Shown here in pieces: positions 1 to 57,659 of a stretch of DNA of 57,659 bases. A model generated the notes under the pieces. That model did not search any database. It saw only the letters and a list, made by a program, of their open reading frames with translations, and was not told the DNA's origin. The stretch lies in NCBI GenBank assembly GCA_947626895.1, contig CANQTY010000001.1, positions 68,477-126,135 on the forward strand, written 5' to 3'. The position numbers were made by a program, and so were the translations under genes. This DNA is from an uncultured Bacilli bacterium. GTDB taxonomy: Bacteria > Bacillota_I > Bacilli_A > RFN20 > CAG-449. How positions within the stretch are numbered: the stretch's first letter is position 1; the number at the start of each line of letters is the position of its first letter.

Positions 1-636
1 TGGGTGAGATTTATGATTTATCCACCAGGTAGAATTTTGCGCATTACCATCGATTGTGCCTTCTCCATATAAATTCACATTTTGTAGCCAATATCCAGAA
101 ATCATCGCTGGTTTCATAGGAAAAGGTGAACCTTCCCATTGTCCTAATTCGATACATTCATCTTCATGATGAGTTTTGATTTCCCCTTTAAATGTAGGAT
201 ATTCATTAACATCCTCAAGTGCTAATAAATGAGCGCCTTTTTTAAGTTCAATATGAATATCCGATTTTAAAAAGATGGAAGTAAATCGATATATTCCTTC
301 ATCAAAAACAAGTAATCCATTTTTAGGAAGCATCATAATTGCTTGATTAATCGCTTTTGTATCGTCATGAACTCCATCTTTCACGACTCCAAAATCATTG
401 ATATCAAAAATTACAGATACATCAGGAGTTTTAATCATCATTTCTTCATCACCAATTTTAACTTTATATTCCTTATTTGGAGTTAAATTATATAATGAAA
501 TGACATTTTTATTTCCTTGATGAATGACTAATTCATCATTTAAATATACATCATATGGTTTCGATGAATAATAAATATCTTGATTATCAAGTTCAATACT
601 AATAGCGCTAGGTCCTAAAAATAAAACATTAAACAT
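1..636 (-). CDS. Glycoside hydrolase family 28 (polygalacturonase-like), N-terminal 212 codons only; continues past window start
   Basis: Not in the ORF track. Manual translation from ATG at 636: MFNVLFLGPSAISIELD...DINDFGVVKDGVHDDTKAINQAI...GIYRFTSIFLKSDIHIELKKGAHL...NVNLYGEGTIDGNA, the typical GH28 beta-helix N-terminus. No signal peptide. Confidence 0.85.
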   Translation of the reverse strand, partial: MFNVLFLGPSAISIELDNQDIYYSSKPYDVYLNDELVIHQGNKNVISLYNLTPNKEYKVKIGDEEMMIKTPDVSVIFDINDFGVVKDGVHDDTKAINQAIMMLPKNGLLVFDEGIYRFTSIFLKSDIHIELKKGAHLLALEDVNEYPTFKGEIKTHHEDECIELGQWEGSPFPMKPAMISGYWLQNVNLYGEGTIDGNAQNSTWWINHKSHP

Positions 637-1231
637 TTTGATTCCCTTCCTTATTTTGATTTTTCTTTTTACGTAGTAAATAGACGATTAAATCTTTAAT
701 TCCAATAAATAAAAGATCATAAAATAAGCAGATTATTCCACATAAAATGGGTTCAACTCCATTTTCAAATGGTCCAGCATTTCCAAAGTTTATATCACAA
801 ATATAAGCGATTAATTCAATACTCATAACCGCGCAAAAAGTGACGACAAAAGAATATGCTAAATTAATAAATAAGGAATAAATCTTTCCATTATGGAACA
901 TTTTAAACCATTGACTTTCTCTTTGATCTGTATCCATGAGTTCTAAAATATTATTGACCATCATATCTGTGACTACCCCATTAAATAAGGCAAGTACGAT
1001 AGCTAATATCATTGATACTCCTGGATTTGTAGAATTATCTCCTCCAAAGAAAAGAGATAAACCCCAAATGACGAAGAAACAACCACAGCCAAAAAACCAC
1101 CATTTCAAAAAAATCGCTTTAACTGAATAAGGGATTCTCGATAAGAATCCCTGTTTCGCATATGGATTAATTTGAGATGATGATTCTTCTTTTAAAGATT
1201 CATCCTTTTCTAATTTATCCTTTTTTTTCAT
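629..1231 (-). CDS. Hypothetical 4-TM membrane protein
   Basis: 200-aa ORF with four hydrophobic segments; its stop overlaps the GH28 start. Confidence 0.8.
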   Translation of the reverse strand: MKKKDKLEKDESLKEESSSQINPYAKQGFLSRIPYSVKAIFLKWWFFGCGCFFVIWGLSLFFGGDNSTNPGVSMILAIVLALFNGVVTDMMVNNILELMDTDQRESQWFKMFHNGKIYSLFINLAYSFVVTFCAVMSIELIAYICDINFGNAGPFENGVEPILCGIICLFYDLLFIGIKDLIVYLLRKKKNQNKEGNQNV

Positions 1232-1232
1232 A

Positions 1233-1763
1233 TTATTGTAAATCTTTATCTTGACCAGAAATTGGTTTTAATTTGATTTGCTTTGTATATTTTTGAATTA
1301 ATGGCGCAAATGCAAGAGCTAAAACCGATAAAGCCACTAAAATCAAATGGAGATATGTAAAGATTAAACCACTTGAAACTGGATATACTTTAGCTACCCA
1401 ACCATTAGATAAGTGACGATAGATTTCTGTAAGATAGAAAACATCATTTAAGAGTTGGATTGCAGAGAATACATAGAATACTACCATGTATAAGTTTTTT
1501 CTAGTTGATCGATAGTTCATGATAGCTAAAACATTAAGAATAGAAGCTAAACAGGCAAAGAATTGAATCATGCCTAGAGGTGCTTCTCCATCGGTTTCAG
1601 CTTGTGCCCAAGGCCAACGAGCATGGGTCAATTGAATATCTAATGGAGTATACACATAAATTGCAAGTGTAAATACGATAAGAGCTAATACGGTGAACGC
1701 GAAAGCAAATACGTCAATGTGATTTTTAATATAAATCGCTTGTCTTCTTAAAAATAATTTCAT
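1233..1763 (-). CDS. Hypothetical 4-TM membrane protein
   Basis: 176-aa hydrophobic ORF with GGAGG RBS, tightly packed in the operon. Confidence 0.8.
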   Translation of the reverse strand: MKLFLRRQAIYIKNHIDVFAFAFTVLALIVFTLAIYVYTPLDIQLTHARWPWAQAETDGEAPLGMIQFFACLASILNVLAIMNYRSTRKNLYMVVFYVFSAIQLLNDVFYLTEIYRHLSNGWVAKVYPVSSGLIFTYLHLILVALSVLALAFAPLIQKYTKQIKLKPISGQDKDLQ

Positions 1764-1778
1764 AGTATTTTCCTCCTA

Positions 1779-2852
1779 CTAACGAATGCGGTTTTCTGTC
1801 TCTGCATCAAAGAAGCATACGAGTTTTGCATCATAGTCCACATCGATGGTTTGACCGATTTCCACATCTGTCCAACCTTGTAATTTAACGATTACCGCTT
1901 CTTCACCAAGTTTACCATGTAATAATGAATAAGCTCCTAAACGTTCGACGTGTTCCACATTGAATTTTAAGCGTTTGCCTAATTTGAAGTGTTCAGGACG
2001 GACACCAAATACGATTTCTTTTCCCTCATATCCAGCTTTATTTAATAGTTCAACGTTATTTTCTGAAAGCTTTATATCAATGCCATTAGCATGTAAGACA
2101 CCTTTTTCAAAATGTCCACGAATGAAGTTCATTGGAGGTGTACCCATGAAGGATGCGACAAAGATATTATCAGGATCACGATAGACTTCAATAGAAGTAC
2201 CGATTTGTTTAACAACAGCTTCAGACATTACAACGATACGATCTGCAAGAGTTAAAGCTTCTGTTTGATCGTGTGTAACATAAATCATGGTGGATCCTAA
2301 TCTATGGTGTAATAATTTTAATTCTCTTCTTAATGAAGAACGAAGTTGTGCATCAAGATTTGATAATGGTTCATCAAACAAGAAGACTTTTGGTGAACGA
2401 ACAATAGCTCTACCAACGGCGACACGTTGACGTTGACCACCTGAAAGTTGAGATGGTTTTTTATTTAATTGTTCAACTAATCCTAAAATTTTCGCGGCTT
2501 CCATGACCTTTTCATGGATAACTTCTGCTTTTTCTTTTCTTAATGTTAAAGAGAAAGCCATGTTTTGATAAATCGTCATATGTCCATATAAGGCATAGTT
2601 TTGGAAGACCATTGCAATATCTCTATCTTTTGCAGCTAGATGTGTACAATTCTTATCATCGATAAATAATTCTCCAGAAGTGATATCTTCAAGTCCTGCA
2701 ATCATTCTTAATGTCGTAGATTTTCCACATCCAGAAGGACCAACTAAAACGATAAATTCACCATCTTGAATTTCGATATTAAAATCGATAACAGATTTTC
2801 TTGGGTTCCCTTTATATTGTTTTTCAATATGTTGTAAACTAACGGTTGCCAT
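1779..2852 (-). CDS. Carbohydrate ABC transporter ATP-binding subunit (MalK/UgpC/MsmX family)
   Basis: Walker [10 protein letters not shown], signature LSGGQRQR, Walker B FLFDEP, H-loop YVTHDQ, C-terminal OB-like domain. Confidence 0.95.
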   Translation of the reverse strand: MATVSLQHIEKQYKGNPRKSVIDFNIEIQDGEFIVLVGPSGCGKSTTLRMIAGLEDITSGELFIDDKNCTHLAAKDRDIAMVFQNYALYGHMTIYQNMAFSLTLRKEKAEVIHEKVMEAAKILGLVEQLNKKPSQLSGGQRQRVAVGRAIVRSPKVFLFDEPLSNLDAQLRSSLRRELKLLHHRLGSTMIYVTHDQTEALTLADRIVVMSEAVVKQIGTSIEVYRDPDNIFVASFMGTPPMNFIRGHFEKGVLHANGIDIKLSENNVELLNKAGYEGKEIVFGVRPEHFKLGKRLKFNVEHVERLGAYSLLHGKLGEEAVIVKLQGWTDVEIGQTIDVDYDAKLVCFFDAETENRIR

Positions 2853-2854
2853 GA

Positions 2855-3337
2855 TTAGTGAGCTCCTTTCTCTTCATCAGAAAGTGTTGCTAAGTAAGCA
2901 TTTAATTCTTTACCACGTAAAATGGTAACAACACCACCTGCAGTTAAACAAATTGCGACAAGGATATAGCACGCAAATGAGATCCAGAAGAAGTGTGCAG
3001 GAATTACATTAATAAGATTTTCTCCAGAATATGGTGAGAATAAATAGGTATATATACGAATTAAATTCACAAGACCAATTCCAATAACTATATATCCCCA
3101 TTTAACATCATAAGCTTTTAATTTTTCCGAAGCTAAGAAGACAAATAATAAGAAGACAATATTAACTAAAATATCAATTCCTGTATTTGCGGAAATAACA
3201 AACTTACTTAATTGTAAACAATGATAGATAAACATGAATGAGAAGCATTGAAGGGTTACTGCAAGGATACACATCCAGAAACCGAATTTATTATTTCGGT
3301 ATCGCATCATTTCAGCATGCAAATTTTTATTTTCCAT
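2855..3337 (-). CDS. Hypothetical 4-TM membrane protein
   Basis: Start moved to ATG 3337 (MENKNL) behind a GGAGG RBS; four hydrophobic segments. Confidence 0.8.
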   Translation of the reverse strand: MENKNLHAEMMRYRNNKFGFWMCILAVTLQCFSFMFIYHCLQLSKFVISANTGIDILVNIVFLLFVFLASEKLKAYDVKWGYIVIGIGLVNLIRIYTYLFSPYSGENLINVIPAHFFWISFACYILVAICLTAGGVVTILRGKELNAYLATLSDEEKGAH

Positions 3338-3338
3338 C

Positions 3339-3998
3339 TTATTGAACCTCCTTTGTAGCGACATCAGTATTAGAAGTATTAACTTCTTCAGTTACTACTT
3401 CTTTTTTGGCTGCTAATTCATCTTTGATTTTTTGGATAAATAGCATCAAAACACCAACAGCAAATACCAATAAGATAAGTGCAAGAATAATACCAATGAT
3501 ATAATAAACAATTGATCCTTTATCAAGCAATGTATATTGTAAATTACTATCTTTTAGAATTTGATTCATATTATCAATTGGTAAATTCATGAAATCAATC
3601 ATAAATGGAATAATTGAGGCCATCATGTAGATGCTACATGCAAAGGTAAATAACACCCATGCACCACAAACGACTTTATTTGTCATGTAATAGTTTTTAC
3701 GAATATGGGATCGATAAAGAATATTGATTCCAGTAAGTACTAAACCAACAATAGATAAAATCATAATGGCACGAGCAATTGTTTCATTTTGATTGACCAT
3801 ATCTAAACAATTAGGTGCAGCATTTCTTAAATCTATTGATAGACGTGCCGTAAGTGGTATTCCATTTGCTGTGACGAGAACACGTACTAGTGTTGCTACA
3901 GGTGTCGCAAAAATTAATGAATAGATGAAAAGTATGCCAAATACTGCTACTGAAACTTGGAAAACATACTTTTGAACTATTTGAAGCCATTTTTTCAT
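3339..3998 (-). CDS. Hypothetical 4-TM membrane protein
   Basis: Start moved to ATG 3998 (MKKWLQ) behind GGAGG; four hydrophobic segments. Confidence 0.8.
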   Translation of the reverse strand: MKKWLQIVQKYVFQVSVAVFGILFIYSLIFATPVATLVRVLVTANGIPLTARLSIDLRNAAPNCLDMVNQNETIARAIMILSIVGLVLTGINILYRSHIRKNYYMTNKVVCGAWVLFTFACSIYMMASIIPFMIDFMNLPIDNMNQILKDSNLQYTLLDKGSIVYYIIGIILALILLVFAVGVLMLFIQKIKDELAAKKEVVTEEVNTSNTDVATKEVQ

Positions 3999-4022
3999 TT
4001 TTATTTTCCTCCAAAATAGAAT

Positions 4023-4055
4023 GTAGGAGGGAAGGAGAGCACTCTTCCCTCCCAC
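4023..4055 (-). other. GC-rich stem-loop downstream of the solute-binding protein gene (mRNA stabiliser or partial terminator)
   Basis: Inverted repeat GGAGGGAAG...CTTCCCTCC just after the SBP stop codon. Confidence 0.55.
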
Positions 4056-4080
4056 AGATTAATAATAAATGTAAGATTAA

Positions 4081-6240
4081 TTATTTTTGCATTTCTACCC
4101 AAGCTTTTTGGTGAACGCTGACATAGTCATTACCTTTTAATGTAGTTGACATATATGTCTTATATTCATCTTTAGTCTTGGTATCATGTTCGGTATTACC
4201 AAAACCGTACATAACGATATTAGACCAGTTATTAAGTTTACCATTGGTATTATTAACGTAGTCATTTAATGTTGTGTAGTTTGTTGTAACGGCTGAAGCC
4301 TCAGTAGAGTCGAATGCGAAGGTTGTAGGAATGATCCATGTGGCCTTGTTAGTCTTTGTCCATGTGACATCTGGATATTCAATTACACCTAACGCAATGG
4401 CGTTTTCAACTTTATCAAGTCCTGCTTTTCCTTGAGGAGCATTACATTGATATTCCATACCTTGTTCTTTAATGTAACCAATTGGGAAAGTACCACCAAC
4501 AAAGTAACGATAGTAGTTTGTGTAGTTGTATTCAGCAATGGTCTTTAATTGTTCTAAGGTACCATCAGCAAGTTTTGGAACTGGTTTACCTAAGTAATCA
4601 ATTGTTTCAACCTTACCAGTACTTTTATCGTGAGCAATATAGGAATCTGGACCATAAGACATGAGTTGTTGACCTTCGGTTGACCAGAAGTAATCAAAGA
4701 GTTCTAGACATTTCTTAAGTTTTTCTTCATTGTTTTTAACAAATCCTGAAATTGCCCAACCTTCGGTCTTCACGGATCTCCATGATTCATGGAATCTTGT
4801 TAAGGTTGTTCCACCATTCCATTTTGCAACTGGAGAAATAACTGGTTCAAAGTCATAATCAGCAATTTTCTTTGCTACATCTGTTTCATGATAAACTGTT
4901 TGAGTTTGTGCATAGTCGAATGAGCAGAAACCAACATTGTTACCATGGACGGCTTTATAGATAGCTCCACCTGTTCCATCACCAGCGGTATCAGATGTGA
5001 AGTTTGGAAGGATTAAACCTTCTTTATACATTTGGTTAAATCTTTCAAGAGCATCAACAGTATTTTGTTGCCATCTTGTATCGACGACATTACCATTTGC
5101 ATCAAAGTAGAAGTAACCATTCTTGGACATCATACCACGAACACCAAACATTTGACCCATTAAACCAAATAAGTCACCAACACGAGAGTTCTTATTTTCA
5201 CGATTGAATACTGGATACATAACTTTCTCGGCATCGCCAGTTAAGTAATGTGGATTCGCTTTTACACAACGGAGTAATGCGACGAGTTCATCAGCATCAT
5301 ACGCAGCATTTGGACCAATGAAAAGGTCAGAACGCTTTGTATAGTATTTTGCACCATCTGAAGTTTTATATGCTTCATCAATATGTGCACGAAGTGCTTG
5401 AACTAAGTTCTTACCAGTAATCTTGCCACCTGATGCTAGGGCATTTTGACGGGCGATAGGATTCTTTTCTTTTGTATAAGACTTTTTAACTGTCCCAGTT
5501 TCATATTTAGGAGCTTCTGCTGTTCCTTTATTTACCATTACTTTGATATCTTCATTGTAATTATCAGTTTGGAAAATTTGATATGAAGGAGTAATTGCAG
5601 CAGTTGTATCTTCATCTAGTCCTTCTAAAGAATCACCATCAAGAAGTTTTTTAACAAAGTCAACTCTCATTAAAACCATCTTTTCAATATCATCATAACC
5701 ATCAAAATATGGTGCATAATAGATATTTCCAGCATAGTTTGTAATGGTACGTTTCACGACTTTGTTACCATCTAAGAATTTCTTGAAGTTTGGTAATTGA
5801 TCTAGATATTCAGCTAAATCTAAGACATCACCAGGATGTTCTGTCGCGTAGTTTTGAATTGCAGAAGCACCGCCTTGGAAGACATCAACGTTTGCTAAAC
5901 CTTTGGTTTGCCAATCCGTGAATGAATCATTAACGCTATCTTTTGGTGTGACATCGTTAATATGAATTTGGATTTTGTCAGATACTGCTTTCCAAACTGG
6001 TTTTAAATCTCCATCATTATATTCATTTCCAGCTGGATCTTTATATGGTAATTTAACATCCTTACCATAGTTTGCATTTGCGTGGAATTCCATACGAGTT
6101 TCGGCTTTTGCATATTGGACAGACATATTAAGGGAAAGTTTTCCGTCAACATAGGTATTTCCACCATTGTCACAAGATGTAAGACCTAAACCCATTAGGC
6201 CAGCACATGCAAGTCCCATTAAAAGAATTTTCTTTTTCAT
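4081..6240 (-). CDS. Large ABC solute-binding lipoprotein (719 aa), probably for uronate oligosaccharides
   Basis: Lipobox LTSC; family-1 SBP-like motifs (LDLAEYLDQLPNFKKFL, IYYAPY, LMRVDFVKKL); in an operon with permeases, an ATPase and GH28. Confidence 0.85.
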   Translation of the reverse strand: MKKKILLMGLACAGLMGLGLTSCDNGGNTYVDGKLSLNMSVQYAKAETRMEFHANANYGKDVKLPYKDPAGNEYNDGDLKPVWKAVSDKIQIHINDVTPKDSVNDSFTDWQTKGLANVDVFQGGASAIQNYATEHPGDVLDLAEYLDQLPNFKKFLDGNKVVKRTITNYAGNIYYAPYFDGYDDIEKMVLMRVDFVKKLLDGDSLEGLDEDTTAAITPSYQIFQTDNYNEDIKVMVNKGTAEAPKYETGTVKKSYTKEKNPIARQNALASGGKITGKNLVQALRAHIDEAYKTSDGAKYYTKRSDLFIGPNAAYDADELVALLRCVKANPHYLTGDAEKVMYPVFNRENKNSRVGDLFGLMGQMFGVRGMMSKNGYFYFDANGNVVDTRWQQNTVDALERFNQMYKEGLILPNFTSDTAGDGTGGAIYKAVHGNNVGFCSFDYAQTQTVYHETDVAKKIADYDFEPVISPVAKWNGGTTLTRFHESWRSVKTEGWAISGFVKNNEEKLKKCLELFDYFWSTEGQQLMSYGPDSYIAHDKSTGKVETIDYLGKPVPKLADGTLEQLKTIAEYNYTNYYRYFVGGTFPIGYIKEQGMEYQCNAPQGKAGLDKVENAIALGVIEYPDVTWTKTNKATWIIPTTFAFDSTEASAVTTNYTTLNDYVNNTNGKLNNWSNIVMYGFGNTEHDTKTKDEYKTYMSTTLKGNDYVSVHQKAWVEMQK

Positions 6241-6317
6241 ATAAATTAATAATCTCCTTTCAAAAACTCTTTTATATTACCAAATATTCGCTATGAATAT
6301 TTAATAAACTAATTTAA

Positions 6318-7217
6318 TTATTCTTTAACGCCACCTAAGTTAACACCTACTGCGAAATACTTTTGAATGAATGGGTAGATGATAACGATAGGAATAATAG
6401 CGCAGACGATCATCGCATATACAAATGCATATGGTGAACATTCATAAGGGAAGGGGGCTGGTTCAGAACCAGATGAATCAACGTATTTTTCAAGAATACT
6501 ACGAATGTAAACTTGTAAAGGTCTAGCATTGGATTCTTCAGATAACATCTGTCTTGCCCAGAAGTAACCATTCCAACGGCTGATTCCGAAGAATAATGCA
6601 ACTGTAGCAATGGTAGCCTTAGACATTGGGACATATACATTCTTAAAGATTTGGAATTCACTTGCGCCATCAACGGTCGCCGCTTCTTCAATCTCTTTTG
6701 GAACACCTTCGAAGGCATTTCTTAAAAGAATGACGTTATATGCAGATGTACCCATTGCTAGAACGATTAACCATTTATTATCGGTAATAGCTATAGCATT
6801 TAATACGTTTTGGGTATCTAAGTAGTTCAAATATGTAGGAACCATACCTGCAGAGAACCACATGGTGAAGACTAATAAGAAGTTTAATTGTCGACGGAAT
6901 ACAAGTCTCTTCTTTGATAATGCATACGCACCAAGCATTGAGGTAATCATAGACCATAAAGTACCATATAATGTAATAAATAAGGTATTTGTATAGCTAA
7001 TCCAGAAATGATCATCGGCTATAATTGCACCAAATGCAACGGTTTGGAAGTCCACTGGGAATAAGAATACTTGACCTAAATCAAGTGCTCTTTCACCAGA
7101 GAACGATGCACTTAATACGAAAATAAATGGATATAAGCATAATAATGCAAAGATTGTGACGAAGAGATAAGCAAATATCTTAAATATAATTTCAGAAATA
7201 TCTAGATTCTTTTCCAT
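6318..7217 (-). CDS. Carbohydrate ABC permease (LplC/YtcP/UgpE-like)
   Basis: EAA loop EIEEAATVDGA; C-terminal YPFIQKYF...GGVKE. Confidence 0.93.
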   Translation of the reverse strand: MEKNLDISEIIFKIFAYLFVTIFALLCLYPFIFVLSASFSGERALDLGQVFLFPVDFQTVAFGAIIADDHFWISYTNTLFITLYGTLWSMITSMLGAYALSKKRLVFRRQLNFLLVFTMWFSAGMVPTYLNYLDTQNVLNAIAITDNKWLIVLAMGTSAYNVILLRNAFEGVPKEIEEAATVDGASEFQIFKNVYVPMSKATIATVALFFGISRWNGYFWARQMLSEESNARPLQVYIRSILEKYVDSSGSEPAPFPYECSPYAFVYAMIVCAIIPIVIIYPFIQKYFAVGVNLGGVKE

Positions 7218-7234
7218 ATTAACTTATCCTCCTA

Positions 7235-8248
7235 TTAATATAACGAAGTCGAAGAAACCCGACGTGCAATTTGATTGGATCCTAAAACGAGTAACATGGC
7301 AATTACAGCATTTAGTAAGTCCGCGGCACCACCCATGGATTGTAATCCACCTTGTGAACCTAGCGAAATACGATAGACAAAGGAAGTAACAACTTCACCA
7401 GTTGCAAGGTTTGGAGCAGATCCATTACCTGTTAAAAGTAAAACTTTTTCATAACCAACGGTAAGTAAATGTCCAATTTCAAGAATTAACATAATTGTTA
7501 ATGTTGAAGCAATGCCTGGGAAAGTAACGTATTTGATTTGAGCCATCTTATTTGCTCCATCAATTCTTGCTGCTTCATAACTTGTTGGGGAAATACCAAT
7601 AATCGCGGCAAAATAAACAATGGAAGAATATCCACCAGTTTCCCAAATGCCTGTAATTTGATACATCGCACGGAAATATTCTGGATCTCGAGCAATACCC
7701 TCTTCTACGTCTGATTCTTTAATGAAACCAATGGTATCGAAAAATGCTGCTAAAGGTCCTGCTCCACTATTTCCTGTCGCTGGCTTTAAAATACAAATTG
7801 TAATGGTTGTAATAACAACGATAGAGACAAATTTTGGTAAATAACAGAAAATTTGTACAACACTACGATAATAATTGTTTTTGATTTCCGAGAACAATAA
7901 TGCCAAGATAATTGGGAATGGGAAACCAAATATTAATCCATAAAAGCTAATGACAAAGGTGTTTCTAAATGCAGACCAGAAATCTGCAGCCATATCACCA
8001 AAAATTAATCTTTGGAACCACTCTAATCCTACAAGTCTAGAGGTTGCGACACCAGCAGCTTGATTGTAGTTCTCAAATCCGATTAATAAACCGGAAAGTG
8101 GAAGATACTTCCAACAGAAGAACACGAACGCTAATGGAAGAAACATCACATAAAGACGCCAGTCTTTTGCCATTCTTTTTAACTGCGTCCACCAGTGATT
8201 TTTTTCGATCTGTTCTAATTCTTCTTCACTGACTCTTTCTAATTCCAT
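7235..8248 (-). CDS. Carbohydrate ABC permease (LplB/YteP-like)
   Basis: EAA loop YEAARIDGA; FPFPIILALL and LPKFVS motifs; start placed at ATG 8248 behind AAGGAG. Confidence 0.92.
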   Translation of the reverse strand: MELERVSEEELEQIEKNHWWTQLKRMAKDWRLYVMFLPLAFVFFCWKYLPLSGLLIGFENYNQAAGVATSRLVGLEWFQRLIFGDMAADFWSAFRNTFVISFYGLIFGFPFPIILALLFSEIKNNYYRSVVQIFCYLPKFVSIVVITTITICILKPATGNSGAGPLAAFFDTIGFIKESDVEEGIARDPEYFRAMYQITGIWETGGYSSIVYFAAIIGISPTSYEAARIDGANKMAQIKYVTFPGIASTLTIMLILEIGHLLTVGYEKVLLLTGNGSAPNLATGEVVTSFVYRISLGSQGGLQSMGGAADLLNAVIAMLLVLGSNQIARRVSSTSLY

Positions 8249-9011
8249 CTTTTTTCTCTCCTTCCTTCTCTTCGAAAGTCCTCTTAAGGTTAATGAGCTG
8301 TTCTTCACTCAATGTTCCGCCATCGAGTAATGCGATGTCATTTGTTTCATCGCTGTCAGTAATTTCGCTCATCACGGAATTTTCCTTGTCTTCATGGATC
8401 TCTTCACGAATTCTAGCGCTTTCTGGTACGTTATGAAGATAATGCAAATAATCATTCATATCGACTAGGAAGTATCTTTGCTTATTAGCGATGAGCAAGA
8501 CGACACAAGACATCACATAATCTAATAGTCGCCATCCTGCAACTTTGCCTAACGCAAAGAAAAGATTTACTTTTCCAAAGATTACCCATACAGATACGTA
8601 GACAAGGATATAAAGTATAAATGCTACTGCACTATAAAGGAATAAATAACCAACTTTTTCCTTCATTGTTTCTTTAGGAATCTTATAGAACATAAAGCAG
8701 GTAAATATTGTTGCTAATGTCCCCCCTAATACTCCCGCTAACATAGCTTGATTTTGTGAATATGCTCCGTTGACACTATTTTGGACAAGGATTTGAGTTA
8801 ATGCTGCCCCAAGACCTGGAACAACGCCTAACCAATTCCAACGGAACATCCCTATCAAGGCAAAGAGAACCACAAAGGAAACAGTGAATCCCTCAACCAT
8901 AAAGGTTGTCTGATTGCTTACAAAAGTCAATACGCCTTCAATAATACAACCGATAATCGTGAGCATTACGATATCTAAGATCATGTAACTACGCTTTGAC
9001 AATGCAAGCAC
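8226..9011 (-). CDS. Hypothetical multi-pass membrane protein with acidic C-terminal tail; first gene of the operon
   Basis: About six hydrophobic segments followed by an acidic soluble tail; overlaps the permease start. GTG start is uncertain. Confidence 0.75.
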   Translation of the reverse strand: MLALSKRSYMILDIVMLTIIGCIIEGVLTFVSNQTTFMVEGFTVSFVVLFALIGMFRWNWLGVVPGLGAALTQILVQNSVNGAYSQNQAMLAGVLGGTLATIFTCFMFYKIPKETMKEKVGYLFLYSAVAFILYILVYVSVWVIFGKVNLFFALGKVAGWRLLDYVMSCVVLLIANKQRYFLVDMNDYLHYLHNVPESARIREEIHEDKENSVMSEITDSDETNDIALLDGGTLSEEQLINLKRTFEEKEGEKKDGIRKSQ

Positions 9012-9020
9012 CTCGATTCA

Positions 9021-9034
9021 TGTAAGCGTTTACA
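9021..9034. promoter_or_regulatory. cre/LacI-family operator
   Basis: TGTAAGCGTTTACA near-palindrome matching the TGWNANCGNTNWCA consensus, about 13 nt downstream of the -10. Confidence 0.75.
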
Positions 9035-9046
9035 CTTTACAAAAGT

Positions 9047-9075
9047 ATCTTAATTCCACCCTATTAGAATGTCAA
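9047..9075 (-). promoter_or_regulatory. Sigma-A promoter of the pectin ABC operon
   Basis: TTGACA (9075-9070), 17-nt spacer, TAAGAT (9052-9047); A-rich upstream tract. Confidence 0.75.
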
Positions 9076-9194
9076 TATCTTTTTTTATATTTTTTTATAT
9101 TTTTTTAAAAGCTTAAAAAAATGAATTTTTCTTACTTTTATTAAGGTATTTTTAATGATTTGGGTTTTTTAATCTTGCCTAATTTAAGCCTTTT

Positions 9195-9857
9195 TTAAGC
9201 ATTAATTATGGGGATAATTTGGGCAAAATCTTGAATAGATAAATCTTTATATTGTTGATTTTTAAAGGTTAAATTTGAAGCGATAAAAATCGCTTTAATT
9301 CCTAAATCTTTGCAGGGTTTTATATCACATTCATAATCATTACCAATCATATAGATTTCCCCTTGAATATGATAATCCTTTATAACTCTTTGAAAAAATA
9401 AAGGATTTGGTTTTTTAATTCCATAACTTGAAGATAAAGCAATTCCTTTAAAATAGGATGTTAATCCTAATGTATCTAACTCTTCTTGTGTAAAGGCTGC
9501 TTGAGCGTTACTTACTAAATATAAATCATATTCTTTTTTTAAAAGTTCTAAGGTTTCTTTTACCATAGGATATACACTTAATTTCTTTCTTGATAATTTT
9601 CTAAATAATAAAGCAATTGTTTTTGCTTTTTTATCATCCACATCAAAAAGTATCTTAAAGACATCTAAAATATCAATCTCTTCTCTTTCTTTACTTAATT
9701 TTTGACAAATAGATAAATAAGTTTTCTTTAATTTAAGAGGGGTATATTTTTTATATTCTCTTGTACTTTTAGAAAACTTACACCAAAAAAGAAAAGAAGA
9801 TTCATTGGTATAAATATCCACTAAGGTGCCATATAGATCAAAAAGAATAGTTTTCAT
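9195..9857 (-). CDS. HAD-superfamily hydrolase
   Basis: Motifs FDLYGTL, VSNA, KKPNP, MIGNDYECDI. Confidence 0.9.
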   Translation of the reverse strand: MKTILFDLYGTLVDIYTNESSFLFWCKFSKSTREYKKYTPLKLKKTYLSICQKLSKEREEIDILDVFKILFDVDDKKAKTIALLFRKLSRKKLSVYPMVKETLELLKKEYDLYLVSNAQAAFTQEELDTLGLTSYFKGIALSSSYGIKKPNPLFFQRVIKDYHIQGEIYMIGNDYECDIKPCKDLGIKAIFIASNLTFKNQQYKDLSIQDFAQIIPIINA

Positions 9858-9859
9858 AT

Positions 9860-11356
9860 TTAACGATGATAATGTTTAGTTAAATAAATTAATCTTTCTT
9901 TTAATTCATTAGATAAATCCGTCTTCTTCATGCGATAAGACCAATTATCTTTCGATACTGTCGAAGGTAAATTCATTCTTGAACTACCATCAAGAGCTAA
10001 TAAATCATTGATAGGAATAATACATGTGTTCGCTTTAGAGGCATAAGCAAGTTCAATAGTTGTTTCGACTAATTCTTTATTATTATCTCCTTTAAATGGG
10101 ACATGTAATTTTTCACATTCTTTTTTCATGGAATGAACAAAGATATTATAATTCCATTCATCTAAATCACAAATATATTGATATAAAGGCATATTATCAT
10201 GAGTCCCTGTATAAATCACAAAGTTTTTCTTGCAATTCGAAGGTTTATGTTCATTATCTTCATGCTCATCAAAAGCAAATTCTAAAATCTTCATTCCAGG
10301 ATACTTTGTCTTTTTCATTAACTGAATAACGCCTTCATCAATGACTCCTAGATCCTCAGCGACAATCTTTTTATCTAATTTATCTTTAAATAAATTAAAT
10401 TTAGGTCCATCTTCCCAATGACCATTTCTTGCATTGATATGTCCATAAGGAATAGCATAATAACGATCAAATCCACGGAAATGATCAATTCTTAAAATAT
10501 CATATAATTCAAAGGCTTTATCAATTCTTTTATTCCACCAAGAATAATGATCTTTTTTCATAAGTTCCCAATTATAAATAGGATTACCCCATAATTGTCC
10601 ATCATCACTAAAGGCATCAGGAGGACAACCTGCGACAAGTTTCGGGGCTTTATTTTCATCTAAAATAAATAATTCAGGATATTTCCAAACTTCCACGCTG
10701 TCGTGAGCGATATATAAGGGCATATCTCCCATAATCTCAATTCCAAGTTTCGAAGCATACTTATGTAACTTATTCCATTCATTTAAGAATTCAAATTGTG
10801 TCCATTGCCAGAATAGATATTCATGTTCATGTTCCTTTAATATCTTCTTTTCTAAATCTATAGAATAGCTTTGATATTCTTCTTCCCATAAAGTCCAGGG
10901 TTTATATTGATGTAATACTTTTAATGTCATAAAAAGAGCGAAATCATGATAATCACCCTTTTTTAAAAATCTTTGGAAAGCTTTATTATGAATATTAAAA
11001 TTAGCAAAAGCTACTTTTAAAAGAGGAATCTTATGTTGAAATAATAATTCATAATCCACTCGATCATCACTATAAGAAAAAGGAATATTTTGATAATCTT
11101 CTTTCTTTAAAAGATGTTTTCTATTTAAAATATCTAAATCAATTAAATAGTAATTTAAAGCTGAAGATGATGCAGATTGATAAGGTGAATCCCCATAGCT
11201 TGTAGGTACAAGAGGTAAGACCTGCCAAATCTTCATATTTGCATCATGTAAAAAATCAAGAAACTTATAACTTTCTTTCCCTAATGTTCCTACTCCATAT
11301 TTGCTTGGAAGTGAAGTAATGTGTAATAATATACCTGCTTTTCTAGATGTATTCAT
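9860..11356 (-). CDS. malQ: 4-alpha-glucanotransferase (GH77)
   Basis: GILLHITSLP, WQVLPL, GDMPLY, RIDHFRGF, AEDLG, TGTHDN, RMNLP motifs. Confidence 0.97.
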   Translation of the reverse strand: MNTSRKAGILLHITSLPSKYGVGTLGKESYKFLDFLHDANMKIWQVLPLVPTSYGDSPYQSASSSALNYYLIDLDILNRKHLLKKEDYQNIPFSYSDDRVDYELLFQHKIPLLKVAFANFNIHNKAFQRFLKKGDYHDFALFMTLKVLHQYKPWTLWEEEYQSYSIDLEKKILKEHEHEYLFWQWTQFEFLNEWNKLHKYASKLGIEIMGDMPLYIAHDSVEVWKYPELFILDENKAPKLVAGCPPDAFSDDGQLWGNPIYNWELMKKDHYSWWNKRIDKAFELYDILRIDHFRGFDRYYAIPYGHINARNGHWEDGPKFNLFKDKLDKKIVAEDLGVIDEGVIQLMKKTKYPGMKILEFAFDEHEDNEHKPSNCKKNFVIYTGTHDNMPLYQYICDLDEWNYNIFVHSMKKECEKLHVPFKGDNNKELVETTIELAYASKANTCIIPINDLLALDGSSRMNLPSTVSKDNWSYRMKKTDLSNELKERLIYLTKHYHR

Positions 11357-11382
11357 GGTAAGCTCCTTTTTGTTGCATTTAA

Positions 11383-11411
11383 ATTTTAATAAAATTTAAA
11401 GTCATAAGCAA
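11383..11411 (-). promoter_or_regulatory. Probable sigma-A promoter of malQ
   Basis: TTGCTT, 17 nt, TAAAAT upstream of an AAGGAG RBS. Confidence 0.55.
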
Positions 11412-11454
11412 TAAAAAGACTTTATTTTCAAGTTATAAATGATATAATTTTTTT

Positions 11455-12441
11455 ATGAAACAGATATTTTTAGCTAAAAAAAGCAAACGAATGCTTGCTC
11501 GTCTTATAGATTTTGTTCTTGTCACAGGAATTACTTTATTGCTTTTTATGTTTTTAATCTTCCCCTTAACTTTTAATCAAGATCAATATCTAAAAAATAA
11601 TCAAGAAGCAGTTTCATTATATAATGAATCTGGCTTATTTGTTGTAGATGAAAGTGATAATTATCGAGGAAAATCTTCCTTTAATGGTTTTAATAAGATT
11701 GAAGATTTATATTCTAAAGAAGTTACCTTTGAAAATCATACTTATACGATTCAATTAACAAAATCCCTTTTTGAATTCTATACCCAAAAATATACGATGT
11801 TTGATGGTCAAAAAGTCTTTAGTTTAGATACATATAAACAAGAAATTTTAAAATTAAATACAACCGAATCGAATATTAAAGCTTATGATGAAATGAATCA
11901 TACCTTTACTTTAATGGATGATAGTAAAGCAAATGATACCATTTCATATTTTACAAGTGTTTATACAAATACGAGTCAAAACATCATGTCGAGTTCTATT
12001 ATCAAAAAATATACTGATGAAAATGAACAAATTATGTTTCATGCTTTATCCTTTATTGTTCCAACACTACTTGGAATATCTTTCATCTTTGATTTGATTA
12101 TTCCTTTATGTATGCCAAATGGTGAAACTTTAGGAAAAAAGATTATGCATTTAGGGCTTGTTTCAAAAGATGGTTATGAACTTAAAAAATATTTTTTAAT
12201 TCCCCGTTTTCTTTCATATATCTTTATTGAATATATTTTAGGTATTGTCACTTTTGGAGGAACTTTCTTAATTTCCTATACGATGTTCCTCTTTGTGAAA
12301 AAAAGAAGATGTATTCATGACTTTTTAAGTAATTCAGTCGTCATTGATAAAGATAGTTCAATTATCTTTAAAGATGCAAAAGAGGAAGCCTTTTATTTAA
12401 ATCGTCAAAAGACTCTAGGAGCCACGAATGAAACAAACTAG
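11455..12441 (+). CDS. RDD-family membrane protein with large extracellular insertion
   Basis: KRMLARLIDF, GETLGKKIMHL and RRCIHDFL RDD motifs flanking a roughly 150-aa soluble loop. Confidence 0.85.
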   Translation: MKQIFLAKKSKRMLARLIDFVLVTGITLLLFMFLIFPLTFNQDQYLKNNQEAVSLYNESGLFVVDESDNYRGKSSFNGFNKIEDLYSKEVTFENHTYTIQLTKSLFEFYTQKYTMFDGQKVFSLDTYKQEILKLNTTESNIKAYDEMNHTFTLMDDSKANDTISYFTSVYTNTSQNIMSSSIIKKYTDENEQIMFHALSFIVPTLLGISFIFDLIIPLCMPNGETLGKKIMHLGLVSKDGYELKKYFLIPRFLSYIFIEYILGIVTFGGTFLISYTMFLFVKKRRCIHDFLSNSVVIDKDSSIIFKDAKEEAFYLNRQKTLGATNETN

Positions 12442-13492
12442 TCGTGTCTCTCTAGCACAAACAAATCATAAATTATGTGCTTTTATTTTTGATTCAGTAT
12501 CTTTATTTTTATCTACACTTCTATTATATTTTGTGATTTTATATGGTGTTTTTGCTACTTGTTTTCATTATGTAGATCATCAAAATGAAATGAAAGATAT
12601 TGAAATTCAATATCGTTTAAATTTTGATAATTCTCATAGTTATGAAGAATATGAAGAAATTCTTCAAGAATTTTATTTTGAAAAATACCCAGAAGAAATC
12701 AAACAAAACTTTAATGATTATTATGAAACGAATTATAGTATTATCCATATTTATAATATTTCCGTTTTAAATCTTCCTTCAGTTGCAAGCTATAATGAAT
12801 ATAAAACCGATTATTATCAATATGTGCAAAATGATGATGGAACGTATAATGTGGATGTTCTTGCTGTAAAAATTTTAGGTTCAGGAAGAGTTTATGAACA
12901 AAATATGCATGATTTATTTTATAATTCGTATATTGAACTTCCTGGATTATTAAGAATTTTTCATCCAACTTACAATGAAATAATTGTAACAAATGAAACT
13001 TATTTAATGATTTCTCGAAGTATTGCCTTTGTTTTATCTTTTATTATTTTCTTTGTGATTATTCCCTTAACAAATAAATATGGTTGCACTCTATTTGAAA
13101 GAATTTATAAGATTACTTTAGTTCGCAAAAAAAACGGATATTTGCCTAAAAAAGGTATTTTAATTTTAAAATCTATCATCTATTATCTTATTCCTTTTAT
13201 TGGAGTAATCTTAGGAACAAGAAATTCTTTAATTATTTTATCTTTAGGCTTTTTATTTATTAACTTTTTAATGATTATTCTTTCTAAAGAAAATAAAGAT
13301 TTGCCTGAAAAGATATTAAGAATTTATACCGTATCAATTGATGAATCTCTCTTATTTAAAAATAGTAAGGAAGAAAAAGAATATTTTGATTCCCCAGAAG
13401 GAAAAAAACTATTAGAACCAGATACCTTAGAAAAATTAAGTTCAATTAAAGAAATTCATGTGATAGAAAATCCTAATGATAAAAAGATATAA
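12428..13492 (+). CDS. RDD-like membrane protein, divergent paralogue of the upstream gene
   Basis: Same architecture (KLCAFIFD, IIPL..GCTL) and a shared C-terminal S-x-x-FK-x-x-KEE motif; overlaps the upstream stop. Confidence 0.75.
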   Translation: MKQTSRVSLAQTNHKLCAFIFDSVSLFLSTLLLYFVILYGVFATCFHYVDHQNEMKDIEIQYRLNFDNSHSYEEYEEILQEFYFEKYPEEIKQNFNDYYETNYSIIHIYNISVLNLPSVASYNEYKTDYYQYVQNDDGTYNVDVLAVKILGSGRVYEQNMHDLFYNSYIELPGLLRIFHPTYNEIIVTNETYLMISRSIAFVLSFIIFFVIIPLTNKYGCTLFERIYKITLVRKKNGYLPKKGILILKSIIYYLIPFIGVILGTRNSLIILSLGFLFINFLMIILSKENKDLPEKILRIYTVSIDESLLFKNSKEEKEYFDSPEGKKLLEPDTLEKLSSIKEIHVIENPNDKKI

Positions 13493-13521
13493 TTCATCTC
13501 CTTATTACCTCTACTAGATAG

Positions 13522-13554
13522 ACAAAATAGCAACCCAAAGAGTTGCTATTTTGT
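13522..13554. terminator. Likely bidirectional intrinsic terminator
   Basis: ACAAAATAGCAAC...GTTGCTATTTTGT inverted repeat between convergent genes. Confidence 0.75.
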
Positions 13555-13592
13555 TTGTTTTAATTAGTTCTATAAATTAATCGAGTCAATAT

Positions 13593-16232
13593 CTAGTCGT
13601 TTTTAAAACCAATGATTGTTTGATATTGTCTACATTGAGTTGCACCAGATAATGTAGTATTTTCTGTACCAAAGTAAGTATCTAGATATAAGGTATATCC
13701 AGCAAAATCAACATTTGGAAGAGTTCCCACGGCATTATTATGCACAATTCGATAAGTCTTATTATTCGTAGTATCTTTAATATCAAATTTAATTTGATTT
13801 TTAGACACGGAAACATTTAAAGCAGTACAAGCATCAGTATCTAAATGGAGACCATCAACTGTTTTCTTTAAAGTGATTAGCTTTTGATAATTTTCAAACA
13901 TATCTTTATTTGTAATCTTTAAGGCATAGTTGAGTTCATTAACTTGATAACTAGATTCATAAGAGTTATGATCTCCACCTTTTGTTCTTAAGAATTCTTC
14001 TCCAGCGAGCATAAAGGTTGTACCTTGAGAAGTTAAAACCACTGAATTAGCAAGCATAGCTTGTGATTTCGCAGTAAGTTCACCAACATTTGCATTCGCG
14101 GCTTTCATACGATCAAAAAGTGTGTAATTATCATGACATGTAACGTAGTTTACAGTCTTATTTGGATCTAAAATAGTTGTTCCTGTAAATCCTTTGATTC
14201 CGTTTTGAATAGAGGTTTTATCTTTAGTAGATAATTCTGTTGTAGTATTAACAAATCCTTTTTCAGAATTTCCACTCATACCACCCTTAATTAAAGCATC
14301 TCTCATTTGATCATTAAATTGACCATAACCAACATATCTAGCACCATTTTCTTGAGAAGCAGCTTGCCCACCAGGTAAAGGTGATGTGTCCCCAGCCCAA
14401 GGTTCACCATAGACACAAATGTTTGGATTAAATGTCTTTAAATTCGCGGTTAATTTATTCATTGTATCTAAATCATGAAGAGCCATTAAGTCAAATCTAA
14501 ATCCACCAAGTTTATATTCTTTAGCTAAAAATTCTGTAGAATCTTTCATGAATTTTCTAAACATTGGCATTTCAGAAGCAGTTTCATTTCCACATCCTGA
14601 CCCATTGGCAAATGAATTACCAGAATATCTAAAGTAATATCCAGGCATTAAAACATCAAAATTAGATCCTCCCGCGGCACTTACGTGATTATAGACAACG
14701 TCCATAATAATGTTAATTCCTGCTTTATTATAGGCTTGAACTAACTCTTTAAATTCTTTAATACGTGCATATCCATCATATGGATCTGTAGAATAACTAC
14801 CCTCTAAAACGTTATAATTTAATGGATTATATCCCCAGTTAAAGGTCATTTTGGTTTCATCATTTGCTTGATCAAAGATTGGCACAAGTTGAACAGCGTT
14901 AACACCTAATTCTTTAATATGATCAAATCCAGTTTTTACGGTTATATTATTATCTGTATAGGTTGTACCTTCTATATAAGCTCCTTTAAATTTTTTAGCA
15001 AATGGTTTATCTTCTTCACGAGATGACCAAGTAGAGGATGAGGTTAAATCACTTACATGAGTTTCATACACTACGAGTTTTTTTCGATCATATTGATGTG
15101 GTGATACACTTTCCCATCCAGTAGGATTCGTTTTGGAAAAATCAACAATCATACCTCTTAAACCATTGATACCCGCGGATTTAGCATATGGATCAACGAT
15201 TTCTTGATCTTTATATTGACTATTAGTGACGACATATGTGTAATATTTTCCACCTAAATCTTCATTAACTTCCGCGGAAAATACACCTTGATTACCTTTT
15301 GTCATAGTATATTCTTCATAAGTATCATCGCCTTTTGTAGCATCAACACTTTTTGGAGTACCGTTTTCATATACTCTAACTTTTATTTCACTAGAAATAG
15401 GTGACCAAACTTTAAAGGTGGTTTTTTCTTCTGTATAAGTAGCGCCTAAATCATTACCTTCATAATTAAATTGATTAAAAACTTCATCTTTATAAAGACG
15501 ATTAATATTCACTACTTTCTTTTGAGTAATTTCTTCATCTTTAAAAGTGACTTCAACAGAATAAGTTTTTGTTAAATCTGCAGGATGATCACTTGTAAAT
15601 GTATAAGTAAATGATGTTAATTCTTCATTTTGTACGTCTTCTTCATGAAGTTTTGTTTCACCTTCATAAATTACATAATGAGTAATAGCTCCACTTGTCT
15701 GGAATGTAATCGTACTTGCATCCGTGAATTGAGGTGAAAGAATATCAAAAGTACTTACTTCACTTGCATCTGTATACACTGTTGCATCTCCTGTTTTTAG
15801 GTAAATATTATAAGAGTTATTTGTATCTTTAGTAATTGTAGAAAAATCAATAAAACGATCTTGTTCTACATCTTTTGCATCCCAGCTACCCTTGGATCTA
15901 ACGATAAACCCTAATCCATTTGTTAAAATATCTTTACTCCATGTTGTAAGGGATACTTGAGCAACAGCTCCAAAATCATCCGTGGTAGTAAATGGATAAG
16001 CTGCACCCTCTTTATTCTTTTCCCAAAGCCATAATTCCCAATTAGAATAATTTGCATCATATCGGTAATAATGGATACTAACAGATTGTCCCTCTAAGGG
16101 ATGAGGCTCTGTAGATGTGCTTAATACAGTCGGGGGTACTAATGACGCATTTGAACCCGATTCAGCATTATTGCAGCCCACTAAGGCAATACTTAGTAAA
16201 GCGATAACGCCTAGAAATAGTTTTTTCTTCAT
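13593..16232 (-). CDS. pulA: Type I pullulanase lipoprotein (CBM41-like, CBM48, GH13)
   Basis: Lipobox LVGC; CBM41-like IHYYRYD..W.LWLW; DLGATY, VDPYAK, FNWGYNP, DVVYNH, GFRFDLM, YGEPW, YVTCHDN. Confidence 0.95.
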   Translation of the reverse strand: MKKKLFLGVIALLSIALVGCNNAESGSNASLVPPTVLSTSTEPHPLEGQSVSIHYYRYDANYSNWELWLWEKNKEGAAYPFTTTDDFGAVAQVSLTTWSKDILTNGLGFIVRSKGSWDAKDVEQDRFIDFSTITKDTNNSYNIYLKTGDATVYTDASEVSTFDILSPQFTDASTITFQTSGAITHYVIYEGETKLHEEDVQNEELTSFTYTFTSDHPADLTKTYSVEVTFKDEEITQKKVVNINRLYKDEVFNQFNYEGNDLGATYTEEKTTFKVWSPISSEIKVRVYENGTPKSVDATKGDDTYEEYTMTKGNQGVFSAEVNEDLGGKYYTYVVTNSQYKDQEIVDPYAKSAGINGLRGMIVDFSKTNPTGWESVSPHQYDRKKLVVYETHVSDLTSSSTWSSREEDKPFAKKFKGAYIEGTTYTDNNITVKTGFDHIKELGVNAVQLVPIFDQANDETKMTFNWGYNPLNYNVLEGSYSTDPYDGYARIKEFKELVQAYNKAGINIIMDVVYNHVSAAGGSNFDVLMPGYYFRYSGNSFANGSGCGNETASEMPMFRKFMKDSTEFLAKEYKLGGFRFDLMALHDLDTMNKLTANLKTFNPNICVYGEPWAGDTSPLPGGQAASQENGARYVGYGQFNDQMRDALIKGGMSGNSEKGFVNTTTELSTKDKTSIQNGIKGFTGTTILDPNKTVNYVTCHDNYTLFDRMKAANANVGELTAKSQAMLANSVVLTSQGTTFMLAGEEFLRTKGGDHNSYESSYQVNELNYALKITNKDMFENYQKLITLKKTVDGLHLDTDACTALNVSVSKNQIKFDIKDTTNNKTYRIVHNNAVGTLPNVDFAGYTLYLDTYFGTENTTLSGATQCRQYQTIIGFKND

Positions 16233-16294
16233 TTTTTTCTCCTTTTTCCTTTCAACTATTTAATTAAAATGAGGGATAAGATATAATAATTTCT

Positions 16295-16759
16295 ATGAAA
16301 ATACTAGTTCATCGCATTTTATTACTGACTTTATTAATCCTTGCTTTTGCTATGGATGTTACTTTTTTAGTAGTCACCCTTATTGGATTAATTCAATCAG
16401 GTAACGTAAACTTTGATCAAATCATGTATATCATTTGTTTTATTTTATCTTTATCATTCATTGGATTAGAAATATTCAATACGATTATTTCTTTTAAAAA
16501 CGGAAGTAATTTTATTAAGAATTTAGCTTATAATGATGATAATTCTTTAAATAGTCGTTTCTTATTATTAGTAAGAATTGGCTGCTTTTTAATTCTTGGA
16601 ATTTTAATTTATGCCATTATCATCTGCTTTAATAATTCTTTATTTTTAGCAAATCTAGAGCTCGCTAGTAAGGAATTAATTATTGTATTTACTTCCATTT
16701 TACTAGTCGATGCTCTAGCAATTGCTACTTATCCATTTTTTGATAAGTTAGATAAATAA
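16295..16759 (+). CDS. Hypothetical 4-TM membrane protein
   Basis: 154-aa hydrophobic ORF filling the intergenic space; TATAAT 7 nt before the ATG. Confidence 0.7.
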   Translation: MKILVHRILLLTLLILAFAMDVTFLVVTLIGLIQSGNVNFDQIMYIICFILSLSFIGLEIFNTIISFKNGSNFIKNLAYNDDNSLNSRFLLLVRIGCFLILGILIYAIIICFNNSLFLANLELASKELIIVFTSILLVDALAIATYPFFDKLDK

Positions 16760-16763
16760 TTTT

Positions 16764-18443
16764 TTACTTTAATAATACGGTAGATAAGCGTCCAATTTTC
16801 AACGTTCCATTTTCTAATACTGGAGTTAATTTTGAACAAGATACTTCATCTACAATCGTATTTCCTAACTCTGAAACATTAATTTCTACATTGGAAGTTT
16901 CAAAGTTATGAATAACTATCACATAATCATCACCAAGAGATACCTTATACGCTAAGACATGTTTATAGTTTTGATTAATTTTACTTGTTAGATTCGTAAA
17001 GATACTCTGCTTCATAAATGGATATTTATTACGAATATTGATGACTTTTTTATAATGATTCCATAAAGAATATCCATTTTCTTTAGCTTCATATGCCCCA
17101 ACAGTAACTTGATCATTATTAGCTAAATCTTGACGATTCTTTTCAGGAAAAGCACATTCTCCTTCTTTATCTTTTGACCAAACCATTGGTAATCTTCTTC
17201 TTACATCGCTTTGATCATCAGGTGATGTATTCCTTTTCCCTTTAAGTAAAATTTCTTCACCATAATACATATATGGAGTTCCAGGAAGTAAGAAAGTAAG
17301 AGATGCTGCCATTTTAGCATAAATTTCTGAAAATGAATTTGAGGAACGATCCATATCGTGATTGGATAAGAAATAAGATGAATATCCATCTGGATTGTTC
17401 TCTTTTAAAATTCTTTCTTGTTCTTCAATTAAATCACCAAATTTATTAGAATCAACTATTCCTTTTACTTGACTTAAAATAGTATCATCACCACGTCCAT
17501 CTAAAGAAGCATTGAATTTAAAGAAGGAGTCAAAGGATGATTTATAATAATTATTTATAACATTTATTCTATCCCAACATTCTCCAACAAAATAAATCGA
17601 TGGATCAACTTTATTGATTTCATCTTTTAAATAAGAAAGAAATTCTGCATTATAAACTGTATTTTCATAATCATAATATTTTACAGCATCAAATCGAAAT
17701 CCATCAACACCCTGTTCTACCCAAAATTTTAAGATATTGACCATTTCTTCCCGAACTTCTTCATTTTCTGTATTAAAATCAGGCATAGATGAATCAAATC
17801 TAGATTCATAATAAACGCTTCCTTTTGAGCTATATCCAGTTGGCTTACTTGTCGACCAAACATACCAATCTTTTTTAGAACCCTCAGCTTCATTATTATT
17901 GCAATAATCTTCATAGGACTTTAAAAACCATGGATGTTGAGAACTAGAATGATTAAATACGATATCAATCATGATATCGATATTCACTTTTTGAGCTTCT
18001 TCAGTGAGTTCTTTAAAATCATCTAAAGTACCATAATCAGGATGTACATTATAATAATCAGTAACATCATAACCATGATATGAAGGAGATGGCATAATGG
18101 GCATCAACCAAATAGTTTTAATACCTAATTCTTTTAAATATGGAAGATTTTTAGTAACTCCTTTAAAATCACCAATTCCATTTCCATCACTATCATAAAA
18201 ACTTCTGACAAAGATTTCATAACTTGCTGAACCATTTTCATTTGTCACTTCAGCGTCAAATTCATAATTGTTGCCTTCATAGGCATTTAATTCTACTTCT
18301 TTCACTTCGCTTTTCTCACTATTGCCATTACAATCCTCGAACATTTCATCACAAATACTTGTGCTTTGAGAATTATTATTACATGCCACGAGGGCTATAA
18401 GTGAAAAAAGAGATGTGAATAATATCATTGATCTCTTTTTCAT
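16764..18443 (-). CDS. Alpha-amylase family GH13 lipoprotein
   Basis: Lipobox LVAC; YEIFVRSFYDSDGNGIGD, HGYDVTDY, DIVFNH, GFRFDAVK, VGECW, FLSNHD. Confidence 0.95.
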   Translation of the reverse strand: MKKRSMILFTSLFSLIALVACNNNSQSTSICDEMFEDCNGNSEKSEVKEVELNAYEGNNYEFDAEVTNENGSASYEIFVRSFYDSDGNGIGDFKGVTKNLPYLKELGIKTIWLMPIMPSPSYHGYDVTDYYNVHPDYGTLDDFKELTEEAQKVNIDIMIDIVFNHSSSQHPWFLKSYEDYCNNNEAEGSKKDWYVWSTSKPTGYSSKGSVYYESRFDSSMPDFNTENEEVREEMVNILKFWVEQGVDGFRFDAVKYYDYENTVYNAEFLSYLKDEINKVDPSIYFVGECWDRINVINNYYKSSFDSFFKFNASLDGRGDDTILSQVKGIVDSNKFGDLIEEQERILKENNPDGYSSYFLSNHDMDRSSNSFSEIYAKMAASLTFLLPGTPYMYYGEEILLKGKRNTSPDDQSDVRRRLPMVWSKDKEGECAFPEKNRQDLANNDQVTVGAYEAKENGYSLWNHYKKVINIRNKYPFMKQSIFTNLTSKINQNYKHVLAYKVSLGDDYVIVIHNFETSNVEINVSELGNTIVDEVSCSKLTPVLENGTLKIGRLSTVLLK

Positions 18444-18449
18444 CTCTCT

Positions 18450-19346
18450 TTATCCTTTTACTGCGCCACCTGTAACACCAGATACATAGTACTTCTGTAA
18501 GGCGAAGAACAAGATTGTAATCGGTAGTGCTACCACGACCGCACCTGCAGCGAATTGTGTGTAATAAGATGTGGCGATATCTTGACCTGTTGTGAATTGG
18601 TATAAGCCAATTGCAACTGTCCAGTTCGATGTATTTTGTAAGCCAATGATATATGAGGATGTAACATAGTCACCCCATGGTCCCATAAAGCTTGTTAATA
18701 CAGTATAGACAATAATGGGTTTTGCAAGAGGTAAGATAATTTGCCAGAAGATTTGGCTCTTTGACGCTCCATCAATCATCGCTGCTTCATCGATATTTTT
18801 AGAAATTGTATCGAAGAATCCTTTTGCAATGTAGTAACCTCCACCTGCTCCTGCAGAATAGATAATTACGAGGGAGAAATAATTTCCTTGGAGATGGAAG
18901 ATATCTCTCATAACCCAATACATGATAATCATTCCTAAGAATCCAGGGAACATACCAATGACAAGATTCACTTTCATGAAAATCGTACGAGCTTTGAATC
19001 TAAATCTAGATAAAGCATAGGCTGTTCCTAGTACGAATAAGGTCGAAATTAGACAAGATAATACTGCAACAATTAACGTATTGCAGAACCATCCAAAGAA
19101 ATATCCGTCTAATGAATGGTTAGAGGCACGAGGATTTGTAACCCCTGTAAAATTACTAAATAAATATAGATAATTATCGAAGGTAAACGTTTCAGGAATT
19201 AATTGTGAACGAACACTAATTCCACCTCCTCCAAACGATTGGAGAACAATCCATACAATTGGTAATACCCAAATGATGGACATGATTCCTAAGATTAAAT
19301 AAATGATTGTGTTCGAAATAATTCGACTTGCTTTTAAACTTTTCAT
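18450..19346 (-). CDS. malG: Maltodextrin ABC permease (MalG/MalD-like)
   Basis: AYALSRFRFK, EAA loop IDEAAMIDGA, C-terminal GVTGGAVKG. Confidence 0.9.
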   Translation of the reverse strand: MKSLKASRIISNTIIYLILGIMSIIWVLPIVWIVLQSFGGGGISVRSQLIPETFTFDNYLYLFSNFTGVTNPRASNHSLDGYFFGWFCNTLIVAVLSCLISTLFVLGTAYALSRFRFKARTIFMKVNLVIGMFPGFLGMIIMYWVMRDIFHLQGNYFSLVIIYSAGAGGGYYIAKGFFDTISKNIDEAAMIDGASKSQIFWQIILPLAKPIIVYTVLTSFMGPWGDYVTSSYIIGLQNTSNWTVAIGLYQFTTGQDIATSYYTQFAAGAVVVALPITILFFALQKYYVSGVTGGAVKG

Positions 19347-19347
19347 A

Positions 19348-22203
19348 TTACTGGAATTGATCCTCCTCTTTTATAGAATTACTCTTGTTATACATAACAA
19401 TGGAGATAAAGGAACAAATAATGAATATTACAATACCGATTGTACTAGCAATACCATATTGAGGATTATTCGTGGATGTAACAATCTTATATAAGAATGT
19501 AATTAATAAGTCTGTTTGTCCTAAGCCTAATAATCCTGATCCAACGATTGATGGACCCCCACCTGTAAGGAAGAAGATAACATTGAAGTTATTAATATTA
19601 CCAATAAATTGAGTAATGAGATAAGGTCCAGTGACGAATAAGATGTAAGGCATCGTAATCTTCGCAAATTGTGTGACTGTCCCAGCACCATCAACTTTTG
19701 CAGATTCATATAAATCTTTTGGAATATTTAATAAGATACCTGTTGTGGATAGAATGGTATATGGAATACCAACCCATACGTTAACTAGAATAATGATGAT
19801 TTTTGCCATCATAACTCCATTTGCAGATCCATCGGAACCAAAGCCTAATCGGTAGCCAAATGTATCATTGAATAATCTTCCTAATGCACCCGTATCTTTT
19901 AATAAGGTAGCAATTGATAGTAAGGAAATGAATTGAGGAATTGCGACTGTCATCATGAAGATTGTTCTCCATAATTTCTTAAGTCTAATACCTTCTTTGT
20001 TAATTAATAAGGCAACAACAATACCTAAGATATAGTTTGAGAATGTGGCAACAATTGCCCAAATCATCGTCCATTCAACAGTTCTTAATAAAGCATTTGG
20101 TAAGACAACATAGACCGAATCCGCGGGAGGATTAAATAATGTAGCAAAGTTATCAAATCCTATCCATGTAAATAATTGAGTTGGTGGAATATGTCCTGTT
20201 GAGTAGTTTGTAAATGCCACGAGAATTGAGAACAATAATGGCATGATAGACATAAATAAGATACCAATAACAGGAAGTGATAAGATTGTAATATGGAACT
20301 TATCATTAAATAAGCTCTTCACTGTCTCTTTAAAGGAAACTGGTCTTCCATTATATTTATCTGGATGATCTTTAACATATTGTTCTTTTTCTTTATCAAG
20401 TGTATTTAACTCTTTTTCAACTTCTTCACTTGTCATAAAACGCTGTGCTTTATTTTCAGTGATTAATAATTTCTTAGCGAATGCTTGAGCATCTTTATAA
20501 TTTAATTTGTATTCAACAATCATCATATCGATGACTTCTTGCATCGCAAATTCTTCACTTGTATAATTCGTTTTTAAGTATTTCTTATCACGATTATAAG
20601 CATTTTTAGATTCTTTAATTTCTTCTTTTTCAAGAAGTTTAATATTCTTATCACTTGGTAAGTCATTTAAACTTCTCATAATTGCAGTAGTTCCATCAAC
20701 TAATTTAGCTTTAGCTTCCATTAAAAGTTGATTTTTATTTGGATCATTCGCGGCTTTAATCGCTTTAACTTCTTCTTTATAAGCAACTTTTACTTTTGCT
20801 AATTCATCATTTAAAGCCTTTTTCTTTTCGCGGATAGCATCAAAGCTAGTTCGTGTATTGGTGATTTTTTGATTCATCTCTTCACCCAAAGAAACAATCT
20901 TTTGAACGTTTTCTTCGTTCTTTTCTTGATACTTATCTAATTTAGATTCGTATAAATCTTTAAATTCTTGATAATGTGAATAGAAGAGAATCTTTGCATC
21001 TAAACTAGCAACGTATTTATAGTAATCATTAAATTTACCATACTTATCATTATTTCTAGTTTCTTGAATTTCTACGAATGTTAAGTAACGTTTATGGATT
21101 TCCTCTAAAACGTGATTTTGTTTTTTAATTTTGTTATCCCATTTTGCAAGTTTACCCATGTTCTTGTTTTCATACTTTTCAATAGAAATATCTAATTTTT
21201 CAAAGTATTCAGGATCATCACCTGTGTAAGCTTTACGTTTTTCATCACATTCTGCAATGTGGGCTTTTAGACCATCTTGGCAAATTTGATTGACTTTTTC
21301 TCTTTTTGTTTCTAATTTCGCGATAACATTTTCTTGACGTTTAACGGTTTTAAAATATTTATAAGAATGTCTGCAGTTATTGATTAATAAATATCTTGTA
21401 TAATCTGCATCCTTTTTATTTTCTATTTTGCTAACGTATTCATCAATTTCGGCTTTTTTAGAATTGATAAAGTCTTTACAAGAAATACCTTCTTCGAATG
21501 CTTTTTTTGCTTCGGCATCAAATTTTTTAGAGATTTCAATATTATCTTTATAAAGTTGTTCGAAATGGATGAACTCTTTAATACGATAATTATTGTAACC
21601 ACTATTGATGCTACGATTCCAAATATAAAGGAAGAAGAAGATGGATAAGATCCATAATAATCCATAAATAAGGATCATAATGGAGTTATCACCATTAATC
21701 CATTCACAGAATTGTTCATCTTCACAGAATGGATCTGGTCCAGGTGCCACTAAACCAAGTTTTCCAAATGTTAACATGTAAAGGGCATTTGCACCAAATA
21801 AAGCAAAGAAAACGATGTATAAAACTTCAAATAATGCAAAAAGTACACCATTTACATATTGTTTATTTGAGAATGATGAGAATCCAAATAAGAAGAACGA
21901 TAATCTTCCTGATCTATCATTATATTTAAATTGATGTGCTTTTCGCTTAAAAAAGTCTTTAATACCGATTACACCATGGAAAACACCTAATCCGAATAAT
22001 TTGAAAAAGTGACCAATGGACGTAAACATTGATACTACTAAATCAAAAAGCCAATAAATCGCTTTCCAAATCGCGGATAAAACTACAGTGAAAAAATAAA
22101 CAACTGGATTTATAAGTTTTACCTTTCTAGCAAATACGCTATTTACCTGAGGGTTTTCTTTTTCATTAGAGTTTTTTATTTCTTCGTTTGTATTATTACT
22201 CAT
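19348..22203 (-). CDS. malF: Maltodextrin ABC permease (MalF/MalC-like) with about 430-aa charged insertion
   Basis: C-terminal MalC domain (VAFTNY, WIGFDNF, DLYESAKVDGA, NINNFNVIFFLTGGGP, TDLLIT); central K/E-rich helical region. Confidence 0.88.
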   Translation of the reverse strand: MSNNTNEEIKNSNEKENPQVNSVFARKVKLINPVVYFFTVVLSAIWKAIYWLFDLVVSMFTSIGHFFKLFGLGVFHGVIGIKDFFKRKAHQFKYNDRSGRLSFFLFGFSSFSNKQYVNGVLFALFEVLYIVFFALFGANALYMLTFGKLGLVAPGPDPFCEDEQFCEWINGDNSIMILIYGLLWILSIFFFLYIWNRSINSGYNNYRIKEFIHFEQLYKDNIEISKKFDAEAKKAFEEGISCKDFINSKKAEIDEYVSKIENKKDADYTRYLLINNCRHSYKYFKTVKRQENVIAKLETKREKVNQICQDGLKAHIAECDEKRKAYTGDDPEYFEKLDISIEKYENKNMGKLAKWDNKIKKQNHVLEEIHKRYLTFVEIQETRNNDKYGKFNDYYKYVASLDAKILFYSHYQEFKDLYESKLDKYQEKNEENVQKIVSLGEEMNQKITNTRTSFDAIREKKKALNDELAKVKVAYKEEVKAIKAANDPNKNQLLMEAKAKLVDGTTAIMRSLNDLPSDKNIKLLEKEEIKESKNAYNRDKKYLKTNYTSEEFAMQEVIDMMIVEYKLNYKDAQAFAKKLLITENKAQRFMTSEEVEKELNTLDKEKEQYVKDHPDKYNGRPVSFKETVKSLFNDKFHITILSLPVIGILFMSIMPLLFSILVAFTNYSTGHIPPTQLFTWIGFDNFATLFNPPADSVYVVLPNALLRTVEWTMIWAIVATFSNYILGIVVALLINKEGIRLKKLWRTIFMMTVAIPQFISLLSIATLLKDTGALGRLFNDTFGYRLGFGSDGSANGVMMAKIIIILVNVWVGIPYTILSTTGILLNIPKDLYESAKVDGAGTVTQFAKITMPYILFVTGPYLITQFIGNINNFNVIFFLTGGGPSIVGSGLLGLGQTDLLITFLYKIVTSTNNPQYGIASTIGIVIFIICSFISIVMYNKSNSIKEEDQFQ

Positions 22204-22225
22204 ATCACCACTCCCCTTAAAAAAA

Positions 22226-22258
22226 TCATATAGGAGGAGAATTACTCCTCCTATATGA
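22226..22258 (-). terminator. Intra-operon hairpin/terminator after the binding-protein gene
   Basis: Perfect 14-bp stem TCATATAGGAGGAG/CTCCTCCTATATGA with 5-nt loop, followed by a T run on the minus strand. Confidence 0.75.
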
Positions 22259-22280
22259 GATAAAAATTAAATTAAGTTAA

Positions 22281-23561
22281 CTATTGTGCAACTCTTAAAG
22301 TATCCATTTGTTCCTTTAAGAATTGTGTCCATGTTTTGCCAGCTAAATTGCTATCAAGATAAGCTTGACCAATGGCTTGACCAATATCCCAATATCTATC
22401 TTGTGCGGTCTTAGCTTGCACGCATGCATAAGCATTTTGTTCAACTAATGCTGCACCACCAATTGTAACGTTAGCTGTATATCTTGAATCTTTTGCAGCT
22501 TCATTATTACATGGAAGTGCTTGACGTTTTTCAAAACGAACGAGTTGAGCTTCTTTTGAAGTTAAGAGTTCTGCAAGAGCAGCAGCTGTTTTTTGTTCTG
22601 CGACAGGACGTGTTTTATTTAAGCAATAAACTTTAGATCCTGTAAATGAAGCCATTTGATAGCTCTTTCCTTCAATCTTATATGTTGGAAGTTTTGTGGC
22701 TGCTAAATTATTACCTACGATTGGTTTTAATTCGTTTTCCATCCAAGTACCAGATACAGCAGCGATTAATGAACCATCAGAAAATCCAGCAGAAATGTTT
22801 TCGTTAGATCCAGTTACTAATGTTCCATCAGCATAATATGGAGTTAATAAACCAGCAATGTATTCAGAAACTTTAACACCTGTTTCATTATCCCAGTTTG
22901 TAACATATTTAACTTTACCTTCAGCATCTTTTTCCCAATATAAGGAATCAACACCACAGGCATCTGGGGACATAATGAAGGAGTTTGCATACCATCCATT
23001 AGCGACATCCATTAAAACCTTTTTATTATTGGCTTTTGCTAAGGCTAACAAATCCTCTAAAGAACCAACTTTATCTTGGATTCCAGAGACACCCTTGTTA
23101 TACCATAAGAAGTATCCGTTATCAGAAGTTACTGGATAACCATATAATTTACCATCAAGTGTTGCACCAGCAACTGCGACTGCAGAGTTTTCTGCGACGA
23201 CTTTATCTTTTCTTGAACCTTTAAGTTCAGAAACGATATCTTTAGATTGTAAATTGAAGATATGGTCATCAGCACATAAGAATAATGCTGGCGCGCCATC
23301 AACGGTTGGGTCTTTTGCTAAGGTTGTACCTGCATCAGATTCTGCAACGGCTGTAAATGTGTAATTGAATTTTGCACTAGCTTCTGTTTGTTTGCTATTG
23401 TAGTCATTAACGACTGCTTCGATAACTTGTTGTTCTGCGGCGGTTGCCCAAATGTCAATATGGACATAATCACCAGCAGGAGCTGCTTCTTGTTGTTGGC
23501 AAGCAACTAAGCCTAATGTGGTCATTAAGGCTGTTCCTAAAATTAATAAACCTTTTTTCAT
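22281..23561 (-). CDS. malE: Maltose/maltodextrin-binding lipoprotein
   Basis: Lipobox LVAC; LYGYP, FLWYNK, SGTW SBP motifs; directly upstream of the MalF/MalG-like permeases. Confidence 0.85.
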   Translation of the reverse strand: MKKGLLILGTALMTTLGLVACQQQEAAPAGDYVHIDIWATAAEQQVIEAVVNDYNSKQTEASAKFNYTFTAVAESDAGTTLAKDPTVDGAPALFLCADDHIFNLQSKDIVSELKGSRKDKVVAENSAVAVAGATLDGKLYGYPVTSDNGYFLWYNKGVSGIQDKVGSLEDLLALAKANNKKVLMDVANGWYANSFIMSPDACGVDSLYWEKDAEGKVKYVTNWDNETGVKVSEYIAGLLTPYYADGTLVTGSNENISAGFSDGSLIAAVSGTWMENELKPIVGNNLAATKLPTYKIEGKSYQMASFTGSKVYCLNKTRPVAEQKTAAALAELLTSKEAQLVRFEKRQALPCNNEAAKDSRYTANVTIGGAALVEQNAYACVQAKTAQDRYWDIGQAIGQAYLDSNLAGKTWTQFLKEQMDTLRVAQ

Positions 23562-23584
23562 ATTCTTTTTTCTCCTTATTTAGT

Positions 23585-24142
23585 TTATTGAGCTGCTGTA
23601 GCTGCTGTGAAATCAATCACAAATTTGAATGAACGTCCAGCGTCATCAGTTTTGAAATTGTATGGATCATATGAGATGTGATATGTACCAGCTTTATTTA
23701 CTGTAACATTAGATCTATTGGAACTACCTTGATTCCAACTTTCTTTTGTTTTGTCTGGAAATAAGGCTTTAAATGCAGCATTACATTCATCAAAGTCTAC
23801 ATCTTCCATACCATATTGTACATTCCAAGAGTTTGAGGCGATAAATTTGAATTCTGCGTTTGCGCCATTAGCCACCATATCTGCTGTAACTACTGCGTCA
23901 AAGGTATATTCATTACTTGTAACTCTTGTAAATCTACATGAAGGATTTGCTTCCTTAATGGTTTTAATGTTATCCCAACCATGCCAATGAGAACCAATAA
24001 TATACATTTCTTCATTTGCTTCAAATTTATTGGTATTTTGTTCAAAGCTATCTCTTTCGTCAGGTTGTTGATTACATGCTACTAATCCAAGTCCACCAAG
24101 CACTGCTAGTGAACAAAGTAACACTTTAGTTTTATTAAACAT
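23585..24142 (-). CDS. Lipoprotein with a single SusE/SusF-like carbohydrate-binding domain
   Basis: Lipobox LVAC; MYIIGS..GWD, EFKF...W..YG and AGTYHISYD pattern. Confidence 0.65.
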   Translation of the reverse strand: MFNKTKVLLCSLAVLGGLGLVACNQQPDERDSFEQNTNKFEANEEMYIIGSHWHGWDNIKTIKEANPSCRFTRVTSNEYTFDAVVTADMVANGANAEFKFIASNSWNVQYGMEDVDFDECNAAFKALFPDKTKESWNQGSSNRSNVTVNKAGTYHISYDPYNFKTDDAGRSFKFVIDFTAATAAQ

Positions 24143-24247
24143 TCTTATCTCCTTTCTTTTTCATCGGAGCAGTTTGCTACAAATCTGCTCGTTTAAAAAT
24201 GTTTATATATATTAATAGAGATTATTTTCTCCTTATTAATACCGAAG

Positions 24248-25354
24248 TTAAATTGCCATTTCTGTATCAACATCAAAGAAATGGACTTTATCTACTTTGA
24301 AATCAATTCTTAATTTATCGTGAATTGAAATCACTTTATTTGCAGGGAATTTAGCAACAAGATCAACGCCACCAAAATCACTATGAATGTAATATTCATT
24401 TCCTAATAATTCAGCGACATTGACTTCGATTTCATAACCGCCTTCTTCAACAGGAATAATGTTTTCTGGACGGATACCTAAGATGACTTTACTTGGAATC
24501 TTCTTTCCTTTATAAACTTCTTTTGGAATCTTAATTTCTTTTCCATCTTTACATTTTGCAACACCTGTTTTTTCATCAAAGTCGACAAGTAAGAAATTCA
24601 TAGCAGGGGATCCAATGAATCCTGCGACGAATAAATTGCTTGGATTATTATAAATTTCAATTGGTGTGCCAATTTGTTGAATTCTACCTAATTTCATGAC
24701 GACGATTCTAGAAGCCATAGTCATTGCTTCAGTTTGGTCGTGTGTAACATAAATGGTTGTGGCTCCTAAGGCCTCATGTAATTTGATGATTTCACTTCTC
24801 ATTTGTACTCTTAATTTTGCATCAAGGTTAGATAATGGTTCATCCATTAAGAAGACTTTAGCATTACGAACAACTGCTCTACCTAAAGCAACACGTTGTC
24901 TTTGACCACCTGATAAAGCTTTTGGTTTACGATCAAGATATTCTGTAATTTGTAAAATTCGTGCAGCTTCATGTACTCTTTTATCAATTTCATATTTTGG
25001 CATTCTTCTAATTTTTAAACCAAATGCCATATTGTCATATACGGACATATGTGGATATAAGGCGTAAGATTGGAACACCATTGCGATATCTCTATCTTTA
25101 GGTGTCTTATCATTACAAAGTTCATTATCGATGTAAAGTTCACCTTTGGTAATATCCTCTAGACCTGCTATCATTCTTAAGGTTGTAGATTTACCACATC
25201 CTGATGGACCAACGAAAACAATGAATTCATGTTTTTTAATTTCAAGATTGAAATCAAACACGGCTTGTACATTGTTATCATAGATTTTGTCTATGTGTCT
25301 TAATGATACAAACGATTCTTCATTCTTTTTTTCATCAACCACATTATTTGCCAT
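24248..25354 (-). CDS. msmX: Multiple-sugar ABC ATPase (MsmX/MalK)
   Basis: [47 protein letters not shown]. Confidence 0.95.
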
Positions 25355-25408
25355 ATAAATTTAATCCTCCGTTAAACTGCATTTTGTAATTTGTATAAAT
25401 ACAAAATA

Positions 25409-25422
25409 TGCAAGCGGTTTCA
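25409..25422. promoter_or_regulatory. cre/LacI-family operator
   Basis: TGAAACCGCTTGCA on the minus strand, about 14 nt downstream of the -10. Confidence 0.7.
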
Positions 25423-25435
25423 ATACCACGTATAA

Positions 25436-25465
25436 ATAATACCCCCCCCCGTACCTTTTTGTCAA
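25436..25465 (-). promoter_or_regulatory. Sigma-A promoter of the maltodextrin operon with G9 tract in the spacer
   Basis: TTGACA (25465-25460), spacer AAAAGGTACGGGGGGGGG (18 nt), TATTAT (25441-25436). Confidence 0.75.
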
Positions 25466-25932
25466 GAAAAACCTACTTTTCGCACGGAAATAAAGGCATT
25501 TGTTAAAAAAATTACCTCTTATTTTTATACCCCTGAAAGCGGCTTTCATTTTTGTATTAAATTTGTGCACAAGCACAAATCTTATTTTTTATCAATTTTT
25601 TTAATCGTATTTTTTTACCCATATAAACAAATAGGTTGATTTTTATATAAAAAAACCATAAAAATAGCTAAAAATTTTTTTGACTAAAAAAATAAGAAGC
25701 ATTGAAAATTAGCCCATTAATAAGGCATTTTTTAAGTAAAAAAATGGCTTTATTTTTCCTATTAAAATTTCACTATTTTTCTGATGATTTTTTTAGTTAA
25801 AATTTTTTTTGAATTTTTTTATAATTTAACCCCATATGCGTCTATAAAATCATCATTTTTTATCTAAAATGAATTTTCTATTATCATGATTAATTCTTTA
25901 AATTGAATTTTTTATTTCTTATAATTAAAGAC

Positions 25933-26853
25933 ATGAAAGAGATGAAAATGAATCAATTAATTGTATCAAAAGATGGTCCTATTAAGTCCATTCAAGAAGC
26001 CATTAACTCTATAGTATATGGAAATCATGTTTCTATATATATAAAGGAAGGAATCTATGAAGAAAAAATCATCATCGATAAACCCAATATCGATTTAATT
26101 GGTGAAGGAATTAATAAAACCATTATTAAATATAATGATTATTCTAAAAAGATTCATCCTGATGGAAGAGATTATAATACCTTTAGAACCCCAACAGCGC
26201 TTGTTCTAGGGGATTATTGTAAAATCAAAGATTTAGCAATTTATAATTCTGCTGATCCTAAAGGAGGACAAGCTATTGCTTTAGCTATCTATGGGAATCA
26301 TTTTTCTTTAGATAGTGCAAGAATATCTTCCTATAATGATACTTTATTTTTAGGACCCCTTCCTGATGATTTAAAAGAACGCTATACAAAATTTTTAACT
26401 CCAAGAGAATTATTTATTGAAGGAAATCTATATTCTCATTTCAAAAATGCCCTTATTGAAGGTTCTATTGATTTCATCTTTGGCGCAGGCTCTGCTTTAT
26501 TTGATCGTTGTAATATCGTCTCATTAAAAGAAGGATATGTTGCCGCGCCAGGACATAGCCTATTTCAAAAAGATGGATTCATCTTTAATGAATGTCATTT
26601 TATTAATCAAACAAACTTAATGAATTCTACCTATCTAGCTCGACCTTGGAGACCCTATGGTAAATGTGTCTTCTTAAAATGTAGTTATGATAATCATATT
26701 AAAAAAGAAGGAATTGCCTTATGGCATAATTTAACTCCAGAAGAATTCTCTAGATTTTATGAATACCCCTATAATCCTTCAAGAGTAAAATATTTTCTTC
26801 CCTTGAATGATTATGAATATGAAAAATATATCACTCGTTTTATGAATTTTTAA
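25933..26853 (+). CDS. Pectin methylesterase (CE8), no signal peptide
   Basis: SIQEAI, IKEGIYEE, GQAIAL, NDTLF, EGSIDFIFG, YLARPW. Start is ATG 25933 or 25948. Confidence 0.9.
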   Translation: MKEMKMNQLIVSKDGPIKSIQEAINSIVYGNHVSIYIKEGIYEEKIIIDKPNIDLIGEGINKTIIKYNDYSKKIHPDGRDYNTFRTPTALVLGDYCKIKDLAIYNSADPKGGQAIALAIYGNHFSLDSARISSYNDTLFLGPLPDDLKERYTKFLTPRELFIEGNLYSHFKNALIEGSIDFIFGAGSALFDRCNIVSLKEGYVAAPGHSLFQKDGFIFNECHFINQTNLMNSTYLARPWRPYGKCVFLKCSYDNHIKKEGIALWHNLTPEEFSRFYEYPYNPSRVKYFLPLNDYEYEKYITRFMNF

Positions 26854-26864
26854 CTCAATAATTT

Positions 26865-26894
26865 AATCCGTTTTATGAAGACGGATTTTATTTT
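26865..26894 (+). terminator. Intrinsic terminator after pectinesterase
   Basis: AATCCGTTTT-ATG-AAGACGGATT stem plus T-rich tail. Confidence 0.6.
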
Positions 26895-26986
26895 ACTTTA
26901 TTTGTAACAAAAATGAAAAGTTTACTTTCTAAAACACTTCAAAATAAAAGAAAAATGATGTTTTTTTATATTTTATCTTCAATTAT

Positions 26987-27008
26987 AAAAAATCTCCTTT
27001 ATAGGAGA
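26987..27008 (-). terminator. Intrinsic terminator after the AbiEi-like genes
   Basis: TCTCCT-ATAA-AGGAGA followed by a T run. Confidence 0.5.
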
Positions 27009-27032
27009 CATACATTTATTTTCAAATTCTTC

Positions 27033-27689
27033 TTAAAGACGAATCTTTTTACGCTTATATTCCTCTTTAAAGAAAAGCATCGCTTTAGAATTTAATAGAT
27101 TACGATAAATCCGAATGGGATAAAGATTAATATATTCATCAAAAGTGAAAAAATCAACATGGGTTTCATCGATAAAATTCTTCATCGTAGCAATTAATTC
27201 ATCCCCTTTAATTTTACAACATAAATCAAAACGTAAAATCAAATCAAGGAAACGTAAGGCAGCAATATTCTGCTTGTTAATCTCTACAATGGGTTTATAA
27301 AAAATATATTTTTGCCCATTTATCTTCACTCTTCTTTGCGGAGTCTTTGCCTTATTTGTAGTAATTTCTATCACTTTTGGTTTTTTCTTTGTGAATCCGT
27401 AGCGGTACGCTAATTCATAGCCACTATAAAAACCAATGGTATCATTTTCCATATAATATTTTTCTAAATAACTATTTACATCGACTTTTATAGGATTACC
27501 TTGTTCATCACTATGATTACGATAATATACACCCGTATATAAACGAGTTAAGATATTTTTATCGGTCAATCTTTTCATCGTTTGTCATAAATAATTATAA
27601 TTTTCATAAGGGATTTCATCCATAGAAAAAGCTTCCCCATATGGGATTTTTTCAATTAGTTCAAGGATTTTATCTTTTTCTTTTTCCAT
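27033..27689 (-). pseudogene. AbiEi-like antitoxin/wHTH regulator (DUF6088-like) with in-frame TGA
   Basis: Frame extends from ATG 27689 (MEKEKDKILELIEKIPYGEAFS...YL*QTMKRL...RLYTGVYY, GFYSG, GFT..P..IEITTN). The TGA at 27587-27585 aligns with Arg in the paralogue. Confidence 0.7.
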
Positions 27690-27713
27690 GAATAAATTCT
27701 TTCTATATATAAA

Positions 27714-28355
27714 TTAGAAAAGATATTCCATTGTTCCTAAATTATACATATTTTTATATGTTCTTAAGGGACAATTTGAAACATATTTTTTGGCTAAATT
27801 AAAATCAATATCATTATTTTTAAAATAATAATCCAATCGTGATTTTAATCTATTTTCTTTTCTTACTTCAGAAAATGTTTCTATATGAGTCATTAAATCT
27901 AAAAACTCTAAAGTTGTCCTATTTTCTTTTGTAATTTCCACGATAGGTTTATAGATAGCATAACGTAATCCTAATATTTTGATTCTCCGTTGTTCAGTTG
28001 TTGCGGCGTTACTAGATATAAAATTAACCGCAGGATTTTGGCTAGTAAAACCTGCTAAATTTACTAGAGTATAGTAGCAATAAAAGCCAAGGGAGTTCCC
28101 ATCGATATAACATTTACGAATATACTTAAGATAATTACCATAGCCTTCGCTTCCAAAAGATGTAATAAAGTATTTATAATAAACTCCACGCATTAAGCGA
28201 ACTAAGACTTTTTGATCTGCAAGTCTTTTTAAAATAAGTCGAACTTGTTTTTTATTTTCCAAAAGAATTTCCCGTGCAGAAAAAGGTTCTCCCTTAGAGA
28301 ACTTATTAATAAAAGATAATAGTTGATTTCTTTTCCATAAAAATTCCTTTAACAA
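27714..28355 (-). CDS. AbiEi-like antitoxin/wHTH regulator (DUF6088-like), possibly frameshifted at the 5' end
   Basis: GEPF, LKRL....L.RL.RGVYY, GFTSQNP motifs. The ATG with an RBS at 28338 is out of frame; the in-frame TTG lacks an RBS. Confidence 0.65.
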   Translation of the reverse strand: MLKEFLWKRNQLLSFINKFSKGEPFSAREILLENKKQVRLILKRLADQKVLVRLMRGVYYKYFITSFGSEGYGNYLKYIRKCYIDGNSLGFYCYYTLVNLAGFTSQNPAVNFISSNAATTEQRRIKILGLRYAIYKPIVEITKENRTTLEFLDLMTHIETFSEVRKENRLKSRLDYYFKNNDIDFNLAKKYVSNCPLRTYKNMYNLGTMEYLF

Positions 28356-28403
28356 AATAAATCTGAACTTATTTTGTCCAGATTCATTTTACTTTATTTT
28401 TAT

Positions 28404-28664
28404 TTAAAAGAACCTTTTTTCAAGTACTTTTACTATTCCATTTTTAATCGCATCATCATACGAATATTCTTCATACAATAAGCTTTTTGTAGATGAAAGA
28501 TAATCTTCTTCAAAAAATCTTGTATCAATAATGGTTTGTAATAATTCATTGATATTGTATTTAGGATCAGAAACAGGTTTATTGGAAGAATTAGCTTCTT
28601 CTAAACGAACTTGAGTAATTAACTCTTTAAGATAATCATCAAATTCAACATACGGAAATATTTT
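28404..28664 (-). pseudogene. C-terminal remnant of an AbiEii-like nucleotidyltransferase toxin
   Basis: Open frame with no start codon: KIFPYVEFDDYLKELITQVR...KYNINELLQTIIDTRFFEEDY...LLYEEYSYDDAIKNGIVKVLEKRFF*, resembling the C-terminus of AbiEii partners of DUF6088-type proteins. Confidence 0.6.
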
Positions 28665-28765
28665 TATACTCGATTGAGTATAATTTTTATTAAAATAACA
28701 TATATTATACTTTATCGAGTATACTAAACTAAAAAAGATATTGTAATTATACTACAACGAGTATA
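28665..28765. promoter_or_regulatory. Three HipB-type operators TATACT-N6-AGTATA, with the hip promoter
   Basis: Operators at 28665-28682, 28706-28723 and 28748-28765; the third sits in the spacer of TTGTAA (28741)-17 nt-TAAAAT (28764). Confidence 0.85.
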
Positions 28766-28775
28766 AAATAAGTTT

Positions 28776-28988
28776 ATGAACATAATCGGACAATTTATTA
28801 AAGAAAACAGAAAAAAATTAAATCTTACACAAAAAGAGTTTGCCTTACGTTCAGGATTAGGAATTCATTTTGTACGTGATTTAGAACAAGGAAAAGAAAC
28901 TCTTCGTCTTGATAAGGTAAATCAAGCTCTCGCAATGTTTGGAATGACTGCTGTTCCAGGAAGGATGAAACATGGCAATGAAGAATGA
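28776..28988 (+). CDS. hipB: HipB-like Xre HTH antitoxin/regulator
   Basis: IGQFIKENRKKLNLTQKEFALRSGLGIHFVRDLEQGKETLRLDKV; first gene of a three-gene hip operon. Confidence 0.9.
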   Translation: MNIIGQFIKENRKKLNLTQKEFALRSGLGIHFVRDLEQGKETLRLDKVNQALAMFGMTAVPGRMKHGNEE

Positions 28989-29313
28989 CACGTATCGAGA
29001 AGCATATGTTTATATAAGAAATGAGTTTTGCGGTATTTTAAAGGAAACAGATGAAGGCTATTCTTTTTGTTATGACAAAGAATATTTAAAGAGAGAAAAT
29101 TCTCTTCCTATAAGCCTTACTCTTCCCTTACAAAAAGATGAATATAAATCTACAACTCTTTTTCCCTTTTTTGATGGACTAATCCCAGAGGGATGGATAT
29201 TGGATGTAGTCACTCATAATTGGAAAATTAAATATAAAGATCGATTTGGATTACTACTTGTTTCTTGTAGTGATCCTATCGGAGTTGTTTCACTAAAGGG
29301 AGAGAATAAATGA
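28972..29313 (+). CDS. hipS: HipA N-terminal-domain protein (HipS-like)
   Basis: YSFCY, PISLTLP, LFPFFDGLIPEGW, DPIGVV motifs. Confidence 0.88.
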   Translation: MAMKNDTYREAYVYIRNEFCGILKETDEGYSFCYDKEYLKRENSLPISLTLPLQKDEYKSTTLFPFFDGLIPEGWILDVVTHNWKIKYKDRFGLLLVSCSDPIGVVSLKGENK

Positions 29314-30272
29314 TGAAATGTCTTTGTTGTAATCAAATAATAGATGCAAATGCTAGTGAATATGAACGTCAAAATCATTGGCATTTAAAATGTATCCATA
29401 ATTTTTTTAATACAAATTTTTTACCTGAATTATACATTAATGAAACGACTTTAGAAGAAATCGCAAAAAGTTATATCAATCAAGGCTATACAATCCCTGG
29501 TGTGCAAAAGAAGTTGTCCTTACACTTAACCGAAGAAAAAAAGCCTAGACTAACTTTAGTAGATTACCCGACTGGATATATTTTAAAGCCCCAAACAGAA
29601 AAATATGCTTCTCTTCCTGAAGCAGAATTTCTCGTAATGAGTATAGCAAAAGAAATCGGAATTAAAGTCGTCCCTTTTGGGTTAATTAAGACAAAAGATG
29701 GTTTAGCATATATTACAAGAAGAATTGATCGTATAAAAAATAAAAATGGATATGATTTTTTAGCCATGGAAGATTTTTGTCAATTAGATTTACGCTTAAC
29801 CGAAGATAAATATAAAGGATCTTATGAACGATGTGCAAAAATCATCAAAAAATATTCTTCCTATATTCAATTTGATTTATCTGAATTGTTTTTAAGACTT
29901 TTATTTTGTTTTGTAATTGGTAATTCTGATATGCATTTAAAAAATTTCTCTTTAATTGAAATAAGTCCAAAATCCTTTACGTTTTCTTTATCTAGTGCTT
30001 ACGATTTACTTCCTGTTAATGCGATATTAAAAGAAGATCCTGATGAATTTGCTCTTGCCTTAAATGGTAAAAAATCTCATCTAACAAAAAATGATTTTAT
30101 CACCTATGGAGAACATATTGGTTTAAATTTAAAAACGATTTCAAATATGATTCAATTAATTATTAGTAAGAAAGATTTATTTCTTATGATGTGTGAAGAA
30201 TCTTATTTACCTTCATCTTTAAAAGAAGATTTAAAAGAACTCATCATTAATAGAATCCATAGACTACTTTAA
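29310..30272 (+). CDS. hipT: HipA-family Ser/Thr kinase toxin (HipT-like)
   Basis: TIPGVQKKL Gly-rich loop, YILKP, MEDFCQL, GNSDMHLKNFS, AYDL. Confidence 0.9.
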   Translation: MMKCLCCNQIIDANASEYERQNHWHLKCIHNFFNTNFLPELYINETTLEEIAKSYINQGYTIPGVQKKLSLHLTEEKKPRLTLVDYPTGYILKPQTEKYASLPEAEFLVMSIAKEIGIKVVPFGLIKTKDGLAYITRRIDRIKNKNGYDFLAMEDFCQLDLRLTEDKYKGSYERCAKIIKKYSSYIQFDLSELFLRLLFCFVIGNSDMHLKNFSLIEISPKSFTFSLSSAYDLLPVNAILKEDPDEFALALNGKKSHLTKNDFITYGEHIGLNLKTISNMIQLIISKKDLFLMMCEESYLPSSLKEDLKELIINRIHRLL

Positions 30273-30293
30273 AACCACGCTTTCACGTGGTTT
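30272..30293. terminator. Hairpin between convergent genes
   Basis: AAACCACG-CTTTCA-CGTGGTTT. Confidence 0.6.
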
Positions 30294-30300
30294 AGATTCA

Positions 30301-30492
30301 TTAAGAGTTTGATTTTTTTGAGGAACTTCTTTGGTTTCTTTTAGAACGACTTTTATTTCTTCCTTTAAATTCACTTGAGGTTTCTTCATCACGATTGTTA
30401 GGATTTGTAATCGTTTCTAAAGTTTTCATGTTCTTCGCACGTTGGTTTGTTTTACATTGCTTTGAATTTTGATTATTTCGACAAAATGACAT
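30301..30492 (-). CDS. Small basic N/S/K/R-rich protein, candidate small acid-soluble spore protein
   Basis: ATG 30492 with AAGGTGGTG RBS; EETSSEF motif; occupies the sspA position downstream of thiI. Confidence 0.6.
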   Translation of the reverse strand: MSFCRNNQNSKQCKTNQRAKNMKTLETITNPNNRDEETSSEFKGRNKSRSKRNQRSSSKKSNS

Positions 30493-30514
30493 ATTTTTCA
30501 CCACCTTACAAGGT

Positions 30515-30543
30515 TATTCTACCCTATAGGGATGAAATTATTC
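30515..30543 (-). promoter_or_regulatory. Sigma-F/sigma-G-like forespore promoter
   Basis: GAATA, 14 nt, GGGTAGAATA (fits GGnnAnAHTR) upstream of the SASP-like ORF. Confidence 0.5.
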
Positions 30544-30546
30544 TTT

Positions 30547-31731
30547 TTAAAAGAAAGATGAATCTTCTTCTTCACTAATCACGATAGTTTCTTTATTTTC
30601 TACGCATTCATTTACTAAAGTTTCATAATCAAATGCACTTTCAATTTGCTCAATTTTGTCCATATGGGGTGCAGTTGTAACATTCCTTGGTTCAAAAATT
30701 GTACAACAATCTTCATAAGGACGAATGGAAATATCATAGGTATGAATCTTTTTAGCTATATCAATAATTTCTACTTTATCTAACACACTTAAAGGACGAA
30801 TAACGGGTAAAGAACATACACTTTCAATGCGATTAATCGATACCATTGTTTGGGAAGCAACTTGACCAATCGATTCTCCGTTTCCTATCACTAAGCATTT
30901 GCGCTTATTTGCTAGCCTCTCGCTAATGCGATACATCATCCTTCGCATGATAGTAATGGCATAACTAGGACCAGCATAGCGATAAATTTCTTCTTGTAAC
31001 TTCGTAAAGGGAATAATATGAAGGATGATTTTCCCTTGATAAAAAGATAGTACTTTAAGGATGTCTTTAATTTTCGTGATCACTGCTTCAGAAGTATATG
31101 GAGGGGCAGCAAAATGAATACATTCAATTTGGATTCCCCTTCTTAACATCTTATAGCACGCGACAGGGGAATCAATTCCACCTGAAAGCATCATCATCGC
31201 CTTTCCTTGCATACCTAAAGGATATCCGCCTAAACCTTGGATATCATTTGTATAGATATACGTAAAATCTTCACGTATTGTAAGGGACACCAAAACATCA
31301 GGGTTATGAACATCTACTTTATAATCACTATGACTTAAAATATATCCTGCGATGTGTCGATTGATTTCATCACTAACCATAGGAAAAGTTTTATCTACGC
31401 GTTTTGCTCTAATTTTAAAAGTCTTTTTATTTTCTTTTAAAAGAAGATTTAAGGCAAATTCTTTCATTTTTTCAAGATTATTATCAATCCGATATACATA
31501 AGAAAAAGAAGATAATCCTGATACATTTTGTAAAACGGAAGATACTTCATTTAAATTTTCATCATTTAAATGAATATAGATATGATCTCTTTTTACTTCA
31601 TAAGTTAAAGAATCATATTTTATTAACATTCTTTTAATGTTTCTTGCTAAACAATCGATAAAATCTTTTTTATTTTTTCCTTTGGTCGATAATTCTCCAT
31701 ATCGTACCATAATCATGACATCGTTATTCAT
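30547..31731 (-). CDS. thiI: tRNA 4-thiouridine synthase ThiI
   Basis: RYGELSTKGKN, THUMP domain, LSGGIDSPVA, GESIGQVASQT, YEDCC. Confidence 0.97.
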   Translation of the reverse strand: MNNDVMIMVRYGELSTKGKNKKDFIDCLARNIKRMLIKYDSLTYEVKRDHIYIHLNDENLNEVSSVLQNVSGLSSFSYVYRIDNNLEKMKEFALNLLLKENKKTFKIRAKRVDKTFPMVSDEINRHIAGYILSHSDYKVDVHNPDVLVSLTIREDFTYIYTNDIQGLGGYPLGMQGKAMMMLSGGIDSPVACYKMLRRGIQIECIHFAAPPYTSEAVITKIKDILKVLSFYQGKIILHIIPFTKLQEEIYRYAGPSYAITIMRRMMYRISERLANKRKCLVIGNGESIGQVASQTMVSINRIESVCSLPVIRPLSVLDKVEIIDIAKKIHTYDISIRPYEDCCTIFEPRNVTTAPHMDKIEQIESAFDYETLVNECVENKETIVISEEEDSSFF

Positions 31732-31741
31732 AATACTCCTT

Positions 31742-32860
31742 CTAGCGAATCTTATTTAAAATTTGCTCTAGTTTTTCTAAGAAGATATCTACTTCTTCAC
31801 TTGTGGATTCATCACTAAATGATACTCTTAATGCATTTTGTGCTTCTTTTTCTTCAATACCCATCGCTAATAAGACATAAGAAGCAGAGCTTTTTTTAGA
31901 TGAACAGGCACTTTTTGTAGAAACAAAAATCTCTTCTTTAGATAATGCCTCGACAACAACACTTGCTTTTTTAAAAACGGAAAAGTTAATGATATAAGGG
32001 GAGCAAGCTGGTGTTGAATGAATTTTAATTCCTGAAATTTTATTTAAGCCTTGAATCAATCTATTTCTTAAAGCATCAATTTTTTCATAGTTTTCTTTTA
32101 AATTACTTAACGCAAGGCGTAAGGTTTTAGCAGCACTTACATTTAAAGGTACATTATCTGTCCCAGAACGATAACCAAATTCTTGACCTCCACCTGAAAA
32201 TAAGGGTTCTAAATCAATTGGATTTCTTTTTAAAAGAATCCCTGATCCTTTAAATCCATGAAGTTTATGTAAAGATAATGAAGCTAAATCGACATATTCT
32301 AAAGATAAAGGAATTTTTCCAATCGCTTGAGTAATATCACTATGAAAGAAGATTTTAGGATATCTTTTTAATTCTTTTCCTATTTCTTCAATAGGATTCA
32401 TTGCTCCTACCTCATTATTTACTGCCATAATAGAAACTAAAATCGTATCTTCTCTTATGGCATTTAATACCATTTCTTTAGTTACACTTCCATCAGGTAA
32501 AACATCTAAATAAGTGACAACAAATCCTTTCTTTTCTAATTGACGAAAAGCTTCTAGAACAGAAGCATGTTCTACTTTTGTAGTGATTAAATGCTTCCCT
32601 CGATTTTGATACATATAACTTACCCCTTTGATGGCTAAGTTATTCGATTCTGTTGCTCCAGAAGTAAAAATCACTTCCTGTTCATTAAATCCTAGTAAAT
32701 CCCCAATTTGTTTTCTAGCTTTTTCTTCAAATTCTTGGCTTTTTAAGCCCCATCCATGAGTAGAACTTGGATTACCAAAATACGTTTTAACAAAGGTTAA
32801 ATAAGGTGTTAATATCTCCTCTTTTATAGGAGTGGTCGCAGCATTATCAAAGTAAATCGT
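31742..32860 (-). CDS. iscS: Cysteine desulfurase (IscS/NifZ); apparent ACG start
   Basis: Open frame extends upstream of the track ORF to (ACG)IYFDNAATTP...GNPSSTH; FTSGATESNN, PLP lysine SLHK, SACSS. Confidence 0.92.
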   Translation of the reverse strand, partial: TIYFDNAATTPIKEEILTPYLTFVKTYFGNPSSTHGWGLKSQEFEEKARKQIGDLLGFNEQEVIFTSGATESNNLAIKGVSYMYQNRGKHLITTKVEHASVLEAFRQLEKKGFVVTYLDVLPDGSVTKEMVLNAIREDTILVSIMAVNNEVGAMNPIEEIGKELKRYPKIFFHSDITQAIGKIPLSLEYVDLASLSLHKLHGFKGSGILLKRNPIDLEPLFSGGGQEFGYRSGTDNVPLNVSAAKTLRLALSNLKENYEKIDALRNRLIQGLNKISGIKIHSTPACSPYIINFSVFKKASVVVEALSKEEIFVSTKSACSSKKSSASYVLLAMGIEEKEAQNALRVSFSDESTSEEVDIFLEKLEQILNKIR

Positions 32861-32908
32861 AATTATCCCTCCCTTCTACTCTATGAAAATATTTTCTTTT
32901 TAAATAGG

Positions 32909-34603
32909 TCAATCGTTTGATGTTGGATTCATTTTTAATTCAATGGAGACTGCTTCATCTAATGTTGTTACAAAATCCCCTTCTAAGAATGCATCCTCTG
33001 CACGAGTGAGAGCTTGACGAACATCCGAAAAAGCTTGACGATATCGATTTGCATAAACTACAGCATCTTCTGCTTCGTGGAGCTTGGCGTTTTGAGAGTT
33101 TACTTCGTCAACTAAACGAATTTCAATCTCTTCTGCTTTACTGACTTCAATATTGATGGCTTCAACATTAATTGGACGAGTTTTAATTAGCATTCCTATG
33201 CTTTCTAAATGTCCATAACACTCACTAATTTCATTTTTTAAAGTTGCACTATAATGCGGAACATTCATCTCTAATAAAGTCTTTTCTAGTCTTTTTAAAG
33301 AGACAAATTTTTCATTTAAAAAGACAAAGGCTTTTTCTGAATCTGCTTTTAAAGATTTTAAATAAGTATCAAAATCACTTAATAGTGTTAAAATCTTTTC
33401 AATTTCTCCTTGAACATCTTTTAATTTAGAAACGATGATTGTATAGGGTTGCATATAAGAAATCATCAAGTAACGTTCCAGTTCTGTTGACATCTTTTCT
33501 AAAGTAGAAATATCATTTTGTAATTCACTTAAGGAATCAAAATATTTTTCTTGTACCCAATAAATCTTTTTATATTCTGGAAGAACTTTTTTCAAATTCA
33601 TAAAGCGCTTTTTGATATTGAATTCATCTTGTGTCGCTTTTTTATTATTCTCATCAAAATAGAGTTTTGCTTCAACTTCTTCATTAAAGGCTTTCTTTAA
33701 ATTTTCTAAAATATGTTCTAACTCATCAATTTGTTTATCGGCATTTTTATAAATAAAACGCATGAGTTGTCGTTTAATTTCTTCCATTCGTTTTTGTACT
33801 TGATCAAGAGTGACATTCACTTTTAAATGATGTAAAGGATATTTTTCTTTTTCTAGCAAAAGATGTTGTTCTTGTAATTCATTCATCCTTTGGGGAAGAA
33901 TATAAGATAAACGTGAACATAAAGAAGGAAGTTTTTCAAAACCTAATTCGACTTCTTTAAGAATTTTATCAATATCTTTTAATTTTGAAGAAGCTTCTTC
34001 ATAATGCGCGCTAGAGGAGGACTTTTCAAATTCTTCAAATTGATTTTCAATGAGTTCAAAAACTTTTTGAATAGCTCCATCCATCAAAGATAATTCCTCT
34101 TTATGTGCTAAATAATATTCTTTTGCTTCACGAAAACGTCTTTGATAAGGAATTGCTTCATTATGACAAGCATCATCTTTTAATAAATAAGGATTCATCT
34201 TATCTTCTAAAGATACAATGGCTTTTTGATACGCTTCATAACAATTATTCGCATCAATTAAAGCGAGTTTAATTTGCTTTTTTTTATGTCCTTTTAATTC
34301 GTTGACTTTTTTCGCTTTCGCAAGTAAATCCTTTTCATATGTGTTAACTAAAGTATCCTTTTGTGTTCTAAAATCTTCATAAATTGGGACAAAATCAGAA
34401 TTTTGTTGAGAAATAAAATAAAAACGATGAACCATCGTGGCAACATTTTCTTGAACATATTTACATAATTCTTCTGCTTTCCTTTCAATATCAGATACAG
34501 AATCATTAAAATGCTTTTTTGAAATTAAAATGAATATCAAAATAATAATGGCTATTAAAATAACCACCAAAATAGGTACAAGAATAAGAACTAATGGATT
34601 CAT
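32909..34603 (-). CDS. ezrA: Septation ring formation regulator EzrA
   Basis: N-terminal TM, long coiled coil, C-terminal YANRYR patch; ezrA-nifZ-thiI synteny. Confidence 0.85.
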   Translation of the reverse strand: MNPLVLILVPILVVILIAIIILIFILISKKHFNDSVSDIERKAEELCKYVQENVATMVHRFYFISQQNSDFVPIYEDFRTQKDTLVNTYEKDLLAKAKKVNELKGHKKKQIKLALIDANNCYEAYQKAIVSLEDKMNPYLLKDDACHNEAIPYQRRFREAKEYYLAHKEELSLMDGAIQKVFELIENQFEEFEKSSSSAHYEEASSKLKDIDKILKEVELGFEKLPSLCSRLSYILPQRMNELQEQHLLLEKEKYPLHHLKVNVTLDQVQKRMEEIKRQLMRFIYKNADKQIDELEHILENLKKAFNEEVEAKLYFDENNKKATQDEFNIKKRFMNLKKVLPEYKKIYWVQEKYFDSLSELQNDISTLEKMSTELERYLMISYMQPYTIIVSKLKDVQGEIEKILTLLSDFDTYLKSLKADSEKAFVFLNEKFVSLKRLEKTLLEMNVPHYSATLKNEISECYGHLESIGMLIKTRPINVEAINIEVSKAEEIEIRLVDEVNSQNAKLHEAEDAVVYANRYRQAFSDVRQALTRAEDAFLEGDFVTTLDEAVSIELKMNPTSND

Positions 34604-34712
34604 TTTTTCACTCCTTTCCTCAACAAGTTTCTGTTTAAAGTATAACTTTTTTTCTTTATAAAGAAAAGAGCTTTTAAAAGAAGATTTTTTAAGGTAAAAC
34701 TAGGCGATAAAA

Positions 34713-37187
34713 TTATCTTTTTGCCTCGTAACCTGCTTCTTTAATTTTTGCAATTACTTCATCAACATTCATTTCATCTTCATAATCAATAGTGACATTC
34801 TTTTTTTCTAAAGAAGCTTCTGCATTTTTAACCCCATTCACAGATTTTGCGGCATTTTCCACATGCATTTTGCAATGAGCGCACATCATTCCTTCCACAT
34901 TTAAGATTATCGTTTTCATAGAATTTTCCTCCTTATTTTCTATAATATTTTCTTCTATATTCTTCATCCTTTTTGGATGATATAAATAAAGTGTTAAAGC
35001 CGTGCATACGACAAATAAGCTAGAACAAGACATAGCAAAGCTTGCTATCATTGGATTTAATTCAATACCAAAACTCGGATAAAATACTCCAGATGCTAAA
35101 ATTATACCAATTAAATTATAAATAAATGCCCAAAATAAGCCGACTAAAATCGTATGATACACGCGCTTTGATAAAGTAATGACATTATATACATCCATCA
35201 AATCATCTCTTAATAAGATAATATCACTAGAATCAAGCGCAATATCACTACCTCTTCCTAAAGCAATACCTAAATCTGCGCCCATAAGGGCAGGTGCATC
35301 ATTAACTCCATCTCCGACCATTGCTACTACATCTTTTTCATTACGTTTTAAAGATTTAATAGTTTCCATTTTATCTTTCGGTAGGACATTTGCTTTTACT
35401 TCGTCAATATGAACTTCACTTGCAATTTTTTGTGCTGTATCTAAATTATCTCCAGTAAGCATTACCACACGGATTCCAAGTTTTTTTAAATACTCTATGG
35501 CCATTAAAGAAGTCTTTTTAACCTCATCTTTTAAAGCAATAATAGCAAGTAATCTATGATCTTTTAAAAACACTAAAGTCGTCTTTCCTTCTTTCATAAG
35601 TTCTTCCATTTTGGGATTTTTTTCTTGTAATAAACGACTATTTCCTATTTCGTAAAGATGATTATCAATAATCCCTGAAATTCCCTCGCCTTCTTTTGAA
35701 GAAAACTCCTGTACTACTTTTAAAGTTGCTTTCTTTAAAGAAGTGTAATTTACTAAGGATTCCGCTAAGGGATGCTCAGATAAAGATTCTAAAGAATAAA
35801 TACTCATTAATATCTCATCTTCATTTCCATAAGTTATTAAATCTGTAACCTCTAAAGCACCTTTAGTTAATGTACCCGTCTTATCAAAAACAATAGTATT
35901 AATATGGTGGGCCTTTTCTAAAATCTCTGCATTTTTAATTAATAAGCCCGATTCTGCTCCCTTACCTGTTCCCACCATAATGGCTAAAGGCGTTGCTAGT
36001 CCTAAAGCACAAGGACAAGCAATGACTAAAGTAGAAATAGCAAAATTAAAGGCTCTTTCAAAAGGATATCCCATAAAGAAGAAGGTAAAAAATGAAATTA
36101 AAGCAATCACTAATATTGCAGGAACAAAATAGAAAGAAAATTTATCAACCATATGAGAAATTGGTGCTTTAGAATCGGACGCTTCACTTACCAAGCGAAT
36201 AATCGTTGCAAAAGAAGTATCTTCTCCAACTTTTGTTGCTTTCATTTGTACATAACCTGAACTTACTAATGATGAAGCCATAACTTCATCGCCTTCTTTT
36301 TTATAGATAGGTAAATTTTCTCCAGTTAAATTTGCCTGATTAAAGGAGGCACTTCCATAGATAATTATTCCATCAACAGGTACAGCATCTCCTTTTTTTA
36401 AGATGATAATATCATCTAATTTAACATCTTCGATAGGAACAATAACTTCTTTATTATCTTTTAATAAACATGCTGTTTTAGGTGCTAAATCCATCAATTT
36501 GCTAAGCGCGGATGTCGTTTTCTTTTTTGATAATTTTTCTAAATATTTACCTAAACTAACTAAAGTTAAAATCATTCCCGCGGATTCAAAATATAAATTA
36601 TCATGATAATTCATCACGATATCCATATGATTAAAACCTAAGCCATAACTAATCATATAAATAGCAAAGATACCATAAATTAAAGAAGCCGTTGCACCTA
36701 AGGCAATTAAAGAATCCATATTCGGGGCTAAATGAAATAACTTTTTATATCCAGAAATAAAATATCTTCGATAAATAAATACAATAGGTAAAACGAAAAT
36801 AAATTGACTAAAGGCAAAGGCTAATGCTCCTTCATGTCCATTCATAAAAAAGGGTAAAGGTAAACCTACCATATGTCCCATAGAAACATACATCAATAAA
36901 AGCAAAAAGATAAAAGAGATAATCAAGCGAATCAATTCGCTTTTTGTATCATCTTCAATTTTTGTTTCTTGAGAAGTTGATGGCAAATAAGCTTCATAAC
37001 CTACTTTTGATACAGCCTTCATGATTTCTTGATCATTAACGACATTTTCATCATATTCAACCATCATCGAATTCGACATTAAACTAACATGAACATTTTT
37101 TGTTCCTGTTAGTCCTTCAACTGCTTTTTGTACATGGCTTTGACAAGAAGCACAAGTCATGCCCTTCACTAAGAATTTCTTTTTCAT
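34713..37187 (-). CDS. copA: Copper-exporting P1B ATPase with N- and C-terminal HMA domains
   Basis: GMTCASC, TGE, CPCALG, DKTGT, SEHP, TGDN, GDGVND, YN; C-terminal GMMCAHC. Confidence 0.95.
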   Translation of the reverse strand: MKKKFLVKGMTCASCQSHVQKAVEGLTGTKNVHVSLMSNSMMVEYDENVVNDQEIMKAVSKVGYEAYLPSTSQETKIEDDTKSELIRLIISFIFLLLLMYVSMGHMVGLPLPFFMNGHEGALAFAFSQFIFVLPIVFIYRRYFISGYKKLFHLAPNMDSLIALGATASLIYGIFAIYMISYGLGFNHMDIVMNYHDNLYFESAGMILTLVSLGKYLEKLSKKKTTSALSKLMDLAPKTACLLKDNKEVIVPIEDVKLDDIIILKKGDAVPVDGIIIYGSASFNQANLTGENLPIYKKEGDEVMASSLVSSGYVQMKATKVGEDTSFATIIRLVSEASDSKAPISHMVDKFSFYFVPAILVIALISFFTFFFMGYPFERAFNFAISTLVIACPCALGLATPLAIMVGTGKGAESGLLIKNAEILEKAHHINTIVFDKTGTLTKGALEVTDLITYGNEDEILMSIYSLESLSEHPLAESLVNYTSLKKATLKVVQEFSSKEGEGISGIIDNHLYEIGNSRLLQEKNPKMEELMKEGKTTLVFLKDHRLLAIIALKDEVKKTSLMAIEYLKKLGIRVVMLTGDNLDTAQKIASEVHIDEVKANVLPKDKMETIKSLKRNEKDVVAMVGDGVNDAPALMGADLGIALGRGSDIALDSSDIILLRDDLMDVYNVITLSKRVYHTILVGLFWAFIYNLIGIILASGVFYPSFGIELNPMIASFAMSCSSLFVVCTALTLYLYHPKRMKNIEENIIENKEENSMKTIILNVEGMMCAHCKMHVENAAKSVNGVKNAEASLEKKNVTIDYEDEMNVDEVIAKIKEAGYEAKR

Positions 37188-37193
37188 ATTGTA

Positions 37194-37484
37194 CTATTGA
37201 AACTTTTTAAATAATTCGACAATTTCATCTACACTATCGAGTTTTCCATTTTGGATATCATTCACTAAACAAGTGTGCATGTGATCATCTAAAATTTTAT
37301 TTGCTAAACTTTTAATGGCTTTATCTACCGCGGATAATTGAATTAAAACATCATCACAATAACGATCTTCCTCGATCATTTTGGCAATCCCTTTTACCTG
37401 GCCAGCAATTTTATTTAGGCGAGAAATGAAGTTTTTCTTATCTTCTTCCTCTCTTTTTTTAGTTCTAAAACATTCTTTACTCAT
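37194..37484 (-). CDS. csoR: Copper-sensing repressor CsoR
   Basis: RLNKIAGQVKGI, YCDDVLIQ, HMHTC; ATG 37484 behind GAGGTG. Confidence 0.92.
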   Translation of the reverse strand: MSKECFRTKKREEEDKKNFISRLNKIAGQVKGIAKMIEEDRYCDDVLIQLSAVDKAIKSLANKILDDHMHTCLVNDIQNGKLDSVDEIVELFKKFQ

Positions 37485-37502
37485 AAATTTCACCTCGAAG
37501 AC

Positions 37503-37531
37503 ATTGTATACCCTATATAGGTATATGTCAA
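37503..37531 (-). promoter_or_regulatory. Sigma-A promoter with CsoR operator in the spacer
   Basis: TTGACA, 17 nt, TACAAT; inverted repeat TATACC-N7-GGTATA at 37507-37525. Confidence 0.85.
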
Positions 37532-37566
37532 TAGATGAATTTTATGCATAAAAGAGTTAATTTACT

Positions 37567-38811
37567 TCATTTTTTTGCAATTAAAGCTTCATGTTGATTT
37601 TTATTTTCAACATTTAAAATCTCTTTAAAATAATCTCCTTCATTTTGCTTGATTAAGGAAATTAAAGATGAATTTTGCTCTATCATTTCATGAACTTTTA
37701 AATAATCTCCATCAAAATAATACGTATTGATTTTAGATAATAAATCGGTAATCTTTTCTCCATTTTCTCCATAAATTCTTTGATTTTGGGCAAGGCTTTG
37801 AATGTAATATTTATGATAAAAGCAATTAAAAGAAGCTTCATTAAATATTTCATTTTCACTTACTTTAATAGCTTCATATTCATACGCATTTTCATAGATA
37901 GAAAGTTTCCCTACTCGATTTCCATAATCTAATAAAGAACCTGAGGCAATATCATAAATTCCATTTTCTTCTTTAATATTTTGAATATGTAAATGTCCTG
38001 AAAAATTTAAGGTTACATTATATTTTCGATATAAATCTAAAACTTGATTCGCATTTTGTAATGTATAAAAATAATCAAAAGCAGGATGATGAGTATATAA
38101 ATTATGATGAGAAAAACTCATGACATGAATATTTTTATCTCTAGCTTTTTTTAAGATAGATTCTATCCACGTTAAAGTGGGTTCATAAAGTTCACCACTA
38201 GTAAAAGATTCTCCATATTCATAATTAAAGCGATTTAAGGTAGTATCAAGCATAAGACCCCAATGGGAAGAATCAAAAGGAACAACATAAGAATGGGTTT
38301 CTTGATCTTTAAAAAGAGCCTTATTATAGCCATAATTTTCATAAAGAGTTTCAAATTCACTATTTCTTATAGATGGTGTAGATTGCGTTTGGTCATTAAA
38401 AAATGAATGAGCATCCATTTCAATATCATGATTTCCTGGGATGACATAAAAATTTGTTATGTCCTTTAATACATCTAATTCTTTAATTAAATCTTCATGA
38501 GACTTTTTTTCTCCATTAAATGTTAAATCTCCAGTTAAAACTAAAGCTTTAGGTTTTTCTTTTTTTACTTTATCAATTAATAAATGGAGAATTTCTACAT
38601 CTTTTTCTTGATAACGACCATCACGAGTCATATTTTCTTTACGATAAAGTTCATTTTCAGGGCTAAGTAATTCATCGCTTAAATAATGTAAATCACTAGC
38701 GACCATAATATCAAAGATATATTCTCCTTTTTCAAGAGGAATATCTTCTTTACAAGAACATAAAGAAATACTTAATAACAAAGAAAATATAAACGTTAAA
38801 ATTCTTTTCAT
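37567..38811 (-). CDS. Calcineurin-like metallophosphoesterase lipoprotein
   Basis: Lipoprotein-type signal ending LCSC; SDLH, TGDLT, PGNHD, SHH, SGHLH motifs. Confidence 0.9.
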   Translation of the reverse strand: MKRILTFIFSLLLSISLCSCKEDIPLEKGEYIFDIMVASDLHYLSDELLSPENELYRKENMTRDGRYQEKDVEILHLLIDKVKKEKPKALVLTGDLTFNGEKKSHEDLIKELDVLKDITNFYVIPGNHDIEMDAHSFFNDQTQSTPSIRNSEFETLYENYGYNKALFKDQETHSYVVPFDSSHWGLMLDTTLNRFNYEYGESFTSGELYEPTLTWIESILKKARDKNIHVMSFSHHNLYTHHPAFDYFYTLQNANQVLDLYRKYNVTLNFSGHLHIQNIKEENGIYDIASGSLLDYGNRVGKLSIYENAYEYEAIKVSENEIFNEASFNCFYHKYYIQSLAQNQRIYGENGEKITDLLSKINTYYFDGDYLKVHEMIEQNSSLISLIKQNEGDYFKEILNVENKNQHEALIAKK

Positions 38812-38871
38812 ATCTATATTTTAAAAGTAAGCTATTTTATTTTCTATTAAAAAAAGCGATACACTCGCTTT

Positions 38872-39075
38872 TTAACATTTTCTAATTTTGCCATCAAGAC
38901 CATGGAGCATTACAGTTGCGCCATCTTCTTTTTTCTTTGCCAAATCTTGCGCGTACGCTAAGGCATCCTTTTGTGTCTTGAATAGTTTGATTACTTTGTC
39001 AGATCCCTGAATGAAGACTTTCCATTCTCTACCATCGTTATCTCTTTTAGAAACATGATAAATTGTTTTAGCCAT
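38872..39075 (-). CDS. Small DUF2188-like protein
   Basis: YHV...WKV...FKTQKDA...HGLDGKI pattern; AGGAG RBS; hairpin at 38849-38872. Confidence 0.75.
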   Translation of the reverse strand: MAKTIYHVSKRDNDGREWKVFIQGSDKVIKLFKTQKDALAYAQDLAKKKEDGATVMLHGLDGKIRKC

Positions 39076-39346
39076 AAATATAATCTCCTTTTTTTCATCT
39101 TAGCAAATTTTGTCGAATTATAGAAGATTTTTATAAAAAAATTTTTTTAGTATTTTTTAAAGAATAGATTATGTATTATATTAAGAAGAATGATCGAAAA
39201 AGATTAATAGCCAAATCTCTTTAAAAAAATTGGTATTTATTAATCATATTTAATAGAAATAATCCATTATTAGAAAATAAATTGTTTCCATTATGCAAAT
39301 GCTTAATTTACGTGAAATTAATTATATTTAATAAAGATTCATCTAT

Positions 39347-40168
39347 CTATAGTAAATAATCCAAAGGATCACTTTCTTCTTTTTTCAAAGTATAATAAGG
39401 TAATCGAGAATAGATTTCTTTGTTATAAACTTTAGATAAAAGATATTTAATTGCCATTGCTCGAGGAAATAAAGCAATACATTCATCTACAAAAAGAAGA
39501 TATCTTTTTAAAATGCTATTTATAAATAACTCTTGATATTGGAAGTATTCATCGATTTCTTTATAAAATAACGCATGAAAATCTAAAAATATTCCTTCAA
39601 TTTGAATTGCAGAAGGTGTATTGAGTGCTTCTTTTAGAGACAAATAATAAGAAAAATCTTTAATCGCACTTAATTTATGAAGCAATGAACTATCTTGATT
39701 CTCTTCAAAAATGCCTTGAAAATTAGGTAGATTTCTTTTTAATCGATAGATGGATTGAAAGGATAAATACGTATTATCCATTCCCTTTTCATGATGGACA
39801 TAAAAAGGAATATTTCCTATTTCTTTCATTTTCTTACGGATATATGTTTCATGACCTAAAGAATTAATTTTCTTTTCTTTTAATAAAGTAAAAATTAAAG
39901 CATCTACTTTTATTTCTTTAATGTTAGAGATTTCTTCTTCACTTAAATACGAAGATATTTCATAAAATATCATCCTTTTTTCAAAACTTTTAATAAAAGA
40001 ATAAATTTCTTTTTTCTCTTTTAAAGAAAAGGTATTTCCTTCCATCAAAGGAGAAAACAAGATAAATCCATCAGCTTTTTTATCTTGATTAATCAATTCT
40101 TTTAACAAAGGATAATCAACTTCTTTATTTTTTAATAAAGGAATCACAAGTTGAGAAATCTTTAACAT
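39347..40168 (-). CDS. Divergent DHDPS/DapA-fold protein lacking catalytic residues
   Basis: DapA layout (LVIPL..EVDY..L, ADG, EG..S..EK, LPNFQGIFE, P.AIKYLL, RLPY) with Phe in place of the Schiff-base Lys. Confidence 0.7.
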   Translation of the reverse strand: MLKISQLVIPLLKNKEVDYPLLKELINQDKKADGFILFSPLMEGNTFSLKEKKEIYSFIKSFEKRMIFYEISSYLSEEEISNIKEIKVDALIFTLLKEKKINSLGHETYIRKKMKEIGNIPFYVHHEKGMDNTYLSFQSIYRLKRNLPNFQGIFEENQDSSLLHKLSAIKDFSYYLSLKEALNTPSAIQIEGIFLDFHALFYKEIDEYFQYQELFINSILKRYLLFVDECIALFPRAMAIKYLLSKVYNKEIYSRLPYYTLKKEESDPLDYLL

Positions 40169-40181
40169 AGTATCACCATAT

Positions 40182-40210
40182 TAAGATATGCAAATGCCCA
40201 ATTTTTGAGC
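40182..40210 (-). promoter_or_regulatory. Sigma-K-like promoter upstream of the DapA-like gene
   Basis: GCTCA, 15 nt, CATATCTTA; same spacing as the gerE promoter. Confidence 0.45.
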
Positions 40211-40353
40211 AAAGAAATAGGATGATAAATAGATTTTTTTGATAATGATGATGAATATTTAACCCCACTTCCTCATTTTAATTTATTTTTTTCACTTTTA
40301 TTACCATTTTTAAATTCGTTCAATTTTAAAAAATAACAAAAAGTTAAGTTAAT

Positions 40354-40386
40354 AAAAAAGTGCTAGATGAATCGATTTTCTAGCAC
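40354..40386 (-). terminator. Terminator after tRNA-Arg
   Basis: GTGCTAGA...TCTAGCAC followed by T6. Confidence 0.7.
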
Positions 40387-40398
40387 GTAATTTCATCA

Positions 40399-40475
40399 TG
40401 GTGACCTCAAGGCGACTCGAACGCCTGACCTACTGCTTAGAAGGCAGTTGCTCTATCCAGCTGAGCTATGAAGCC
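40399..40475 (-). tRNA. tRNA-Arg(TCT)
   Basis: 77-nt cloverleaf GGCTTCATAGCTCAGCTGGATAGAGCAACTGCCTTCTAAGCAGTAGGTCAGGCGTTCGAGTCGCCTTGAGGTCACCA; promoter TTGACA-16-TATGAT at 40515-40488. Confidence 0.97.
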
Positions 40476-40532
40476 GAATGCTTAATTATCATAGCACATT
40501 TTAAGCCACTGTCAAAACTTTTTCACTCGATT

Positions 40533-41612
40533 TTAAATTTGCACTTCATTATAAACAATCGAAGATACTTCATAATTTTCTTCATCCTGAATACCTTCCA
40601 CTGCGAGAGTTTTTCCCTCTAAAGTGAAAGAGACTTCTTCATCTTTTTTCATAATATCCATCGATAATAATAGGAGATTATAAAGGTCATGATTTACAAG
40701 ATTTTCTTCAATTAAGGCAGATTCATCAATTGCAAAAGTCATTGTATCCATAGGAACTTGACTTTTTGCAAGCATCTTATATAAATTGATAGATCGATAT
40801 CCAGAAGAGGCACTATGACGATAGGATAGGCCTTTATAAAAGGTAAGATTCTCTTTTTCTTGTTGATCTACATAAATCGAAACTGGAACATAATAAGAAG
40901 TTTCTCCAATAGTCTTTTCATAATAATAAGTCATTAATTCTTTACCTAAGGTTGAGGATAACCCATAGGAAGAAACTAAATTAATTCCCTGATTTTGATC
41001 CATCTTTTCTGAAAATATTTCATTATCCACTTCAATTGTTACTTGATCTACATCGTCAAATTGTAACATGGTATACGTAATTGATGTTAATAATTTATCT
41101 TTTGGAGCTTCATAATTTAAAAATTCTTTGGATAAATTTAAGGATAATAATCCGTCTTCAAGAGTCAAAGATACAATTCGTGTGTCACTAGGAATTAAGC
41201 CTTTTAAATGGTCGTTAGTGACAATACTATTGACCTTTAAAAGATTAAATGTTTCTAATATTTCTTCATGAATGGAATTCATTTTATCTAAATGGACACT
41301 TAAAGGAATGGTATCTTCATCTTCGCTTAATAAATAGACTCTTCGAACGATTGTTTCATCTTTTAAATTCACAATTGAATCATATTCTACTTGATTTTCT
41401 TTATTTGCGGATTGAATGCCAAAAATGGTTCCTATGATAATAGCTCCTAAGGGAATCACACCTAAAGCAGTGATTTTTAGGGCTCTTTTTAATTTAGGAT
41501 GATTTTCACCAAAAGAAGTAACAATAAATAAAGGTTGACTTCTTTTCTTAAAAAACTTTTGTTTAGATTCTTTTTGTTCCTTTTTCTTTTTAAACTTATC
41601 AAATAATTTCAT
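40533..41612 (-). CDS. gerM: GerM/GerMN-domain sporulation-germination protein
   Basis: VYLL....IPLS, GLIPSDTRI, LNLSKEFLNY, ITYTMLQFDDV..V.I.V, YYVPVS; directly downstream of racE. Confidence 0.8.
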   Translation of the reverse strand: MKLFDKFKKKKEQKESKQKFFKKRSQPLFIVTSFGENHPKLKRALKITALGVIPLGAIIIGTIFGIQSANKENQVEYDSIVNLKDETIVRRVYLLSEDEDTIPLSVHLDKMNSIHEEILETFNLLKVNSIVTNDHLKGLIPSDTRIVSLTLEDGLLSLNLSKEFLNYEAPKDKLLTSITYTMLQFDDVDQVTIEVDNEIFSEKMDQNQGINLVSSYGLSSTLGKELMTYYYEKTIGETSYYVPVSIYVDQQEKENLTFYKGLSYRHSASSGYRSINLYKMLAKSQVPMDTMTFAIDESALIEENLVNHDLYNLLLLSMDIMKKDEEVSFTLEGKTLAVEGIQDEENYEVSSIVYNEVQI

Positions 41613-41634
41613 AAGGTTCATCTCCTAAAAGAAT

Positions 41635-42282
41635 TTATGAATCAAGATAAAAGAATATGTTACTTTTAGGAAAAAACTTTTCATAAATTTCTTTTCTTTT
41701 TGTATGGAAATAAAATTTCATTATATTTCCCTTAGGAAAAGTAGCCACAGCTTCTTTTTCAAAAGAATAAATCTCATTTTTTAAATATCGAGAAAATAAA
41801 AAGTTAATTAAAGGATAATGTGTGCACCCTAAAACTAAGGGATTAGGTAAAGTGATTTTTTTTATATCTAAAATCATATTTTGAATATCTTCTTTTTCTA
41901 TATGATGCGCTAAAGATGAAGAATAAATACAAGGAATATTTTTACTTTTTAAATAATCATATGTTCTTTTCGTGCCTAAAATAAAGCTATTTTTAGGCAT
42001 TAATCGAATATTAAAATCTAAAATATTTTGGATAAAAATCGTCTTAGATGGATGCACAAATGTGCTTAAAGTATTGCAAGCAATAAAAATATAATCTCCA
42101 AGTGACTTTGCTTTTAAAATCAATTCATCATAGATTTGTTTTAATTCTTCATAAGATTTATTTCCTAAAGGAAAATGCTCTTCTTCAAGAAGAATATGAT
42201 ATTCATTTTGTTTATTTTGTATAAGAATTTCTTTAATAAATGGAAGAACTCCCATCCCCGAATCGATAAGAACAATTTTCAT
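41635..42282 (-). CDS. racE: Glutamate racemase (short, divergent)
   Basis: DSGMG, FPLGNKS, IACNT, LGCTHYP; both catalytic cysteines are present. Confidence 0.85.
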   Translation of the reverse strand: MKIVLIDSGMGVLPFIKEILIQNKQNEYHILLEEEHFPLGNKSYEELKQIYDELILKAKSLGDYIFIACNTLSTFVHPSKTIFIQNILDFNIRLMPKNSFILGTKRTYDYLKSKNIPCIYSSSLAHHIEKEDIQNMILDIKKITLPNPLVLGCTHYPLINFLFSRYLKNEIYSFEKEAVATFPKGNIMKFYFHTKRKEIYEKFFPKSNIFFYLDS

Positions 42283-42304
42283 GTTCTTATCTTATGAAAT
42301 GATT

Positions 42305-43351
42305 TTAAAAATAATGTCGACCAATGATATAAGATAAGTATCCAATATATAAGATGACCATAGTTAACCCTTGCCAACGAACAATCTTTTTTGCTCTAAT
42401 AGCAAAGATGAAGATGAGTAAACCTGAAATAAACATGCAGATGATATCGATAATCGACTCAAAATTGATACTCATTGGTCGTATCGTCGAGGATAAGCCT
42501 AAAATTAAAACGATATTAAAAATACAGCTTCCTATTGCATTTCCTACAGCAATATCATTTTCCCCTTTTTTTGAGGCAACCATCGAGGTCACTAGCTCAG
42601 GTAAACTTGTACCAACAGAAACGATAGTTAAGCCCACTAAAGCCTCACTCATACCAAATTGAATAGCTAAAAAAGAAGCACTATCAACAACAAAATTACC
42701 ACCAAAAATAATTCCTGCTAAACCAATCGCAATTAAGATTAAATTTAGCCACCATGGTTTATGTTCCCAAAGATTTTTTAATTTTAAAAAGAAAGTATTA
42801 TTTTCAGATAGTTTTGCATTTTCTTTTTTAATTTCTTCATTATTTTGGACATTTTCTTTTTCTTCTTTAAAAGTTTTTCTGCTGTTTTTTAAACCTCTTA
42901 TTACTAAAAATGCCATATAAATAAAGAATAAAATAAAGATAATAATCGATTCCCATAAAGATAATTGATAATCAGAAGAACCAAACATAGCAAAGAAAAA
43001 TAATATTACACAAATGCCTAAATAAATAGGTAAATCAAATTTAAACATATCCTTTTCTACAGCAAGAGGATGAATTAAAGCAGAGGCTCCTACAACAATT
43101 AAAACATTAAAAATGTTACTACCTATAACATTTCCAAAGCTTAAATCTCCAGAACCTTGAATAGAAGCAGTAACACTTACACTTAATTCTGGCGCGCTTG
43201 TACCAATAGAAACTAATGTTAAACCAATAATTAACGAAGGAATACGTAATGCTCGAGCAATATTTGATGATCCTTCAACAAAAAAATCTGCACCTTTAAT
43301 TAATAATGCCATTCCTACAATTAATAATACGATGTTCACAAAAATTTCCAT
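42305..43351 (-). CDS. Ca2+/Na+ antiporter family (YrbG-like) cation exporter
   Basis: Two alpha repeats GTSAPE...GNVIGSN and GTSLPE...GNAIGSC; ATG 43351 behind GGAGG. Confidence 0.93.
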   Translation of the reverse strand: MEIFVNIVLLIVGMALLIKGADFFVEGSSNIARALRIPSLIIGLTLVSIGTSAPELSVSVTASIQGSGDLSFGNVIGSNIFNVLIVVGASALIHPLAVEKDMFKFDLPIYLGICVILFFFAMFGSSDYQLSLWESIIIFILFFIYMAFLVIRGLKNSRKTFKEEKENVQNNEEIKKENAKLSENNTFFLKLKNLWEHKPWWLNLILIAIGLAGIIFGGNFVVDSASFLAIQFGMSEALVGLTIVSVGTSLPELVTSMVASKKGENDIAVGNAIGSCIFNIVLILGLSSTIRPMSINFESIIDIICMFISGLLIFIFAIRAKKIVRWQGLTMVILYIGYLSYIIGRHYF

Positions 43352-43362
43352 AAAGCCCTCCA

Positions 43363-43415
43363 ATAAAAAGCCCATTTGAAAAATCTAGATCAAAGTCTCG
43401 AAATTTCAAATGGGT
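43363..43415 (-). terminator. Riboswitch expression-platform terminator
   Basis: CCCATTTGAAA...TTTCAAATGGG stem plus T5; its 5' arm overlaps the 3' part of the aptamer. Confidence 0.7.
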
Positions 43416-43478
43416 CCGAGTATTGCTACTGTCCTGACGATTCCCATTCCATCAAAGATGGCTTCTACTCCCTTTTAT
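43390..43478 (-). ncRNA. yybP-ykoY (Mn2+) riboswitch
   Basis: AAAGGGAGTAG...CGTCAGGAC...GAGACTTT hallmark segments upstream of a cation antiporter. Confidence 0.8.
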
Positions 43479-43565
43479 GTTTCCCTTTACTTTTTTAAAT
43501 ATAGCATTTCTGAAAAATGAATAAAAGAAAAACATTTTTATTTTAAAAATGTAGCCTAAATTAGG

Positions 43566-43769
43566 CTACAATGAGAGTTCATTCATCCTCACAAGTTCAA
43601 TCACGGCATGGGCTCTACCCTTAACACCGAGTTTTTGCATGACATTAGAAATATGATTTCGCACAGTCTTTTCTGAGATAAAAAGATAGGAGGCAATTTC
43701 CTTTGTAGACATGTTCTTTATGAGAAGATCGAACACCTCTTTTTCCCTTTTTGTTAATATAGAAGGCAT
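43566..43769 (-). CDS. gerE: Spore coat transcription factor GerE (stand-alone LuxR HTH)
   Basis: LTKREKEVFDLL...TKEIA..LFISEKTVRNHISNVMQKLGVKGR..AVIELVRM.EL closely matches Bacillus GerE; uvrC-gerE-racE-gerM synteny. Confidence 0.92.
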   Translation of the reverse strand: MPSILTKREKEVFDLLIKNMSTKEIASYLFISEKTVRNHISNVMQKLGVKGRAHAVIELVRMNELSL

Positions 43770-43785
43770 AGAAAACTCCTCAATT

Positions 43786-43814
43786 TATTTTATGTTTCTC
43801 TTTATAAATGGTGA
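43786..43814 (-). promoter_or_regulatory. Sigma-K promoter of gerE
   Basis: TCACC, 15 nt, CATAAAATA (AC-16-CATANNNTA), followed by a GAGGAG RBS. Confidence 0.65.
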
Positions 43815-43818
43815 ATAT

Positions 43819-45576
43819 TTAGCTTTCTTTTTGTAGTTTTTCTAAAATTTGAAGAGCTACAGATTTAGGTACTAGATGAATGAGTTCTTCATAAGTTGCA
43901 TTTTTTAAACTCTCTAAACTTGGATAAGTTTTAAGGAGCATCTCTTTTCTTTTCACACCGATTCCCTCAATAGAATCAAAGAAACTATTTCCCATATTTT
44001 TAGCTCTTTTTTGACGATGGAAAGTGATAGCAAAACGATGTACTTCATCTTGCATGCGCATTAAAAATAAAAAGAGTTCATGATGTTCCTTTAAGGAGAT
44101 TACTTCTCCATCTTTAATTAAATAGGCGGTATGGTGGTGATCATCTTTAGCAAGTCCAGCAAGTGGAATATTAACTCCAACTTCTTGTAAAGATAAATAC
44201 GCAGCATTCATTTGATTTTCCCCTCCATCAACAATGATTAAATCAGGAAAAATGCCTTCTTCTTCTTTAAGTCTTTTATAACGACGATAGATAACCTCTC
44301 TCATTGATGCTAAATCATCTTTTCCAGAAGATTCTTTGATATTATATTTACGATATAAAGAAGGAACTTTAATGCCATTAACAAAGCAAACCATTGCTCC
44401 AATTGGAGATTCTCCTTGAAGATGAGAATTATCAAATAATTCAATTCTTAAAGGAGCATTCATATTCAATAAACTTCCTAATTCCTCTAATAAAGAAAGC
44501 ATATCATCTTCAAGACGCGCGGTCATAAAGTGTTCATCAATACCATTTTTTGCATTTTCTAAAGCAATAAAGAGTTGTTCTTTTTTTACTCCTCGTAAGG
44601 GAACAATCACTTTGACTTTAAAAATATCTTCTAGTCTAGCTTTAATTTCTTCATTTCCAATGATGATTTCTTTAGGAAGATCATGCGTTTCATAATATTG
44701 GAATAATAAGGAGATTTCTTGTTCATTTAAATCTTCTTCTTCCTCTAAGACGAAAAGATTTTTACCTAATAAATTCCCATTTCGATAAGTTAAAATGACA
44801 AGGGATATATAAAAATCTCTTTTTGCAAGAGCAATAACATCTCGAGAAATACGATTTTGTGACATGATTCCTTGTTTTTCTGCAATATAATGAATGGCAT
44901 CAAGTTGTTCTTTATATTCTTGCGCTTTTTCAAATTCTAAAGCAGCACTAGCTTCATTCATCTTTTGTTTTAATTCACTAGTTAGACCTCCAATATCTCC
45001 TTTTAAAAAGCTTTTGATTTCTTGTACAAGCGGAGCGTATTCTTTTGCTTCTATTTTTCTTACACAAGGTCCCATACATTGATGAAGATGATAATATAAA
45101 CAAGGAGATGTAGGAATATTTTGACATTTTCTTAAAGGATATAACTTATTTAATAAATCAATAGTTTTATAAGTAGCTTGCGAGGAAGGGAAAGGTCCAA
45201 AATAAATGTAGTTTTTATCCTTATCTTTATAAGCAATCTTTAATAAAGGATCTCCATTTTTTCTTAAAGCGATAAATGGGTACGATTTTCCATCTTTTAA
45301 AAGGATATTATATTTTGGATAATATTTACGAATTAAATTGAGTTCCAAAAGTAAAGCCTCTTTTTCCGAGCTTGTTTCAATCGTATCAAAATCTCTAATT
45401 TCTAAGACCATACGAAACACTTTTCCCTCTTGGGGACGGAAAAAATATTGTTTTACCCGTTTAATTAAAGATTTTGCTTTTCCTACATAGATGATTTTAC
45501 CCTCTTCATTTTTCATGAGGTAAACACCAGGGACATCTTTTAATAAATCGATTTTTGCTTGCAATAAAGAATTCAT
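43819..45576 (-). CDS. uvrC: Excinuclease ABC subunit C
   Basis: PGVYLMK, IYVGKAK, PKYNILLKDGKSYP, RIELFDNSH, DEVHRFAI, HhH. Confidence 0.97.
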   Translation of the reverse strand: MNSLLQAKIDLLKDVPGVYLMKNEEGKIIYVGKAKSLIKRVKQYFFRPQEGKVFRMVLEIRDFDTIETSSEKEALLLELNLIRKYYPKYNILLKDGKSYPFIALRKNGDPLLKIAYKDKDKNYIYFGPFPSSQATYKTIDLLNKLYPLRKCQNIPTSPCLYYHLHQCMGPCVRKIEAKEYAPLVQEIKSFLKGDIGGLTSELKQKMNEASAALEFEKAQEYKEQLDAIHYIAEKQGIMSQNRISRDVIALAKRDFYISLVILTYRNGNLLGKNLFVLEEEEDLNEQEISLLFQYYETHDLPKEIIIGNEEIKARLEDIFKVKVIVPLRGVKKEQLFIALENAKNGIDEHFMTARLEDDMLSLLEELGSLLNMNAPLRIELFDNSHLQGESPIGAMVCFVNGIKVPSLYRKYNIKESSGKDDLASMREVIYRRYKRLKEEEGIFPDLIIVDGGENQMNAAYLSLQEVGVNIPLAGLAKDDHHHTAYLIKDGEVISLKEHHELFLFLMRMQDEVHRFAITFHRQKRAKNMGNSFFDSIEGIGVKRKEMLLKTYPSLESLKNATYEELIHLVPKSVALQILEKLQKES

Positions 45577-47873
45577 TTTAAAATGACCACCGTAGCGCCA
45601 GCGCCACCTTCGCCAGCATTACCTAAACGATAAGATTCAATATAATTTTGCTTCTTTAAATATTCCCAGACTGCTTTTTTTAGTCGACCCGTACCATAAC
45701 CATGAATAATCCGAATGGATTTATAATGCATAATACGTGCATCATCTAAATATTTTGCTAAAGCATCGATACCTTCTTGTACGCGAAGGCCAATTAAATT
45801 ACATTCTAAAGGAACATTTTTTCCTAAAGTAGAATATAATAATCTATCGTTTGTTTTAGGCTTTTTCTCCTTAAAACAACTTACTTTCTTCAATGAAGAT
45901 TTTTTCACTCTTAAAGTAAGCCCATTATCTAATAAAACGATTGCTTCATTCGACGATAATGATTTAATCACCCCATAGGAGGAAGATTTCTTTTCTAAGA
46001 TGCGATCACCAATTTTTAATGTATCATCAACTTCTTCATCTTCTTCTATTTCATCTTGATTCATCTTATCATCGATTTTCTTTTTTAAAGAGATGACTTC
46101 ATGAAGTTTAATCTCTTTCTTATTTTTGAATTCATTCATGAGTTCATCGATTTCTTTTTTTGTTTCTTTTAAAAGTTCTTCTTTTTCTTCTTCAACTTGT
46201 TCCATTAGATGTTCTTTTTCTAGTTTAATTTTTTGATATTCATCTTCAACTTTTTTCATATTTTCTTTTAAGGCAAGATTTTGTGCTTCTAAATCATGCC
46301 GTAAATCATCAACTTCTTTTAACTTATCATTTAAAATTTTAATTCTTTTTTCTGAATCACTTTCATTCTTTTCTAAATAGTTTTTGGCATTGTCTAAGAC
46401 ATCTTTTGGTAACCCTTCTTTCATGGCAACTTCAAGACCATAACTTTTACCAATCATTCCCTGACGGATTTTAAAAGTTGATAACATCTTTTCTTCATCA
46501 TAAATCATTGAAGCATTTAAAATATAATCTTGTTCAAGAGCAAAGGATTTTAATCCATCATAATGTGATGAAATCATCGCATAGGCGTTTAATTTATGGA
46601 GATATTCTATAACACCAATGGCGATAGCTTCACCATCTCGCGGGGAAGTTCCTGTACCTAATTCATCTAAAATGACAAATGAAGAGGAATCAACATTTTC
46701 TAAAGCTTCCCTTAATGTTTTAATATGTGAAGTAAAAGTAGAAAGATGGTCACTTAACGATTGTTGGTCACCAATATCGACATATACGTGATTAAAATAA
46801 GGTAAACTAGCTTCTTCGCAAGGAAGAGCAAGTCCACTTTGATGCATTAAAATAAATAAACCTACCATCTTTAAAAAGACAGTTTTTCCTCCTGCATTAG
46901 GACCTGTAATTAATAAAATCTTTTCTTGATTAAAATGAAATGAATTAGAAACTACTTTATGAGGATCTAATAAGGGATGACGAGCATCTAAAAGAGAAAA
47001 TTCATCTTCACTTAAATGAGGAATAATTCCTTTCATATCAAAGGCCAAAGAAACTTTAGCAAAAAGGAAATCTAAAGAAGTTAAGATTAAAAAATCTTCT
47101 TTAATTGTATCCACATCTTTCGAGGCAATCTTTCCTAATTCACGAAGAATTCTTAAAATTTCTTCTTCCTCTTCATGATATAATGCCTCAATTTTTTGAT
47201 TAGATACTAAAATTTCAACAGGTAAAATAAAGACAGTTGATTTCGATTGAGAATAGCCAATGACTACTCCATCCACGGCATTTTTATAGGATACATCAAT
47301 GGGTAAAGCAAGACCTTGATCTTTCATTACTAATTGTTCTGAATTTAAATACTTTTTATATTTTGTTATTAAAGATTTATATAAAGAATCTTGCTTTGTT
47401 TTTTCATGTTGAATAGAAGTTCTTATATGATATAACTCACTTGAGGCTCGATCAGAAATCGATAAGTTTTTATCAATTACAGAACTTAGACGATTTCTTA
47501 AAGAATCTAAAGGTAGTAAGCGAGAAATATAACTATTTAAACGCGGATAATGAATATATTCTTCTTTGTTTTCTAAAATCTCTTTCACGTTGATTAATAA
47601 ATCTTTTAAATTAGCAAAAAATTCAATATTACCTGTGCCATTCTTTTTTAAATTCATTAATGCAGGTAATAAATTGATTTGATGATGAATGATAGGAAGT
47701 AAATGATGATTTCCATAGTTCATTGCTTCTTCTAAATCTTTTTTAACTTCAATTAAATCGATTTTAGGAAGCATTGCTAAAGAATCCACATAAAATGCCG
47801 CTAATTCGATATGTGTATATTTTTTTAGGCGTTCTTTAATTTGATCAAATTCAAGTTTTTTAATAATATCCAT
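45573..47873 (-). CDS. mutS2: MutS2 with Smr domain
   Basis: ARHPLL, TGPNAGGKT, DIGDQQS, DELGTGTSP, IIHGYGTG, GGAGAT. Confidence 0.95.
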   Translation of the reverse strand: MDIIKKLEFDQIKERLKKYTHIELAAFYVDSLAMLPKIDLIEVKKDLEEAMNYGNHHLLPIIHHQINLLPALMNLKKNGTGNIEFFANLKDLLINVKEILENKEEYIHYPRLNSYISRLLPLDSLRNRLSSVIDKNLSISDRASSELYHIRTSIQHEKTKQDSLYKSLITKYKKYLNSEQLVMKDQGLALPIDVSYKNAVDGVVIGYSQSKSTVFILPVEILVSNQKIEALYHEEEEEILRILRELGKIASKDVDTIKEDFLILTSLDFLFAKVSLAFDMKGIIPHLSEDEFSLLDARHPLLDPHKVVSNSFHFNQEKILLITGPNAGGKTVFLKMVGLFILMHQSGLALPCEEASLPYFNHVYVDIGDQQSLSDHLSTFTSHIKTLREALENVDSSSFVILDELGTGTSPRDGEAIAIGVIEYLHKLNAYAMISSHYDGLKSFALEQDYILNASMIYDEEKMLSTFKIRQGMIGKSYGLEVAMKEGLPKDVLDNAKNYLEKNESDSEKRIKILNDKLKEVDDLRHDLEAQNLALKENMKKVEDEYQKIKLEKEHLMEQVEEEKEELLKETKKEIDELMNEFKNKKEIKLHEVISLKKKIDDKMNQDEIEEDEEVDDTLKIGDRILEKKSSSYGVIKSLSSNEAIVLLDNGLTLRVKKSSLKKVSCFKEKKPKTNDRLLYSTLGKNVPLECNLIGLRVQEGIDALAKYLDDARIMHYKSIRIIHGYGTGRLKKAVWEYLKKQNYIESYRLGNAGEGGAGATVVILK

Positions 47874-47947
47874 AAGTTCACCTACAATATTTTAGCATCT
47901 TCCATGATTTTTCTCACTTTTTTCTTTAATTATGTTAAGATAATTAT

Positions 47948-48841
47948 ATGAAATATATAACTTTACCCATTAGTGAAGAACAAAAAGATCAACTTATTTC
48001 CTTTTATGAAGATGAAAAAGTCGAGATAAAAGGGGATTATTTAATATTTTCCGCGAAACATGAGGATATCACTATTTTTATTTATTCTTCATCTAAAGGT
48101 TATAAGGTTGTTTATCAAGGTGAAAATCCCTTAAACGAAGCACAAATTTTCTTTAAAGAAGCAAGCCTAAATGAACCTAAAAAGAAAGAAAAGACATTGT
48201 TTTATGATTTATCTAATCAAATTGGAAGCGATGAAGTTGGAACAGGAGATTTTTTTGGTCCTTTAATTGTTACAGCATGTTATTTTAGTAGTCAAAATCA
48301 AGACTTAATAACTACATATAAAATTAATGACTCAAAAAAGTTAACAGATGAAATTATCTTAGAAACAATCCCTAAAATCGCACCCCATGTAACGTTTTCA
48401 CAATTTACTTTGCATCCTTTACAATACAATGAGCTCATTTTAAAAGGATGGAATATGAATCAAATCAAAGCTTTTTTGCATAACAAAGCTTTACTTTCTA
48501 TATCTAAGAAAGTGCATTGTAATAATGGCTTTATCGATCAATTTTGTTCACCTATGCAATATTTTTCATATATAAATAATGAAAAAGAAATCTATAAAGA
48601 TTTACTATTTTCCACGAAAGGAGAAAGTCATTATCCAAGCATTGCTATCGCCTCGATGATGGCTCGTTATTCTTTTCTAAAAGAAATGGAAAAAATGAAT
48701 GAAACGTATCAATTTTCTTTTCCTTTCGGTGCAGGAAAACGTGTTGATGAAGCTATCCAAGATTTTATTAACAAATATCATAAAGAAGAATTAACAAAAG
48801 TTGCTAAAATAAATTTTAAAAACTATAAAAATATAGATTAA
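47948..48841 (+). CDS. rnhC: Ribonuclease HIII
   Basis: IGSDEVGTGDFFGP, DSKKL, IDQF, KGES, AKINFKN; divergent from mutS2. Confidence 0.95.
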   Translation: MKYITLPISEEQKDQLISFYEDEKVEIKGDYLIFSAKHEDITIFIYSSSKGYKVVYQGENPLNEAQIFFKEASLNEPKKKEKTLFYDLSNQIGSDEVGTGDFFGPLIVTACYFSSQNQDLITTYKINDSKKLTDEIILETIPKIAPHVTFSQFTLHPLQYNELILKGWNMNQIKAFLHNKALLSISKKVHCNNGFIDQFCSPMQYFSYINNEKEIYKDLLFSTKGESHYPSIAIASMMARYSFLKEMEKMNETYQFSFPFGAGKRVDEAIQDFINKYHKEELTKVAKINFKNYKNID

Positions 48842-48860
48842 TTTAATACGTTTTTATATT

Positions 48861-49772
48861 TTATTGTTCTTTTAGAAGTTTTTGTACGCGTTTAAATTCA
48901 TTATCTACTTCACAAGTAAATTCTACTCTTTCCTTTGTTTTTGGATGAATAAAACTTAATAAATATGCGTGAAGCATCTGTCCTAAATTTGTTAAGGGTT
49001 GATGCTTATTTCCATAGATATTATCCCCAATAATAGGATGATGGATGTAAGCTAAATGAACGCGAATTTGATGAGTTCTTCCTGTTTCTAATTCACAAGA
49101 TACTAAAGTTGCATTTTTATATCTATCGATGACATGTACTCTAGTAGTAGAGTCTTTTCCATTTTTTAAATTCACCCCCATTTTTAGACGATTTTTTTCA
49201 TCTTTACCAATTGGAGCTTTAATGATGATATCATTATTTGGAATCACCCCTTCACATAGAGCGTAATATTTTCGATACATCGTTTTATCTTTTAATTGAT
49301 TCGATAAAAAGATATGCGCTTCATCATTTTTAGCTACGACAAGAAGTCCAGAAGTATCTTTATCGATACGATGGACAATTCCTGGACGTATCACTCCATT
49401 AATTGAAGATAATTTTGTTTTTTGATGCATCAAAGCATTTACTAAAGTACCTCCAGAAAAATGACCATTGCTAGGATGAACCACCATTCCGCGAGGTTTA
49501 TTAATCACCATTAAATCATCATCTTCATAGACGATATCTAAGGGAATGTCACTTTCTACGATTTCTAAAGGCGTTTCTTTTAAAGGTTCAAAATTGATTT
49601 CATCGCCATTTTTAAGGCGATATGAACATTTTGCAGTTTTGCCATTAACTAAAACATTGCCATTTTCAATGGCTTTTTGAATATAAGATCGAGAATGTTC
49701 TTTAATCATCATAACTAAATAAGCATCTAATCTTATATTATTATGTTCTTCATCAATAGAAAAAATAGACAT
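48861..49772 (-). CDS. rluD: RluD-family 23S rRNA pseudouridine synthase
   Basis: S4 domain RLD, NKPRGMVVHP, HRIDKDTSG, TGRTHQIRVH. Confidence 0.95.
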   Translation of the reverse strand: MSIFSIDEEHNNIRLDAYLVMMIKEHSRSYIQKAIENGNVLVNGKTAKCSYRLKNGDEINFEPLKETPLEIVESDIPLDIVYEDDDLMVINKPRGMVVHPSNGHFSGGTLVNALMHQKTKLSSINGVIRPGIVHRIDKDTSGLLVVAKNDEAHIFLSNQLKDKTMYRKYYALCEGVIPNNDIIIKAPIGKDEKNRLKMGVNLKNGKDSTTRVHVIDRYKNATLVSCELETGRTHQIRVHLAYIHHPIIGDNIYGNKHQPLTNLGQMLHAYLLSFIHPKTKERVEFTCEVDNEFKRVQKLLKEQ

Positions 49773-50473
49773 TATTCTTCTTCTTTCTTTTCACTAGTAT
49801 CTTCTTTTTTTGTACCGTTTTCATTATTTTCTTCTTTTACTTCATTATTTTCAGTAGGTTTTTCTTCTTCATTTTGAATATCGCTTTTAGTATTTTCTTC
49901 ATTACCTTCTTTTTCTTTATCTTCTTTTGCCTTTTCATCCATAAATAAACCTATGACGATAAAGACCATAGCGACAGTTAAACAACTATCAGCGAAATTA
50001 AATACAGGGAAATCTCCAATTAAGGGTAAATGGAAGTCTAAAAAATCGATGACACCAGGTTTTACTCCAATGACTTTTAAAAAGCGATCAATTAAATTAC
50101 CAATACACCCAGGAATGACTAAAAATAAGCCTATTCTCATGCATTTTCCCATTGTAAAGAAATGCTTAACAAAATAAAGAATAGCAATAATTGCACCTAA
50201 AATAGAACATAACATCAAAATAAATGTTCCTATATCAAATCCATTGACATTTAAGTCTCCAAGTAGACCAGAAAAGCCACCTGGATTATAGACTAAAGTA
50301 AAACGAAAGAACCCATCAATTACAGTAATTCTATGTGTTGGTTCATTAAGTAAGATGGCTTCCATAGTAAACTTTGTTACCATATCGATAACAAACAGGA
50401 TCACCATGATATAAAGATGATGTTTAAAAAAGAAGATGGTTCCTTTTTTTATAGCGTCAAGAAACTTATTCAT
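49772..50473 (-). CDS. lspA: Lipoprotein signal peptidase II
   Basis: D..TK, NPGGFS, GNLIDR, VIDFL, FNFAD. Confidence 0.95.
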   Translation of the reverse strand: MNKFLDAIKKGTIFFFKHHLYIMVILFVIDMVTKFTMEAILLNEPTHRITVIDGFFRFTLVYNPGGFSGLLGDLNVNGFDIGTFILMLCSILGAIIAILYFVKHFFTMGKCMRIGLFLVIPGCIGNLIDRFLKVIGVKPGVIDFLDFHLPLIGDFPVFNFADSCLTVAMVFIVIGLFMDEKAKEDKEKEGNEENTKSDIQNEEEKPTENNEVKEENNENGTKKEDTSEKKEEE

Positions 50474-53210
50474 GCTTTTTTAATTCCTCTTTACAACGTG
50501 CACAAACATGACTACCTTCATATTCTTCTAGAGTATCAAAGTATTGCCAGCATCGTTCACATTTCACCCCATTATGACGTTTTACATCGATAAGGAGGTG
50601 ATTATATTCTTGATGAGCCTCACCTAATTCACATTTAGAAACGATGAATAAAAGATTCATTTCTTCTTTAGTAAATCTCGCTAAAACTCTTTTTGCCATT
50701 TCGTCCTTTGGAGTAATGACAAGAGAGGCCTCTAAAGAGGAACCAATTAATGAAGTACTTCTTGCTTCTTCAAGAGCTTTCATCACATCATCTCGCACAG
50801 ACATGAATTCTTGATATTCTTTTAATAAAGCTTCATCTACTACTTCCTTCTTTGGCATATCTTCTAAAACGATATATTTTTCTTTATGTAAGGAAGGCAA
50901 ATATTGTTGAACTTCTTCCATAGTAAAGGCTAAAGTAGGTGCTAATAATAAAGATAATTCTCTTATAATCTTAAATAAGACTGTTTGGAATTCCTTACGA
51001 ATATGAGAATCTTCTCCATCACAATATAAAGGATCTTTAGCAATCGATAGATAAAATGCTGAAACATCTTGAGTTAAGAATGTTAAAATCTCTTGAATCA
51101 TATTTGCAAAATTATAATTATCATATTCTTTTAAGGCGATATTCTTCACTTCTTTTAAACGTTCAAGAATGTATAATGAATATCTAGAAAATTCAGTTAC
51201 ACTATCTTTATCTTCATCAAAATAGGAAGAGGAATTAGCCAAATTCGCTAACATAAATTTAAAGATATTACGGATTTTTCGATACGTATCTGCGCAAGTC
51301 TTAATAATGGAATCAGATATTCTAACATCGGCTTGATAATCAACCGTAGCAACATAAAGTCTTAAAATATCTGCGCCATATTGACTAATAACTTTATTTG
51401 GATCAATGCCGTTTCCTAAAGATTTAGACATTTTATTGCCATTTCCATCTAAAACAAAGCCATGACTTACAACACAATCATAAGGTGCCACGCCTTCAGT
51501 AGCAACTGAGACAATTAAAGAAGCATTAAACCAACCACGATATTGATCACAGCCTTCTAAATATAAATCTGCAGGATATTTTAATCCACGTTCAATTAAC
51601 ACAGAACGAGAGGAAGAACCGCTATCAAACCAAACATCCATAATATCCATTTCTTTTCTAAATGGAGCTAAATCTTTATGCGATTCAATATATCCTTCTG
51701 GTAATAAGAAGTCGACATCTTTTGCAAACCAGATATCGCTACCATATTCGCCAATTAAATCTTCAATATGATCAAAGATTTCTTTTTCCATTAAAGGATT
51801 TCCGTTTTTATCATAGATAATTGGTAAAGGTACACCCCAAGCTCTTTGTCGAGAAATACACCAATCCTCACGATCTTTAATCATATTATGCATACGAATT
51901 TGTCCCCATTCTGGAACCCACTTAACACGATCAATTTCTTTTAGTAATACATCTCGGATTGCATCAATTGAACAGAACCATTGAGGTGTTGCTCTAAAGA
52001 TGACAGGTTTTTTTGTTCTCCAGTCGTGGGGATAAGAGTGTACGATTTCATTTCTTCCAAGTAAAGCATGCACTTCTTCAAGCATTACAAGCACTTCTTC
52101 ATTTGCTTTTTCATAGAACAAACCTTTAAGTCTATCCCCAGTTGTTTCATCCATGAAGCCATGTTCATCCACTGGACAATAAGGTTCTAAATGGTATTTT
52201 TTACCAACTTTATAGTCATCTTCACCATGTCCAGGCGCGGTATGAACACATCCTGTACCTGCATCGCTAGTGACATGATCACCTAAAATAATCACAGATT
52301 CACGATCATATAAAGGATGTTTTGTTGTGATATATTCAAGTTCTTTTCCCATGAAGGTCTTGATTAATTCGACTTTTTCTAAATGAAGTTCATCATGTAA
52401 AGTTTCTTTTAAGGAAGTTAAAAATACGAGTCTTCCTTTATCTGTATCAAATAAACCATATTCTAAATCAGGATTTAAACAAATCGCTAAATTTGCAGGG
52501 ATTGTCCAAGGGGTCGTTGTCCAAATGACAAAAGCATCATCTTTCGTTAAGATTCCTTTTCCATCTAAAACATCAAATTTAACATAGATGGTCGTAGCTT
52601 TGACATCTTGATATTCAATTTCTGCCTCGGCAAGCGCGGATTCACTCGAGGGAGACCAATAAACTGGTTTTAATCCCTTAAAGATATAACCTTTTAAAGC
52701 CATTTCTTTAAAGACATGAATTTGTCCTTTTTCAAATTTTTTATCTAAAGTAACATAACGATTATCAAAATCAGCAAGAATTCCTAAACGTTTGACTTGA
52801 TTCATTTGACGCTCGACTTGTTTTTTTGCATATTCTTCACATTTTTTACGAAAATCGATTAATGGGGTCGTTTTTCGATTCACTCCAGATTTTGTAACCG
52901 CGGTTTCAATGGGTAAACCATGGGTATCCCAACCTGGAATAAAAGGAGTATAAAATCCATTCATCGCTTTATAACGAATCACGATATCCTTTAAGATACG
53001 ATTTAACATATGTCCACAATGCATATCTCCATTTGCATAGGGAGGACCATCGTGTAACATGAAACAAGGATCTTTTTCATGTTTTTTCATCAAGAGATGA
53101 TAGACATCATCTTGATACCATTTTTCTAACATCTTTGGTTCTTTTTGGGCTAGATTCCCTCGCATTTCAAAATCCGTTTTGCCCATCAATAAAGTCTTGT
53201 TAACTTCCAT
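50466..53210 (-). CDS. ileS: Isoleucyl-tRNA synthetase (type 1)
   Basis: HDGPPYANG, HCGH (HIGH motif), WTTTPWT, WCISRQR, KMSKS, C-terminal Zn finger. Confidence 0.98.
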   Translation of the reverse strand: MEVNKTLLMGKTDFEMRGNLAQKEPKMLEKWYQDDVYHLLMKKHEKDPCFMLHDGPPYANGDMHCGHMLNRILKDIVIRYKAMNGFYTPFIPGWDTHGLPIETAVTKSGVNRKTTPLIDFRKKCEEYAKKQVERQMNQVKRLGILADFDNRYVTLDKKFEKGQIHVFKEMALKGYIFKGLKPVYWSPSSESALAEAEIEYQDVKATTIYVKFDVLDGKGILTKDDAFVIWTTTPWTIPANLAICLNPDLEYGLFDTDKGRLVFLTSLKETLHDELHLEKVELIKTFMGKELEYITTKHPLYDRESVIILGDHVTSDAGTGCVHTAPGHGEDDYKVGKKYHLEPYCPVDEHGFMDETTGDRLKGLFYEKANEEVLVMLEEVHALLGRNEIVHSYPHDWRTKKPVIFRATPQWFCSIDAIRDVLLKEIDRVKWVPEWGQIRMHNMIKDREDWCISRQRAWGVPLPIIYDKNGNPLMEKEIFDHIEDLIGEYGSDIWFAKDVDFLLPEGYIESHKDLAPFRKEMDIMDVWFDSGSSSRSVLIERGLKYPADLYLEGCDQYRGWFNASLIVSVATEGVAPYDCVVSHGFVLDGNGNKMSKSLGNGIDPNKVISQYGADILRLYVATVDYQADVRISDSIIKTCADTYRKIRNIFKFMLANLANSSSYFDEDKDSVTEFSRYSLYILERLKEVKNIALKEYDNYNFANMIQEILTFLTQDVSAFYLSIAKDPLYCDGEDSHIRKEFQTVLFKIIRELSLLLAPTLAFTMEEVQQYLPSLHKEKYIVLEDMPKKEVVDEALLKEYQEFMSVRDDVMKALEEARSTSLIGSSLEASLVITPKDEMAKRVLARFTKEEMNLLFIVSKCELGEAHQEYNHLLIDVKRHNGVKCERCWQYFDTLEEYEGSHVCARCKEELKKHE

Positions 53211-53225
53211 CTTGACCTCCTAAAT

Positions 53226-53447
53226 AAAATAAAACGTCCTATCTAAGGACGCCAAATGACGCGGTACCACCTCAGTTCCTAATTACTTAGGCTCTTCATT
53301 TACCTTTAACGCATGTTCACGGAAAAGAATACTATTGTTCCTCTTTCCAGCTCCAGAAGGATAAGTTTCTATCTTTTCTTTATCTTTTTTCACCAAGCAA
53401 AGACTCTCTATGAAAGATTCGATAGGCTTCTGTTTCTTTCATCGCCA
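53226..53447 (-). promoter_or_regulatory. T-box riboswitch (Ile)
   Basis: AGAGA and GGTGA stem-I motifs, ATC specifier at 53362-53360, T-box AACTGAGGTGGTACCGCG (53277-53260), terminator CGTCCT...AGGACG-TTTT. Confidence 0.92.
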
Positions 53448-53579
53448 TTAGCTTGATTATTACATAAATTTTTAACGCTTTCAATTTATTGAAGCATAAT
53501 TTGCATTTTTAAAATGAACTTGATAGAATAAGGAAGTAAAAATAATGTCGAAAATCGACAAATAAAGGGGAGAATGTTT

Positions 53580-54410
53580 ATGAATTACGTACTTTATAAT
53601 TCCAAAGCGAATAACCAAATTAAAAATGAAAAGCTCGAAGAATACAAAGCAAAAGGAGCAAAAGTCTTAGATGTCACAGAATTAGATTATCGTGAATTCT
53701 TTAAAAATCTATCAGAAGGTGAAGAAGTCTATCTTTTTGGAGGAGATGGTACCATCAACTATTTAGCAAATGCCATGGATGGTGAGGAAATTGAAAATAA
53801 TATCTATTTAATTCCATCTGGCACAGGAAATGATTTCTTTAATGATGTTGTAAGTGATCCAAATGTAGAAAAAATCTTATTAAATCCTTATTTAAAGAAT
53901 TTACCAACCGTTGAAGTCAATGGCATCAAACGTAAATTCATCAATGGTATTGGTTTTGGTATTGATGGTTATTGTTGTGAAGTCGGTGATGAATTAAGAG
54001 CTAAATCCGATAAACCAGTCAATTATACAAGTATTGCTATTAAAGGTTTACTTTTCCATTTCAAACCAAGAAATGCTGTGATAACAATCGATGGAGAAAC
54101 CTATGAATATAAACATTGTTGGTTAGTTCCCTCTATGGAGGGGCGGTTCTATGGTGGAGGTATGATGGTCGCTCCAAGTCAAGATCGAAAAGAAAAAGGT
54201 GTTGTTACCGTCGTAGTTTATATGACTAAATCTAAATTAAAAGCCTTAATGACTTTCCCTTCCATCTTTAAAGGAGAACACGTCAAAAAAGAAAAAATGG
54301 TTAAAATCTTTAAAGGAAAAGAAATTACTGTTACCTTTGATAAACCAACCGCTTTACAAATTGATGGGGATACAGTGAAAAACGTAACCACCTATAAAGT
54401 ACATGCATAA
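53580..54410 (+). CDS. Diacylglycerol kinase family lipid kinase
   Basis: GGDGT, PSGTGNDF, GIGFGID, YGGGM, QIDGD. Start is 53574 or 53580. Confidence 0.92.
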   Translation: MNYVLYNSKANNQIKNEKLEEYKAKGAKVLDVTELDYREFFKNLSEGEEVYLFGGDGTINYLANAMDGEEIENNIYLIPSGTGNDFFNDVVSDPNVEKILLNPYLKNLPTVEVNGIKRKFINGIGFGIDGYCCEVGDELRAKSDKPVNYTSIAIKGLLFHFKPRNAVITIDGETYEYKHCWLVPSMEGRFYGGGMMVAPSQDRKEKGVVTVVVYMTKSKLKALMTFPSIFKGEHVKKEKMVKIFKGKEITVTFDKPTALQIDGDTVKNVTTYKVHA

Positions 54411-54412
54411 AA

Positions 54413-55231
54413 ATGGTTAAAATTGTCTTATTACTCATTACTTTCGCGATATCAATATTTGAATGTTTTATTACCCCAGTAAATGAAATCTATTTTCAAA
54501 TATTGCTCTTTTTAGCCTATAGTATTGCTAATTTATTATTGATTATCATTCTCTTTTTTATCATTTCCTTTATCATTGGTTTACCTATCAATACTAAAAA
54601 AGAGAATCATCACTATAATAAGTTTTATCGTCATGTTTTAGTTTTAGCAACAAGAATATGTCTATCCTTATTTAGTGTGAAAGTCACCAAAAAAGTATTA
54701 GAAAAAATTCCTCAAGATACAAACTTTTTGCTTACCTTTAATCATCGATCAAATTTAGATTCGATGATTATCGATGTAATTTTAAAAGATATCCCCTTAG
54801 TATTTATAGCTAAAAAATCACTATTTAAAATTCCTTTCTTTGGAAAAATGCTCCATGCAATTGGCTATATTAAATTAGATCGAAGCCATCTTCGCCAAGA
54901 ATATATCGCCATTTGTGATGGTATTGATTTATTAAATAGTAACGAGTGTTCCATTGGTATATCTCCTGAAGGAACTAGAAACTTTACTGAAGAAAAACTT
55001 CTTCCTTTTAAAGCAGGTTGTTTCCGTTTAGCAACCAAGAGTAAAAAGCCAATTGTTGTTACTATATTAAAAAATACAAAAGAAATTAAAAAACATCTAT
55101 TAATCAAAAGACACAAGGTTTCTTTTGAGGTTTTAGATGTTTTATATTTTGAAGATTATAAAGATTTAAATAATTATGAAATTGCTGACAAAGTTCAAGA
55201 AATTATGCTCAAATCTTTAAATGAAGATTAA
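54413..55231 (+). CDS. plsC: 1-acyl-sn-glycerol-3-phosphate acyltransferase
   Basis: NHRSNLD, FIAKK, PEGTR, FKAG. Confidence 0.92.
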   Translation: MVKIVLLLITFAISIFECFITPVNEIYFQILLFLAYSIANLLLIIILFFIISFIIGLPINTKKENHHYNKFYRHVLVLATRICLSLFSVKVTKKVLEKIPQDTNFLLTFNHRSNLDSMIIDVILKDIPLVFIAKKSLFKIPFFGKMLHAIGYIKLDRSHLRQEYIAICDGIDLLNSNECSIGISPEGTRNFTEEKLLPFKAGCFRLATKSKKPIVVTILKNTKEIKKHLLIKRHKVSFEVLDVLYFEDYKDLNNYEIADKVQEIMLKSLNED

Positions 55232-56250
55232 ATTTTCTTTCTTGGAATACCATCTACAATTTCCCAACTATCCCTATAATAAGTAGGGATTTTTATATTG
55301 TTATATGCTTCATTCCAGTTCATATCATATCCTTTTGTATCCTCTTCTTTCCTATCTACATATATAGTAATGTCTTTTAAGTCATAAAAAGCATAATTTT
55401 CTATATAGTCTACTTTTGAAGGAATGATAATCCATTTTAAAGAAAAACATGAGGCAAAAGCAAAATCATGAATGATTTCTATTTCACTAGGAAGCATAAT
55501 CTTTTCTAAAGAAGAACAATCTCCAAGTAATGTTGATGGAATTGATTTTAAATTCTTTGGTAATGTAATCTTTTTTAATTTACTACAATGATCAAAAACA
55601 AGTTGACCTAAAGATGTATCATCATTTAAAAAGGTAACTTCTTTTAATGAAGAACAATTTTTAAATGCCCCGTAAGCTACTTCATTAATACTTTTAGGAG
55701 TACTTATTTTTGTAAGACTACTACAATTTAAGAAAGCATATGAAGCTATTTTACTTACAGGATATTTTTTATTTTCAACTTCAATAAAACTAGGAATTTT
55801 AAAATCTTTTTCTTTTCCTAAATATAAAGTTAAAATTGCTTCTTGATCTTGATAAACATAATAGGCATCATCTTGAATCCATAATTTTTGATTGTCATTC
55901 CTTAAATAATAAAATCCTATCGAGGCATTGGTCCAATACTCATTCCATTCCGCTCGAAAATAATCATATTGATCATCAATATAGACATGAAGATGCTCAT
56001 CTAAATCAAGAAAGATTGCCCAATGTTCCATATATTGATATCCATGAGGAATCATAAGAGCTTTTAAAGAAGGATGAATAAATGCATTTGATTTAATACC
56101 TAAAATAGGATAAGTAATCCCTTCGATTTCAATGGATATAGGTAAAGATAAAACTAAAGCATTACCGATATATTTTTCAATCATTGCACCTTTTTCATCA
56201 TATAGATAAACTAAGCCATTTTTATCTTCATATCTTCTTTTTTCATCCAT
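55228..56250 (-). CDS. BspA-type leucine-rich repeat (LRR_5) protein
   Basis: Repeated AFxxCxxLxxIxLP units; ATG 56250 behind GAGGTG; no signal peptide. Confidence 0.88.
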   Translation of the reverse strand: MDEKRRYEDKNGLVYLYDEKGAMIEKYIGNALVLSLPISIEIEGITYPILGIKSNAFIHPSLKALMIPHGYQYMEHWAIFLDLDEHLHVYIDDQYDYFRAEWNEYWTNASIGFYYLRNDNQKLWIQDDAYYVYQDQEAILTLYLGKEKDFKIPSFIEVENKKYPVSKIASYAFLNCSSLTKISTPKSINEVAYGAFKNCSSLKEVTFLNDDTSLGQLVFDHCSKLKKITLPKNLKSIPSTLLGDCSSLEKIMLPSEIEIIHDFAFASCFSLKWIIIPSKVDYIENYAFYDLKDITIYVDRKEEDTKGYDMNWNEAYNNIKIPTYYRDSWEIVDGIPRKKI

Positions 56251-56388
56251 GTAGCTCACCTCAAAAAATCGTCTAAATATATTTTAATCAATATCCATCT
56301 TTATTTATATATTCTTATTTATCTTTTTGCATTTTAAGTTGTAATCTACTCCACTTTAGTCATGGATTGCGACTATATTGATGTTCTT

Positions 56389-56601
56389 CTATTCGTCTTT
56401 AGGAGTTTTTAACCATTTTTCCTTCGTTTTTAAATAATGCTGATAAAACGGAGAATCTTTGGTTAAGATGCCTGCTACCATTTTCCCCACGGATTCAGTA
56501 TCGTATTCTGCAATAGGTAAACCACGTTTCATAAGTACTTCATCTAGAGGGCTTATCCAAGTACGTGCCTTAGGTGTCTCAGCTTTTTTCTTTTCTGTCA
56601 T
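56389..56601 (-). CDS. Hypothetical 70-aa protein, array copy A
   Basis: ATG 56601 behind AAGGAG; paralogue of the next two ORFs. Confidence 0.75.
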   Translation of the reverse strand: MTEKKKAETPKARTWISPLDEVLMKRGLPIAEYDTESVGKMVAGILTKDSPFYQHYLKTKEKWLKTPKDE

Positions 56602-56711
56602 ATTTAAAATCTCCTTATTCATTTTTATTTGTATATTCTTATTTGTCTTTTTGCATTTTCAATAGTAGCCTTCTCCATTTTAGTCATGAATACGACTATA
56701 TTGATGTTCTT

Positions 56712-56924
56712 CTATTCGTCTTTAGGATTTTTTAACAATTCCTCCTTCGTTTTCAAATAATGCTGATAAAATGGTGAATCTTTAGTTAAGATACCCGCTA
56801 CTATTGTTCCAGGCTTTCTTATCCCATATGTCGAGATAGGTAAGCCCAGCCTCATAAGTGCTTCGTCTAGTTGACTTATCCAAGTACGTGCCTTAGGTGT
56901 TTCAGTTTTTTTCTTTTTAGCCAT
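56712..56924 (-). CDS. Hypothetical 70-aa protein, array copy B
   Basis: ATG 56924 behind AAGGAG. Confidence 0.75.
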   Translation of the reverse strand: MAKKKKTETPKARTWISQLDEALMRLGLPISTYGIRKPGTIVAGILTKDSPFYQHYLKTKEELLKNPKDE

Positions 56925-57034
56925 ATTTAAAATCTCCTTATTCATTTTTATTTGTATATTCTTATTTGTCTTTTTGCATTTTCAATAGTAGTCTTCTCCA
57001 TTTTAGTCATGAATACGACTATATTGATGTTCTT

Positions 57035-57247
57035 CTATTCGTCTTTAGGATTTTTTAACAATTCCTCCTTCGTTTTCAAATAATGCTGATAACATGGAGA
57101 ATCTTTGGTTAATACGCCCGCTACCATTTTCCCCACGGATTCCGTGTCGTATTTCGAGAGAGGCAAGCCAAGACTCATTAGTGCTTCGTCTAGTTGACTT
57201 ATCCATGTACGTATACTAGATGTCTCAGTATTTTTCTTTTTTTCCAT
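57035..57247 (-). CDS. Hypothetical 70-aa protein, array copy C
   Basis: ATG 57247 behind AAGGAG. Confidence 0.75.
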   Translation of the reverse strand: MEKKKNTETSSIRTWISQLDEALMSLGLPLSKYDTESVGKMVAGVLTKDSPCYQHYLKTKEELLKNPKDE

Positions 57248-57339
57248 ATTTAAAAAATCTCCTTATGTTTTGATGAGGCATTATTACGCCTTTTCTTCAT
57301 CAAAATAGAAATACTGAGGGGGATATTTCTTACACTTAT

Positions 57340-57369
57340 AGTATAAATTGAAAGTTTTCATTTTTGCAA
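57340..57369 (-). promoter_or_regulatory. Sigma-A promoter driving the small-ORF array
   Basis: TTGCAA, 18 nt, TATACT. Confidence 0.55.
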
Positions 57370-57479
57370 GAAAAATTTTTATTTCATTATTATAAAAAAA
57401 GTTTTTGATGCTCACCCAAAAAATCGCACCATTTTTATTTTCAAAAAATTTTTTACACGCATTTTTACACGCATCAAAT

Positions 57480-57500
57480 AAAAAAAGCCTATTTCTAGGC
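57480..57500 (-). terminator. Terminator downstream of the tRNA-His sequence
   Basis: GCCTAG-AAA-TAGGC hairpin followed by T7. Confidence 0.6.
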
Positions 57501-57514
57501 GATATCAACTAAGC

Positions 57515-57584
57515 TGGGGCGATTGATCAGAATCGAACTGACGCGTGTCTGGTTCACAGCCAGATGTGTTAACCACTTCACCAC
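57515..57584 (-). tRNA. tRNA-His(GTG), 5'-truncated (positions 1-6 replaced)
   Basis: D arm, anticodon arm TCTGG-CTGTGAA-CCAGA, T arm and CAATCGC-C-CCA end are intact; the 5' strand reads AAACGGG instead of the complementary GCGATTG. Confidence 0.85.
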
Positions 57585-57659
57585 CCGTTTTTAGGATTTA
57601 ACACCATAAAATTTAGGATTTAGAAATATTTTCAGTAAAGTTTACTTATAAAATAAGTA
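57585..57659. mobile_element. Possible end of a mobile element abutting the tRNA-His junction
   Basis: TTTAGGATTTA direct repeats at 57590 and 57612 (22-bp period) beside the break point; no recombinase gene within the window. Confidence 0.4.

Follow-up and report, generated by a model that had tools for sequence, protein, structure and literature searches.

Gene content and promoter of the operon

The window, that is, the whole 57,659-nt stretch of DNA analysed here, contains on its minus strand a starch/maltodextrin operon that begins with malK, a gene for a MalK/MsmX-type ABC ATPase. The operon and its surroundings comprise the following features:

24248..25354, minus strand: MalK/MsmX-type ABC ATPase, first gene of the operon (ABC_tran, 1e-31; OB_MalK, 1.9e-10)
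23585..24142, minus strand: 185-aa lipoprotein with no Pfam match; its N-terminus ends in the lipobox LGLVAC
22281..23561, minus strand: sugar-binding lipoprotein (SBP_bac_8, 2.2e-22), lipobox LGLVAC
22226..22258, minus strand: stem-loop with a 14-bp stem and a T-run after it, between the genes for the binding protein and the MalF-like permease
19348..22203, minus strand: MalF-like permease of 951 aa whose N-terminus carries a long extension (BPD_transp_1 at residues 725-938 only)
18450..19346, minus strand: MalG-like permease (BPD_transp_1, 4.5e-17)
16764..18443, minus strand: lipoprotein alpha-amylase of family GH13 (Alpha-amylase, 1.1e-83), lipobox IALVAC
16295..16759, plus strand: ORF between the amylase and pullulanase genes
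13593..16232, minus strand: lipoprotein pullulanase (PUD, CBM_48 and Alpha-amylase domains), lipobox IALVGC
9860..11356: GH77 4-alpha-glucanotransferase, beyond the pullulanase gene

At the N-terminus of four of these products (the 185-aa and binding proteins, the amylase and the pullulanase) is a lipoprotein signal peptide with the ending LVAC or LVGC. A preliminary description of this DNA had predicted starch utilisation with surface lipoproteins, and the four signal peptides in the cluster make this a fair label. The same description had placed the whole operon under the control of one promoter, which fits the first three genes but not so clearly the rest, because a hairpin follows the binding-protein gene and an ORF on the opposite strand precedes the pullulanase gene. 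The stem-loop at 22226-22258 is likely a partial terminator or an mRNA stabiliser; given its 14-bp stem and T-run, the first three genes would be covered, while the remainder may receive less transcription. The pullulanase gene may be a separate transcription unit with its own promoter. A search for MalK homologues returned 80 distant homologues with 55-70% identity, the best being a partial match (70%) in an Acholeplasmataceae MAG, and yielded no close relatives or orthologous promoters.

The region upstream of malK contains the following elements:

25460..25465, minus strand: -35 hexamer TTGACA (sequence and consensus scan)
25442..25450, minus strand: G9 tract (C9 on the plus strand), forming the 3' half of the spacer and abutting the -10 hexamer (sequence)
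25436..25441, minus strand: -10 hexamer TATTAT, giving an 18-nt spacer (sequence and consensus scan)
25366..25370, minus strand: ribosome-binding site GGAGG, 11 nt before the malK ATG (sequence)
25409..25422, no strand assigned: cre-like palindromic operator TGAAACCGCTTGCA, differing from the cre consensus at one position on either strand
25533..25547, no strand assigned: perfect 7-1-7 palindrome TGAAAGCCGCTTTCA, around 70 bp upstream of the -35 hexamer (sequence)
25561..25580, no strand assigned: inverted repeat ATTTGTGC-N4-GCACAAAT, found as a stem-loop

The poly-G promoter lies about 80 nt upstream of the malK-like ATPase gene, and its spacer, read from the sequence, consists of AAAAGGTAC followed by G9, that is, 18 nt between TTGACA and TATTAT. 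This arrangement had been reported in the preliminary description and was exact when we re-read the coordinates from the sequence; likewise, the location of the tract in a promoter spacer ahead of a starch/maltodextrin uptake operon is borne out by the agreement among sequence, consensus scan and Pfam annotation. In the consensus scan, the promoter matched 11 of 12 consensus positions with a spacer of 18, ranking first in 24900-26100 and also top in 13000-25500. It was the sole promoter-like site on the minus strand of the 548-bp intergenic region, which is bounded by the malK-like ATG at 25354 and a divergent pectinesterase gene at 25903. Nevertheless, promoter-like sites were no commoner than chance in 24900-26100 (8 found versus 8.5 expected), and since such matches do not exceed chance in AT-rich DNA, the case depends on the tract. 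Indirectly, the lack of another strong minus-strand site in the intergenic region and the cre-like site shortly after the -10 hexamer support our inference that TTGACA/TATTAT is the promoter actually used for malK, with a putative transcription start near 25429. An Rfam scan of 25200-26000 returned nothing near the gathering score, indicating that there is no known riboswitch or leader at malK.

Putative operators around the promoter

The cre-like site at 25409-25422 was scored against TGWAANCGNTNWCA, which we take to be the cre consensus, and occupies approximately positions +8 to +21 relative to the predicted start; from its sequence, it is likely a repression site of the CcpA/LacI type. The window contained 13 matches to the cre consensus versus 4.3 expected, and a count of 13 was reached in 2 of 100 shuffles. 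One perfect cre, at 9021-9034, precedes the other sugar ABC operon of the window. Together, the cre-like site at malK and this perfect cre suggest that carbon-catabolite or repressor control is probably layered on top of stochastic control.

Two further repeats lie upstream of the -35 hexamer. The palindrome at 25533-25547 has a sequence compatible with a second operator, and the inverted repeat at 25561-25580 is possibly the site of a regulator; TGTGC..GCACA palindromes resembling the latter occur upstream of the poly-G promoter on contig C3 of this genome and of malK in two relatives.

Poly-G tracts are over-represented across the genome

The genome comprises 1,515,409 bp in 102 contigs, with 30.5% GC. 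Across the whole of it we found 17 G/C runs of at least 9 nt, versus 0.11 expected from base composition, and 19 runs of at least 8 nt, versus 0.75 expected. One locus had been counted twice, where the end of contig C8 meets C97, so that the 19 tracts correspond to 18 distinct loci. The distribution of run lengths was bimodal, with 16 runs of 6, two of 7, two of 8, 11 of 9 and six of 10.

At ten of the 18 loci an ORF is preceded by TTGAC[AT]-N8/9-G8-10-TAnnnT, and G8, G9 and G10 all occur among them. They are the locus in the window and those on contigs C3, C8/C97, C30, C34 (two), C38, C42 (two) and C101, and their tracts lie roughly 30-170 nt ahead of the first listed ORF start. The spacer was 17 nt long in one of them, 18 nt in four (the window included) and 19 nt in five. 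Four promoters of this genome share one TTGACA-N9 core and carry G9, G9, G10 and G10, respectively.

The remaining eight tracts (C2, C11, C20, C27, C28, C39, C55 and C102) are intragenic, mostly in large genes for surface proteins. Six of them are situated within about 130 codons of the ORF start; in C28 the tract is close to the 3' end of the ORF, and C27 has an ORF of only 91 aa. We changed the tract length of these eight loci in silico. Those of C2, C20, C39 and C102 were in frame, whereas three of the eight (C11, C55 and C28) appeared to be out of frame, leaving the product truncated or with its N-terminus cut off; C27 fell clearly into neither group. As assembled, C11 (G10) would yield 641 aa from an internal start, as compared with 686 aa at G9; C55, 866 aa at G10 and 891 aa at G9; and C28, 180 aa at G8 and 329 aa at G9. 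The genes on C11 and C39 are paralogues, of which that on C39, with G9, is open and that on C11, with G10, is not.

Promoter-type and intragenic tracts share their immediate context: at all 18 loci the run is preceded by C and the G residues are on the sense strand, and at 15 of the 18 it is followed by T. Genes at tracts other than that of the window encode two BspA-type LRR proteins; Ig-like, MBG and InlB-B-repeat proteins of 600-990 aa; a Bac_transf sugar transferase; CotH and GIY-YIG proteins; and a pyruvyl-transferase-like ORF, with several large ORFs belonging to no family. This gene set is the usual cargo of contingency loci. With over-represented G/C tracts in an AT-rich genome, associated with surface and glycan genes and in some cases with OFF frames, the genome shows features of a phasome of the Campylobacter type. 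The approximately 18 loci, 10 of them in promoters and eight within genes, look like poly-G contingency loci that act as random on/off or dimmer switches.

The promoter cassette recurs in related genomes

We searched for the cassette in three sets of genomes. TTGAC-N10-G8 was present in 14 of the 41 genomes of the relatives set, this genome included, and the fuller TTGACA-N5-9-G8+-N0-8-TANNNT in 13 of the 31 family genomes and in 29 of a class-wide sample of 401. Three unrelated genomes of the class contained 12-16 copies of the cassette each. The reversed control pattern had no match in any of the 41, 31 and 401 genomes searched.

From 30 loci of the relatives search we extracted 28 sites (L043 and L046 gave no row). 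Their -35/-10 spacing, read by eye, was 17 in one site, 18 in eight, 19 in 12, 20 in three and 21 in two, with two sites unassigned. A good -10 hexamer, most often TATAAT, follows the tract directly or after one base. The preliminary description took G8 as optimal and G10 as poor, as the rules for sigma-70/sigma-A would have it, but with a modal spacing of 18-19, not 17, in these 28 sites, another length may be the ON state. A G·C run may have a slightly different helical twist and so could shift the optimal spacing, and the G9 observed at malK is probably an expressing or an intermediate state. Among the relatives, a shorter N is paired with a longer G tract (N5 with G16, N6 with G11, N7 with G12), as expected if total spacing matters.

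Tract length varied among the sites of the relatives, from 8 to 16 G. Loci L042 (genome G018) and L052 (genome G011), which are 97% identical over 900 bp, have G11 and G10, respectively, and the promoter pair G018:C70 and G011:C23 has G9 and G10. Three promoters of G024, whose spacers differ at one or two bases only, carry G8, G10 and G11, and two of G014, with identical cores, carry G10 and G11. Homologous promoters thus show the variable tract length between constant flanks that is expected of phase-variable promoters with a homopolymer in the spacer.

The operon itself is conserved in genome G016, where it is syntenic with the same gene order. MalK is 91% identical there, the 185-aa lipoprotein 46%, the binding protein 67%, the permeases 70% and 85%, and the amylase 71%. 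However, its upstream region is unrelated and contains an ordinary promoter with no G run, indicating that the switch is not a conserved feature of the operon; judging from the sequences compared, the poly-G promoter is derived in this lineage. A close orthologue of MalK was absent among the matches in the three genomes of the same genus, the best of which reached 66%.

Tract length at the malK locus

Nine runs contain this stretch or part of it, all of them rabbit-gut or gut metagenomes from three studies, represented by contigs and including no RNA; four of the nine were compared. The consensus was G9 in the three sequences that span the tract (the window, X3 and X5), at the contig level, where minor lengths are invisible. 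The X3 contig covers 25208-25839 with no differences, and the X5 contig covers 25055-26000, differing at 25133 and 25709 and missing one base at 25686. In X1, at around 6-7x depth, the contigs are interrupted between 25439, where one stops, and 25446, where the following one starts; this break may reflect either mixed lengths or poor sequencing of the homopolymer. Coverage in X6 is limited to the conserved portion of malK, and neither its gaps nor the X1 break speaks for or against variation in length. Two exact-pattern scans of metagenome contigs for further copies of the locus, with any tract length, found none.

How much weight an unchanged consensus deserves can be judged from systems in which switching is established. 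Within an isolate of Treponema pallidum, according to PMC7864442, tprL has from 7 to 11 G, with most molecules at 9 G. Likewise, PMC3639595 describes stocks of repair-proficient Neisseria meningitidis as nearly all 11G until selection is applied, and G runs of at least 9 as slippage hotspots even in repair-proficient Neisseria. In the light of the T. pallidum and N. meningitidis cases, an unchanged consensus is weak evidence, and heterogeneity within the population is still compatible with it.

The organism is walled and encodes mismatch repair

We had expected at first that mismatch repair would be absent, but this was ruled out by the identification of MutS and MutL on contig C51, in open frames of 879 and 604 aa that scored 151.9 bits for MutS_I and 116.8 bits for DNA_mis_repair, respectively. 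Slippage should therefore be slower than in repair-deficient Campylobacter and Helicobacter. A wall-less mollicute, suspected from the low GC content, the lipoproteins and the giant permease, was also discarded: the window contains genes for EzrA and a Germane-domain protein, the genome encodes penicillin-binding proteins, and the standard genetic code fits. The organism is a Bacillota bacterium of the rabbit gut that has a cell wall, a small genome and proficient mismatch repair.

A proposed phase-variable switch and its alternatives

We consider that the tract upstream of malK is best explained, with a probability of roughly 60%, as a slipped-strand, phase-variable switch in a promoter spacer, of the porA or Treponema tpr type, acting on a carbohydrate operon. 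The G9 would be what varies in a promoter of the sigma-A type, TTGACA-N9-G(n)-TATTAT, driving at least the malK, lipoprotein and binding-protein genes and probably also those for the permeases and the amylase. Slipped-strand mispairing during replication would add or remove one G, and G8, G9 and G10 would set spacings of 17, 18 and 19 nt and hence a graded promoter strength. The population would then always be mixed in its levels of transporter and surface lipoproteins, with the cre-like operator just downstream of the -10 hexamer adding ordinary catabolite or repressor control. The tract at malK would change at high frequency, and its changes in length would alter expression. The phase-variable switch put forward in the preliminary description thus gains from something that this description had missed, the family of poly-G-spacer promoters in this genome and its relatives, in which the number of G differs between near-identical members, although the locus itself had G9 in all three consensus sequences.

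The main competitor is a G tract that serves as a fixed structural element of the promoter, a rigid stretch of G/C adjoining the -10 hexamer that sets spacing or promoter strength, or is bound by a factor, and is effectively stable over ecological time, so that the length differences between species or paralogues would be ordinary slow evolution. The constant G9 in three consensus sequences from different samples would suit such an element, as would the presence of MutS and MutL, the uniform design (C 5' of the run at 18 of 18 loci, an abutting -10 hexamer, G always on the sense strand) and the concentration of related promoters at 18-19 nt, as if this were a working length. However, the same tracts occur within genes, where no promoter role is possible and three of the eight are out of frame; near-identical promoters differ in the number of G alone; the lengths among relatives extend from 8 to 16; and, according to PMC3639595, runs of at least 9 G are hotspots of slippage even in repair-proficient Neisseria. 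We therefore regard a fixed element as unlikely, while granting it appreciable weight.

Much less credit is due to an action at the level of translation, for which the tract would lie in a 71-codon upstream ORF (25576-25361, minus strand) whose frameshifts alter a leader peptide or translational coupling. The tract does fall within this ORF, whose end lies 6 nt from the malK ATG, but it starts with GTG and, as read by eye, has no Shine-Dalgarno sequence ahead of it; both consensus hexamers and the cre-like site also fall inside it, and in relatives that share the operon the DNA upstream is unrelated. Its product is of low complexity, basic and aromatic, as from AT-rich non-coding DNA, and we rejected it as a gene; a translational switch is very improbable. 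An artefact of sequencing or assembly, such as the poly-G of two-colour chemistry or a chimeric join, would agree with the breaks in this assembly at one such tract (the C8 end and C97) and in the X1 contigs at the malK tract. It is nonetheless scarcely credible, because the C9 with identical flanks is found in the X3 and X5 contigs, from two other samples and two studies, the tract is embedded away from the ends of reads and contigs, and the same architecture appears in dozens of independent genomes with none for the reversed control.

If the tracts switch, MAGs of commensals would conceal heritable phenotypic differences in the use of nutrients, single cells would be able to do less than consensus assemblies and gene-presence tables suggest, and tract lengths in deep metagenomes would be a readable record of selection in the gut by diet, phage and IgA. 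More broadly, and as a tentative proposal that we hold at somewhat below even odds, small-genome gut Bacilli, this rabbit-gut lineage among them, would have repeatedly recruited a standardised, portable module with G on the sense strand, TTGACA-N5-9-Gn-TATAAT, despite intact mismatch repair, randomising carbohydrate foraging in addition to surface adhesins and glycans; here, it would have replaced the ordinary promoter of a starch-uptake operon. On this reading, sub-populations would vary in starch use and in how far phages or host IgA can reach the four surface lipoproteins, and contingency loci, so far a matter of a few pathogens, would become relevant to commensals that have not been cultured and to the basic uptake of nutrients.

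Comparison with known systems

A close parallel is porA of N. meningitidis, which likewise has a G tract between the -35 and -10 hexamers, in a mismatch-repair-proficient host, as part of a genome-wide phasome. In the same species, opc and fetA have poly-C promoters, and fetA is a nutrient receptor. Unlike the organism studied here, N. meningitidis is a Gram-negative pathogen and commensal of the nasopharynx, and the targets of its switches are outer-membrane proteins. Here, in contrast, the host is an uncultured gut member of the Bacillota with a small genome, the target is an operon for carbohydrate ABC uptake and amylase, and the tract is part of a standardised AC-Gn-TAnnnT cassette, in which it always abuts the -10 hexamer. 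As to the effect of length, expression from the porA promoter is high with 11G, 2-fold lower with 10G and 13-fold lower with 9G, as given in PMC3639595.

Treponema pallidum resembles our case in that many promoters of a small genome, among them those of tprE/G/J, tprL and TP0126, contain poly-G tracts. PMC7864442 reports that the poly-G length in these promoters gates transcription, with 8 G or fewer being permissive for tprE/G/J. The host differs, however, being a spirochaete pathogen in which putative outer-membrane proteins are targeted.

Among low-GC relatives of the Bacillota, Mycoplasma hyorhinis vlp genes have a poly-A tract in the promoter spacer, and the gene for P78, an ABC-transporter lipoprotein of M. 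fermentans, is subject to poly-A frameshifting. These systems share with ours lipoprotein genes, including that of an ABC binding protein, and slippage at homopolymers. They differ in using poly-A tracts and in belonging to wall-less pathogens, whereas this organism has penicillin-binding proteins and the standard code.

Campylobacter and Helicobacter are not known to have mismatch repair of the MutS/MutL type. Their phasomes are similar to that described here in residing in an AT-rich genome of around 1.5 Mb with many G/C tracts in surface genes, but the presence of MutS and MutL makes this genome, in that respect, like Neisseria and unlike Campylobacter. In addition, their tracts are mostly intragenic, whereas here 10 of 18 are in promoter spacers of one fixed layout. 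PMC6321876 and PMC8355987 describe genomes of about 30% GC and about 1.5 Mb with some 20-30 G/C tracts of 8-11 nt, located mostly in genes for surface structures and glycosylation, both within and between genes.

A Gram-positive gut commensal with a switching G tract is already available in Bifidobacterium breve, whose pilus is turned ON and OFF by replication slippage at the tract, as stated in PMC9187656. The B. breve switch is, however, an intragenic frameshift in a high-GC actinobacterium and does not involve a promoter spacer.

A literature search of incomplete coverage retrieved no paper on poly-G promoter switches in organisms of this kind or on such a switch for a maltodextrin ABC operon; the sole paper to match every term of one query dealt with Treponema outer-membrane proteins. 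To our knowledge, homopolymer phase variation has been studied almost wholly through the surface antigens of pathogens such as Neisseria, Haemophilus, Campylobacter, Helicobacter, Treponema and Mycoplasma. The mechanism is thus established; what is new is the host, an uncultured commensal lineage of Gram-positive bacteria, the starch/maltodextrin target, and the uniformity and spread of the cassette, with the same device occurring in one standard form at around 10 promoters of a repair-proficient gut member of the Bacillota and in many of its relatives.

Sequence regularity around the G runs

The 18 distinct loci with G runs of at least 8 in the genome of the window's organism, 10 in promoter spacers and 8 inside ORFs, share flanks and orientation. 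The base 5' of the run is C in every one of them, including that at window positions 25442-25451, most commonly in the context AC or AAC, and a T follows directly 3' in 15 of the 18; likewise, it is the sense strand of the served gene that carries the G's (18/18). This regularity of flank and strand could reflect the origin of the tracts, a strand-specific mutation bias or selection.

Contig ends occur within approximately 1.5 kb of many tracts of this genome (contigs C11, C34, C38, C42, C55, C101 and C102), and tract-bearing loci seem to be breakpoints of the assembly, either because gene families are repeated there or because tract lengths are mixed. Two further contigs, C8 (at its end, 40538-40546) and C97 (2686-2694), end in, or overlap at, one shared poly-G promoter.

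Palindromes upstream of poly-G promoters and malK

The window's poly-G promoter is preceded by two palindromes:

25533-25547, palindrome TGAAAGCCGCTTTCA
25561-25580, palindrome ATTTGTGC-N4-GCACAAAT

These palindromes, together with those on contig C3 and ahead of malK in the relatives G021 and G037, may be candidate sites of one common regulator. In both relatives, the 3' end of the upstream reading frame looks, from its sequence, like a putative PucR-like helix-turn-helix motif. The palindromes on C3 (upstream of 61738, ahead of a second poly-G promoter) and in G021 and G037 (malK loci L004 and L009) are of a similar TGTGC..GCACA form.

Other genes of the window

Within the starch operon region we noted two ORFs:

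19348-22203, minus strand, MalF-like permease of 951 aa, its transporter domain limited to the last ~215 residues
16295-16759, plus strand, ORF of 154 aa without a family, flanked by the genes for amylase and pullulanase, both on the other strand

The N-terminal ~720 residues of the permease were without a Pfam match; its orthologue in the related genome G016 is also full length, with 70% identity across residues 19-951. The 154-aa ORF may be spurious, or may divide the cluster into two transcription units.

Other carbohydrate genes were as follows:

1-636, at the window's start, rhamnogalacturonase/pectate-lyase-like ORF, after the second sugar ABC-transporter cluster
1779-9011, minus strand, second sugar ABC-transporter cluster
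9021-9034, perfect cre palindrome TGTAAGCGTTTACA, directly upstream of that cluster
25903-26853, pectinesterase gene

Judged by gene content, the second transporter cluster, the rhamnogalacturonase/pectate-lyase-like ORF and the pectinesterase gene suggest a lifestyle based on plant polysaccharides.

Three more ORFs deserve mention:

28972-29313, plus strand, 113-aa ORF with the Couple_hipA domain (N-terminal part)
29310-30272, plus strand, 320-aa ORF with the HipA_C kinase domain
55228-56259, minus strand, BspA-type leucine-rich-repeat ORF (LRR_5, 2.2e-33)

The first two overlap and constitute a HipA-like toxin split between its domains. The leucine-rich-repeat ORF shares its protein family with two genes of contig C34 that follow poly-G promoters; no G run of at least 7 occurs near it within the window.

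Poly-G promoters elsewhere in the class

In the class-level sample, three genomes from families other than that of the window's organism (G434, G254 and G054) contain 12-16 copies each of promoters with a poly-G spacer. The promoter core is near-identical within each genome and differs from one genome to another, that of G434 being, for example, TTGACAAGT-G10-TGTATGCT or TTGACAAGT-G10-TGTATGTT. This repetition suggests that these three genomes hold large paralogous families under similar, putative poly-G control.

Follow-up and report, generated by a model that had tools for sequence, protein, structure and literature searches.

Concerted evolution is the process by which tandem bacterial duplicates are homogenized through unequal crossing-over and gene conversion. 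Antigenic-variation cassettes, such as Borrelia vls/vsp and Neisseria pilS, combine one expression site with silent cassettes that are promoterless or truncated, and they encode surface proteins. Poly-immunity loci are composed of co-oriented tandem paralogues with no intervening toxins. These loci vary between strains, and their intergenic distances are described as 'typically small' (Zhang et al. 2012, PMC3482391).

The locus described here is a tandem array of three genes, A, B and C, in an uncultured Bacilli bacterium. The window, meaning the whole stretch of DNA analysed (57,659 nucleotides), comprises the last 57.7 kb of contig C1 from a genome of 1.52 Mb in 102 contigs, 91.6% complete. 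Among described arrangements, the homogeneous poly-immunity locus comes closest to it (PMC3482391). Like such loci, the array is chromosomal, consists of co-oriented tandem paralogues of one small family and has no toxin between them. Partial contigs of sequencing runs X6 and X7 suggest that its content may also differ between strains. The differences are several. The array family matches no described immunity family available through Pfam. The array has three copies only, with conserved 110-bp spacers instead of short gaps, no recombinase is adjacent to it in the annotated part, and a sister species carries dispersed single copies. In the readable contexts, which are the window and the sister genome G001, no family member is toxin-linked, and the array therefore falls short of poly-immunity membership.

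The two other paradigms also match in part. As in antigenic-variation cassettes, gene conversion appears to move short variable blocks between repeats on a conserved scaffold. Unlike those cassettes, all three copies have an ATG, a ribosome-binding site and an intact frame, and by sequence reading their products have no signal peptide and no hydrophobic or membrane segment. The unit-length repeats are as expected under concerted evolution, as is the homogenization of B and C after alignment column 174 beside diverged tracts. Concerted evolution is a process, however, not a function, and it leaves the discrete core classes of the array unexplained.

Layout of the array and its genes

Tandem Repeats Finder delimits the array with a period of 323 bp, 3.0 copies and a score of 1401 (85% matches, 1% indels). 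Self-blast of the array shifted by one or two units gives 83.6-85.7% identity, and single units are 88.4% (B-C) and 82.8% (A-B) identical by blast. The coding strand is the minus strand, which the earlier sequence-only reading of this DNA had left unstated. In minus-strand order each unit consists of the ribosome-binding site AAGGAGA, an ATG 8-10 nt later, 70 sense codons, TAG and a spacer; 110 bp separate each stop from the ATG that follows. The earlier description of three 323-bp units, each made of a ribosome-binding site, an ORF and about 110 bp of noncoding DNA, is borne out by these data. So is the claim that all frames are intact: three 70-codon frames are present, with ATG, ribosome-binding site and stop. 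The positions are:

56292-57266, minus strand: tandem array, from Tandem Repeats Finder
57258-57264, minus strand: ribosome-binding site AAGGAGA of copy C, read from the sequence
57035-57247, minus strand: copy C, 70 aa plus stop, first in transcription order
56933-56939, minus strand: ribosome-binding site of copy B, read from the sequence
56712-56924, minus strand: copy B, 70 aa plus stop, second in transcription order
56610-56616, minus strand: ribosome-binding site of copy A, read from the sequence
56389-56601, minus strand: copy A, 70 aa plus stop, last in transcription order

The ORF listing offers an alternative 77-aa form of A and B, whose upstream ATG overlaps the ribosome-binding site. 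Copy C has the 70-aa form only, so 70 aa is the consistent reading for all copies. The shared motifs listed in the earlier reading are all present in the protein alignment: the core is DTESVGKM in A and C versus GIRKPGTI in B, SQLDEAL and EELLKNP are common to B and C, and ETPKARTW is common to A and B. That reading had also noted that the noncoding segments of B and C are almost identical while their ORF centres differ. Their spacers indeed differ by one mismatch beside cores of GIRKPGTI and DTESVGKM; the exact stretches that the two units share are 100 bp and 70 bp long, with the single mismatch between them.

Comparison of the copies with one another and with their relatives shows the array genes to be real protein-coding genes. 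Whole-gene pN/pS values (Nei-Gojobori counts) are 0.148/0.489 for A-B, 0.140/0.363 for A-C and 0.144/0.321 for B-C; the ratio of 0.30-0.45 across copy pairs indicates purifying selection. In the conserved parts, residues 14-24 and 42-70, dN/dS is at most 0.25, and at most 0.2 for most pairs. The sister genome G001, of the same genus, carries two relatives with 41-46% protein identity (E 8.5e-12 and 2.3e-11). The DNA similarity of this pair to each other extends from about 12 bp before the ATG to near codon 55, and the flanks are unrelated. Because this similarity covers the coding part only, the reading frame is the conserved element. Antisense frames of 43 aa occur in units B and C, and unit A has a stop that closes them.

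The spacers carry a predicted RNA hairpin and promoter-like sites, in addition to one such site upstream of the array:

56982-57027, minus strand: spacer hairpin between C and B, immediately following the stop codon of C (RNA fold -14.2 kcal/mol, z -3.37)
56659-56704, minus strand: twin of this hairpin, between B and A
56958-56985, minus strand: promoter-like TTGAAA-16-AAGAAT before copy B (consensus scan 9/12)
56635-56662, minus strand: promoter-like TTGAAA-16-AAGAAT before copy A, twin of the site before B
57340-57369, minus strand: promoter-like TTGCAA-18-TATACT upstream of copy C (9/12, consensus match only)

One of 200 shuffled sequences folds as well as the spacer hairpin, and the sequences are too few for covariation. 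It is not a classical terminator, since no U-run follows it, and Rfam has no match within the array. In the spacer after A, which has no copy behind it, CTTAAA replaces TTGAAA, and hairpin and promoter-like site are both degraded. The promoter scan of the region returned 15 sites versus 14.5 expected from shuffles. The spacer promoters are accordingly consensus matches only, a count no better than shuffles, and their role as promoters is only suggestive.

Mosaic copies and a variable core

Variable columns of the aligned units were classed by the copy that is the odd one out. Across the 69 variable sites scored, the labels were then shuffled 10000 times. One stretch of 30 columns contains as many as 15 B-only sites, which 0/10000 shuffles match (p<1e-4). 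A B-C break falls between columns 174 and 190, with a maximum chi-square of 19.4 and again 0/10000 shuffles. The odd-one-out counts are A 17, B 21 and C 14 up to column 174, and A 16, B 1 and C 0 beyond it (p<1e-4). B and C thus show 35 scored differences up to this column and 1 afterwards, whereas A differs throughout. From one end of the unit to the other, copy A is an outgroup to B and C, and its 35 A-only-type sites are evenly spread. Most of the 22 B-only sites lie in columns 114-142, within the core, and C-only sites are found mostly in N-terminal codons.

Two further family members, P0005 and P0006, come from another assembly (longest contig 3044 bases for each) and extend the comparison. 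Five alleles of the array type are known, and they fall into classes in three segments. (i) The N-terminal classes are PKAR (A, B) and SS (C, P0005). (ii) The core classes are DTESVGKM (A, C, P0005), GIRKPGTI (B) and a shorter B-like form (P0006). (iii) The C-terminal classes are EKWL (A, P0005) and EELL (B, C, P0006). All four combinations of N-terminal and C-terminal class are found among A, B, C and P0005. Four combinations of multi-nucleotide states require recombination. The sequence-only reading had proposed recombination or gene conversion among the copies and had named a recombination test as the check. The label shuffles supply this test, both statistics standing at 0/10000. Segmental recombination or gene conversion among the copies is supported by these sequence comparisons: the sharp B-C breakpoint, the cluster of B-only sites and the four class combinations.

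The core behaves as a discrete unit. Copies A and C differ at 50/322 columns overall, whereas their nine-codon core has 2 synonymous and 0 non-synonymous differences, and DTESVGKM is unchanged in three otherwise diverged genes (A, C, P0005). The core of B contains a K/N-P-G turn and is similar to the G001 type. Core classes this discrete are easier to reconcile with a functional segment than with a loop that has simply lost constraint. A dN/dS analysis by segment (the earlier reading had suggested a site-wise one) confirmed purifying selection in the conserved parts and did not find positive selection: no segment has significant dN>dS, and in the core dN/dS is <1 with synonymous sites near saturation. 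The N-terminal contrast between A and C comprises 10 non-synonymous and 0 synonymous differences, for which our own arithmetic gives a chance probability of about 0.12.

The structure prediction proposed earlier yielded models, at low confidence. AlphaFold2 models were built with a seven-sequence alignment. The model of copy B (pLDDT 59) has helices at residues 18-25 and 51-65; that of the G001 type (pLDDT 60) has a helix at 16-24, strands at 29-32 and 39-42, and a helix at 49-57. These models tentatively suggest a scaffold of helix, beta-hairpin and helix, in which the variable core would form the first strand and the turn of the hairpin, between conserved helices. With a pI of 6.6-9.7 and GRAVY of -0.70 to -0.99, the products are predicted to be soluble and not uniformly basic.

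Resemblances to known folds and families were pursued and rejected. When the pLDDT-60 model was searched for its fold against 48,161 chains, 10 of them reached a Z of at least 2 and the highest value was 2.8, which is too weak; a likeness to MADS-box proteins (two entries, Z 2.0-2.3) is likewise too weak to use. Sequence reading had suggested an excisionase/MerR-like HTH_17 domain (PF12728). The Pfam scan gave no HTH_17 match at E up to 10, comparison by hhalign with the HTH_17 proteins of five relatives gave a probability of 0.8%, and an HTH_17 search of the genome itself, with 24 candidates scored, gave 0 matches at E<=1e-5. A suspected resemblance to ribosomal protein S21 (PF01165) reached an hhalign probability of 4.3% over 15 columns; the genome's own S21 gene sits elsewhere on C1.

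Distribution of the family and its chromosomal slot

The family has a narrow range. A search of 5.8 billion proteins returned 6 family proteins among 7 candidates. Three are A, B and C themselves, P0003 is copy C extended by reading past its stop, and P0005 and P0006 are the members from another assembly. A profile of 7 members, run against 1.84 billion representatives, gave 8 matches at E<=0.001, of which 2 (P0006, P0007) are real. The other six are proteins of 719-3189 aa, matched in 4-8 stretches each at E 1.3e-6 to 9.8e-4, and they were taken as repeat-inflated chance. Four of these six, P0008, P0009, P0011 and P0013, are repetitive surface-type proteins by sequence reading, with 19-32 residues matched. 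This profile search, which had no length limit, found no fused form of the family among the 1.84 billion representatives. Among the genomes of 60 relatives, convincing matches occur in G001 only, which is one of the three other genomes of the genus; the rest, with E values from 0.0019 upwards, lie mostly inside long ORFs. The genome collection holds two good loci, in one record. Two further matches there, L020 and L021, cover 30 and 22 residues. The single locus in the metagenome collection (L017, 32% identity) is a chance stretch in a 623-aa ORF on a high-GC contig. Searches of 50,697 phage records, 72,556 plasmid records and the viral contig collection turned up no relatives. The search for further copies advised by the sequence-only reading thus returned P0005, P0006 and the two single genes of G001, and two clusters among the 1.84 billion representatives.

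The earlier reading had recognized no family, and the same conclusion emerges from wider comparison, with no usable match in Pfam, PHROGs, NCBIfam, PADLOC, the PDB profile search or the ESM Atlas. Pfam, PHROGs, NCBIfam and PADLOC gave only sub-threshold noise on A, B and C. PADLOC accepted no match for the three copies (best E 0.027). Pfam, run on all 7 members, returned no family, and the best E over the family scans was 0.024. Three matches of the PDB sequence profile (E 1.1-1.6, 10-21 residues) were discarded; the two alignments inspected cover 10 residues. A literature search on the peptide motifs of the family found no papers; an unnamed relative might be among the immunity families and loci in Additional File 1 of PMC3482391. 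Among papers on tandem small paralogues with gene conversion in bacteria, titles and abstract openings revealed none on the 70-aa family. On the collections searched, the 70-aa family is an orphan restricted to one lineage, a single genus of uncultured gut bacteria. The sequencing runs that hold the array stretch are labelled rabbit gut or gut metagenome and belong to three studies; the listed runs include no RNA datasets.

The array lies at the end of a run of housekeeping genes. The window genes before it are UvrC, MutS2, an RNase HII-family gene, an RluD-like gene, LspA, IleRS, a DAG-kinase-like gene and an acyltransferase. The immediate surroundings comprise:

55228-56259, minus strand: BspA-type leucine-rich-repeat (LRR) protein, 343 aa, directly downstream of copy A (Pfam LRR_5, E 2.2e-33)
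55270-55290, strand unassigned: terminator-like hairpin after the LRR gene, from a terminator scan
57515-57584, minus strand: tRNA-His, 3' 70 nt with encoded CCA (Rfam 42.6 bits, model positions 7-64)
57339-57584, strand unassigned: 246 bp that also form the start of contig C12 from this genome (blastn 100%)

No terminator-like site was found between copy A and the LRR gene, and no signal peptide is evident on the LRR protein from sequence reading. The tRNA-His on C1 lacks its 5' acceptor strand, and ARAGORN makes no call. On contig C12 the tRNA-His is complete, and DegV and RNase J come after it. In G001 the order is DAG kinase, acyltransferase, a Sel1-repeat gene, tRNA-His, DegV and RNase J. 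The overlap of 246 bp is therefore probably a true join of C1 to tRNA-His, DegV and RNase J on C12, and the truncated tRNA is most simply read as a contig-end effect, because C12 carries the whole tRNA with syntenic DegV and RNase J. By synteny, the array occupies a chromosomal slot downstream of tRNA-His whose content varies between sister species: a Sel1-repeat gene in G001 versus the LRR gene and the array in the window genome. The two G001 copies are single and sit at housekeeping loci, one 27 bp after pgi and the other between transporter genes; G001-type genes are near-invariant across three cluster members.

Public contigs of other runs give partial views of the array in related strains. 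An X6 contig carries the upstream flank of C immediately beside a B-like copy that has the same 3-nt deletion as P0006. In a contig of X7, the sequence behind a B-like copy matches the A-type spacer. These contigs, each a partial array only, place the B-like copy at the first and the last position, respectively. In X5, 196 bases of a 1775-base contig align to copy A with 24 differences, and the sequence beyond them is unlike it. Runs X5-X7 leave parts of the array uncovered, from which no conclusion is drawn.

Explanations for the array

The sequences demonstrate the array, the coding status of its genes, their mosaic and their narrow distribution, and several models may account for them. The model proposed here involves the following steps. 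(i) A lineage-restricted small-protein gene would have been tripled by unequal crossing-over on the 323-bp unit, in a strain-variable slot between the acyltransferase/LRR gene pair and tRNA-His. (ii) The co-oriented copies would probably be co-transcribed with the LRR gene, and possibly also transcribed from spacer promoters. (iii) Three short segments carried by a conserved scaffold, namely the N-terminal tail (residues 2-12), the core (25-41) and the C-terminal turn (62-66), would be re-assorted among the array copies and across strains through segmental gene conversion and unequal recombination. (iv) The hairpin may be a partner-contact surface, so that the array would give the cell several binding specificities at once. 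(v) The array would then act like a homogeneous poly-immunity locus, encoding small cytoplasmic neutralizers of variable incoming proteins. The evolutionary mechanism, unequal crossing-over with segmental recombination, is very probable from the repeat structure. An immunity-like function, argued by analogy, is rather unlikely: the proteins match no immunity, antitoxin or defence family in Pfam, PHROGs, NCBIfam or PADLOC, no LXG or WXG100 family matched in the 91.6%-complete genome, and the single, near-invariant copies of G001 are less suggestive of an arms-race gene than of a housekeeping accessory. The genome encodes an RHS-repeat protein. The whole explanation, from tripling through segment re-assortment to an immunity-like hairpin function, is offered tentatively, at somewhat less than even confidence. 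Its most specific form is doubtful; this is an undescribed 'hairpin-display' family in which a short specificity-setting hairpin and the terminal segments would be shuffled by gene conversion among copies and strains, yielding in gut Bacilli with reduced genomes a compact poly-immunity-like repertoire of cytoplasmic neutralizers, with no kinship to known immunity families.

The evidence for array order and copy number is a short-read MAG assembly of about 4x depth. The three copies might be an artefact, the metagenome assembler having chained together alleles from co-existing strains whose locus has one or two copies. The array ends 393 bp from the contig end in a 102-contig MAG, other strains appear to carry different copy sets, and no public k=31 contig spans a whole unit, the breaks falling inside the exact 100-bp and 70-bp stretches shared by B and C. 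The depth in X1, the best-holding run (0.86 of sampled words), is only about 3-6x. Eight listed k=31 contigs of this run nevertheless tile the stretch with no differences. Within X1, possibly the source sample and so not independent, the A- and B-specific contigs run upstream into B/C-type spacer and only the C-specific contig runs into unique flank; A and B must each lie behind another unit, because their contigs end in B/C-type spacer rather than unique flank. Depths of 3.2 (A), 4.0 (B) and 3.9 (C) resemble those of the single-copy flanks (4.9 and 3.9), and the copies do not sum to the flanks. The independent assembly, moreover, has two members of its own, P0005 and P0006. An artefact is improbable on these grounds, and three copies in one genome are favoured, at low depth and with X1 possibly the source sample. 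A still smaller probability attaches to an antitoxin or anti-defence cassette array on a mobile element integrated at tRNA-His. Such an element is brought to mind by the adjoining tRNA-His that lacks its 5' end in C1 and by the difference in slot content between sister genomes, but the contig ends explain the truncation, C12 having the whole tRNA. No integrase, recombinase, phage or plasmid gene occurs among the 14 ORFs of at least 100 aa scanned from 37.5 kb to the array. Unlike a mobile-element anti-defence gene, the array has housekeeping flanks in a slot syntenic with G001, and the family has no phage, plasmid or viral-contig relatives. Unlike a type II antitoxin, no copy has a cognate toxin beside it: the search for a toxin or partner gene next to the array found only further copies, the LRR_5 protein, the acyltransferase, the DAG-kinase-like gene and IleRS; the G001 copies stand alone, no toxin gene occurs in the readable contexts of the family (window and G001), and PADLOC reached no better than its E of 0.027. 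With no partner gene, mobile context or phage or plasmid relative, the antitoxin and anti-defence readings are unlikely. The parallel that the earlier reading drew with immunity, antitoxin or anti-defence cassette arrays thus finds no direct support.

The main rival combines dosage amplification with neutral concerted evolution: the family would be a small accessory, regulatory or nucleic-acid-binding factor whose dose the tandem copies increase, the mosaic an ordinary side effect of conversion between repeats, and the core a tolerant loop without a part in specificity. The occurrence of G001 copies singly and near-invariantly at housekeeping loci agrees with this, as do the non-mobile context, the strong ribosome-binding site on each copy, dN/dS <1 in most segments and a lysine-rich N-terminal tail with a pI of up to 9.7. 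The pI of the copies ranges down to 6.6, however, so that a basic nucleic-acid-binding surface is not conserved, and no DNA- or RNA-binding family matches, HTH_17 and S21 having failed in hhalign. A tolerant loop is also at odds with the discrete core classes, above all with the A and C cores, where 2 synonymous changes stand against 50/322 differing columns overall. Dosage amplification is a possible reading, held with fairly low confidence.

What is new is the narrow 70-aa family; the arrangement itself resembles known tandem-paralogue loci. If dosage and neutral homogenization were the true explanation, the array would be an ordinary lineage-specific tandem duplication. If instead the hairpin sets partner specificity, as proposed here, a repertoire would be generated by gene conversion from a 323-bp unit and 70 residues, a system that is very small and experimentally tractable, and a new family would be added to the conflict-system inventory of uncultured gut bacteria with reduced genomes. 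Either way, this is a true orphan family, with two clusters among 1.84 billion representatives and clear signs of a genuine gene, and it is useful for small-protein annotation.

Relatives of the array protein

The family is represented twice in the sister genome G001, which belongs to the same genus, at L015:7870-8046 and L016:7816-8034. These two members appear near-identical in DNA alignment and share 84% identity as proteins. The likeness of their DNA is confined to a segment running from approximately 12 bp before the ATG to approximately codon 55. The sequences on either side are unrelated, with one gene placed after pgi and the other flanked by two transporter genes. This arrangement would be consistent either with gene conversion that keeps the dispersed copies alike or with copying of the bare coding segment.

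Another relative, P0003, is a 99-aa protein encoded on a 918-base contig of another assembly, and its first 70 residues are identical to copy C of the array. Beyond residue 70 the protein continues in-frame through the spacer, with Q replacing the TAG stop of the window. This extension suggests either that the stop codon is altered in another strain or that the gene was called under a different code.

Minor features of the array

Two hydrophobic frames antisense to the array genes and a hairpin in the leader of copy C are located as follows.

56629-56760, plus strand: 43-aa hydrophobic frame, unit B, spanning the spacer and the gene 3' end
56952-57083, plus strand: 43-aa hydrophobic frame, unit C, in the same position
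57275-57292, plus strand: hairpin, terminator-like in the scan, immediately before the ribosome-binding site of copy C

The antisense frames are probably not genes, because a stop codon interrupts the equivalent frame of unit A.

Genomic surroundings and contig end

In the window genome, the slot between an acyltransferase gene and tRNA-His holds the array and a gene for a cytoplasmic-looking BspA-type LRR protein (55228-56259, minus strand). The same slot in G001 holds a gene for a 204-aa Sel1-repeat protein (L026:6477-7091, plus strand). The slot gene differs between the genomes, yet both products are protein–protein-interaction repeat proteins. Elsewhere in the window genome, an 1827-aa open frame with an RHS-repeat match (contig C4, 41274-41372, locus L051; 27.5 bits, above the cut-off) is a candidate polymorphic toxin; no LXG or WXG100 matches were found in this 1.5-Mb genome.

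The final 321 bp of contig C1 (window 57339-57659) are common to two further contig ends of the same genome, C12:1-330 and C23:1-74. Comparison among the contigs equates C12:77-322 with window 57339-57584, and C23:74-1, reversed, with window 57583-57656. Given this shared end, C1 and C12 probably join here. The tRNA-His gene is complete on C12, and the simplest reading of its truncation in the window is an effect of the contig end or an alternative route through the assembly graph.

A repeated module of approximately 70–100 bp lies at window 57403-57505. It recurs in the genome at these sites.

C65:1937-2007
C33:86-200
C8:1396-1481
C9:11079-11108

The module comprises a terminator hairpin (GCCTAGAAATAGGC followed by a T-run) and TGCGTGTAAAAA in two or three copies. 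It is located immediately downstream of genes for tRNA-His, tRNA-Gly and tRNA-Pro, and also at C33. In X1, the public sequencing run that best covers the stretch, the summed contig depth of the module is approximately eight times that of the flank (41.5 versus 4.9). The module could be a terminator shared by tRNA operons, or it could mark one end of a small repeated element.

Follow-up and report, generated by a model that had tools for sequence, protein, structure and literature searches.

An apparently broken tRNA-His gene in a gut Bacilli genome is probably explained by an IS1634-family insertion with a 246-bp target-site duplication

The stretch of DNA analysed here, called the window below, comprises the final 57,659 nucleotides of contig C1 of an uncultured Bacilli genome (C1 68477-126135; C1 has 126135 bases, so the window end is the contig end), and a tRNA-His gene appears to be broken close to that end. 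We think it very probable that one insertion sequence (IS) of the IS1634 family transposed at the single tRNA-His gene of this genome, giving a layout in which contig C1, the IS and contig C12 follow one another, with a target-site duplication of 246 bp. The function of the tRNA-His is not lost, and the copy in the window is a 5'-truncated duplicate without function; what looks like damage to an essential tRNA gene is in this way explained as harmless. Long and variable duplications by IS1634 and IS1549 are already published, and this element joins the known IS1634 family. What is of interest is that, by means of a long duplication, an IS can insert into an essential tRNA gene present in a single copy and leave it functional. 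The case also carries a warning, in that a partial tRNA beside an element end at a contig end of a fragmented assembly need not mean that an integrase has targeted the tRNA.

A truncated tRNA-His abuts the end of a mobile element

Direct reading of the minus strand close to the contig end gives tRNA-His positions 7-76, with the D arm, the GTG anticodon arm, the T arm, the 3' acceptor strand CAATCGC, C73 and an encoded CCA (Table 1), in agreement with the original prediction that the tRNA is well formed from position 7 to CCA. The piece is without G-1 and positions 1-6. The place of positions 1-6 is occupied by AAACGG, for which pairing with the 3' strand is impossible; this too had been predicted, and re-reading the sequence gave the same result. 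ARAGORN did not call the piece when run on the window, where its only tRNA is a tRNA-Arg at 40399-40475. The contig ends 75 nt past the break, and these nucleotides belong to a mobile element whose end abuts tRNA position 6/7, as had been proposed.

Table 1 Features at the right-hand end of the window.
Feature	Position	Strand	Remarks
Left copy of the 246-bp target-site duplication	57339..57584	.	BLAST, 100% identity to C12 77-322
Terminator-like hairpin GCCTAGAAATAGGC and T-run	57480..57500	-	Direct reading; just downstream of the tRNA, within the duplication and in both copies
5'-truncated pseudo-tRNA-His	57515..57584	-	No differences from the corresponding stretch of the intact tRNA-His, C12 c[253,328]
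IS1634-family IS left terminus, first 75 nt	57585..57659	+	Starts CCGTTTTTAGG; truncated where the contig stops, with the transposase gene expected further to the right
Subterminal repeat TTTAGGATTTA, copy 1	57590..57600	+	Invariant columns in the alignment of four element ends
Subterminal repeat TTTAGGATTTA, copy 2	57612..57622	+	22 bp from copy 1; one of 11 columns varies, in one of four sequences

An intact tRNA-His lies beside the other end of the element

Across the whole genome (102 contigs, 1.52 Mb, 30% GC) ARAGORN calls one tRNA-His, the one on C12, and it is intact. BLAST of the contig ends against the genome shows that C1 125815-126060, the left repeat copy of Table 1, is identical to its C12 counterpart at 246 of 246 positions. 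This repeat contains tRNA positions 7-76 together with 176 bp downstream of the tRNA. The C1 copy ends exactly at tRNA G7 and continues into CCGTTTTTAGGATTTAAC..., while the C12 copy continues into AATCGCC, the other-strand reading of tRNA positions 6 to -1, beyond which lie ordinary chromosomal genes. On its other side the C12 copy adjoins 76 nt found at no other place in the bin, according to BLAST and a motif search of the genome. The original prediction had regarded the tRNA as inactive unless a full copy were restored at the far end of the element, and such a copy is present: the intact tRNA-His, with GGCGATTG, is found on C12 next to the IS right end. Through the right repeat copy the tRNA-His is made whole again, with the upstream region and the terminator that belong to it, so that a working gene is kept.

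The nearest genes with a Pfam match before the C1 copy encode a BspA-type leucine-rich repeat (LRR) protein, an acyltransferase, a DAG-kinase-like protein, IleRS and LspA; three small ORFs lie closer to the repeat and have no Pfam match. The BspA-type ORF (343 aa, minus strand, window 55228-56259; BspA-type leucine-rich repeat region PF13306, E 2.2e-33) has the acyltransferase gene on one side and the tRNA region on the other, and the corresponding interval of ~1.1 kb in the same-genus genome G001 gives no DNA-level alignment to it. Inside the duplication, at window 57394-57500, a 60-70-nt stretch that includes a tandem TTTTTACACGCA (two copies) and the terminator hairpin recurs at 92-98% identity at C65 1937-2003, where it adjoins a tRNA-Gly (c[2016,2089]), and at C33 86-190; it recurs in part at C8 1396-1425, beside a tRNA-Pro, and on C9. 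The depth of public sequencing runs peaks over this stretch, which therefore looks like a shared tRNA-downstream module.

The ends of the element point to an IS1634-family insertion sequence

Of the sequence beyond the tRNA break, 74 nt recur in inverted orientation at the start of contig C23, beside different DNA upstream of rpsB-tsf-pyrH-frr. This recurrence indicates a repeated element end with at least two junctions in the genome. When the 75 nt of the window were aligned with the left ends of homologous copies in two other genomes (G019:C26 and G024:C17) and at the metagenome locus L073, the mean column identity was 87%. A search with a 77-nt end in 61 genomes (this one and 60 relatives) gave matches in 23, the present genome included, and the matches lie mostly within ~80 nt of contig ends.

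Within the left end, the original prediction had described direct repeats at 22-bp spacing, and these are the two copies of TTTAGGATTTA in Table 1. A weaker third copy had been seen ending at 57644; by eye it retains 6 of 11 bases and falls in a variable part of the alignment, and we do not retain it. TTTAGGATTTA occurs 22 times in the 1.5-Mb genome, four of these in two copies of this element end. Since both copies occupy invariant or nearly invariant columns of the four-end alignment, they reflect more than chance, and what had been taken for the phased end repeats of a recombinase-type element are, as judged from this alignment, conserved subterminal motifs of the IS left end. They are putative transposase-binding sites. 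The motif TTTAACACCA also appears near each tip of the IS, both times in direct orientation: 12 nt from the tip on the left (window 57597-57606) and 27 nt on the right (C12 40-49). The inverted repeat at the termini of the IS is imperfect.

The right end is provided by C12 1-76, which aligns to the right ends of the L073 and G019 copies with a mean column identity of 76%, all of them ending in AAAGTCAGG. Translation of C12 2-43 yields SHRDIKHLLDTEF*, 13 C-terminal codons with a stop placed like that of the relatives' transposases. In homologous copies, the same termini enclose one gene only, for an IS1634-family DDE transposase, in 1.90-1.91 kb (element lengths of 1914 bp in G019, 1899 bp at the metagenome locus L068 and 1901 bp at L073; a contig of public run X1 has 1903 nt). 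The transposases have 579-585 aa. Scored with NF033559, the IS1634-family transposase model with a cut-off of 100 bits, the ORFs of G019:C26 (585 aa), G024:C17 (579 aa) and L073 (584 aa) reach 345.9 bits (E 4.4e-103), 299 bits (E 7.1e-89) and 296.9 bits (E 3.2e-88), respectively. The Pfam model DDE_Tnp_1 matches weakly, with 24.9 bits for G019:C26 (cut-off 23) and 22.7 bits, under the cut-off, for G024:C17. A table in De Palmenaer et al. 2008 (PMC2266710, as far as its text was available) gives the IS1634 family a length of 1500-2000 bp and the terminal consensus C-----YT; the length agrees, and both termini fit, with CCGTTTTT on the left and CCTGACTT as the reverse complement of the right. 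The duplications, 246 bp here and ~255, 144, 128 and at least 117 bp in relatives, place the element in the long-repeat subset that the same text describes. By sequence, then, this is very probably an IS1634-family DDE insertion sequence of ~1.9 kb, its transposase gene seen in homologous copies, and the family assignment of the present copy is drawn from 75 + 76 nt of termini and the 13 C-terminal codons. The 1911-nt metagenome contig L066 has the same left terminus and a AAAGTCAGG right terminus around an interior that barely matches the G019 IS (247 nt at 66%); the contig may represent a diverged member of the family, or else these termini may surround some other interior.

The body of the element is missing from the assembly

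Searches of the genome for the rest of the element, with the NF033559 profile and with the DNA of the G019 IS, gave no matches. Because the IS is multi-copy and its body of ~1.9 kb lies below the 2.5-kb contig cut-off of the assembly, the contig stops 75 nt into the IS. The shortest contig of the assembly has 2532 nt, which fits the absence of the IS body, and contig ends overlap by 77 nt, a pattern expected where contigs stop at a repeat. Scanning metagenome contigs for exact matches to the last 40 nt of the window gave no loci; a scan with the conserved 21-nt terminus gave eight, none of them from this strain.

Public sequencing runs supply part of what the assembly lacks. Run X1, in which 0.91 of the sampled words are present, is possibly the source sample. 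Its 1903-nt contig, which ends on 57584-57659, is very probably the IS body, judging by its end and depth, and is present in roughly two to four copies (depth 15.2, against a flank depth of 3.9-6.8). A 169-nt contig of X1 covers 57444-57612 with no differences and crosses the junction by 28 nt, under the 31-nt rule. A loose end of X1 before 57339 reads ...CCAAAGTCAGG / ...GGGGTGTTTACCAAAGTCAGG, in which the beginning of the repeat directly follows the IS right end. X1 has two further left-end junctions, one of the C23 type and one other, so that at least three different ones occur in all. Runs X5 and X7 cover 17 of 30 and 7 of 30 bins of the stretch, respectively, and contribute nothing on the junction. 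Sequence like that of the present genome is found in animal-gut metagenome runs.

One insertion with a long stagger probably accounts for both junctions

From the product we infer a mechanism of staggered joining. The two IS ends would have joined target strands 246 bp apart, with one joint between tRNA positions 6 and 7 and the other 176 bp downstream of the tRNA 3' end, and repair synthesis would then have duplicated the intervening 246 bp. On the plus strand, the left side would run from the window genes through the repeat copy with tRNA positions 76 to 7 into the IS left end, and the right side from the transposase gene through the IS right end (C12 1-76) and the second repeat copy (C12 77-322) to tRNA positions 6 to -1 and the rest of C12, with a single IS copy presumably joining C1 to C12. 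Staggered joining with repair synthesis is the standard origin of target duplications. The available text of PMC8024623 likewise states staggered joining as the origin of such duplications.

The related genome G001, and perhaps a second public run, bears on the site before insertion. On G001:C7, genes like those of C12, one tRNA-His and homologues of window 45063-55186 are contiguous (68-75% identity), which means that the flanks on C1 and C12 were ancestrally adjacent, and neither IS end has a match on that contig. Run X2 has a 2969-nt contig on 57444-57584 that continues into AATCGCC..., the intact tRNA, and a 222-nt contig that crosses the left repeat boundary. Neither IS junction at this site is among the X2 contigs and loose ends listed, such contigs being a record of presence and not of absence. 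This pattern is what would be expected of an empty site and hints at one.

A different account of the same ends is that the two junctions stem from two different IS copies, either as a composite transposon bracketing a larger segment or through recombination or inversion between IS copies. Two to three or more IS copies are present, so the junctions could in principle belong to different ones: X1 has at least three left-end junctions and an IS contig whose depth is 2 to 4 times that of the flanks, the partner repeat of the left end on C23 is absent from the bin, and no sequence read joins C1 to C12. Against this, the repeat is perfect over all 246 positions, its orientation and register are those expected for one insertion, G019 and L068 have single copies with the same architecture within one contig, and the flanks are adjacent in G001. 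We therefore regard an origin from two copies as improbable. An assembly artefact, in which a chimeric contig end joins the tRNA to unrelated DNA, comes to mind because the assembly is MAG-like and fragmented (102 contigs, k=77 overlaps) and the junction lies 75 nt from the end of a contig. Nevertheless, the counterpart junction between the IS right end and the repeat start is found both on C12 and as the loose end of X1 among the Logan contigs. The X1 Logan contig over 57444-57612 carries no other letters, even if X1 may be the same sample, and the architecture is reproduced in four other insertions in other genomes, making an artefact very hard to believe.

The original prediction inferred an insertion at an unusual 5' tRNA site; it cited the phased direct repeats of IS607-type serine recombinases as background and named a serine recombinase, tnpB or a group I intron as things to look for. 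More broadly, a site-specific recombinase element (IS607-like or a tRNA integrase island) or a group I intron at a 5' site of the tRNA-His, with the repeats as binding sites, would account for an element end that abuts tRNA position 6/7 and for phased direct repeats at that end, and islands with long att repeats on either side are known from tRNA genes. The position of the element end at 6/7 stands, but the tRNA is not the recombination site, as it lies inside the 246-bp duplication, and the repeat extends 176 bp past it. Homologous termini enclose an IS1634-family DDE transposase and nothing else, the same end occurs at non-tRNA DNA in C23, in relatives and in X1, and the relatives' repeats differ in length and sequence, so that there is no fixed att core. 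We consider this family of explanations extremely unlikely. As to its members, an IS607-type element would have a serine recombinase, with or without TnpB, and leave no target duplication, and here the homologous copies carry the DDE transposase and the 246-bp duplication is present. A tRNA integrase island or prophage would have a tyrosine or serine integrase gene and a fixed att core common to attL and attR, and the homologues have a single DDE ORF and repeats that vary by insertion. A group I intron would be a structured RNA of ~200-500 nt in the anticodon loop with a tRNA half on each side, and here the break is at 6/7 and the flanks are a 246-bp duplication.

Related copies also carry long duplications

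Repeats of 117 to ~255 bp flank five of the seven copies with both ends identified, the present one included. In G019:C26 the flanks align over 260 nt at 98.5% (~255 bp after trimming to the termini); G021 has one repeat of 144 bp at 100% (C28/C31) and one of 128 bp at 97.7% (C23/C32); and L068, from a metagenome, has 117 bp at 100% before the contig runs out, with 236 bp inferred from the start of the left copy. In G019 and L068, the single IS copy and its repeats lie within one contig in the architecture proposed here. The other two copies, G018:C3 and L067, show no repeat. The count leaves aside L072, whose right end was not located, L066, which has no flanks, and unpaired ends in G001, G030 and G021; among the IS ends of G001 (three loci) and G030 (four) no flank is shared, and partner contigs may be missing.

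These numbers raise the possibility, which we put forward tentatively and rate at somewhat less than an even chance, that duplications of ~120-260 bp are the regular mode of this gut-bacterial IS1634 lineage and not an occasional accident. If so, insertions of this lineage 'inside' an essential gene that is short, for instance that of a single-copy tRNA, need not kill the host, as one side of the duplication holds the gene rebuilt in full. The lineage would also offer a natural series for the mechanism of long target duplications: the two IS ends might, for instance, carry out strand transfer while only loosely coupled, or the element might insert at gapped replication intermediates. In any case, the lineage supplies several near-perfect duplications of 128-255 bp from uncultured gut bacteria that can be used for the study of mechanism.

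IS1634 itself, the family type element from Mycoplasma mycoides subsp. mycoides SC, was reportedly first described by Vilei et al. in 1999, and the original paper on IS1549 is said to be that of Plikaytis et al. in 1998. The homologous copies fall in the same NCBIfam family, NF033559, as IS1634, and the likeness extends over family model, size, termini and duplications; the host differs, being here a 30% GC, 1.5-Mb genome from animal-gut metagenomes. Duplications of the IS1634 family are usually AT-rich and 5-6 bp long, whereas IS1634 and IS1549 together have unusually long and variable repeats of 8-514 bp, for which the available text of De Palmenaer et al. 2008 gives no accepted mechanism (PMC2266710). 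IS1549 of Mycobacterium smegmatis, with its long variable direct repeats, belongs to the same family, first named IS1549 (PMC2266710, available text); its host is actinobacterial, unlike the present one, and the likeness drawn here is that of the published description. ISGka5 of Geobacillus kaustophilus is a further member of the IS1634 family, and its transposition has been observed experimentally with a 6-bp direct repeat, within the usual 5-6 bp of the family, compared with 128-255 bp here (PMC8024623, available text).

The layout at the tRNA-His also resembles a quite different kind of element. In genomic islands and prophages that target tRNA genes through tyrosine integrases, an intact tRNA is found at one end and a partial 3' copy of the tRNA at the other. 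The present element likewise has an intact tRNA on one side and a partial 3' tRNA on the other. It differs from them in having no integrase, in its size of 1.9 kb with a DDE transposase (in homologous copies), and in a repeat that reaches 176 bp past the tRNA and differs with each insertion.

Other repeats in the genome

At the C23 locus that carries the second left end (L037), two ~55-nt direct repeats with 89% identity lie upstream of rpsB, at C23 204-258 and 329-382. Each opens with CATATAATAAAAGTA, followed by a hairpin-like stretch and a T-run.

A different sequence of ~74-77 nt, with 94-100% identity, is common to at least 12 contig ends or near-ends of the genome, for instance at the starts of C2, C3, C14, C39 and C63, at the ends of C33 and C75, and inside C4 (57752-57825), C13 (1668-1736) and C55 (166-240). 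A related 46-nt core occurs in many more contigs (C9, C10, C11, C17, C38, C46, C50, C53, C56, C66 and C67). In all likelihood the assembly is broken up here by a second IS or other repeat of high copy number.
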